A DNA stretch of 32,000 nucleotides from Candidatus Nanosynbacter lyticus (lineage in GTDB: Bacteria > Patescibacteriota > Saccharimonadia > Saccharimonadales > Saccharimonadaceae). The translations under genes were made by a program, and so were the position numbers. Below are positions 1 through 32,000 of the stretch, in pieces. The stretch covers positions 750,001-782,000 of the forward strand of contig NZ_CP124549.1 of the NCBI RefSeq assembly GCF_030253515.1. The letters run 5' to 3'. The notes beneath the pieces were generated by a model. The model was not told the DNA's origin. It did not search any database and worked only from the letters and a program-made list of their open reading frames with translations. Every line of letters begins with the position of its first letter. Position 1 is the first letter of the stretch.

Positions 1-43
1 TATTTACCAAAGATTTTGCTATAGTCAGTTTTTGGATAATTTG

Positions 44-607
44 CTACATATAGTCACGCTGTAGGGTGGTTATTGCATGAACGGCCGCCCCCTTAAGTGC
101 GGGTGAATTTTCACTCGCAGACACCACCTCTCGGTAACTGCCCAGACATTTTTCTAATAGCTTCCACCTATCGGCCGGAGACTGGTTGAGCTGATTCGCC
201 AAAACTGATATGGCATCAATAAGTAACGACCGGAGGTCACCTTGAACTGATCTATTGATATATCCTTGCGCACGAAGAATATCCTCACCGTGATCAACTT
301 GCCCAACATAATCACGAAAACTCCTCGCATATTCAAAGTCAATATAGCGAGTCGCAGAATTATCACCGTCAGAACCCGACAGCCGGACAAGATTACGCAT
401 AAAAGCATCCTTGTGAGCAATATGTATTTTATGCAACGCAGATAATGCCAAAAGAGCATCCATTAAATGCTGTTTGATATTCTCTGAGCTCATTTCACGC
501 CATGCAAGACCCTCAAAGTTGACCGCTTTTTCATCGAATCGAGTCATGATCCATGCCGAACGGTCCTTGGAACCACTGGGCTTCCCTGTTATCTTCCTTG
601 GAGCCAC
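44..607 (-). CDS. kinase-like fold protein (catalytic loop / C-lobe part)
   Basis: 187-aa ORF. IAHKDAFMRN fits the HxDxxxxN catalytic-loop pattern. YIDFEYA, about 20 aa later, fits a DFG/DxE-type metal-binding motif, as in small ePK-like, APH or Kdo-kinase families. No N-lobe is present in this frame. Confidence 0.45.
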   Translation of the reverse strand: MAPRKITGKPSGSKDRSAWIMTRFDEKAVNFEGLAWREMSSENIKQHLMDALLALSALHKIHIAHKDAFMRNLVRLSGSDGDNSATRYIDFEYARSFRDYVGQVDHGEDILRAQGYINRSVQGDLRSLLIDAISVLANQLNQSPADRWKLLEKCLGSYREVVSASENSPALKGAAVHAITTLQRDYM

Positions 608-857
608 TAACTGTTTTCACATCTACAGTAAATGCTCCGTTGCGAGACGAGCCTTCACGTGATAAATCTCTGTGTGGCTCAGCTGTAGTGACAGGGGGAA
701 AGTTCGGTGTAACATACAACAATGGTTTATTGTCTAAATCAAGCTCTGGATAAAACTCCCTGGACATATGATCAACTTGCTCTGACATGTCAGGCAAAAA
801 CGGCCTTCTAGTTGTCTCAACCAAAAGGCGACATGCTGCTCCACGCTCGGTATCCAT
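531..857 (-). CDS. hypothetical protein, possibly the N-terminal part of the kinase-like gene (frameshift)
   Basis: 108-aa ORF overlapping 44..607 by 77 nt in another frame. It contains FTVDVK, which is VAVK-like. Its ATG is preceded by a -10-like box. Confidence 0.3.
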   Translation of the reverse strand: MDTERGAACRLLVETTRRPFLPDMSEQVDHMSREFYPELDLDNKPLLYVTPNFPPVTTAEPHRDLSREGSSRNGAFTVDVKTVSGSKEDNREAQWFQGPFGMDHDSIR

Positions 858-863
858 ATTTGT

Positions 864-869
864 GTTATA
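864..869 (-). promoter_or_regulatory. -10-like box (TGtTATAAC), 6 nt upstream of ATG 857
   Basis: The minus strand reads aTGtTATAACacaaatATG. There is no SD between box and ATG, giving leaderless-type geometry. Confidence 0.35.
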
Positions 870-905
870 ACATAAAATTATTATTTTGAAAATAGCTATA
901 TCGTA

Positions 906-1517
906 CTACCGCATGGCCCGAATCATTTTCCTCAGCTGCTCGACCGCTCGGGTGCGGCGCTCACGTGTCCAGTACGTATCAGCTGTGGCCTTTTCGCCAT
1001 CAGCAGTAGTTTCCTGAAGGAAATGACCAACAATATGGCCGTCCTTTAGCGCCGTCACATCAGGAACATACACTCGCGGTTGGCCGTTCTCATCAGTACG
1101 GAGATGCGGCTTCAATGTTTCAACCAATTTTTTGTAGGTAGCGTCATTGGTTTCGCGGGCATGGCGAATATCGAGATAGTAAATCTTGTCCAACCCTTCG
1201 GCCTTGGCGGCGTCGTCAACAATTGGCGCCAACTGCTGACACCACGGGCACTGCTGAAAGCCAAGGAAAATCAAGCCACTACCTGATTCAAACTTCTCCA
1301 AAACCTCACCAGCCGAAGCAAAGACGAAGCGATTGTCATCGGCCACGCGGGAATACGCAGCCTTAAAGCGAGCAGCGTCTGATGGCTGCGGTGACACTGG
1401 TACGTGCGAGCGTGACCAGATATACCAGCCGCATATAACGATGGCAATGATACCAACAAAACCGATGGTCAAAAACAGCCATTTGTTCTGGCGTTTGGCT
1501 AGCTTGGCATGTTTCAT
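906..1517 (-). CDS. membrane-anchored thioredoxin-fold protein (CPWC active site)
   Basis: N-terminal TM segment (WLFLTIGFVGIIAIVICGWYIW) followed by FLGFQQCPWCQQLAP, a CxxC motif. I chose the start at MKHAK (1517) because a perfect AAGGAGG sits 5 nt upstream; the ORF track starts at 1550. Confidence 0.8.
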   Translation of the reverse strand: MKHAKLAKRQNKWLFLTIGFVGIIAIVICGWYIWSRSHVPVSPQPSDAARFKAAYSRVADDNRFVFASAGEVLEKFESGSGLIFLGFQQCPWCQQLAPIVDDAAKAEGLDKIYYLDIRHARETNDATYKKLVETLKPHLRTDENGQPRVYVPDVTALKDGHIVGHFLQETTADGEKATADTYWTRERRTRAVEQLRKMIRAMR

Positions 1518-1530
1518 CTGGGCCTCCTTG

Positions 1531-2310
1531 TTATTTATCCTTGACGCCAAAAAACTTCCGTGCCCGCTCAGTCACCGGATGATCCATCACCTGCTCCGGC
1601 GGACCATTTTCGATAATCTCGCCCTTGTCCAGGAAAATCATCCGGGTGGCTACTTCGCGCGCAAACTTCATTTCATGCGTGACGATGACCATGGTCATAC
1701 CTTTGGCGGCAACCTCACGGATCACGTCCAACACTTCGCCAATCATCTCTGGATCAAGCGCTGAGGTTGGCTCGTCAAACAACATGATGTCCGGCTCCAT
1801 AGCGAGGGCTCTCGCGATAGCCACGCGCTGCTTTTGCCCGCCTGAGAGCTGCGAAGGAAAGGCGTTGGCTTTGTCCGCCAGCCCCACGTCCGCCAGCAAT
1901 TTCTTTGCCAGGCGCGTCGCCGCCCGATCAGACAGTTTGCGCAGTTTCCGCGGCGCTAGTTTGATGTTATCCAGCACACTCAAGTTTGGGAACAGATTGA
2001 ACGATTGAAACACCATGCCAACTTTTTGGCGCAAAGCGTTCAGATCGACTTTTGGCGCTGTCGTTTCCACGCCGTCGATGACAATGCGCCCGCCGGTCGG
2101 CGTCTCCAGTAAATTCAAGCAGCGCAAAAACGTTGATTTACCAGAGCCACTTGAGCCAACGACCACCACCACTTCGCCTTCATAAATTTCAACATCAATA
2201 TCCCTGAGCACGCGGTTACTACCAAACTGTTTTTTGAGGTTAGCCACCGTGATAATTGCTGGGTGCTCAATGCTCGGTTGCGCCACTTCATTCACCTTAT
2301 TCACTGCCAT
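1531..2310 (-). CDS. amino-acid ABC transporter ATP-binding protein (GlnQ/HisP type)
   Basis: Walker [10 protein letters not shown], signature [15 protein letters not shown], Walker [14 protein letters not shown]-loop VTHEM. Confidence 0.95.
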
Positions 2311-2959
2311 CTTTTAGTCTCCTCTCCACTCGGGTCATCACACGGGTAAATATGGCGGTCAACGCCAAGTACATCACCGCTGCAGCAAACAATGACTGAA
2401 ATGCCGTGGCCGTTTGAAACCGAATATTGTCAGCGCCACGCATGATGTCATTCAGCCCAATCCAACCGACGACTGAGGTCTCTTTCAACAGAGCGATAAA
2501 TTCGCTGATCAGCGCTGGCAATGAATTTTTAAGCGCTTGTGGCAAAATCACCAAACGCATAGCCTGCCACCGGCTAAAACCGAGCGAACGAGCCGCTTCC
2601 ATTTGCCCCTTGTCAACGCTTTCGATGCCACCACGGATAATCTCACCGATGTATGCGCCGCTGTTGATACCAAAGGCAATCGCCGCCACCACAATTTTTG
2701 GCATAAACTGGTATGAACCAAAGACGACATAATACATGATTAACAGCTGGACCAGAAGCGGTGTGCCCCGAATGATGTCGACATAAATCTTGCCAATCCA
2801 GTTGAGCGGTTTGATCGTCGAGGTACGAAGCAGCGCTACCACGAGGCCAATGATTGTACCGAGGAGCAATGATAGAACTGTTAGCACCAAGGTCACCTCT
2901 AGGCCGTGCCACAAATACAGCCACCGGCCATCGCCGAAAATCACTTCCAGGAAATTCAC
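2297..2959 (-). CDS. amino-acid ABC transporter permease (HisM/GlnP family)
   Basis: 220 aa and polytopic, with an EAA-like loop ([22 protein letters not shown]). Overlaps both neighbouring genes. Confidence 0.92.
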
Positions 2960-3780
2960 GATTCAAGCTCCTTTTTCTTCATCGACTCAAGTGCCCTCGG
3001 CCCAAAATGTTTGCGGACGAGATTGTCGTACCGACCGTCTTTTTTCATCTCCGCCAACACTCGGTTAACTTTTTTTAGCAAGTCATGGTTATTATTTTTG
3101 ATGGCAATTGCATAATGCTCGATTGATAATTCACCTGGCAAAATCTCCAGGTCTGGAAAACCAGTCGTGTACTGGGCAGCCGGCGCATCATCCAAAATCA
3201 CTGCCTCGACACCGCCAGCATTTAACTCCGTCAATACACTTGGTGCTGTTGGAAATTGCGACACCTTAGCGCCGACAATCTTCCTGGCCAGCGTATCACC
3301 CGTCGTACCCAACTGCACACCAATCTTCTTGCCCGTCAGCTGATACCTATTGCGAATGGGGCTACCTTTTTTGACAATGATCCGCTGCGAGGCGGAATAA
3401 TACGGCTCGGAAAACAGCGCATTTTTGGCGCGCTCCGGTGTCACCGACATACCAGCCACCGCCATATCAATTTGCCCTGATTCCAATGCTGGCAGCAATC
3501 CGTCAAACGACATGTCTTCAATCTTTAGCTTCTTGTTCATACTGCGGGCAATTTCCTTCGCCAAATCAACATCAAACCCAACAACTTCATTACCCTGCTT
3601 GTACTCAAACGGCTTGAACCCGGCATTGGTACCCATCACCAATACGTCATCACTCTTGCCAAACCCGCCTTCGCGCTGCAAAATGTCAAACGCCATAAAG
3701 CCAATCAACGCCACAAACAGTCCCAGGCCTATCCACCAACTAACACCAAACCCCCGATGATGCGCTTTCGTTCTGTTCAT
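2956..3780 (-). CDS. amino-acid ABC transporter substrate-binding protein (family 3), N-terminally membrane-anchored
   Basis: TM anchor, then [11 protein letters not shown]...[13 protein letters not shown]...[25 protein letters not shown], typical of SBP_bac_3. ATGA overlap with the permease gene. Confidence 0.92.
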
Positions 3781-3788
3781 GCTTATTT

Positions 3789-3794
3789 AGTATA
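3789..3794 (-). promoter_or_regulatory. -10-like box TATACT, 8 nt upstream of ATG 3780
   Basis: The minus strand reads TATACTaaataagcATG with no SD. A TTATCA -35-like hexamer lies 17 nt upstream. Confidence 0.4.
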
Positions 3795-3852
3795 CGCGCT
3801 TTGAAAAGAAATGATAAGCCCCCAAACAGCCCACGTACCCAGACAAACGTTG

Positions 3853-3858
3853 TATAAT
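3853..3858 (+). promoter_or_regulatory. -10 box TATAAT, 6 nt upstream of ATG 3865
   Basis: Reads tgTATAATatcattATG with no SD. Supports the internal start at 3865. Confidence 0.45.
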
Positions 3859-3864
3859 ATCATT

Positions 3865-5385
3865 ATGAGCACCTCTCCGTCTGGCCGCGGCGCCAACAAC
3901 CGCATTATCATTCGCGTGGCTATCGTCTTGCTATTACTATGTAGCGCTGTTTTCTTTGTCGCTAGCCGTTATAAAATTGTGCAATTTCGTGACGCCAAGA
4001 TTGACGAGATTTTATTTTATTTCAAGAACGGCCTGGCGGGTGGGCAGTCTAGCAGCTTTACCTCAGCCGTCTGGGAAAATATCCCCTACGTCATTGGGCT
4101 GCTCATCATTTTGCTACTGCCAATCATCCTCAAACTACGTTGGAAAAAACAACCGCTCCGCTTACGCCACCAAGCGTATTACGCAGGCGGCCTATTCATG
4201 ATCAGCCTGGCGCTGTTAATTCAAAGTTTTAGCATCCCCGCCTATATCATCGCCCTCGCTCAGTCGTCAAAGATCTATGATCAGCATTATGTCGATCCGC
4301 GCGGCGTCAAATTGATGTTTCCTAGTACCAAACGCAACTTAATTTATATCTACGTCGAGTCGCTGGAAAATACGCCCGCCGCCAAAGCCAATGGCGGCAT
4401 GAGCGACAAATCAGTCATTCCGGAGTTAGAAAAATTAGCACTGACTAATACCTCTTTTTCACACCGAGCCTCAGGCCTCGGCGGCGCCCTGCCTGCACAC
4501 GGCACCACCTGGACGGTAGCCGGCATGACCGCTCAATCCGCTGGCGTGCCACTCAAAGACGGCGGGGTGTTCGGTGACCGCGACCGCAACGGTATGGGTG
4601 ATTTTAATAAATTCTTGCCGGGCGCTTATACCCTCGGGCAGGTGCTTGAAAAGGCTGGCTACAACCAATCATTCCTCATGGGCTCAAACAAAGCCTTCGG
4701 CGGCCGCGATAAATTACTGGAGCAACACGGCGATTATCACATTATTGATCTTACCTACGCCCAAAAACATGGTTTAGTCCCACAGGATTACAAGGTATGG
4801 TGGGGCTACGAAGACAAAAAGCTCTTTCAATTTGCCCGCGACGAGGCCACTCGTCTCAGCAAGTCCGACAAGCCATTTAACCTGCAAATGCTGACCGTTG
4901 ACACGCACTTCACCGATGGCTGGATGGACAAAGATATCTGCAAACAGCAGTTTGAAGCAAAGTATGATAACGTCCACTCCTGCGCTTCCAAACAAATTGC
5001 CACCTTCGTTGACTGGGTTAAGCAACAGCCATTTTACGCCAACACTACGATCATCATTAGCGGCGATCACCTCGGTATGCAGACGCCCTATTACGAAGAA
5101 AAGATTGCGGGCGCTCCCTACCAACGAACCATTTATAATGCCTTCATCAACCCCGCCGTTCAGCCAGCTCGCGCCACCAACCGCCAATTCGCCACCTTTG
5201 ATATGTATCCATCGACCCTAGCGGCGCTGGGCGTGACAGTGGATGGCGACCGTATGGGACTAGGCACTAATTTATTCTCGAATCGTCAAACGCTGGTTGA
5301 AGAATTTGGCGGCATTGACCAGCTCAATGCAGAACTTGCCAAACGCTCGACCTACTATGAGCGACGGATCTTGAGTAGTTCATAA
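3865..5385 (+). CDS. LTA-synthase / phosphoglycerol-transferase family sulfatase-fold membrane protein
   Basis: Several N-terminal TM helices, then a sulfatase-like domain (YVESLENT, HGTTWTVAGMT, MLTVDTHF, ISGDHLGM). The start at 3865 is inferred from the -10 geometry; the ORF track starts at 3811. Confidence 0.85.
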   Translation: MSTSPSGRGANNRIIIRVAIVLLLLCSAVFFVASRYKIVQFRDAKIDEILFYFKNGLAGGQSSSFTSAVWENIPYVIGLLIILLLPIILKLRWKKQPLRLRHQAYYAGGLFMISLALLIQSFSIPAYIIALAQSSKIYDQHYVDPRGVKLMFPSTKRNLIYIYVESLENTPAAKANGGMSDKSVIPELEKLALTNTSFSHRASGLGGALPAHGTTWTVAGMTAQSAGVPLKDGGVFGDRDRNGMGDFNKFLPGAYTLGQVLEKAGYNQSFLMGSNKAFGGRDKLLEQHGDYHIIDLTYAQKHGLVPQDYKVWWGYEDKKLFQFARDEATRLSKSDKPFNLQMLTVDTHFTDGWMDKDICKQQFEAKYDNVHSCASKQIATFVDWVKQQPFYANTTIIISGDHLGMQTPYYEEKIAGAPYQRTIYNAFINPAVQPARATNRQFATFDMYPSTLAALGVTVDGDRMGLGTNLFSNRQTLVEEFGGIDQLNAELAKRSTYYERRILSSS

Positions 5386-5406
5386 TACATGTCTCGCCCA
5401 TATAAA

Positions 5407-5432
5407 AATCCGACGAGTTGCCCCGTCGGATT
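5407..5432. terminator. intrinsic terminator hairpin between convergent LtaS-family gene and galE
   Basis: A 9-bp perfect stem, AATCCGACG / CGTCGGATT, with an 8-nt loop. On the minus strand it is followed by TTTTTATAT, so it is best placed as the galE terminator. Confidence 0.7.
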
Positions 5433-5453
5433 GAGATACGTATTCAAGCACCT

Positions 5454-6467
5454 TTATGCGCCGTAGCCGTTCGGATTATCGCTCTGCCAATTCCAGGCAT
5501 CGCGGCAAGCGTCCTCAATCGTCAATTCTGCCCGCCAGCCCAGTTCTGCCTCTGCCAATCCCGGATCAGCATAGCACGCGGCGATGTCGCCAGGCCGGCG
5601 CGGCGTGATTTGATACGGAACGTCCTGGCCCGACGCTTTTTCAAACGCTTTCACCAACTCCAACACCGACGTACCGCGGCCAGTACCGATGTTATACACT
5701 TTATATTCATCCGGATCGCCCAAATGTTCCAACGCTGCCACGTGCGCCCGCGCTAGATCAACCACGTGAATATAATCGCGCACACCCGTGCCATCCGGCG
5801 TGTCATAATCATCGCCAAACACACTCAAATGGTCGCGCTTACCGACCGCCACTTGCGATACGAATGGCAGCAAATTATTCGGAATGCCCGACGGATCTTC
5901 GCCAATGCGGCCGCTCGGATGGGCGCCAACGGGATTGAAATAACGCAGTGAAGTGAATTGCCAGCCCTGCCTGGTTGCCGCCACATCGCGGAGGATGTGC
6001 TCGATCATCAGCTTGGTTTGGCCGTACGGATTAGTCGCCGACAGCGGCATATCCTCGGTAATCGGCAGCCGCGCCGGGTCGCCGTACACTGTTGCCGAGC
6101 TAGAAAAGACCAGCTTTTTCACATCAAATTCCTGCATGACATCCAGCAGCGTCAAGGTGCTCTCCAAATTGTTCTGATAATAGAGCAGCGCCTTTTCCAC
6201 CGACTCGCCGACAGCTTTCAAGCCCGCAAAATGAATCGCTGCGTCAATTGCCTCAGACTTAAATAACTCCGCCAGCCGCGTCCGATCACGTAAGTCAAAC
6301 TCATAAAACGGCACCGACTGGCCGGTAATCTCCTCAACCCGCCGCAAACTCTCGGCGGATGAATTTGATAAGTTATCAACCACCACTACGCCGTGACCCG
6401 ACGCCAGCAGTTCAATGATAGTGTGGCTGCCGATATAGCCAGCACCGCCAGTAACGAGAATGTTCAT
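5454..6467 (-). CDS. galE: UDP-glucose 4-epimerase
   Basis: MNILVTGGAGYIGSH Rossmann start, YGQTK catalytic YxxxK, 337 aa, and collinear GalE-type motifs throughout. Confidence 0.95.
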   Translation of the reverse strand: MNILVTGGAGYIGSHTIIELLASGHGVVVVDNLSNSSAESLRRVEEITGQSVPFYEFDLRDRTRLAELFKSEAIDAAIHFAGLKAVGESVEKALLYYQNNLESTLTLLDVMQEFDVKKLVFSSSATVYGDPARLPITEDMPLSATNPYGQTKLMIEHILRDVAATRQGWQFTSLRYFNPVGAHPSGRIGEDPSGIPNNLLPFVSQVAVGKRDHLSVFGDDYDTPDGTGVRDYIHVVDLARAHVAALEHLGDPDEYKVYNIGTGRGTSVLELVKAFEKASGQDVPYQITPRRPGDIAACYADPGLAEAELGWRAELTIEDACRDAWNWQSDNPNGYGA

Positions 6468-6498
6468 GAAGTACCCCTTTCGCTATGATTCTAGTATT

Positions 6499-6504
6499 AT
6501 TATA
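6499..6504 (-). promoter_or_regulatory. -10 box TATAAT for galE (SD-led transcript)
   Basis: The minus strand reads GATATAATaatactagaatcatagcGAAAGGGGtacttcATG. Unlike most operon starts here, a leader with an SD is present. Confidence 0.45.
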
Positions 6505-6508
6505 TCAG

Positions 6509-7258
6509 ATGCACACTGTAACCATCCCGCCAGACCTACTCGCAGCACTGAACCATAATCCATACATTAACGAGCTGTATGTTTTCGGTTCGCGAGCTGT
6601 ATTTGATGATGACCAATTTTCCGACATTGACCTTACAGCCATAACCGATTATCCAGTAGTTGCCGAGGCATATACGCGCAAAATCCTTAACGACCAATTT
6701 GGCATCATTGCAGCCTACACTATTTCTCAGAGTGATCACGAAGTTGCCCGTTCATTTTTCCTAAGCGGCATGAGCTTGTTTCATAAAATTGACATCGGCT
6801 TTTTATTACCTGATAAAACTAAATTATTTCCAAATTCAACATTAATTTTCCAAAACAACCACACAGACCAGCCCGCCAAAGAATCCGGCAAAATATGGAC
6901 AGAATCAGATGAGCAGCACAATTATCTGGATGTGTTAATGGGCTCGTTGCGCTATGTTAAGTATCAGTATCGCCAGGAACATTGGTCGGCATATAAATGC
7001 TACCGCGGGTTTATCGAGCAGTTAGCCCAGTCGCAAATAACAGGTCGGTTATCGACAGATAAATATAAGGAATTAGACAAGAAACATAACGATGAAATCT
7101 TAGGTCTGTTCTTTTCTGGCGATATTCACGCTAAAGAGCAAAAATATTATGAGTTTATAAAAGAATTGATTAGTGAGAAGCAGCTCTTGCCGGAATTTAG
7201 TGACGAGGTTTTGAAAGTTTGGAAAGAATATCTGGGCATATCGCGCTCATTTCACTAA
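6509..7258 (+). CDS. nucleotidyltransferase-domain protein (Pol-beta superfamily; Lnu/ANT-like architecture)
   Basis: VFGSRAVFDDDQFSDIDL is the GS-x(n)-DxD NTase motif, followed by a helical C-terminal half. The gene is clearly more AT-rich than its flanks. The start could be 6485 or 6509; a TATTAT box lies 8 nt upstream of 6509. Confidence 0.75.
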   Translation: MHTVTIPPDLLAALNHNPYINELYVFGSRAVFDDDQFSDIDLTAITDYPVVAEAYTRKILNDQFGIIAAYTISQSDHEVARSFFLSGMSLFHKIDIGFLLPDKTKLFPNSTLIFQNNHTDQPAKESGKIWTESDEQHNYLDVLMGSLRYVKYQYRQEHWSAYKCYRGFIEQLAQSQITGRLSTDKYKELDKKHNDEILGLFFSGDIHAKEQKYYEFIKELISEKQLLPEFSDEVLKVWKEYLGISRSFH

Positions 7259-7679
7259 GCTGTGCTGCTAGGTCGCTATCAGGCCAAATATACCTGAAGT
7301 TTTGCGGCGGACGAAATGCTGGCAGAACCTGACGTAACTGTGATAAAGAAATTGGCTGGTCGTAGCGCACCGACGCCAGTATCTCTAACGCGCCACACTG
7401 TTTCCGCCCCGCATAATAGCGCGAAAACCACTGCACGGCTTGCTCATCCGTATCATACCCAGTGAGCCGCATCAACTCATCCAGTGGGCAGCGCATGACA
7501 CGTCCAACCCGAAATTCGCCGATAACCGCCCGGTCACCCCCCGACGAATAAACGACTACGGTTAGCTCATCATCTTTGCTGTGGCGCGGCAAGGATTTAC
7601 GAAATTCCCATCGCTTCTCACCACGAAAAATTTTCTCGGCATAACGGGTTTGAATCGACATCAAAATATAACGACTCAT
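7197..7679 (-). CDS. ASCH-domain (PUA-like fold) protein
   Basis: ILMSIQTRYAEKIFRGEKRWEFRK...VVVYSS...AVIGEFRVG is the pattern typical of ASCH domains. I chose the start at MSRYIL (7679) from the -10 geometry; the ORF track starts at 7706. Confidence 0.7.
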   Translation of the reverse strand: MSRYILMSIQTRYAEKIFRGEKRWEFRKSLPRHSKDDELTVVVYSSGGDRAVIGEFRVGRVMRCPLDELMRLTGYDTDEQAVQWFSRYYAGRKQCGALEILASVRYDQPISLSQLRQVLPAFRPPQNFRYIWPDSDLAAQLSEMSAICPDILSKLSKPRH

Positions 7680-7685
7680 ACCGAC

Positions 7686-7691
7686 AGTATA
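7686..7691 (-). promoter_or_regulatory. -10-like box TATACT, 6 nt upstream of ATG 7679
   Basis: The minus strand reads TTTACT-17 nt-TATACTgtcggtATG with no SD. Confidence 0.4.
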
Positions 7692-7719
7692 GGACAAGTT
7701 CAGCAATCAGTAAACTAAG

Positions 7720-7746
7720 TTAGCACTCTTGCACTGAGAGTGCTAA
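7720..7746 (+). promoter_or_regulatory. CIRCE operator (HrcA-binding inverted repeat)
   Basis: TTAGCACTC-ttgcactga-GAGTGCTAA is a perfect match to the CIRCE consensus TTAGCACTC-N9-GAGTGCTAA. It overlaps the clpB promoter. Confidence 0.9.
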
Positions 7747-7757
7747 TTTGCTATGAT
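7729..7757 (+). promoter_or_regulatory. sigma-70-type promoter of clpB
   Basis: TTGCAC (7729-7734), 17-nt spacer, TATGAT (7752-7757). The -35 lies in the CIRCE spacer. Confidence 0.65.
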
Positions 7758-7844
7758 AATCATATCAATTATCCCCGCTCTGTCTCTCGCCGCGGCGCAC
7801 ATAAATACGGACTTAGAAAAGCCCAAAAAATCAAAGGAGGACCT

Positions 7845-9980
<2,136 letters not shown>

Positions 9981-10058
9981 TATAATTCCTTCATTCTTAT
10001 AAATCACGGATACCTGCTTCCGTATGGTTTAGGCCATTCAAGGTTGTGCTCATAACAT

Positions 10059-10093
10059 GAAAAGTGCCCCAGCCATCAACTGGAACACTTTTC
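10059..10093. terminator. bidirectional terminator-like hairpin between convergent clpB and the FtsX-permease gene
   Basis: 8-bp outer stem GAAAAGTG / CACTTTTC plus 4-bp inner stem CCAG / CTGG. T-rich 3' sides on both strands. Confidence 0.6.
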
Positions 10094-10124
10094 GTTAGAT
10101 CGCTCTCGGGCTGAGACAGACACG

Positions 10125-12350
10125 CTACTCGGTTTGATTAGCCTCTGCCCGCGTCAGCTTATCAACCATCGGCAGAATCAGGTAAATACCGATGATGGCC
10201 GCCGCCAGACCGATACCAACGATGGCAAAGTACGTTGGTGTTAACACCGGCTTCAGCGTCGTCGAGAATGTGCTAGTAAACACCGCCCCCGTCCATACGC
10301 CAAGGCTACACGACAGAATCGAGGTGATCAGCAGCGGCGCCGCCGACTCAACCATCACCAACCGCTTCAGCTGGGCGAGACGCATACCGCCGAGCCGCAA
10401 GGTGTATAGCGAGCGGCGACGTTCCATCAGCCCGCCAATCGTCGAGACGATCAAGCTTGCCACCGCCACGAACAGCGTCACGCCGATACCGACATAGGCT
10501 AAGTCGGCAAACTCGCGAATCGTCGGATTGATGTGCGGCTTTTTAGAGTCAGTGCCGCTCACCGCATAGGTCAAATCGTACTGACTAGCTTTCGCCGTCA
10601 CCAAGGTGCGCAATTTCTCGATGTCATTGTCTGACTTCAATGTCACCAAATATTCTTTGGCGCCGTTCGTATCGACCTTATCGTTAACTAGCGACACGTT
10701 TTTGACTACTGGCGCATCAAAATTCAACAGCGCGAATTGGTCGGGCCGGGCATTATTCGGGCAAGCGTGCTCGGTATACTTCGCCAAATCCTGGCAGCGA
10801 ATTGCATCGCCATCCTCACGCGGATAGATCGTCGCCACCGACGTGATGTACGATTTTTGCTGCAGCTGCTCCGCCATATCGCCTGGCAGCGACCGGCCGA
10901 TGACAATTGCCGTGCCGCGCTTTAGCTGCGAAAAGCCGTTATCTTTGATAGCTTGAGCGTTTAAGCCTTCGATACCGCTGGTCGCCGTCAAATAAAAGCT
11001 GCCCGCAAACAGCGCCAATACCACGCCGCTGACGCTGCGGAAAATTGTCCGCGAATGCACCGCCGTACGCTTACCAGCGATCAGCATTGAAGCGTTACTA
11101 GCCCAGCGAGCTGCCAACAGCGACAGCTTATTGGTTAGCCAGCCGCCAGCCAGAATCAAGCCGAACATCACCAGCAGCAGCGCCGCCATCAATAGTACCG
11201 ACGGCAGAGCTGATTCTTTATTAGCCGCCAGCCAATCCCGCCCTGGCTTCGACGACAGCCATGCAAAGAACGCGATACCAAGTGCCGGCACCAGCGCCCG
11301 CCAAGCGCGCAATTTCTTCACCTTTTCAACCGAACGCGACACACCCAGCGGCGAAATCTGCGCCCGGCGCATCCGCCGCCAGTTGACAAACATCGTTAGT
11401 CCCAGCGTCAAACCAATAATCAGCGCGTATTGCATGCCGGTTAACGCCAAATCGCCAGGATTAAACCGCATGCCGTCCATCTTGAAATCCTGCAGAGGCG
11501 CTTGCAGCAGCCAAAACGCGCCCAGCCCGATAATCACGCCAACCACCGACGCCAGTAGCGATTCCAACATCAACACCCGTCCCACCTGCCGCTTAGTTGC
11601 GCCGATCAGCCGCAAAGCAGCATAGCGTTTCTCACGTTGCGCTGCGCCCAGCTGCGTCGCCACTGACACGAAAATGACAATCGGAAACAGCAAAATCGTC
11701 CCGCCGACACCAAATACAATGATCGCTACCGGATCAAATACAGCGTTCGACTTCAATCCATTGGTATCCGTCCGATAGACATCAGCAAAGTATGACGGCT
11801 GCCCCTGAGATTTGGTAAAAGCATCGCTCTCGGCCACTTCCTCGGCGCTCGCGCCACGTACCATCATCAGTGCATCCGGGCTGGCAACATATTCGCTAGG
11901 AATTACGCCAAGGTATTTGGTATTTTTACCAAAACGTGCCAAGATATTGTCCTCTGGATGCTGAGCAACCGCATCGGCCAACGCTTTTGATAAGTAGTAT
12001 TCACCAGGACGCGGCGTTTTTAGCTTGGCAAATTGCGGCGATTTAGCCGTGCCGTACATTGAATAAGACTGGATAGACTGACCGCGCCATTTCGACGCAT
12101 CACCACGCCAGGTACCGCCAATTTTCAGCGGTTCAATACCCTCAATCGGTTTTTGTTCAGCCGCACCGCGAGCCGCCTGATACGCCGCCGTATTAATTGC
12201 TAGCCCACTAGTGCGCCCCTTTATCCCGTTGATACCAGCCGTAAAGCAGCACACCAGCACGATCCCCAGCGCCACCGCCGCCGTGGTTAGACCCAGACGC
12301 GCGAACGACTGGCGGCCAGACTTTTGTAATAACATCCAACTAACGCTCAT
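10125..12350 (-). CDS. ABC transporter permease with two FtsX-type modules (MacB-like)
   Basis: 741 aa. The architecture repeats twice: TM helix, roughly 170-aa extracytoplasmic domain, three-TM bundle. Overlaps the upstream ATPase gene by 4 nt. Confidence 0.85.
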   Translation of the reverse strand: MSVSWMLLQKSGRQSFARLGLTTAAVALGIVLVCCFTAGINGIKGRTSGLAINTAAYQAARGAAEQKPIEGIEPLKIGGTWRGDASKWRGQSIQSYSMYGTAKSPQFAKLKTPRPGEYYLSKALADAVAQHPEDNILARFGKNTKYLGVIPSEYVASPDALMMVRGASAEEVAESDAFTKSQGQPSYFADVYRTDTNGLKSNAVFDPVAIIVFGVGGTILLFPIVIFVSVATQLGAAQREKRYAALRLIGATKRQVGRVLMLESLLASVVGVIIGLGAFWLLQAPLQDFKMDGMRFNPGDLALTGMQYALIIGLTLGLTMFVNWRRMRRAQISPLGVSRSVEKVKKLRAWRALVPALGIAFFAWLSSKPGRDWLAANKESALPSVLLMAALLLVMFGLILAGGWLTNKLSLLAARWASNASMLIAGKRTAVHSRTIFRSVSGVVLALFAGSFYLTATSGIEGLNAQAIKDNGFSQLKRGTAIVIGRSLPGDMAEQLQQKSYITSVATIYPREDGDAIRCQDLAKYTEHACPNNARPDQFALLNFDAPVVKNVSLVNDKVDTNGAKEYLVTLKSDNDIEKLRTLVTAKASQYDLTYAVSGTDSKKPHINPTIREFADLAYVGIGVTLFVAVASLIVSTIGGLMERRRSLYTLRLGGMRLAQLKRLVMVESAAPLLITSILSCSLGVWTGAVFTSTFSTTLKPVLTPTYFAIVGIGLAAAIIGIYLILPMVDKLTRAEANQTE

Positions 12351-13075
12351 CGGATAATCCTCGCATTAGTTTTATTAAGCCTCACCCGCATTGGATTTAC
12401 CGCCGCCTCGGCGCCAGAAATCTGCCCATCACGGACGATAATCTCCCGATCAGCGTAGGCGGCAATCGTCGGCTCGTGCGTCACCATAATGACTGTCGTG
12501 CCGTGCTCTTTGGCAGTTTTAATGAATAACTCCATGACCTTTTCTGAGTTCAGGCTATCTAATGAACCAGTTGGCTCATCAGCAAACAACACTTTCGGCT
12601 CAATCACCATGGCCCGGGCGATCGCCACCCGCTGCATTTGTCCGCCCGACAACTCGCCAAGCATACTGTCGGCTTTACTCGCCAACTCAACCTTATTCAG
12701 CCATGATTTCGCCTTTTGATAGGCCTCGTTTCGCTTGACGCCGTTGAGCAGCAATGGCAACGCTACATTGTCCAGCGCCGTTAGCTCCGGCACTAGCTGT
12801 CCAAACTGAAAGACAAAACCAAAGCTGGTGCGCCTTAGCAGACTGCGCTTATCGTCACCCATCTTATCAATCCGCTGGCCGTCGAAGTCGATCTCGCCGC
12901 CATCAACTTTGGTAATCGCTGCCAAGCTGTGTAGCAGTGTTGACTTACCAGAACCCGACGGACCCATAATCGCCAGTACTTCGCCCGCCTCGACATCCAA
13001 GCTAACACCGCGCAGCGCCTGCGTTTGCCCGAACGACTTTGTAATATTTTTAGCGCTAATTATTGGTTTGCTCAT
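12347..13075 (-). CDS. ABC transporter ATP-binding protein (MacB/LolD-type)
   Basis: Walker A GPSGSGKST, signature [14 protein letters not shown], Walker B VLFADEPTGSLD. Confidence 0.93.
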   Translation of the reverse strand: MSKPIISAKNITKSFGQTQALRGVSLDVEAGEVLAIMGPSGSGKSTLLHSLAAITKVDGGEIDFDGQRIDKMGDDKRSLLRRTSFGFVFQFGQLVPELTALDNVALPLLLNGVKRNEAYQKAKSWLNKVELASKADSMLGELSGGQMQRVAIARAMVIEPKVLFADEPTGSLDSLNSEKVMELFIKTAKEHGTTVIMVTHEPTIAAYADREIIVRDGQISGAEAAVNPMRVRLNKTNARIIR

Positions 13076-13598
13076 GCAAAATTTCCTCCTTTAGCCGCGT
13101 TAACCGCGAAATAGTTAATTCAATCCAGCGTAAATCCGCCTCCAAATGATACAGCGCGTGGTCGATCAGCAGCATGTCTGACAAGTTGCTATCACGTCGC
13201 TGCACTGTCAGCTCGCGCATCCGCTGGACATGCGCCTGTCGTTGGTTGTCCAAATACGGTGACGCATCGCCATCCTTCAGAATAGCCAGCACTGCTTTGA
13301 CATACATCGTCGCTTGTAGTTGTGGCGACGGCGCTTCTGGCGATTCCAGCCAGGCTTGCAACTCTTGCTTACCTTCATCAGTAATTTCATACCGAACCCT
13401 GTCTGGTCCGCCCGATTCGCCGGTATCAGCAATCTCCTTGACCTTATTGTCGCGCTTAAGTCGTGCCAACGTTGAATATATCTGACCAGCTAAAATTGGT
13501 TTATCCTTACCAAAATAGCCGTCATATTTTTTCTTTAACTCATAGCCGTAATTTGACTCTTCTGCCAAAAAACCTAACAGGGTATATTGAACGTTCAT
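13056..13598 (-). CDS. PadR-family transcriptional regulator
   Basis: LLGFLAEESNYGYELKK...GQIYSTLARLKRDN...GPDRVRYEITDEGKQELQAWL is a PadR winged-helix pattern. I chose the start at MNVQYT (13598) from the promoter geometry; the ORF track starts at 13646. Confidence 0.85.
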   Translation of the reverse strand: MNVQYTLLGFLAEESNYGYELKKKYDGYFGKDKPILAGQIYSTLARLKRDNKVKEIADTGESGGPDRVRYEITDEGKQELQAWLESPEAPSPQLQATMYVKAVLAILKDGDASPYLDNQRQAHVQRMRELTVQRRDSNLSDMLLIDHALYHLEADLRWIELTISRLTRLKEEILHEQTNN

Positions 13599-13604
13599 AC
13601 TCTT

Positions 13605-13633
13605 ACTATACACCCGATATTTAGTTATTGCAA
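13605..13633 (-). promoter_or_regulatory. sigma-70-type promoter of the PadR operon (leaderless geometry)
   Basis: The minus strand reads TTGCAA (13628-13633), 17 nt, TATAGT (13605-13610), aagagt, ATG. Confidence 0.5.
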
Positions 13634-13658
13634 TAGTTTTATTCACTCAGTGTATAGT
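13605..13658. promoter_or_regulatory. inverted repeat ACTATACAC-N36-GTGTATAGT (candidate PadR operator pair)
   Basis: Perfect 9-nt arms at 13605-13613 and 13650-13658 bracket the PadR promoter. Confidence 0.35.
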
Positions 13659-13787
13659 TTATGCTGACAGCTAACTATTCGTTCTCTTGCCATATTATCC
13701 ACCCCATCACAGATACCTCATTCCGTAGACCACCGCCCGAACGCGGGTAGACTTCACCAGAATGCATACTATTATGCAATTTTGACG

Positions 13788-13793
13788 TATAAT
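13788..13793 (+). promoter_or_regulatory. -10 box TATAAT, 6 nt upstream of ATG 13800
   Basis: Reads TATAATggatgcATG. The palindrome TGCATA-N4-TATGCA (13763-13778) sits over the expected -35 region. Confidence 0.4.
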
Positions 13794-13799
13794 GGATGC

Positions 13800-14408
13800 A
13801 TGGTTCAATTTTGCCGAGTGTATAATAATCAGCGATCTATCAAATCAGCTGTGTTAGGAATTGGTAAAATACTCAGTTTACCACAGTACGCACTACTGGC
13901 ACTTGCCTTATCTTTGCTCTTTGCACTCATTATTTTCTTTGCCATCAACACCAATTTTTATGGCCCGCTGATGATGTCACGACTGCCAATACTGGACAAG
14001 GCCGCCCTTTTGGGAACCATGTTTATTGATATATTCAAACAGGGCTTCAGCTCGCTAAACGGCGCGTTGCTCCTTGTGCTGTCACTCCTCCAAGGACTGT
14101 CAATTACCGTCGTCATTTTCACTGCCAAGAAAAATAAGCGTAGTGAACAGTCTGTCACTCGACAAGTCGGGCTTAGCGGCTTGGCCTCTGTGGCTGCTGC
14201 TATCGGTTTGGGTTGCGTGCCCTGTGGCACATCACTCATTCTGCCGCTCGTTGCCGTTCTCTTCTCAGGCGCCGCCGCAGCCACTGCCGCCACTGTCGCC
14301 AGCACCCTCGTGCTGATCCTAGCCCTGCTATTAAGCCTCTTTTCACTCTACAAGTCTGGACAAATCGCCTTTATGTATACCGAATTAGCAAAACAGGGGG
14401 ACATATGA
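13800..14408 (+). CDS. four-TM membrane protein with an intramembrane CxxC (GLGCVPCGTS)
   Basis: Four hydrophobic segments with CVPC in the third. ATGA overlap with the downstream DsbA-like gene. The start is uncertain: 13782 or 13800. Confidence 0.7.
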   Translation: MVQFCRVYNNQRSIKSAVLGIGKILSLPQYALLALALSLLFALIIFFAINTNFYGPLMMSRLPILDKAALLGTMFIDIFKQGFSSLNGALLLVLSLLQGLSITVVIFTAKKNKRSEQSVTRQVGLSGLASVAAAIGLGCVPCGTSLILPLVAVLFSGAAAATAATVASTLVLILALLLSLFSLYKSGQIAFMYTELAKQGDI

Positions 14409-15121
14409 ATCGACAAAAAACAGCCGGCATAGCACTCATTTGGGTCATCTTGGGGATTATGATCACGGGAATTGTAGCACTATTTATTTATGGTATTGTC
14501 AATCGCCCGCCAAATCGCCACATTGGTGACGGCAAGCCGTGGAACGAAAAGATGTCGCAAGGCTCTACTGAGGCCAAGCACGTATTCGTTGACTATACTG
14601 ATTATTTCTGCTCATTCTGTGCCGAAGTTGAAGCGGCCACCAACGCTGATTTCTTCAAAAATGAGTATCTCAAATCAGGCAAAGTTCGCTACGAACACCG
14701 CGTGGTGACGCTGCTCAAAGAAGTTACCGACAACACAGAAACTGGCGCTCACGCTGCTTTTTGCGCCGCTGACCAAGACAAATATTGGCAATATACACAC
14801 GACATCGTGCCACGCATCAAACGTGATTATTTTGACAAAGGAATTGGTGTGAAAAACGTTGCCGTACCGCAAAAAATTCCACCACTGCCGTTAGGCTACT
14901 TCCTGGCTTCTGCTAAAAATATTGGCATGGATGAGGCAACATTTACTGATTGTATGACCAAAAAACCTCACCAAAAAGAGATTGATGACAGCACCCAAAA
15001 AGCTCTGTCGCTTGGCGTGAGTGGTCTGCCATACATGGTGATTAATGATTATGTCGCCAGTGGATTTGCTGGTGGTGAAAATGGGCTGAAGGCGATTTTG
15101 AAAGCTGGTGGAGTGAACTAA
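14405..15121 (+). CDS. membrane-anchored DsbA/thioredoxin-like thiol:disulfide oxidoreductase
   Basis: TM anchor (IALIWVILGIMITGIVALFIYGIV), then FVDYTDYFCSFCAEV (CxxC) and a C-terminal GVSGLPYMVIN, which is DsbA-like. GGGGGA SD 4 nt upstream of ATG 14405. The ORF-track start at 14213 overlaps the upstream gene. Confidence 0.85.
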   Translation: MNRQKTAGIALIWVILGIMITGIVALFIYGIVNRPPNRHIGDGKPWNEKMSQGSTEAKHVFVDYTDYFCSFCAEVEAATNADFFKNEYLKSGKVRYEHRVVTLLKEVTDNTETGAHAAFCAADQDKYWQYTHDIVPRIKRDYFDKGIGVKNVAVPQKIPPLPLGYFLASAKNIGMDEATFTDCMTKKPHQKEIDDSTQKALSLGVSGLPYMVINDYVASGFAGGENGLKAILKAGGVN

Positions 15122-16635
15122 TGTCTGCCAAAAAAACGCAAACGAAATCTCAAAAATCATCAAAAGAACGACCGTTAACTCAGCCTCGTCGTGAGGCAAA
15201 AACCAACACGGCATCCTACAGTATATCCAGGCTGAGCAGTGTTTTATTCGCCATCCTACTCTTGCTGGCGGTAGTCGCCATGGCGGCGTTATTTTATCTC
15301 CAATCCATACAACCACCCGTCCAGCGCCCAACCGTTCTGGAAGATGAAAAGTACTATTTCACCGATTCACGCTATGCTGGCATCCGCTCCAAGTTCGTAA
15401 CGCGCGACACCAAACGCGAAAAGGTCTCAATTGAATATCCAATCACCAGCAATTCCAAAATCAACAAACTCATCGCCCGAGTAATCGACCGTGCTGACGG
15501 TGATTTCCGCCACACCGCCACTAACGCTCCGACATTCGACCGACCAATGACAGAGACGATTAGTTATCAAGTTACGCATAATAATTCGACCGCTCTGTCG
15601 ATCATTGTCAATATTAAACAAGATATGCACGGCGCGCATCCGGTGTCGCTGACGCATTTTTGGACGTTTGACAAGAAGTCTGGCGAGGTGATTGGCTTGG
15701 ATAATTTGACCGAGAAATCGGAGGAAGCCATCAAGGCAATCGTGACAGCTGCCCGGCACGACGTCGCGCAAACCATCAAGCAGCGCCAGCAACCAGAAGC
15801 GAATCTTGATGAGATGATCACCAAGAAGGCGTTATCGAACTTTACCATCACTGATGATGGTAACACCTTGGCTTGGCCAATTGGACAGGCGTCGCTCTTA
15901 CCGTCAGCCTACGGCGAAATGACGATCAAAGTGCCGATCGCCGCCGTTGCCAAATATCTGCAAAATCCGACAGCCCGGAAGCTGGCTAACATCCCCAAGC
16001 CGCCCGAGCCAAAGCCAGCGCCTGCCGCACCGACAGCCGCGAATTCTGGAGGTAAAGTGATTGCCCTGACATTCGATGATGGTCCAGGCCCGTACACCGC
16101 GCAGCTATTGGATATTTTGGATCAGCATGGCGCTAAAGCGACATTTTTCTTGATCGGCAGCAAAGTTTCCGCGCAAGCCGACGTATTGCGGCGCATGCAT
16201 GCGCACGGCCATCAACTGGGTAATCATTCGTGGTCGCACCCAGAGCTACCAAAGCTGCCGATTGACCAAATTGCCGGCGAAATTGACCGTACCAACGAGG
16301 CCATCAGACAAGCCACTGGCGTCAAGCCGAGCATCTTGCGCCCGCCTTATGGCGCCGTCAATGGCATTGTCCTGGAACAGATTCGTGCACGCGGTATGTC
16401 ATCAATCTTGTGGTCGGTCGACACCCGTGACTGGGCTGACCGCAACAGCGACATTGTCTGCTCGCGCGCCGTCGCTGGCGCTCGCCCCGGAGCCATCATC
16501 TTGATGCACGACATTCACCAAACCTCCGTTAATGCCGTGCCGTGTATCCTCAGCTCACTGAAGCAGCAGGGGTATTCGTTTGTGACCGTGCAGGGACTAC
16601 TCGGCAATATGGCGCCAGGGGCTGGATATCCGTAG
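15121..16635 (+). CDS. PdaC-like peptidoglycan/polysaccharide deacetylase (TM anchor + DUF3298/RsiV-like + NodB domain)
   Basis: NodB motifs ALTFDDGP, HSWSHP, LRPPYG and ILMHD. The upstream domain carries DMHGAHPVSLTHFWTFDKKSG, which is DUF3298-like. Pro-rich linker. TAATG overlap with the DsbA-like gene. Confidence 0.9.
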   Translation: MSAKKTQTKSQKSSKERPLTQPRREAKTNTASYSISRLSSVLFAILLLLAVVAMAALFYLQSIQPPVQRPTVLEDEKYYFTDSRYAGIRSKFVTRDTKREKVSIEYPITSNSKINKLIARVIDRADGDFRHTATNAPTFDRPMTETISYQVTHNNSTALSIIVNIKQDMHGAHPVSLTHFWTFDKKSGEVIGLDNLTEKSEEAIKAIVTAARHDVAQTIKQRQQPEANLDEMITKKALSNFTITDDGNTLAWPIGQASLLPSAYGEMTIKVPIAAVAKYLQNPTARKLANIPKPPEPKPAPAAPTAANSGGKVIALTFDDGPGPYTAQLLDILDQHGAKATFFLIGSKVSAQADVLRRMHAHGHQLGNHSWSHPELPKLPIDQIAGEIDRTNEAIRQATGVKPSILRPPYGAVNGIVLEQIRARGMSSILWSVDTRDWADRNSDIVCSRAVAGARPGAIILMHDIHQTSVNAVPCILSSLKQQGYSFVTVQGLLGNMAPGAGYP

Positions 16636-16677
16636 AATCGTAGCTGGATGTTGCGGCTACTCATTGCGGCGACTATT

Positions 16678-16902
16678 CTATTTATCTATCTCAAACACCT
16701 TATATTTCGAAGCCGCGCCGCGCATCAATTTTACCTTTGACGACGCCACGCTAAAATGCTTTGCCAGCAGCTTCACCGCCGCCGCGTTCGCTCGCCCTTC
16801 AATGGCTGGAGCCTTAGTGTAAATAGTCAGCGAACCATCATCACCAACCACGACTTCTTTGCGGTGACGAGAGTTGGGCTTGAGGTGGACGGAGATTTTC
16901 AT
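16678..16902 (-). CDS. DUF167 (YggU/UPF0235) family protein
   Basis: 74 aa. The pattern HLKPNSR...V...L.IYTKAPAIEGRANAA..KLLAKHF.V..S.V.L..GA.S..K is typical of DUF167. Confidence 0.8.
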   Translation of the reverse strand: MKISVHLKPNSRHRKEVVVGDDGSLTIYTKAPAIEGRANAAAVKLLAKHFSVASSKVKLMRGAASKYKVFEIDK

Positions 16903-16970
16903 GGTTAATATCTTACCGGCTTTGTCATATCACCTTTCCTTTAAACCTATTATACCCCCTTAAGCCGAGC

Positions 16971-16998
16971 CTTACGTATTGCAAATAGGCAACGTAAA
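16971..16998. other. hairpin / imperfect palindrome in the DUF167-XRE divergent intergenic region
   Basis: CTTACGTaTTGC-aaatag-GCAACGTAAG gives 11 bp with one bulge. Function unknown. Confidence 0.35.
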
Positions 16999-17059
16999 GT
17001 TGCTCGCCAAGACACTAAAATTACGCTATGCTGTTAGAAAATAAACGAAAGGGCGCCAA

Positions 17060-17656
17060 ATGATTTTTGCCAAAAAGCTTAAACAATTACGTCAACAAAC
17101 TGGTTGGTCACAAGAACAACTAGCCGATCGACTCAACGTTACACGACAAGCGGTTGCTAAGTGGGAACGAGGTGCGGGCTTTCCAGATATAGACAATATG
17201 CAAGCACTAGCAAAATTATTTAACACTAGCGTAGACGAGCTGCTTGACTACACGCGAGCAGGACTGGCTTCGGCCATACGCGAACCACTTGATCTTGATG
17301 CCTACCCGACAGATATGAAAGGATATTCAGCATCCGACCTGGCAGTTGCAGACAAATTTGCCGACGCCGACCACATTGAATCGCTAAATCGTTACCGACG
17401 ACTAACGTGGTGGCAAAAAATCATCGACTTTTTCGTAGGAGCTGGAACGCTTGATGTGGCTTTTTCCGGCGAGGCCATTGGACAACTTAAAGGCGATAGA
17501 CGCTATTATCTGGTTGAAAAATCTGGTCGCTCATGGATCGTCGAAGTTACAAAGACATACGTTGAACGTCGTGAGTTAACCAAACCGTTCCCGCGTCAAC
17601 AGCTGTCTGTTGATGATTTTATCTATCGACGAAGCGGGTTTATTGTAAAACCATAA
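17060..17656 (+). CDS. XRE-family HTH regulator with an uncharacterised C-terminal domain of about 130 aa
   Basis: The N-terminus LKQLRQQTGWSQEQLADRLNVTRQAVAKWERG is a Cro/C1 HTH. AAAGGG SD upstream. I did not recognise the C-terminal domain. Confidence 0.85.
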   Translation: MIFAKKLKQLRQQTGWSQEQLADRLNVTRQAVAKWERGAGFPDIDNMQALAKLFNTSVDELLDYTRAGLASAIREPLDLDAYPTDMKGYSASDLAVADKFADADHIESLNRYRRLTWWQKIIDFFVGAGTLDVAFSGEAIGQLKGDRRYYLVEKSGRSWIVEVTKTYVERRELTKPFPRQQLSVDDFIYRRSGFIVKP

Positions 17657-17657
17657 A

Positions 17658-20600
17658 TTAATCGAGCAAGCTCGCTCCGCCGCCAGCGTCATACGCCGCG
17701 CGTTTTTGACTCCACTCATTGCCATAGCGCTTGGCCTGTTCTAATACCATGTCAGTTGCCAATGCCTGTTGATCTGGCGGATAGCCATATTTTGCCAAAG
17801 TTTTCTTAACGTTAACTTTCAGTTTTGCCTGAACATTCCTGCGCTCGGCCCAGTCAATCGTGGCATCACGACGCACCTGCTCTAACAATACTTTTGCGAT
17901 ATCACGAAGTTGCGCGTCACCCAGCACCTCACGAGCACTACCATTTTCAACCAGCGCATCGTAAAATATAATCTCATCCTCGCTTAGACCATCAACCGTT
18001 CCGTTCTCGACAGTCTGGCGAATTTTCTGTCCAATGTTGATCAACTCTTCGATCACCTGCGCCGCCTCAATCGTCCCGTTTCTATAGCGCGTCACGGCTT
18101 GATTGAGCAAGTCAGAGAACTTCGTATCCTTGGCATAATTTCTCGAAAATCGTAGTTTAATTTCATCAGCGAGCAGCTTTTGCAGAGCTTCCACTGCCAA
18201 ATTCTTGCGCTCCATGTTACGAATTTCTGCCAGGAACTCATCGCTCAAAATTGACAGTTCCGGCTTTTCTAATCCCGCCGCCTCAAACACATCAACCACA
18301 CCAACTGGCGCAATTGCTTTATCAACAATTTGTTTCAGCGCACTGCGATACTCGGCATCAGTCACCACCACCGAGCTGGACACTTTCTCCAGCCGAGCTT
18401 TCACCGCCTGAAACAGCGCCACTTCCTCGCGAATTTTCAATGCCTCAGGTCTCGGCATAACCAGTGCAAAGGCTTTACTCAGTTCCAAAACGTGCTGCTT
18501 CAACCGCTTCGCACCGTCTTCCAACCCTAAAATATATTCCTCTGCATCCAAAATAATTTGCAGCTGTTGGTCGGTCGGTGCGGTAAAATATCGCTGATAA
18601 TCAAAGCTACCAAATAAATCGCGCACCACTTCATAGCGCATCTGCATCTGCGCCACCGCCTCAGTAATATCAAGCTGTGGTGCGCCCTGCCCACCGCTTT
18701 GCGTATAGTCAGAGATAGCATCGCGCAGCGCCCCTGCCACACCCAGATAGTCAACCACCAAACCACCAGTTTTACCCGGAAACACTCGGTTGACTCGTGC
18801 AATTGCCTGCATCAAATTATGGCCCTTCAACGGTTTATCCAGGTACATGGTGTGCATATTCGGCACATCAAATCCCGTCAGCCACATGTCGCACACAATC
18901 ACCAATTCAAGCGGATCATTTGGATCTTTGATACGCTTTTCGATCGCCTTTACCCGTTGTTTATTACGAATATGCGGCTGCAAATAGTCAGGGTCGCTGG
19001 CACTACCGGTAATAATCACCTTTATCACACCACGTGCGTCATCATTACTGTGCCAATCCGGCCGATACGCCACAATTTTTTCATACAAATCAGCCGCAAT
19101 ACCGCGACTCATCGTCACGATCATACCTTTACCGCTCAGCACACTTTGCCGAGCCTCAAAGTGCTCAATGATATCCAAGGCGATAGTATTCAGCCGCTCG
19201 CTATTACCGACGATAGCTTCTTTTTGTGCATACTCGGCCTTCAGTGCATCCTGACGGCTCAATTCTTCGCCCTCCAGCAAATCATCAACTTCCTTATCCA
19301 GCCACTGTCGCGTTGCCTCGTCCATATTCAAATCAACCAGCCGACTCTCGTAATAAATCGGCACCGTTGCACCATCTTTCACCGCCTGCTCGACATCATA
19401 AATATCGATATAGTCGCCAAACACCGCCGGCGTTGACTTATCATCCGTTTCAATCGGCGTACCCGTAAAGCCAATATAACTCGCACCCGGCAAAGCGTCG
19501 CGCATATACTTGGCATAACCATACACCAGCTGGGCGTCACTGGCTCGAACATGCGCCTTCAAACCGTATTGGCTACGATGCGCCTCATCTGCCATCACGA
19601 TGACATTGCGTCGATCAGTCAGGACTGGCAGACTGTCCTCCTCATCCTCAGGCGAGAATTTTTGGATTGTCGTAAAGATAATTCCGCCCGCTTCGCGCTG
19701 CAACAGTTTCCTAAGTTCACTGCGTGAATCAGCTTGTTTCGGATCTTCTCCTAATAGCTCGCGACAGGCGCTAAACGTACCGAATAATTGACCATCAAGA
19801 TCATTACGATCCGTCACCACCACGATGGTTGGGTTATGCAAATCGCGCGACTTCATCAGCTTGCCAGTATAAAACACCATACTCAAGCTCTTGCCCGACC
19901 CTTGCGTATGCCAAACCACGCCAGCCCGTTGGTCACCGCGTTCACTACTAGCTGCCAGCGTCCGATCAAGTGCCTTATTCACCACCCAATATTGATGATA
20001 AGCGGCAACTTTTTTGATTAATTTATCGCCATCACCTCGCTCAAATACGATAAAATTCTGCACTATATCCAGCAAGCGCTCAGGCGTACACGCACCGCGC
20101 AGCAACACCTCCAACATCGGCACATTGCCAACTTCTTTCTCGCCATCAATCGTCTTCCACGGCATCATTCGTTCCAGCGGGCTGGTGATCGTGCCCATTT
20201 CTGCCTCTAGTCCATCACTGGTGACACACAGCTCATTAAACCGAAATAGGTCACTAATCTCACGCTTGTACGTCTGGATTTGCTGATACGCCGCTATCAA
20301 ATCCGCCTTCGTATCGGCCGCATTTTTTAGTTCAATCACCACCAGTGGCAAGCCATTCACAAACAGCACAATATCCGGCCGGCGATTATAGTCGCCCTGC
20401 AGAACCGTCAGCTGATTGACCGCCGCAAAATCATTGTTTTTTGGCGAGGTAAAATCAACCACCCGCACGATATCATGTTTCACTTCGCCACTTGGCATGC
20501 GATATTGCACCGGCACGCCTGCTACCAGCAATTGATGAAAATCGTGATTATTCTCGATCAAGCTTGGTTTACTAATCTGCGTCAAACGCCGCATCGCTTC

Positions 20601-20792
20601 ATTCAAGGCCGGTTCTGGAATGTGCGGATTGAGCCGCGCCAAAGCACTTCGCAGCCGCTCCAGCAACACCACCTGCCGCAGCTCACGCTCAGCCACAGCA
20701 CCATCAGGACCAATGTCCGGTCCATGCAGAATCTGCCAGCCGAGATCAGCCAGGATATCAAGCGCGTATTGTTCGATTTGGGATTCAGTCAT
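17658..20792 (-). CDS. hsdR: type I restriction enzyme R subunit
   Basis: N-terminal PD-(D/E)xK (PDIVLFVNGLPLVVIELKN), helicase motif I TQGSGKS, motif II DEAHRSQ, motif VI QAIARVNR, 1044 aa. Confidence 0.95.
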   Translation of the reverse strand: MTESQIEQYALDILADLGWQILHGPDIGPDGAVAERELRQVVLLERLRSALARLNPHIPEPALNEAMRRLTQISKPSLIENNHDFHQLLVAGVPVQYRMPSGEVKHDIVRVVDFTSPKNNDFAAVNQLTVLQGDYNRRPDIVLFVNGLPLVVIELKNAADTKADLIAAYQQIQTYKREISDLFRFNELCVTSDGLEAEMGTITSPLERMMPWKTIDGEKEVGNVPMLEVLLRGACTPERLLDIVQNFIVFERGDGDKLIKKVAAYHQYWVVNKALDRTLAASSERGDQRAGVVWHTQGSGKSLSMVFYTGKLMKSRDLHNPTIVVVTDRNDLDGQLFGTFSACRELLGEDPKQADSRSELRKLLQREAGGIIFTTIQKFSPEDEEDSLPVLTDRRNVIVMADEAHRSQYGLKAHVRASDAQLVYGYAKYMRDALPGASYIGFTGTPIETDDKSTPAVFGDYIDIYDVEQAVKDGATVPIYYESRLVDLNMDEATRQWLDKEVDDLLEGEELSRQDALKAEYAQKEAIVGNSERLNTIALDIIEHFEARQSVLSGKGMIVTMSRGIAADLYEKIVAYRPDWHSNDDARGVIKVIITGSASDPDYLQPHIRNKQRVKAIEKRIKDPNDPLELVIVCDMWLTGFDVPNMHTMYLDKPLKGHNLMQAIARVNRVFPGKTGGLVVDYLGVAGALRDAISDYTQSGGQGAPQLDITEAVAQMQMRYEVVRDLFGSFDYQRYFTAPTDQQLQIILDAEEYILGLEDGAKRLKQHVLELSKAFALVMPRPEALKIREEVALFQAVKARLEKVSSSVVVTDAEYRSALKQIVDKAIAPVGVVDVFEAAGLEKPELSILSDEFLAEIRNMERKNLAVEALQKLLADEIKLRFSRNYAKDTKFSDLLNQAVTRYRNGTIEAAQVIEELINIGQKIRQTVENGTVDGLSEDEIIFYDALVENGSAREVLGDAQLRDIAKVLLEQVRRDATIDWAERRNVQAKLKVNVKKTLAKYGYPPDQQALATDMVLEQAKRYGNEWSQKRAAYDAGGGASLLD

Positions 20793-20796
20793 ATTT

Positions 20797-22398
20797 CTAT
20801 CCTTTACTTTTCTGGATTTTTATCAACCTTACCTTGCCAATGCCATAAAGCTCGAGACTTCTCTTAACGTTCTTAAGGGCGACCTTACTAAAGAAAGGTA
20901 TGTTTAGCTTGTTAGATGATTCACTAATAATACTAAATATTACCTCATATTTCCGTGCGTCTGGCTTCTGCCCTACGGGGACAAATTGCTCCGAAGGCGG
21001 TAGTATATCATTTACTGATTTCCTGAAATTTTCATCACTAAGCATGAGCTGCGCAGACACAAGCCCTTGATTGAATAAATGACTTAAAACAGACGATCCG
21101 CCGTACTTTTTTACATGGTATAAACGAGAACTATTGTAATCAAATAGATCACAAAACTCTATCTTACTATGTCCACCTCCATACGGTATATTTTTTGCAT
21201 CCATAAGCGTCAACCCATTAATACGTGCTACTCTTTCGTTGTACGAATTTTCAGAAGAATCCTCTATTGCAAAGGGCGGCAAAATTTCCTCTTCCTCCAC
21301 TATTGATAAATATTCTTGATTAATAAGTTTAGCAAAGTTTGTTTCAACACAATACCACTTTGAATTATTAAGTATATAAATCCCGTTATGCTCATCCCTT
21401 ACCTCAGCATAGACGCAAGACCAAGCTGACCATCTCCTAAACTCCTGGTTATTACTATCGTTGAGTGCGGCAATTTTCTGCTTTTTTAGAGTATCAAGGT
21501 CAACTTCTTTGCCACGACTATGCAAACTATCAAGTAGATTATCTAGATCTAAATCATCGCCAAAAGAATTCACATCTCCAATAAATAAAAACCCTTTGAC
21601 ATCACTCCAATCAATAATTTCAGGGATCGCTAGCCATACAGTGCCATGCTCTTCAGAGTTTAGCTTACTAATTAAAATATCATTTAAAGAGCTAACTTTT
21701 ATAGGGTCTTTTACTTCGGCTACTTGATCAATCCAATCGAAATTATCTTTATAGACACTGAGCTTTGAAGCAAGAAAATAAGCACGAAGTTTATCGTTAA
21801 GGTTAGATATATTAACTCTAGCTGATATATGAAGAGAATCTTTACCCGTTATTATTGACCCGTAGTCTTGATTTAAGCATTTTCCAGTAACTGCGCGTAC
21901 TAAATCCTGCTCTATATCTATACCAAAATCTGCTGCCTCACTAGCAACAATAACCTGCTCTCGGGCCTGTTTTGGAAATAACCCCACACTACTCTTGTCA
22001 ATACTGCGAATAGAGTCAGCTTTTATTAAGTTTAATGTGGTCATTAGACCAAACCTCTCTTCATAGCAACCCGGCTTTAACAACTGCCAACCTCCCAATC
22101 CAAATGCTACCGCAAACTTACGATATTGTGCTGTTTGAATTTTTACATTTACAATTAAAACAGCACTAACGTATGCCGTATAAAGATCAAAATCCAGATT
22201 ATCAGCAATCTCCCTGCCAAAAAAGTCATAAAGCCAACTGGGTGGCTTAGGCCTAGAATTACTATAGTAAAGCGTAGCATCGTCATCGATAGATATATTT
22301 TTAATTGACGACGGATCGTCAAAGATGTCTGCTATATCTTCAATTCCGTCCTTTATAAGATATACTGATAGTTTGTTCGTTTTTAGTTCTGCTGTCAT
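20797..22398 (-). CDS. uncharacterised 533-aa protein, resembles the TIGR04141/DUF6119 'sporadically distributed' family (from memory, unverified)
   Basis: Long AT-rich ORF coupled to hsdS by an ATGA overlap and ending 4 nt before the hsdR ATG. Features seen: N-terminal KLSVYLIK, DSL.I, F.WID, and C-terminal IEFCDL-x10-YHVKKYGGSSVLSHLFNQG. Confidence 0.85.
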   Translation of the reverse strand: MTAELKTNKLSVYLIKDGIEDIADIFDDPSSIKNISIDDDATLYYSNSRPKPPSWLYDFFGREIADNLDFDLYTAYVSAVLIVNVKIQTAQYRKFAVAFGLGGWQLLKPGCYEERFGLMTTLNLIKADSIRSIDKSSVGLFPKQAREQVIVASEAADFGIDIEQDLVRAVTGKCLNQDYGSIITGKDSLHISARVNISNLNDKLRAYFLASKLSVYKDNFDWIDQVAEVKDPIKVSSLNDILISKLNSEEHGTVWLAIPEIIDWSDVKGFLFIGDVNSFGDDLDLDNLLDSLHSRGKEVDLDTLKKQKIAALNDSNNQEFRRWSAWSCVYAEVRDEHNGIYILNNSKWYCVETNFAKLINQEYLSIVEEEEILPPFAIEDSSENSYNERVARINGLTLMDAKNIPYGGGHSKIEFCDLFDYNSSRLYHVKKYGGSSVLSHLFNQGLVSAQLMLSDENFRKSVNDILPPSEQFVPVGQKPDARKYEVIFSIISESSNKLNIPFFSKVALKNVKRSLELYGIGKVRLIKIQKSKG

Positions 22399-23561
22399 AC
22401 TTCAATCTCTCCAGAAATTAGTTTTAGTAAAAGTGCGTCACGAATATTCACGAGAGAATTAGTCTCAAATAAATTAGTTTTTATTTGGTCAATTACTGAC
22501 GTAAATTCTGATGTCATCTCTTCAATATTTGGCGGCACTATAACCTCAGCCTGTTTTAGATGCTTTCGTTGAATATGACCCATAGTTGTAGCTTTTGATT
22601 TAGCAATTAATATAAACTGATCTAGGTGATATTTTGTCCAATAGTAATATAGCCATTCAGGATATTTATCTGAGGTGACTTTAAACAGGTGTTGATTAAG
22701 CGCACCATCTCCACCACTCCAAAACCTAACCATCAACGTACCAGACCACGAGAACAACAAATCACCATCGCGTATGATATACTCTTCCGGAATATTAGCA
22801 CTGGCGATATCAGTAGAGTCCGTTATTCCACTGGACATCTCTCGAATTTTTATTACAGGAAGAGTTGGTTGTCCATTGATTTTTGGATATTTTTGCATAG
22901 CTAAACCATTCAAGAAATTAGCTATTTCATCAAGTGGTTTTTTATCCCAGCTCCTCGCCTCAGGATTATCAACAAAATAATGGCGAAATAGGGTTTGGCC
23001 GAGCTGCTCGAGGGTTTCGTTCATGCGGCGGTTGAGCTCGATTTTTTCATCAAGGCTGCTGAGGATATCGGCAATTTTCTTTTGTTGGTAGAGTGGCGGC
23101 AGATTAAGTTCCATATTAGGCACCGCTTTGACCGATAAGTGCATTACCGTACTTCCATTACTATGTGCTAGCATATACTCTCGAGCAATTGGAGACTTTA
23201 GATAATAAAAAAGGTACCTAGGATCGACGACTTCTGTATCTGTCGCTATTATTTTTGACAGATCCAACGAAAAACAAGCACTTCTGCCTATATTCGGCAT
23301 AATTATAGGACTACCAATGATTTCACGATTCTGGGTAAGATCTGTGTTTGCTATCAGGATGTCGCCAGGCTCAACATATTGCGATGGCTTTATTTGTCCT
23401 GCGTAATATTTTATGCCATCAGCATTATATCCCCCGCCCCTAGCAACAGACTTTAGGTTAACAAAAGCAATTCCATTTTCTGAATTAGAATAATCGGCAC
23501 TTCTATATGAAATACCTTTGATAATCTCTGCAACCTCACCAAGTAGGATCATTTTTGTCAT
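22395..23561 (-). CDS. hsdS: type I R-M specificity subunit (two TRDs)
   Basis: 388 aa with two TRD-like halves, separated by a central conserved helix (PPLYQQKKIADILSSLDEKIELNRRMNETLEQLGQTLF) and ending in a second helix (LVNIRDALLLKLISGEI). Confidence 0.92.
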   Translation of the reverse strand: MTKMILLGEVAEIIKGISYRSADYSNSENGIAFVNLKSVARGGGYNADGIKYYAGQIKPSQYVEPGDILIANTDLTQNREIIGSPIIMPNIGRSACFSLDLSKIIATDTEVVDPRYLFYYLKSPIAREYMLAHSNGSTVMHLSVKAVPNMELNLPPLYQQKKIADILSSLDEKIELNRRMNETLEQLGQTLFRHYFVDNPEARSWDKKPLDEIANFLNGLAMQKYPKINGQPTLPVIKIREMSSGITDSTDIASANIPEEYIIRDGDLLFSWSGTLMVRFWSGGDGALNQHLFKVTSDKYPEWLYYYWTKYHLDQFILIAKSKATTMGHIQRKHLKQAEVIVPPNIEEMTSEFTSVIDQIKTNLFETNSLVNIRDALLLKLISGEIEV

Positions 23562-25615
23562 TTTTTTATTGCCCTTTCGGTAGCCTCGTCCGCGTTCGCA
23601 TAATCAGACGCGAGTCTGTCGCGTTCAGTTTTTAATTTATCTTCAAGAAAGTTATGCCTACACTCAACGTCTGCAAATATATCACTCCACTTTCTGACGT
23701 AGATTTTACAATTATCCTTTGAAAATATTAACCCTTTTTCTTTTTCCCCATGCCCTTTATTGGTGTCGATTTCACCCTCTATATAGCCTGATGTATCATA
23801 TCTATTACCAATAAGCATAAAATCCCAGTAAGTATTATCACCATTAAATCGAGGATCTGAGAATATTGTTCGCTGATATCTCTTAATTTGAGACACTTCG
23901 TCCTCTCCAAGCAAAACAGAAGGTCTCTTAAGCTCTATTACTAAATTATTGATTCGGTTATTCTCAAGACTTTGTCTACACAAGAATAAGTCCATCTCCT
24001 TATTTTTATCTGGTGATTCCATACTCACGCTTTGTTTTTTGCCACCATGCAATATATATAGATATTCTGACAATGCTTTTTCAAACTTAACTTCAGTACT
24101 GGAAACAAGGTTATATTCCTCTCCAAAAACCCAAAAATTATGATCCAAAACTCTTTGTACATGATCAACCTCGCGAGAATTGAAGTCGTTACTAAAAACT
24201 ATCGCTTTTAGAGCATCAATTGTAACATAACGATCTTGGATCATCTTAATGGTTTGAATTATGGCATCTAATTTATTCACCTTTAATAGATCCGCTAATT
24301 GCTTCTGCTCTTGAGCGTCAAGCCGCACAACAGCATCAATTATAGTGTACACTTGATCACGCTGGTTCGAGTCCAGAAGTGCGTTCAGAAGGTGTACAAA
24401 AGTCTTTTTCTGCTCTATATTTGAAGCACTTTCACCAAATATTTTTGGCTGGATCTGATAAATACCTTTTATAAGAGCTTTTAGTTCGTTATTGCGGGGA
24501 ATTTCCCAGCTATTATTGACCTCAGGGATGACATTATCTTTTTCATACCGATCAACGAGATCATCTGCCATCTTTTGGAGATGAGGACTACGCATACGAC
24601 GCAGGTATTCATTCATCTCGGAAATGACATATTTAAATTCTTCGTCTTGCTTACTATTAAACTTTTGCTCTTTATTTTGTAGAGGGCTTTGGTCATGACT
24701 GATTTTATCCTCGTATGAGAACATGTCAAAATAATCACTTTTTATATATACACTGTGATAAAATTTATCGCCTTTATTGTTCAGTAGGGTTGTAGATTTA
24801 TAGTTCTCCTTGCCAGTTGAATCTATTAGATAATATCGCGAGAATTCTTTATTTAGTTTTTTCTTCCACTGAATATACTTAACATCAAAGCGAGTTGATG
24901 TTGCATCGTGAATAATCTTCTCATCCCTTTCATCAGCTATCATTTCTCTATAGTCAATAGGGCTACCATTAATAGATATAGAGAACATCTTATCTTTGAA
25001 CAATCCTAAAAACCAACAGAATTCCTGTAACAGGTATTGTTTTACGGTAGTCTCAATGTTACCCGAAGACAGCTCGCGTATCCCCTCAAATGTAACCTTT
25101 GTTGACGTCCCCTGCTCATATGGTATTTCAGAAACAGGCGAATGAGCACCCGTATAACTATGCAAATCATCAGACTTGATTTCTATATCATATTTATAAA
25201 GCTTACTGCTTTTTTCATATACCGTTGTCCATCGTGCAATATTTGCAAACGTAAAAAAAGTAAGTCGACCCACTCCATTTTTGCCATGCACCAAAGAATG
25301 ATGCCTGGAGTCTGTCTTATTTAGCGCCTTTTCCGATTCATGAAAAGGCTTAAACTTCACAGACAATAAACCCTGAGGTATTCCACTTCCATTATCTGCT
25401 ATAGTAATACTTCTTAACGATCCTAACTCATTTTCTTCGTAGCTAATGTCTATACTAGTTGCACCTGCGTCAAATCCATTCCAAATATATTCGGCGATTG
25501 ATTCCTGTGGCGAATAAGCACTTAATATAGATTTAACTCCGTCTCCACCAAGCTGAATCTCGTCCGAAACAATTGCTTCTGCTAGACTATCTTTTAATAC
25601 TGTACTGTTAGTCAT
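23558..25615 (-). CDS. GHKL-type ATPase fused to a C-terminal PD-(D/E)xK (Shedu/DUF4263-like) nuclease domain
   Basis: N-box [16 protein letters not shown]1 box DNGSGI, G2-like [12 protein letters not shown]-terminus: FWVFGEEY, then D542 (MDLFLCR), then E561-x-K563 (VIELKRP), then QIKRYQ. 8-nt overlap with hsdM and ATGA overlap with hsdS. Confidence 0.85.
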
Positions 25616-27101
25616 TTTTATATGATTCTTTTATTCTTTTTAGGTTTATAGAGATAGATTTTTCTAGCTCGCGGCTCCTCGCAAACTGCCCTTCAAGCTC
25701 GGCTGTCAACCTAGCAAATTTCTCGGCAAACGGCTCATCGTCTTCCTCGGCCTCTTCAACACCAACGTAACGACCGGGTGTCAACACATATTCATGCTGC
25801 TTGATTTCTTCTAGATTAGCGACTTTACAGAAACCCGGCTGGTCAGTGTAATCCGCACTGGCGGTTTTATAATCATGATATGTCTTCGCCACCCGAGCAA
25901 TGTCTTCTGCGGTTAGTTCACGGTTACGACGGGTGACCATCTTGCCCAAATTACGCCCATCGATGAACAGCACTTTGCCGTGGCGGTTCGCCCGGTTGCG
26001 CGACACAAACCACAGACAGCATGGTATAGCGACATTAAAAAACAACTGACTCGGCAATGTGACGATAGTGTCAACCATATTATTGAGTATTAATTGCTTG
26101 CGAATATCACCTTCGCCACCGGTTTGGCTACTCATGCTCCCATTTGCCAACACAAAGCCTGCCGTACCGCGCGGGCTCAAATGGTAAATCATGTGTTGAA
26201 TCCAGGCAAAGTTAGCATTACCCTTTGGCGGTAGACCATATTTCCAGCGCGGGTCAGCCTGCAAGTGTTCTTGACCCCAATCGCTAATGTTAAACGGCGG
26301 ATTGGCCAAGATATAATCAGCTTTCAGGTCGAGAAGCTGGTCATCCACCAGGGTGTCGCCGCGTTTGATATTCGCGTCAATTCCCCGAATTGCCATATTC
26401 ATTTTAGCGAGTCGCCAAGTCGTTTCGTTCAGTTCCTGGCCATACACCGCGATATCGCTAACGCGGCCTGCGTGCTCCTCGACAAACTTCTCACTCCAGA
26501 CGAACATACCGCCGCTACCGCAACACGGGTCATACACACGCCCGCTGTATGGCTCAAGCATTTCTACCAGCAGCTTAACGATGGAGCGCGGCGTGTAGAA
26601 TTCACCGCCATGCTTACCCTCACTATCAGCAAACATACCCATAAAGTATTCGTAGACTTGACCAAGCAAATCTTTGGAACTGGCAGTATCAAATTTGATA
26701 TTTGTAAATAAATCGATGAGTTCACCCAAGCGACGCTTATCTAGAGCTTCACGAGCATAATTTTTCGGCAAAACACCCTTCAAACTTGGATTGTCGCGTT
26801 CAATTGCCTCCATGGCGCTGTCAACTAGTACGCCAATTTCTGGCTGCTTGGCACTCGCCACCAGGTGCTCCCAACGAGCCTCCTTGGGAATCCAAAAAAC
26901 ATTCTCCGCCAAATACCAATCCCGGTCCTCAGGATCATAATTCTCATCAATCGCTGCCTGATATCGCACCGAAAACGCATCTGAAACATATTTTAGAAAA
27001 ATCAGCCCCAACACGACATATTTATAATCCGACGAGCTGATGTTGCCCCGTAATTTATCCGCCGTAGCCCATAGCTGCCTTTCAAGATCCCTCATATTCA
27101 T
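25608..27101 (-). CDS. hsdM: type I R-M N6-adenine DNA methyltransferase subunit
   Basis: HsdM_N-type start ([10 protein letters not shown]), motif [11 protein letters not shown], motif IV NPPF. Confidence 0.95.
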
Positions 27102-27108
27102 ACGTGTA

Positions 27109-27117
27109 ATTATATCA
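27109..27117 (-). promoter_or_regulatory. extended -10 promoter TGaTATAAT, 7 nt upstream of the hsdM ATG
   Basis: The minus strand reads cTGATATAATtacacgtATG. A perfect TGnTATAAT with no SD, giving leaderless geometry. Confidence 0.55.
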
Positions 27118-27131
27118 GATTCGGGGGTCGT

Positions 27132-27785
27132 TTACTGTGAATGTATCAGGCCCTTGTAGCTAGTTTTCGTGACAATAATATGATCATTAAGCGTAATGCC
27201 AAGTAGTTTCCCCGCTTCCGCCAGCCTGTTCGTGACATCTTTATCAGCCTGACTCGCCTCCAAGCTCCCGCTCGGATGATTATGCGCCACGATGATGCTG
27301 GCCGCACGGTCGGCAATGGCGTCGGCGAAAACCTCGCGCGGGTGTACCAGGCTGGCGGTCAGCGTACCAATGGTCACTACCCGTTTAGTAATCAAACGAT
27401 TCGCGCCATCCAGCGTCAAGCAGACAAAATATTCCTGCTTTTTGTCGCGAATGTCAGACAGCAACTCAACCGCTTTTTCTGGGCTGTCAATAATTGGCTG
27501 GTCACTATCCAGCAAATACCGCCGCGCCAGCTCCAAACTCGCCAGAATAACTGGGATTTTCGCTTCACCCAATCCAACCACGCTACGTAGATCATCATAC
27601 GAAATATCGCCGCCTTTTTGACGTACGATTTTCAGCACTTCGCGCGCAATTTTACCGACATCGGCCCGAGCATTACCGCTGCCGATAATCGCCATCAACA
27701 GCTCCAAATCACTCAGTCGCGCCGTACCGTAACGCGCCAACTTTTCACGCGGCCGGTCCAGCGGATGACGGTCAGAGATCCTCAT
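27132..27785 (-). CDS. radC: RadC-like JAB/MPN-domain protein with HhH N-terminal region
   Basis: RPREKLARYG, HhH-like GLGEAKIPVILASLELARR, JAMM motif HNHPSG...S..D. GC-rich, unlike its neighbours. Confidence 0.9.
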   Translation of the reverse strand: MRISDRHPLDRPREKLARYGTARLSDLELLMAIIGSGNARADVGKIAREVLKIVRQKGGDISYDDLRSVVGLGEAKIPVILASLELARRYLLDSDQPIIDSPEKAVELLSDIRDKKQEYFVCLTLDGANRLITKRVVTIGTLTASLVHPREVFADAIADRAASIIVAHNHPSGSLEASQADKDVTNRLAEAGKLLGITLNDHIIVTKTSYKGLIHSQ

Positions 27786-27791
27786 ATAGAC

Positions 27792-27797
27792 AGTATA
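27792..27797 (-). promoter_or_regulatory. -10-like box TATACT, 6 nt upstream of the radC ATG
   Basis: The minus strand reads gcTATACTgtctatATG with no SD. Confidence 0.4.
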
Positions 27798-27841
27798 GCA
27801 AGCACCCTAACTAAACTAAAGTTGCCAAGCCGCACGCATAC

Positions 27842-29947
27842 CTACTGTTCAATCGGCTTTGTTAATTCAACATTGATAGAGATTTTATCAACATTAAACA
27901 TCTCCGCTAGTTCGTGCATGAGCCGTATTTTTTGATTCGTATTTGTTGCTACGTCAACCACAAGCCCTGTGTCGTGAATCTTTACGGAATTAAAAAATCT
28001 TTTAGAATCATTACTGATCCAATTTTTCGTCTTTTCGCTGTTCATAATCTGATCAGTAAAATCAGGGTTCTCGTCGTACAGATACTCGCAATAGACGCCA
28101 AGAATTTGCGACCAGCTCGTTACCGGATACGAATCGTCACCGATATAGAATATTTTTACCACTGCTCCTGTAAAATCAATATCGTCGAAGATATTAACTT
28201 TTGTGTCGAGTACCGGCGGTTCAAATGTACTTGTTGGTAACGGCCAAATACTAATTATTCTATCAATCCACCACTGCTGACGTTCCAGTATAGTCTTCTC
28301 ATTCCAGGTACTATATTTAGCAACAGTCCTATTAATCTTAAGCGGACTATCGGCAAACCCATTCGGCATATTACATTTCTCCTGGAAACTCTTATTTGAG
28401 TATTCGGAGTTATAACCGGTTAGCGTTAAATTTGCTAGTCCATGCAAATAGATGCCATGAATCTCATCGGCACGTTCGCCGAGCTCACTCCGCCAAGCTT
28501 TGGTTATAGTCTGCGGCATAATGTGCTCAATCGTTAAATGTAGCTCTTTGTTGTAAATCTGCCTTAGCAACGACACGTCCTTAGACTCATCGTCAACCGC
28601 AGTTAACAGATACATGACATTGGAAGAGCGCTGATTGTAGGTGAAGTTCGCCTTTATTGCCATCTCTATTTCATTATTTCGGGGCAATCGGATCCGCCCG
28701 TTTTTCGAAAGTACGGTGTATTTCAGTACTTCGAGATATGCAGCATTGTCCTGTTCAACAATTGACAATATGCTTCTGTGCAATCCGGCAAAATAGCTGT
28801 CTAAGCCTGTTGCCGATAAGTTAACGACTATACGTCGTGAAAAGTAGACACGTAGCACATCAAATACCTCGGTAATTTCATCATCTGACAAATATCCAGC
28901 TTGCCAATATTTCATGACTGATACGGCATACGGGAAGAACGCTTCAATCCTCAGATAACGCATTGTAAATGCCACCGAACTAAGTTTTGTAAATTCATTA
29001 TTTTCGTCTATGCCAAACTTTAGAAAGCGATAGTATTTTAATATTCTCAAAATCTCGCCGTAAAATTCGTCAAGTGATTCGTATGACTGGTCATTAGAAA
29101 TACTTTTAGCGAATACTCTTTTGAATTCCGGGTATACTTTATCGGTATTCACGACCGATTGGTTCTTGGCAATCAAATAGACGCGGAAGAAGTCGGTAAT
29201 ATCATCACGCTGCGGATCGGTTAGGTATGTTTCAATATACTGCCAATAGTTAGTCAAAACATAATCTTGTTTTTCGGAGGTGCGCAACATTAACGAGAAG
29301 TTTCGGATTTTGTCGCCATCTGTCAACGGTTTGCCGGTTGAATTGATACTCTCAAAGACTTTTTGCGGATTATCATCGTCTTTGTCTAGAATAATCGTGA
29401 CAATCTCGAAGTTATCAAGCGTATCAATATATTGTTCTAAATGATCACGATTTCTAAAGTAGTCGTAGAATTGGAGGTAGGATTTATACAAATTACTTTT
29501 CTTCTCATATTCTGTCAGTTCTGCCTGGCTAAATATTTTCTCAAATATTTTATTGTCGGTGGTCACTGCCCGAAGCTTAATCCGATTTTCCTCCGAATCA
29601 TATTGTTTTGCATATCTGTTATATAAATATTCGTCCTTGATTTGCTCGGCTACCAGTCTAAGCTTTTCAGGTGACTCTAACGCTAAATGGTAAATTGCAG
29701 TGATCATCAGCAAAACTGTCGTTGCACGCTGCTGACCGTCGATAATGATACTTCGGTCGCCGTCGTTGATATACACGATACTGCCGAAATAATGCTTTTT
29801 ATCTCCACGCTTCACCTCTTCAAGGTCGTCTAAAAACATTTGGACATTATCGGCTGTCCAAGAATAAGGGCGTTGAAAATTAGGTATCTCAAAGAATTTG
29901 TTTGGCGTATATAAGAATAATTTAATGTTAGTTTGCAGCGCTTTCAT
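27842..29947 (-). CDS. DUF262 + DUF1524 protein (GmrSD-like type IV restriction / modification-dependent nuclease family)
   Basis: N-terminal FEIPNFQRPYSW and IIDGQQRATT are DUF262 (ParB-like NTPase) motifs. TIEHIMPQ...LHGLANLTLTGYNSEYSNKSF is the DUF1524 His-Me finger. An unassigned C-terminal region of about 170 aa follows. AT-rich. Confidence 0.9.
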   Translation of the reverse strand: MKALQTNIKLFLYTPNKFFEIPNFQRPYSWTADNVQMFLDDLEEVKRGDKKHYFGSIVYINDGDRSIIIDGQQRATTVLLMITAIYHLALESPEKLRLVAEQIKDEYLYNRYAKQYDSEENRIKLRAVTTDNKIFEKIFSQAELTEYEKKSNLYKSYLQFYDYFRNRDHLEQYIDTLDNFEIVTIILDKDDDNPQKVFESINSTGKPLTDGDKIRNFSLMLRTSEKQDYVLTNYWQYIETYLTDPQRDDITDFFRVYLIAKNQSVVNTDKVYPEFKRVFAKSISNDQSYESLDEFYGEILRILKYYRFLKFGIDENNEFTKLSSVAFTMRYLRIEAFFPYAVSVMKYWQAGYLSDDEITEVFDVLRVYFSRRIVVNLSATGLDSYFAGLHRSILSIVEQDNAAYLEVLKYTVLSKNGRIRLPRNNEIEMAIKANFTYNQRSSNVMYLLTAVDDESKDVSLLRQIYNKELHLTIEHIMPQTITKAWRSELGERADEIHGIYLHGLANLTLTGYNSEYSNKSFQEKCNMPNGFADSPLKINRTVAKYSTWNEKTILERQQWWIDRIISIWPLPTSTFEPPVLDTKVNIFDDIDFTGAVVKIFYIGDDSYPVTSWSQILGVYCEYLYDENPDFTDQIMNSEKTKNWISNDSKRFFNSVKIHDTGLVVDVATNTNQKIRLMHELAEMFNVDKISINVELTKPIEQ

Positions 29948-29954
29948 ATATCTA

Positions 29955-29960
29955 ATTATA
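29955..29960 (-). promoter_or_regulatory. -10 box TATAAT, 7 nt upstream of the DUF262 ATG
   Basis: The minus strand reads agTATAATtagatatATG with no SD. Confidence 0.45.
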
Positions 29961-29995
29961 CTACTTCATTGCTGCTTCTTTAGGCGATGTGTTTA

Positions 29996-31996
29996 CTAAA
30001 CTTTCACTGACTGTCGGCCGCGCACCACGCACATCGCCACTACAAACATGCCAACCAGCCGCGATACTAATGAGCTGTCGTCTGCACTTGATTGAGTTGT
30101 TGTCGTGAATTCTTCCTCCGGATTGAGCTGGCTGTCGTCCGGCCATAGGCCAGGAGATGGGCGGCTTTTTACGACCAAAACATTGTCACTCACGGCACTC
30201 ATTTCGCTATTATAACCGTAACTGTCAACCGCCAAATCATTCTGTTCGTCCACTTCAGATTCTACCGCCTCAGACACTTCAGCAGCAGCAAGTTCTGCTT
30301 GCGCTTCAGACAAATCGACGACTGACTCTATGCCACTAGTATCCATAGTTATAGTTTCAACTTCAGCATCCAGACACAACAAATCGCTTTTTTCCGATGC
30401 TTTCATAACTATATTGTCACGCTCCTCGCGAGGCATGATGCGCTCCTCTAAAATTTCCACTACTGGCTCATCCAGCTCAACATCAGGTATTAGCTCAACA
30501 GCTGGCGAGATAGGAATAACTATCTGCTCTACTGGCTCATAATCATTGGTGACTTCAGGAACTGATACCGCCTTAGAATTGTCCAATTGCCCCGCGGAAT
30601 CCATATCAACACTAATCTCGTCGTCCACAGAGGGTTTCAAATCATCGACTTCTTCACGCACCGTAGTTGCCTCCATTGATAGCGCAATCGTCACCATTTC
30701 AGCCGAAGATACGTTCAACTCTACTGATGACGGCGCTTGTTGTTCGACAAAAAACACCATATCCTCCTCAGCCCAAGCTTCGTTGTCCTCGCCATATTCA
30801 ACGATATCTTGAGCTGATAATGACACAATCACCGGCTGATCAGGCTGCTCTTTCGCTGGAATTGATGCGGCCGCATTAACCATCTTTTCAGTAGATGTCT
30901 CGTTTGTTTCGTATTCCGCCGACACATTAACGGCGTCCTCTTGCTCCTGATATGGCGACACATTAGATGCGGTTGGAATTACATGCTTGGGCTGTTCGAC
31001 ATCAACGCCATCGGTCGATTCGACAAAATTATTATAATCCGGCGCCGCATCTATACTAATCTCGCTAGGTTGAGCGTCTGTTGATGCTTTCGTACCAGAA
31101 TTATCAATTGGCCCCGTGGTCGCAGATTCATCCGCCCTTACTGCGTCAAATCGCGCTGCCAGGTGTTGCTGCTCGGAAACTGGCGTAGCACTTTCATCAT
31201 TTTCTGCTGCTCGGCTCGGCTCAAAATTGGCTGATTTTGACCCTGTTATAACAAAAACTTTTTCTTTTTGGCGTTCAATTGATGGTGTTTTTACACTTGA
31301 TGGCGCAGTAGTTTCATCGCCATCATATGTATTTTCCACAACACTATCGACGGGTTTACCTTCGCCAGACAAGAAGTTAGCAGTTTCATTTTTTGGCAAA
31401 GTATTATTCTCGTTAGCGGTTTGAGTATCCTCGCTTGCCCCCGGCGATGACGACACAGTTTTCGTTTGCGTTTGCGTCGGTATGTCTGAAGATTCGAATG
31501 CTGGCTGCTCACTTTCTTTATCTACTGCGTCAGAGATAATAGCAGGAGTTTGCTGTTTTATTTCTATTGACGGACGATTTTCCTCTGTTGGTTCGGTAAA
31601 ATACTCCTCGCCAGATGTATTGACGGACACTTCGCTAACAATTTCTGGCTGGGCTTCTCTAATCTCATCAACATCATCAGCGGCATCTTCCATAACAATT
31701 GCTGATTCCAAAAACAATTGTTCCGCCTCCTTAATATCCGCAGGTTCGTCTGGAGATTCTGTTGTTTCACTAGTCGGGATTTCATCACCTTGATTCGGCG
31801 GCGCAACCTGCTCAATTAGTTTATCCGTCTTATCGTCACTTGTTTCAGTGATATCTGCATTTGTTGAATCCGCCCCGCTATCAGGATTAGCGTAACCCGC
31901 CACGACAATACCGTCATCGTCGTCACTCAGCAAATCTCTTAAATATGATTCGCGTTCTGGCGCTGGCTGCAAATTTTCATTAGCAAAATTGCGCAT
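29996..31996 (-). CDS. very acidic, low-complexity protein with a C-terminal hydrophobic segment (possibly 5'-incomplete at the window edge)
   Basis: 666-aa uninterrupted ORF rich in E, D, S, T, V and A, with few K or R. It ends in LVSRLVGMFVVAMCVV-RGRQSVKV. No signal peptide at the visible N-terminus. The first ATG is 4 nt from the window end. Confidence 0.75.
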   Translation of the reverse strand: MRNFANENLQPAPERESYLRDLLSDDDDGIVVAGYANPDSGADSTNADITETSDDKTDKLIEQVAPPNQGDEIPTSETTESPDEPADIKEAEQLFLESAIVMEDAADDVDEIREAQPEIVSEVSVNTSGEEYFTEPTEENRPSIEIKQQTPAIISDAVDKESEQPAFESSDIPTQTQTKTVSSSPGASEDTQTANENNTLPKNETANFLSGEGKPVDSVVENTYDGDETTAPSSVKTPSIERQKEKVFVITGSKSANFEPSRAAENDESATPVSEQQHLAARFDAVRADESATTGPIDNSGTKASTDAQPSEISIDAAPDYNNFVESTDGVDVEQPKHVIPTASNVSPYQEQEDAVNVSAEYETNETSTEKMVNAAASIPAKEQPDQPVIVSLSAQDIVEYGEDNEAWAEEDMVFFVEQQAPSSVELNVSSAEMVTIALSMEATTVREEVDDLKPSVDDEISVDMDSAGQLDNSKAVSVPEVTNDYEPVEQIVIPISPAVELIPDVELDEPVVEILEERIMPREERDNIVMKASEKSDLLCLDAEVETITMDTSGIESVVDLSEAQAELAAAEVSEAVESEVDEQNDLAVDSYGYNSEMSAVSDNVLVVKSRPSPGLWPDDSQLNPEEEFTTTTQSSADDSSLVSRLVGMFVVAMCVVRGRQSVKV

Positions 31997-32000
31997 ACGT

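Follow-up and report, generated by a model that had tools for sequence, protein, structure and literature searches.

We found that the Type I restriction-modification (R-M) operon in the window analysed here, a 32,000-nucleotide stretch of a Candidatus Saccharibacteria genome, carries two embedded genes that are swappable cargo and not a fixed pair. The minus strand holds five tightly coupled genes (17658-27101) in the order hsdM, a 685-aa ORF, hsdS, a 533-aa ORF and hsdR. The most probable reading is that the operon is a scaffold offering two hotspots for cargo, the hsdM/hsdS junction (slot A) and the hsdS/hsdR junction (slot B), and that the present occupants of both slots are autonomous. 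Unrelated defence cargo would be exchanged between strains at these junctions, probably through homologous recombination, with the conserved hsd sequences as anchors. Each slot has been swapped independently, at gene junctions, among sibling operons of Candidatus Saccharibacteria.

Layout and expression signals of the operon

The three Hsd subunits were identified by strong profile matches (Table 1). The HsdM translation contains intact DPCCGSGG and NPPF motifs, and that of HsdR contains an intact D...ELK nuclease motif, a GSGKS Walker A motif and a DEAH box; judged by these domains and motifs, the Type I R-M system is apparently functional. Comparison with the sibling operon L082 gave dN/dS values of 0.03-0.14 for all five genes, indicating purifying selection. 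The hsdM and 685-aa genes overlap by 8 nt (ATGACTAA), ATGA overlaps join the 685-aa gene to hsdS and hsdS to the 533-aa gene, and a gap of 4 nt separates the 533-aa gene from hsdR, with AAAGGA upstream of the hsdR ATG. The original prediction of a Type I operon with two same-strand, translationally coupled extra genes was borne out at every junction. Such coupling would give shared expression of all five proteins, but physical or regulatory dependence of the cargo on HsdM/S/R does not follow from it.

An extended -10-like element, TGATATAAT, had been put forward as the only promoter-like element of the region. It was not picked up at 27117-27109 by a two-hexamer promoter scan, no Shine-Dalgarno sequence was read between it and the hsdM ATG, and the best sigma-70-like match of the region (11/12) lies inside the 685-aa gene at 24729-24702. 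Promoter-like matches in the region total 28 against 30 +/- 5 expected, a chance level, and the best match is therefore no evidence of function. Only 30 nt lie between the end of radC and hsdM, which share a strand, and transcription may therefore begin farther upstream. Whole-gene GC contents are 36.3% and 37.0% for the two inserts, 38.6% for hsdS, 47.9% for hsdM and 49.9% for hsdR. Thus the inserts are AT-rich relative to hsdM and hsdR, as claimed, but the values of 23-33% given for them were wrong, and because hsdS is low as well, the AT-rich block is the entire middle of the operon (three genes, 36-39% GC) and not just the inserts.

Table 1. Features of the R-M operon and its surroundings, in window coordinates.
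Feature	Position	Strand	Evidence
XRE-family HTH gene, 198 aa, convergent, abuts hsdR stop	17060..17656	+	Pfam HTH_3 2e-17
hsdR, restriction/translocase subunit, 1044 aa	17658..20792	-	Pfam HSDR_N 6e-49, SWI2_SNF2 3e-80, T1RH-like_C 2e-114; TIGR00348 hsdR 4e-180
Terminator-like hairpin, overlaps last hsdR codons	17664..17677	-	consensus match only
Slot B cargo (hsdS/hsdR junction), 533 aa, DUF6119/TIGR04141	20797..22398	-	Pfam DUF6119 2e-132, TIGR04141 2e-136, both full length
Conserved C-terminal domain of DUF6119, aa 380-533, nuclease-like candidate	20800..21261	-	invariant columns
hsdS, specificity subunit, 388 aa, two target-recognition domains	22395..23561	-	Pfam Methylase_S 1e-28 (2 stretches); PADLOC Specificity_I 1.5e-107
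Slot A cargo (hsdM/hsdS junction), 685 aa, paraMORC3-type/GHKL-Shedu-like	23558..25615	-	Pfam HATPase_c_3 1.3e-16
PD-(D/E)xK nuclease core of 685-aa protein, ~aa 495-600	23816..24133	-	invariant columns; Pfam HSDR_N_2 sub-threshold, aa 530-584
Best sigma-70-like match of region, TTGACA-16-TAAAAT, 11/12, within 685-aa gene	24702..24729	-	coding strand
GHKL (Bergerat-fold) ATP-binding domain of 685-aa protein, aa 34-147	25175..25516	-	Pfam HATPase_c_3; invariant N-box, G1, G2 residues
hsdM, Type I methyltransferase subunit, 497 aa	25608..27101	-	Pfam N6_Mtase 3e-113, HsdM_N 3e-26; PADLOC MTase_I 8e-206
Extended -10-like TGATATAAT, ends 7 nt before hsdM ATG	27109..27117	-	direct sequence reading
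RadC-like JAB protein, 217 aa	27132..27785	-	Pfam RadC 4.5e-40; NCBIfam RadC 8e-58
GmrSD-family Type IV restriction enzyme, 701 aa	27842..29947	-	Pfam GmrSD_N 1.7e-35, GmrSD_C 6.9e-22; PADLOC Orf5 8e-106, HEC-06 1e-56

The two embedded proteins

The 685-aa protein begins with a GHKL ATPase, continues with an S5-like middle domain and a helical linker, and ends in a PD-(D/E)xK nuclease domain. Residues E42/N46, D74xGxG78, G111-G116, D542, E561xK563 and Q576xxxY580 are invariant in its family, and the structure model (pLDDT 80) matched the ATPase modules of MutL, TRAP1, MORC and Topo II in Foldseek at E about 1e-10. Its earlier description as a GHKL ATPase with a nuclease domain was confirmed by the HATPase_c_3 match (E 1e-16) and the invariant E-D-ExK features. 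By sequence, the nuclease domain is only a marginal member of DUF4263/SduA_C, its matches staying below threshold (Pfam SduA_C E 0.2; PADLOC SduA E about 0.003). HSDR_N_2 was sub-threshold in 24/24 family members, about half gave a weak PADLOC SduA match, and the nuclease domain matched none of the solved Shedu structures.

The architecture of GHKL ATPase plus PD-(D/E)xK nuclease is classified as Shedu type 1D (type I-D), and the gene is a member of an already known family of anti-phage nucleases. VcSduA, Shedu type 1D and paraMORC3 (defined in PMC2292703) share with it the domain order, from an N-terminal GHKL ATPase with motifs I-IV through the MutL/MORC/Hsp90-like middle domain to a C-terminal PD-(D/E)xK domain with E-D-ExK; the catalytic Glu-Lys spacing is similar as well (E42...K563 versus E27...K557 in VcSduA). 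GHKL-type Shedu has been described, with 602 of 5,499 Shedu genes inside R-M loci (bioRxiv 10.1101/2023.08.10.552793), and type 1D resembles the present gene in lying inside or beside R-M loci and adjoining a GmrSD-type enzyme. VcSduA reportedly provides stand-alone anti-phage defence in a heterologous host, E. coli, as a single gene that requires both its ATPase and its nuclease residues (PMC12137116). By analogy with VcSduA, the slot A protein is most likely an autonomous, ATP-controlled DNA nuclease that would restrict phage directly. It differs from VcSduA in its sub-threshold DUF4263/SduA_C match, its Saccharibacteria host and its translational coupling on both sides within a Type I operon.

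It is very improbable that the inserts instead modulate the R-M enzyme, with the GHKL protein acting as a DNA-looping or remodelling accessory subunit and not as independent defence. That role was first proposed for MORC/paraMORC proteins in R-M operons by Iyer et al., who suggested that paraMORCs cooperate with R-M helicases and nucleases (PMC2292703), and the 685-aa gene does overlap both hsdM and hsdS. However, the same authors remarked that those paraMORC3 proteins that carry a nuclease frequently stand by themselves, with no conserved genes next to them (PMC2292703). Of the 28 well-flanked GHKL loci, 20 lack an hsd gene within 3 genes, and VcSduA acts by itself.

The 533-aa protein was correctly assigned to DUF6119/TIGR04141 by the original prediction, as both profiles match over its full length. 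No functional literature on DUF6119/TIGR04141 was found, and the protein matched no PADLOC v2.0.0 model, PDC families included. In the structure model (pLDDT 84, pTM 0.80) the C-terminal domain has the element order alpha-beta-beta-beta-alpha-beta; its invariant residues are E383, D400, E414, D417, H428-x-K430, S439-H440 and Q444, and Foldseek returned weak matches to the PD-(D/E)xK proteins CdiA-CT (4g6u) and HamA (8vxy). Profile tests for a nuclease were negative, and the nuclease-like motif that had been ascribed to this protein is unproven. We propose that DUF6119 may act alone as a one-gene defence effector. Its large N-terminal part would bind DNA and possibly resemble RdgC, a likeness that profile searches did not support, and the conserved acid/lysine domain at its C-terminus may be a nuclease.

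Alternatively, DUF6119 could be a mobile-element or DNA-metabolism protein (recombination, repair or anti-restriction) hitch-hiking in variable regions. Its fold matches include a phage 'exonuclease' and RdgC-type recombination-associated proteins, a relative is phage-encoded (phrog_18579), serine recombinases adjoin it in several loci, and one member has a housekeeping setting, with dnaX/recR on one side and transporter genes on the other; the missing PADLOC model points the same way. We regard this as unlikely, though with an appreciable chance of being right. Against it stand the defence cargo found in slot B of sibling operons (see below), the translational coupling of DUF6119, in distant phyla, to R-M genes of Types I and III, the purifying selection on the gene and its sporadic distribution, which is typical for defence genes. 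A defence role for DUF6119 is the new part of this proposal, the embedding of genes in R-M operons being already known.

Exchange of cargo and distribution of the two families

Slot swapping was seen in the sibling operons L001, L002, L081, L083 and L084 (roughly 87-93% identical, about 90%). L081 is collinear over 22395-30665 and then again from 20792, so that DUF6119 is replaced exactly by a GajA/GajB-like (Gabija-like) cassette. In L083 and L084 the collinearity breaks mid-hsdS at about 22945; L083 carries an RVT_1 protein with an HTH-SocA/Panacea pair (reverse-transcriptase/toxin-antitoxin), and L084 a HamB-like helicase (9e-52) with a 249-aa partner (Hachiman-like). Collinearity of L001 and L002 breaks at about 25663 and resumes at about 22445, the cargo being RhuM/PDC-S05 plus a different GHKL protein in L001 and a 166-aa ORF only in L002.

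As anticipated, both families show a strong association with R-M and defence neighbourhoods. Among loci with at least 4 kb on both flanks, 16/45 for DUF6119 and 8/28 for GHKL (29-36%) had hsd genes no more than 3 genes away, counts in which divergent R-M genes are under-represented because the annotation profiles were seeded from this window. The position of the embedded gene differs among loci. Elsewhere the neighbours included Type II/III methyltransferases, SIR2, Schlafen, SNF2-PLD, recombinases and a conjugative coupling protein.

The original prediction had gone further, taking the inserts as a composite system of two latent second-line effectors, checked by HsdM/S/R and released by a phage anti-restriction protein in the manner of PrrC or RloC. 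Like these, the inserts are accessory genes within a Type I hsd operon, and the tight translational coupling and an hsd linkage of roughly 30% in each family, far above any random expectation, agree with such wiring. PrrC itself occurs almost only inside Type I R-M (bioRxiv 10.1101/2024.01.29.577857), and TgvAB protects 10-100-fold less outside its Type I cluster (PMC11411939). Nevertheless, the two cargo genes occur together in only 1 of 160 fetched related loci, the siblings fill the slots separately with self-sufficient system types, and in both families the majority of members are found apart from hsd genes; the hsd-linked ones are scattered through the trees and form no clade in either family (p = 0.18 and 0.11). 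Pfam, PADLOC and NCBIfam searches revealed neither the ABC ATPase nor the HEPN/anticodon-nuclease domain of PrrC and RloC in either protein, and the VcSduA architecture is active alone. The composite reading is thus improbable, while functional synergy between cargo and the R-M complex is possible.

Related systems and neighbouring genes

The embedding of cargo has close parallels in TgvAB of the V. cholerae VPI-2 Type I R-M cluster (PMC11411939) and DarTG2 of the EPEC RRDM island (PMC12255303), both autonomous modules on the same strand between hsd genes. They occupy the hsdS-hsdR junction, a site suggested to be a recombination hotspot for defence systems (PMC12255303), whereas two separate junctions are filled at once here, and by other families, one of which (DUF6119) has no assigned function. 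The candidates from the guilt-by-embedding approach of Payne et al. (HEC/PDC; bioRxiv 10.1101/2024.01.29.577857) and the Campylobacter rlo genes are also among the closest known systems; DUF6119 differs from HEC/PDC in matching no PADLOC model.

The operon lies in a small defence island together with the RadC-like gene and the GmrSD-family Type IV enzyme, the latter being the upstream member of that island. The radC-hsdM adjacency was seen again in sibling and distant loci. At the other end, the XRE-family HTH gene marks a third variable spot, absent from L001, L083 and L084 (collinearity gaps 16910-17657).

Organization of the operon and its Type I R-M genes

Direct reading of the sequence confirmed the predicted layout of five ORFs on one strand, in which two further genes are embedded among hsdM, hsdS and hsdR. 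The junctions are as tight as claimed: an 8-nt overlap (ATGACTAA) where hsdM meets the 685-aa gene, two ATGA overlaps, one on either side of hsdS, and a 4-nt gap ahead of hsdR. An AAAGGA sequence lies immediately 5' of the hsdR ATG, by this gap.

Coordinates of the operon and its genes in the window
Feature	Position	Strand	Basis
Five-ORF block	17658-27101	-	ORF reading
hsdM	25608-27101	-	ORF reading
685-aa ORF	23558-25615	-	ORF reading
hsdS	22395-23561	-	ORF reading
533-aa ORF	20797-22398	-	ORF reading
hsdR	17658-20792	-	ORF reading

The full Type I set was recovered by Pfam, NCBIfam and PADLOC, in agreement with the original prediction. HsdM matched N6_Mtase (3e-113) and HsdM_N (3e-26) in Pfam, and its translation keeps the DPCCGSGG and NPPF motifs. 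HsdS contains Methylase_S in two stretches, representing two target-recognition domains (Pfam), and matched the PADLOC Specificity_I model at 1.5e-107. All three parts of HsdR, the N-terminal PD-(D/E)xK nuclease, the SF2 translocase and the C-terminal domain, are present (Pfam HSDR_N 6e-49, SWI2_SNF2 3e-80 and T1RH-like_C 2e-114; TIGR00348 4e-180), with the D...ELK, GSGKS and DEAH motifs retained in the translation. A megablast search with the operon as query gave no match among genomes or plasmids of E. coli.

Two compositional and regulatory claims fared less well. The embedded genes had been put at 23-33% GC; their whole-gene values are 36.3% and 37.0%. The GC content of hsdS is also low (38.6%), and the AT-rich block is therefore the whole middle of the operon. 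An extended -10 element (27109-27117) had been taken as the only promoter-like element, yet the best two-hexamer match (11/12) is located inside the 685-aa gene. Promoter-like matches occur at chance level (28 found versus 30 +/- 5 expected), which removes a single promoter as evidence. Since a radC gene on the same strand ends 30 nt 5' of hsdM, the transcription unit may exceed five genes. The extended -10 (TGATATAAT, window 27099-27117, minus strand) is separated from the hsdM ATG by 7 nt, and this interval contains no Shine-Dalgarno sequence; the hsdM mRNA may therefore be leaderless, or hsdM may be translated through read-through from radC.

Cargo exchange at two slots in sibling operons

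Sibling operons came from two sources: genome assemblies of Candidatus Saccharibacteria (L001-L003) and metagenome contigs (L081-L084) that share 91-93% identity with the window. Comparison with these hsd loci of relatives, a check proposed in the original prediction, recovered the same two slots with other cargo. The operon has two independently exchangeable cargo slots with boundaries at gene junctions, because the siblings exchange each slot separately at such junctions. At the hsdS-hsdR junction, L081 carries a GajA/GajB-like cassette and a 253-aa gene in the exact place of the 533-aa gene, a DUF6119 family member; collinearity of this contig with the window spans 22395-30665 and resumes at the hsdR start (20792). 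The same slot holds a HamB-like helicase (E 9e-52) with a 249-aa partner in L084, and an RVT_1 protein with an HTH-SocA/Panacea pair in L083; collinearity is lost mid-hsdS in both.

The converse exchange was observed at the hsdM-hsdS junction. L001 and L002 retain DUF6119 and hsdR; their collinearity breaks at the hsdM 3' end (about 25663) and resumes about 50 nt ahead of where DUF6119 starts. The slot contains a RhuM/PDC-S05 gene and a different GHKL protein in L001, HATPase_c_2, DUF4325 and two small genes in L003, and a 166-aa ORF only in L002. The L001 protein (6904-8901, plus strand), encoded behind the RhuM/PDC-S05 gene, is a 665-aa HATPase_c protein that the GHKL-family profile of the window missed; distinct GHKL ATPases thus occupy this slot.

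The cassettes in the sibling slots resemble defence systems known to act alone. The two window genes have the features of embedded defence cargo, in that they share the strand of the operon and their sites hold alternative cargo in relatives. Between the window and L082, a 91%-identical copy of the operon, all five genes show dN/dS values of 0.03-0.14, indicating purifying selection. Synonymous divergence is uneven, 0.20 for the GHKL gene (23558-25615 versus L082 10001-12058), 0.61 for hsdM and 0.70 for radC, which fits a mosaic history; the threefold lower value suggests a more recent sharing of the GHKL cargo than of the sequences flanking it. Conserved hsd sequences would serve as recombination anchors for cargo exchange, and the junction-precise breakpoints between operons about 87-93% identical would offer a clean natural example of hsd genes anchoring cargo swaps.

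That Type I R-M operons can harbour defence genes is established, and GHKL-type Shedu has been reported within R-M loci. TgvAB is embedded in such an operon (PMC11411939), and the hsdS-hsdR junction was described as a potential recombination hotspot for DarTG2 in the RRDM island (PMC12255303). Genes in this position are an established route to new immune systems, the approach termed guilt-by-embedding by Payne et al. (bioRxiv 10.1101/2024.01.29.577857). What is new here is the double-slot arrangement and its clean documentation at population level in Saccharibacteria, together with the nomination of DUF6119/TIGR04141 as a defence candidate.

Architecture of the two embedded proteins

The 685-aa protein is a GHKL ATPase with a nuclease domain, as had been proposed. 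HATPase_c_3 was matched at E 1.3e-16 (Pfam), and in an alignment of 24 homologues (42-72% identity) E42/N46, D74xGxG78 and G111-G116, which form the Bergerat ATP-binding motifs, are invariant. The C-terminal invariant set comprises D542, E561-x-K563 and Q576xxxY580, with invariant Glu residues upstream. HSDR_N_2, a PD-(D/E)xK model, gave matches in all 24 members, none of them reaching the Pfam cutoff (best 3e-5). The AlphaFold model (pLDDT 80) resembles ATPase-plus-transducer modules in Foldseek searches, including MutL LN40, MLH1, MORC2/3/4, TRAP1/Hsp90 and Topo II (E about 1e-10, alignments spanning 310-470 columns); the GHKL domain is thus predicted from the model to be followed by an S5-type middle (transducer) domain.

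This combination of GHKL motifs, S5 domain and C-terminal RE-fold domain with E-D-ExK is that of paraMORC3, defined by a GHKL domain, an S5 domain and a RecB-like C-terminal RE-fold domain with the E-D-ExK signature (Iyer, Abhiman & Aravind 2008; PMC2292703). HATPase_c_3-fused proteins were also classified as Shedu 'Type 1D' by Gu et al., who located 602 of their 5,499 Shedu genes within R-M loci (bioRxiv 10.1101/2023.08.10.552793). PADLOC SduA models gave weak matches (E 0.002-0.004) in 10-13 of the 24 members, Pfam SduA_C reached E 0.2 at best in one member, below threshold, and a profile of the C-terminal domain found none of the solved Shedu structures. Since these DUF4263/SduA matches are weak or below threshold, we file the protein as paraMORC3; it may work like Shedu type 1D, of which it is a candidate member. 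VcSduA, the GHKL-type Shedu of V. cholerae, has the same architecture; it is a single-gene, non-abortive anti-phage system whose activity requires both the ATPase Glu and the nuclease Lys (Adams et al.; PMC12137116). By analogy, the 685-aa protein would be an autonomous, ATP-gated DNA nuclease.

The 533-aa protein belongs to DUF6119/TIGR04141, the assignment suggested for an HMM check. It matched DUF6119 at E 2e-132 (442.8 bits versus a cutoff of 27, Pfam) and TIGR04141 at E 2e-136 (455.8 bits versus 35), covering aa 10-528, a full-length match. No PADLOC model matched it, and the searchable literature on DUF6119, TIGR04141 and PF19614 yielded incidental mentions, with nothing found on function. 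The family is real but rare: its C-terminal profile, run over 1.84 billion representatives, identified 2,255 clusters (50% identity) at E <= 1e-10, and the 150 matches listed were all canonical ~530-aa proteins or fragments, with no alternative architecture among them.

The structural model of the 533-aa protein is confident (pLDDT 84, pTM 0.80). Foldseek against the PDB gave no significant match; the best partial matches, both weak and both PD-(D/E)xK proteins, were CdiA-CT (4g6u, prob 0.72) and HamA of Hachiman (0.28). Among the viral models of BFVD, the structure matched a phage 'Exonuclease' (E 1e-4, prob 1.00, 287 columns, TM 0.22/0.37) and, more weakly, phage RdgC-type proteins. The C-terminal domain (aa 380-533) has the invariant residues E383, D400, E414, D417, H428xK430, S439-H440 and Q444, and its modelled elements run alpha-beta-beta-beta-alpha-beta; D400/E414/D417/H428xK430 and this order are compatible with a PD-(D/E)xK core, with negative profile tests. 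Comparisons by hhalign with the paraMORC3 nuclease domain and with E. coli RdgC were negative, as were PDB profile searches and the Pfam RdgC model, and RdgC was absent among the best 50 PDB matches listed. Because profile-level tests for both PD-(D/E)xK and RdgC were all negative, 'nuclease-like' and 'RdgC-like' are leads rather than findings. A second conserved site, separate from the C-terminal cluster, is the invariant acidic loop FGIDIEQD (aa 158-165, window 21904-21927, minus strand), which lies in the lowest-confidence region of the model.

We see an even chance that DUF6119/TIGR04141 represents a defence family that has so far escaped recognition, in which a single gene protects against phages or plasmids. 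It would travel as cargo within Type I and Type III R-M operons or next to them, and would join an RdgC-like module for DNA sensing to a nuclease-like domain of a new kind. The protein would be a defence effector that acts on its own, and might be a DNA-binding nuclease. In a bolder version, DUF6119 would monitor DNA ends or structures made by, or escaping, the neighbouring restriction enzyme. As a single gene, the candidate is cheap to test.

Relation to hsd genes and the surrounding island

PrrC and the Campylobacter rlo genes are further defence genes embedded in Type I R-M operons. The original prediction read both inserts as a composite pair of second-line effectors wired to HsdM/S/R. We fetched 80 loci for each family seed (DUF6119 and GHKL, 160 in total); for annotation we used profiles derived iteratively from the window's own proteins. 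The embedding and the association with R-M and defence genes stood. In the subset of loci flanked by 4 kb or more on each side, hsd genes lay within three genes in 16/45 DUF6119 and 8/28 GHKL loci, and the gene had hsd neighbours to either side in 8 and 6, respectively; this is a strong enrichment, yet a minority of each family. The pairing did not stand: both genes co-occurred in 1/160 loci, namely L082, on which we reject an obligate two-gene system, and siblings swap the slots separately. Hsd-linked members are scattered across both family trees (nearest-relative test p = 0.18 and 0.11). An embedded gene may sit between hsdS and hsdR, between hsdM and hsdS, after hsdR or in convergent orientation. 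Neighbours in further contexts are, among others, a Type III-like mod/res pair with SIR2 behind it, Type II methyltransferases, Schlafen, SNF2-PLD, recombinases and a conjugative coupling protein; one family member stands alone amid housekeeping genes.

These distributions, 16/45 and 8/28 hsd-linked with a single co-occurrence, also weigh against the inserts being PrrC-like dependent effectors, as do their domains. PrrC and RloC combine an ABC-ATPase with HEPN, and PrrC is almost exclusive to Type I R-M. In contrast, Pfam, NCBIfam and PADLOC detected neither an ABC-type ATPase nor a HEPN anticodon-nuclease in the two proteins, their families are not confined to Type I R-M, and the hsd-linked members form no clade. 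We consider this model very unlikely. Decaying insertions are rejected on dN/dS values of 0.12-0.14 and intact conserved motifs. The operon reveals no new kind of composite system; under the reading of two independent cargo slots, co-transcription would provide shared expression, not physical coupling.

In a distant metagenome locus (L162, 4034-10672), DUF6119 overlaps the end of an N6_N4 methyltransferase and ResIII helicase pair, followed by SIR2_2; the R-M association of DUF6119 reaches beyond Type I, since this context is Type III-like.

Saccharibacteria are episymbionts with reduced genomes, and a 12-kb defence island is therefore a sizeable investment. A GmrSD-family Type IV restriction enzyme (27842-29947, minus strand; PADLOC Orf5/HEC-06) is located just 5' of the radC/hsd block, so the island pairs modification-dependent with modification-blocked restriction. 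Similarly, VcSduA adjoins a GmrSD-like pair (GrwAB). The RadC-like JAB gene (27132-27785, minus strand) has the same adjacency to hsdM in sibling loci and distant phyla, and short RadC/JAB genes flank GHKL-nuclease genes at loci lacking hsd as well (loci with the RadC pattern: L055, L061, L136, L125, L130, L143, L144 and L146); it may be a mobile-element marker or a functional partner. On the other side, a 198-aa XRE-family HTH gene (17060-17656, plus strand) is convergent with hsdR, their stop codons 1 nt apart. Segment 16910-17657 is absent from L001, L083 and L084 and different in L082, marking a third variable spot 3' of hsdR. A 666-aa ORF (29996-31996, minus strand) without a Pfam match is extremely acidic and of low complexity with a hydrophobic C-terminus, and could encode a surface or anchoring protein.

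Follow-up and report, generated by a model that had tools for sequence, protein, structure and literature searches.

A DUF6119/TIGR04141 protein encoded between hsdS and hsdR of a type I restriction operon as a candidate nuclease-type defence effector

The 32,000-nucleotide window analysed here (contig NZ_CP124549.1 of Candidatus Nanosynbacter lyticus, positions 750,001 to 782,000) carries, within a type I restriction-modification (R-M) operon, a gene whose product belongs to the DUF6119/TIGR04141 family. We propose, with a probability of about one half, that this protein is an autonomous nuclease-type defence effector co-expressed with the type I enzyme. In the mechanism that we envisage, DUF6119 would be a rare, horizontally mobile, single-gene module, whose conserved core, the basic C-terminal domain (about 165 residues), would act as a variant nuclease of the restriction-endonuclease (PD-(D/E)xK) fold. 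In its putative active site a histidine (H428) would replace the usual Asp or Glu, as a serine does in CdiA-CT YpIII, and the likely target would be DNA. The acidic N-terminal part of 360 residues, which may have an RdgC-like fold, would bind nucleic acid and keep the nuclease inactive until invading DNA is signalled. The gene would be co-transcribed with hsdS and hsdR in the window, and the protein would form a second, independent layer of defence, produced whenever the type I system is.

The gene occupies positions 20797 to 22398 on the minus strand, begins with ATG and encodes 533 amino acids (open reading frame list and translation), as given in a preliminary description made from the DNA alone. 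That description had named TIGR04141/DUF6119 as the family, and HMM searches bore this out with full-length matches far above the curated cut-offs: PF19614 (DUF6119) matched at E=2.3e-132 (442.8 bits against a cut-off of 27; Pfam), with residues 10-528 aligned to model positions 1-523 of 524, and TIGR04141 at E=1.6e-136 (455.8 bits against a cut-off of 35; NCBIfam). Judged by its sequence, the protein is a complete member of this family of 'sporadically distributed' proteins; it is full-length, carries every family-invariant residue and shows no difference from the other members. The short strings singled out earlier are all in place (KLSVYLIK at residues 9-16, GKDSLHIS at 185-192, FDWID at 220-224 and GGGHSKIEFCDLFDYNSSRLYHVKKYGGSSVLSHLFNQG at 407-445), and the numbering of E414, D417, H428 and K430 was correct, with their codons at 21109-21159. 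A transmembrane segment, likewise discounted in the preliminary description, is not likely, since Kyte-Doolittle means over 19 residues do not exceed 1.22 and AF2 models a globular protein. The family comprises about 3,000 representatives at 50% identity, spread over many phyla; a literature search under the names and accession of the family brought to light neither a functional study of, nor an experiment on, any member.

The type I cluster around the gene is encoded on the minus strand throughout. It begins with hsdM (25608-27101; N6_Mtase, E=3e-113, and HsdM_N), which is followed by a second cargo gene encoding a GHKL ATPase (23558-25615; HATPase_c_3, E=1.3e-16, and a weak match to HSDR_N_2), by hsdS (22395-23561; Methylase_S, two target-recognition domains), by the DUF6119 gene and by hsdR (17658-20792; HSDR_N, SWI2_SNF2 and T1RH-like_C; TIGR00348, E=3.7e-180). 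The Methylase_S and TIGR00348 matches confirm the earlier placement of the gene between hsdS and hsdR. The hsdS stop codon and the DUF6119 start codon share 4 bp (ATGA), and the hsdR ATG lies 4 nt beyond the DUF6119 stop codon; DUF6119 is probably translationally coupled to both neighbours. A scan for promoters found sites no more numerous than expected by chance; terminator-like sites numbered 19 where 10.7 were expected, a modest excess. The genes hsdR, hsdM and hsdS are all present and complete at the locus, and searches of Pfam and NCBIfam found no homology of DUF6119 to the core subunits HsdR, HsdM and HsdS; on the best explanation DUF6119 is no type I subunit. A role as substitute for a degenerate HsdR nuclease was also considered and rejected, because HsdR keeps its own motif: P139-D140..E154-x-K156 is invariant, and the PD..ExK site is intact.

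DUF6119 has a motif block at 21067-21252 (minus strand), made up of E383-x2-Y-N, D400, G407-G-G, E414-x-C416-D417, H428-x-K430 and S439-H-L-x2-Q444, which is invariant in an alignment of 46 homologues. When members of 22-27% identity (one from a phage and two from plasmids) were added, E383, Y386, N387, D400, E414, C416, D417, H428, K430, S439, H440, L441 and Q444 were still invariant; the acidic and lysine residues E414, D417 and K430, proposed earlier as a conserved set, are thus retained even at this distance. The block departs from the canonical D...(D/E)-x-K signature in that it reads D417...H428-x-K430, with His replacing the acid. From the alignment, E414 and E383 are possible substitutes for the missing acid, and with His in its place catalysis by the C-terminal domain is not assured. 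The invariant cysteine, C416, is unusual among PD-(D/E)xK sites.

The block lies within a basic C-terminal domain (residues 368-533, pI 8.6; 20800-21297, minus strand), the predicted fold of which is restriction-endonuclease-like. AF2 modelled these 166 residues with a pLDDT of 94, in the order helix, four strands, two helices, strand, helix, strand, as expected of the PD-(D/E)xK fold. In the model E383 is on the first helix, E414 and C416 are on the strand preceding D417, D417 begins one strand and H428-x-K430 lies on the next, with Q444 on the helix that follows. The model is confident, but its Foldseek matches in the PDB are non-significant: none reached E<=0.001, and TM-scores were about 0.3 with an rmsd of 6-10 A. 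The best of these weak matches, CdiA-CT YpIII, HamA, XPF and Mus81, are all PD-(D/E)xK proteins; CdiA-CT YpIII came first (E=1.9e-3, probability 0.85, TM about 0.3, 12% identity) and HamA second (probability 0.51), and endonuclease I and a Cas4 stood low down in the BFVD Foldseek list. Sequence-based comparison was negative, as hhalign of the C-terminal domain against HSDR_N and HSDR_N_2 profiles built in this analysis gave a probability of 0.1%, searches of PDB sequences with the single protein, the full-length profile and the C-domain profile returned nothing, and in Pfam searches at E<=10 with three separate regions of the protein DUF6119 alone matched. The 'degenerate PD-(D/E)xK' core of the preliminary description is supported in part: the invariance of its residues, the order of its elements and the identity of its nearest, non-significant structural neighbours speak for it, and the lack of any significant structural or profile match speaks against it.

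The closest structural neighbour offers a precedent for an altered site. CdiA-CT YpIII, which cleaves DNA in a Zn-dependent manner, has E177, D198, S209 and K211 (PMC9086364), and the spacing from Asp to [S/H]xK is 11 residues in both CdiA-CT YpIII (PMC9086364) and DUF6119. Like the Zn-dependent PD-(D/E)XK DNases CdiA-CT YpIII and TA271 (PDB 4ZQU and 4G6U), which have E..D..SxK, DUF6119 lacks the second acid; it differs from them in having His for Ser, an invariant Cys and an N-terminal extension of 360 residues, and in having neither an immunity partner nor a secretion context. The same site could also be read as belonging to no nuclease at all, in that the C-terminal domain would be a non-catalytic endonuclease-like domain or a different one, with Cys416, His428 and His440 binding a metal or ligand for sensing or forming a Cys-His hydrolase site. 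The invariant cysteine, the absent canonical acid and the non-significance of all structural matches speak for such a role, but the E..D..[H]xK..Q set stands where the fold predicts it, the domain is basic and the closest match, whose site is altered in a comparable way, is an active DNase, and we consider a non-nuclease function very unlikely.

The remainder of the protein (residues 1-367, pI 4.7-4.8; 21298-22398, minus strand) is a possible RdgC-like nucleic-acid-binding or sensor module, as suggested by AF2 and Foldseek. The full-length AF2 model (pLDDT 86) had one significant Foldseek match in BFVD, to a 284-aa protein of phage PTXU04 (E=1.7e-4, probability 1.0, 287 columns, TM 0.35). This phage has two 284-aa proteins, one of which, gp31, is homologous to RdgC (probability 96.6% in hhalign); we infer that gp31 is the one matched, and the match is probably to an RdgC homologue. 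RdgC was not among the top 50 PDB matches of the full-length model, which included sliding clamps and phytochromes at E>=0.08 and nothing meaningful. The possible likeness to RdgC, a nucleoid-associated and recombination-associated DNA-binding protein ('RdgC exonuclease' in phages), is structural, through the PTXU04 match, and is not accompanied by sequence-profile similarity: with hhalign the DUF6119 family reached a probability of 0.2% against E. coli RdgC and a profile built from nine RdgC members, and the RdgC family (PF04381) was not matched in Pfam even at E<=10. This part also contains a conserved acidic loop, K143..E147-Q148..D157-F-G-I-D-x-E-Q-D165 (21904-21972, minus strand), which is invariant or nearly so in alignments of close and mid-distance homologues, less so in the most distant ones, and modelled with low confidence (pLDDT below 50 at residues 140-142 and 155-163 of the full-length model). 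The Trp-rich middle region was also considered as a modification-dependent (type IV-like) reader, a role that neither structure nor sequence supports.

The genomic neighbourhoods of homologues link the family to defence in part. R-M-type genes lie within four genes on either side in 28 of 78 genome loci, an uncontrolled count, and about two thirds of the loci have no R-M gene nearby, many of the neighbours being ordinary genes; the defence association of DUF6119 is a statistical one. Methylase_S is the most common immediate neighbour (14 of 122 neighbour proteins), and a type I hsdR gene adjoins the DUF6119 gene in 12 of 80 related loci. The order hsdS-DUF6119-hsdR recurs in Saccharibacteria, Ignavibacteriales, Zixiibacteriota, Bacteroidota, Peribacteria and two alphaproteobacterial plasmids, and DUF6119 genes also occur within type IIG-like R-M-S clusters and next to genes for Abi_C, RhuM and AAA_15. 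In the DUF6119 tree the members linked to R-M genes fall on about ten or more separate branches, form no clade of their own and share their architecture with the other members. Two of these observations weaken the suggestion that the protein senses the state of HsdR/HsdS, namely that about two thirds of homologues lack a nearby R-M gene and that the R-M-linked members do not group together in the tree. The other suggestion of the preliminary description, a defence effector, draws its support from context, that is, from R-M and defence neighbours, low GC content and carriage on plasmids and phage, and from an independent machine-learning prediction.

These neighbourhoods also bear on a PrrC-like guard, in which the HsdR/HsdM/HsdS complex would keep DUF6119 inactive and an anti-restriction protein that disables the type I enzyme would free the nuclease, leading to abortive infection through attack on DNA, or possibly on tRNA or other RNA. 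PrrC and EcoprrI are the precedent for such an R-M-linked guard (PMC3710099), and DUF6119, like the R-M-linked anticodon nucleases PrrC and RloC, is embedded in a type I operon with coupled junctions; the recurrence of the exact gene order in distant lineages and plasmids, and the tRNase activity of some PD-(D/E)xK CdiA toxins (PMC9086364), would also fit. A guard is nevertheless unlikely in our estimation, given that most homologues stand apart from R-M genes, that the linked members have neither a separate clade nor a changed architecture, and that type IIG-like clusters also host the gene, so that the guarded partner would have to be generic; moreover, the ABC ATPase and HEPN domains of PrrC/RloC were not found in DUF6119 with Pfam and NCBIfam. 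A more specific version, which we rate as rather improbable, would join an RdgC-like DNA clamp to an endonuclease-fold nuclease of the His-variant kind; the protein would assemble with HsdS and HsdR during translation and fire on cellular or phage nucleic acid when anti-restriction proteins block the type I enzyme. Such a guard would explain the repeated siting directly upstream of hsdR, beside the specificity-subunit gene, in unrelated lineages. The prominence of specificity-subunit genes among the immediate neighbours, in type I and type IIG-like clusters alike, and the possible resemblance of the N-terminal part to the recombination-associated, DNA-binding RdgC, could instead indicate an accessory factor of S-subunit-dependent restriction enzymes that is no defence system in its own right; its task would be to handle DNA, by processing or binding, downstream of HsdR translocation, or else to temper self-restriction (restriction alleviation). 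Against this, most members are solitary, adjacency to hsdR in 12 of 80 loci makes the type I link occasional, and HsdR is complete in the window, and we find either accessory role very unlikely.

The reading that we prefer, an autonomous effector, agrees with the signs of mobility. The GC content of the DUF6119 gene is below that of its flanks in 96% of loci (37% in the window, against 50% for hsdR), 27 plasmid records contain a family member, and in one Pseudomonas phage genome the gene is flanked by two integrase genes; the copy of Pseudomonas phage D14B matches phrog_18579 end to end (1380 bits), and this unannotated family was the sole result of the PHROGs search. The consistently low GC, together with carriage by conjugative plasmids and a phage and proximity to recombinases, could also mean that the gene benefits the mobile element and not the host, for example as an addiction toxin, by excluding competing elements, or through a part in recombination or anti-defence; R-M operons would then house it only by virtue of their tolerance of cargo. 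This appears improbable to us, as no conserved partner gene, and hence no antitoxin or immunity partner, was found among large and small neighbouring open reading frames, and R-M and Abi-type defence genes, not transfer or replication genes, prevail among the neighbours; the line between exclusion and defence is also a thin one.

Independent support for a defence role comes from DefensePredictor, a machine-learning study of 2026 that lists TIGR04141/DUF6119 as a 'Predicted novel defense gene' (PMC13092281, Tables S3, S4 and S10), although no DUF6119 member was found among its experimentally tested systems (PMC13092281). The supplements of a guilt-by-embedding study do not name the family, and none of the families in PADLOC-DB 2.0.0 (5027 models, including Shedu and Hachiman) matched at E<=0.01. 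Like Shedu SduA, Hachiman HamA and Cap4-type effectors, DUF6119 would unite a variable or sensor region with a predicted endonuclease-fold domain in a single polypeptide, and the defence-island context is similar; it differs from them in having no PADLOC or Pfam match to these models, no HamB helicase or cyclase partner, and a non-canonical nuclease motif. DUF6119 shares a genomic habit with other cargo of type I R-M operons (PrrC/RloC, RhuM, Abi2/AbiD-F, paraMORC ATPases, TgvAB and the PADLOC 'PDC' candidates): it is inserted between hsd genes, and RhuM, Abi_C and GHKL ATPase genes are found as cargo alongside it. By sequence and domains it is unrelated to them.

If DUF6119 is a nuclease effector, the anti-phage repertoire would gain a new single-gene family, and there would be a further example of a His-variant endonuclease site. 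The hsdS-DUF6119-hsdR arrangement provides a concrete system for asking whether genes in restriction operons are independent passengers or PrrC-style guards, and four public metagenome contigs carry the identical protein in the same gene order, so that a defined construct can be designed, namely the operon with and without the gene, together with point mutants. A minor observation concerns the other cargo gene of the operon: the GHKL ATPase has a nuclease-like D..ELK region at its C-terminus, and alignment of this region with HSDR_N_2 domains shows that the D, E and K are kept.

The gene at 20797-22398 (- strand) is best read as encoding a predicted mobile, self-contained nuclease-type effector, which would be carried in restriction operons and expressed together with them. 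The ORF has an ATG start and encodes 533 residues, among which all the sequence strings quoted in the preliminary description were found, with E414, D417, H428 and K430 correctly numbered. The family named there, DUF6119/TIGR04141, was also correct, and profile searches of Pfam (DUF6119, residues 10-528, E=2.3e-132) and NCBIfam (TIGR04141, E=1.6e-136) agree. As was claimed, a membrane segment is unlikely, since mean hydropathy over 19-residue stretches peaks at 1.22. A profile of the C-terminal domain (C-domain; residues 368-533) recovered 3,065 representatives at 50% identity; among the matches listed, non-fragment members are 520-570 residues in length and the C-domain lies at the C-terminal end in nearly all, being internal in one 571-aa protein.

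The gene is embedded in a type I R-M operon, between hsdS (22395-23561, -), whose stop its ATG overlaps in an ATGA junction, and hsdR (17658-20792, -), whose ATG comes 4 nt behind the DUF6119 stop; the DUF6119 and hsdR starts are each preceded by a purine-rich stretch. The identical protein occurs with the same gene order on four public metagenome contigs, and the nearest genome loci are Candidatus Saccharibacteria MAGs. HsdR itself retains an intact P-D..E-x-K motif, and a role of DUF6119 as its substitute nuclease is therefore ruled out.

In an alignment of 46 members (41-66% identity to the query), 63 columns are invariant. With three distant members included (Pseudomonas phage D14B, Paracoccus plasmid pAMI8 and an Enterococcus plasmid; 22-27% identity), E383, Y386, N387, D400, E414, C416, D417, H428, K430, S439, H440, L441 and Q444 are still invariant. 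The acidic/lysine triad (E414, D417, K430), which had been likened to a degenerate PD-(D/E)xK core, is thus conserved among homologues even at this distance, so that lack of conservation cannot be held against it, and it forms the family's core. Conservation of the N-terminal acidic loop D157-F-G-I-D-x-E-Q-D165 breaks down once the distant members are added. The longer loop of residues 143-165 (K..EQ..DFGIDxEQD; 21904-21972, -), highly conserved but less so in the most distant members, has pLDDT below 50 in the model and may serve in an interaction or in autoinhibition. The middle region of the protein is rich in Trp.

The AF2 model of the full-length protein has a pLDDT of 86, and that of the C-terminal 166 residues alone a pLDDT of 94. 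In the C-domain model, a helix opened by E383 is followed by short strands, one carrying E414 and C416, with D417 at the start of the next; a long strand then bears H428-x-K430, Q444 lies on the helix after it, and the domain ends in strand, helix, strand. As modelled, this layout is that of the restriction-endonuclease fold. A Foldseek search of the C-domain against the PDB returned nothing at E<=0.001, and the best matches with any probability are all of this fold, with TM-scores of ~0.3: CdiA-CT YpIII (4ZQU; E 1.9e-3, probability 0.85), HamA of Hachiman (8VXY; E 0.016, probability 0.51) and, with weak E-values and low probabilities, XPF and Mus81. CdiA-CT YpIII is a Zn-dependent PD-(D/E)XK DNase with E177, D198, S209 and K211 (review, PMC9086364); it and DUF6119 share the pattern E..D..[S/H]xK, with a spacing of 11 residues from the Asp to [S/H]xK in both, and this parallel lends moderate support to a variant nuclease in the C-domain. 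Sequence profiles of the C-domain and family gave no link to HSDR_N, HSDR_N_2 or PDB chains. The C-domain is basic (pI 8.6) and the remainder of the protein acidic (pI 4.7-4.8). The PD-(D/E)xK proposal is partly supported, by the fold layout and the CdiA-CT YpIII-like site but not by Foldseek significance, TM-score or profile linkage; nuclease activity, as predicted from the model, is plausible and somewhat strengthened.

For the N-terminal part, Foldseek of the full-length model against the PDB found nothing, and the sole significant BFVD match was to a phage PTXU04 protein of 284 aa labelled 'Exonuclease' (E=1.7e-4, 287 columns), with two proteins annotated RdgC lower in the list. 'Exonuclease' is a routine label for phage RdgC homologues and, of the two 284-aa proteins in PTXU04, gp31 matches the RdgC profile (hhalign probability 96.6%) and gp24 does not. 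Because of this match, its labelling and the gp31 result, we regard a possible RdgC-like fold in the N-terminal ~290 residues as a lead. Comparison of DUF6119 with RdgC sequence profiles gave no support for the link, and the global superposition is poor.

We fetched 80 of the 232 confirmed genome loci to sample the neighbourhood of the family. HsdR adjoins the DUF6119 gene in ~12 of the 80; among immediate neighbours Methylase_S is the most frequent family (14/122), followed by HsdR domains (10-11/122) and several DNA methylases, and methylases again head the second neighbours. When neighbours were clustered, an R-M-type gene lay within four genes in 28 of 78 loci, on the same strand in 24 of these 28, and the other 50 had no such gene at this distance. 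Since R-M genes generally take up very little of a genome, they appear strongly enriched near DUF6119. On a neighbour-joining tree, R-M-linked members are interspersed with unlinked ones at about ten or more positions, and the association has therefore been gained or lost repeatedly. Beyond Saccharibacteria, the linked members resemble the window protein no more closely than the unlinked do. No conserved partner gene, large or small, was found beside the homologues. Type I operons with embedded extra defence genes are well documented (PrrC, RhuM, Abi2, paraMORC ATPases; PMC3710099), and TgvAB is another such set (PMC11411939). A PrrC-like guard role, in which the type I enzyme would hold the protein inactive and release it when blocked, has a low probability and is weakened by the many members that have no R-M gene nearby.

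DUF6119 is also housed in type IIG-like clusters of the order (HSDR_N_2 + N6_Mtase)-DUF6119-S. In three loci (L056, L071, L074; ~7900-13000) it lies between a fused nuclease-methylase (HSDR_N_2 + N6_Mtase, ~690 aa) and a separate S-like subunit (~470 aa); these systems are type IIG/IIB-like, with an insertion of the same kind as in the window, and in L071 RhuM comes after the cluster. AAA_15 ATPases, Abi_C or RhuM lie downstream of DUF6119 in some loci. The order hsdM-hsdS-DUF6119-hsdR, again with junctions that overlap, occurs on two plasmids of alphaproteobacteria, although the DUF6119 proteins there have only 25-28% identity to the window protein. On the alphaproteobacterial plasmids L095 (2576-11593) and L096 (2558-11521) the order is hsdS-hsdM-hsdS-DUF6119-hsdR, then a SprT-family metalloprotease, with an AbiEi/AbiEii pair upstream and a PIN/HTH pair downstream.

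In 96% of the 78 loci, DUF6119 has a lower GC content than the flanking sequence, the mean difference being 7 points. In the window, DUF6119, hsdS and a GHKL gene have 36-39% GC (GC3 31-33%), hsdR and hsdM 48-50% and core genes 53-55%; the compositional trough spans 20797-25615. Despite its low GC, DUF6119 has, by pairwise identities, diverged in step with HsdR and HsdM within Saccharibacteria: against the loci L001, L002 and L003, identity is 91, 89 and 59% for DUF6119, 96, 96 and 66% for HsdR, and 94, 90 and 72% for HsdM. HsdS has only 31-32% identity to its L001 and L002 counterparts, while the other three proteins have 89-96%; the specificity gene has been exchanged within an otherwise conserved operon. 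A DUF6119 copy is present in 27 plasmid records, 14 of them predicted conjugative, and between two integrase genes in one Pseudomonas phage genome.

In the literature searched, no discussion of the function of DUF6119 or TIGR04141 was found. DefensePredictor (Science 2026, PMC13092281) gives the label 'Predicted novel defense gene' to several members, from E. coli and other organisms, at scores of 10-14 (Tables S10, S4); among its supplementary tables searched, DUF6119 accessions occur in Table S10 only. No PADLOC-DB 2.0.0 model matches the protein, and the supplements of the 'guilt-by-embedding' study do not name the family. The gene is no new category, since its family is known and was flagged by machine learning; it is a well-defined target for experiments.

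Housekeeping genes fill window positions 1-17000 and a defence island 17000-32000. At the island's edge, a 666-aa ORF (29996-31996, -) has no match to Pfam or PADLOC models. Two genes upstream of hsdM (25608-27101, -) is a GmrSD-like type IV restriction enzyme (27842-29947, -; GmrSD_N + GmrSD_C), strongly matched by the PADLOC models for Orf5 and HEC-06 (E=8e-106); radC (27132-27785, -), immediately upstream of hsdM, accompanies the operon in L001, L003 and metagenome contig L097. Between hsdM and hsdS, a GHKL ATPase (23558-25615, -; 685 aa, HATPase_c_3) is a second cargo gene of the same operon; at its C-terminus, which can be aligned to HSDR_N_2 nuclease domains, D..E-L-K is retained, and the protein therefore looks like a paraMORC-type ATPase-nuclease. 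L001 has a RhuM gene and a different GHKL ATPase in this slot. A 198-aa Xre-type HTH protein (17060-17656, +) is encoded convergently to hsdR, separated from its stop by 1 bp, and may regulate the island.
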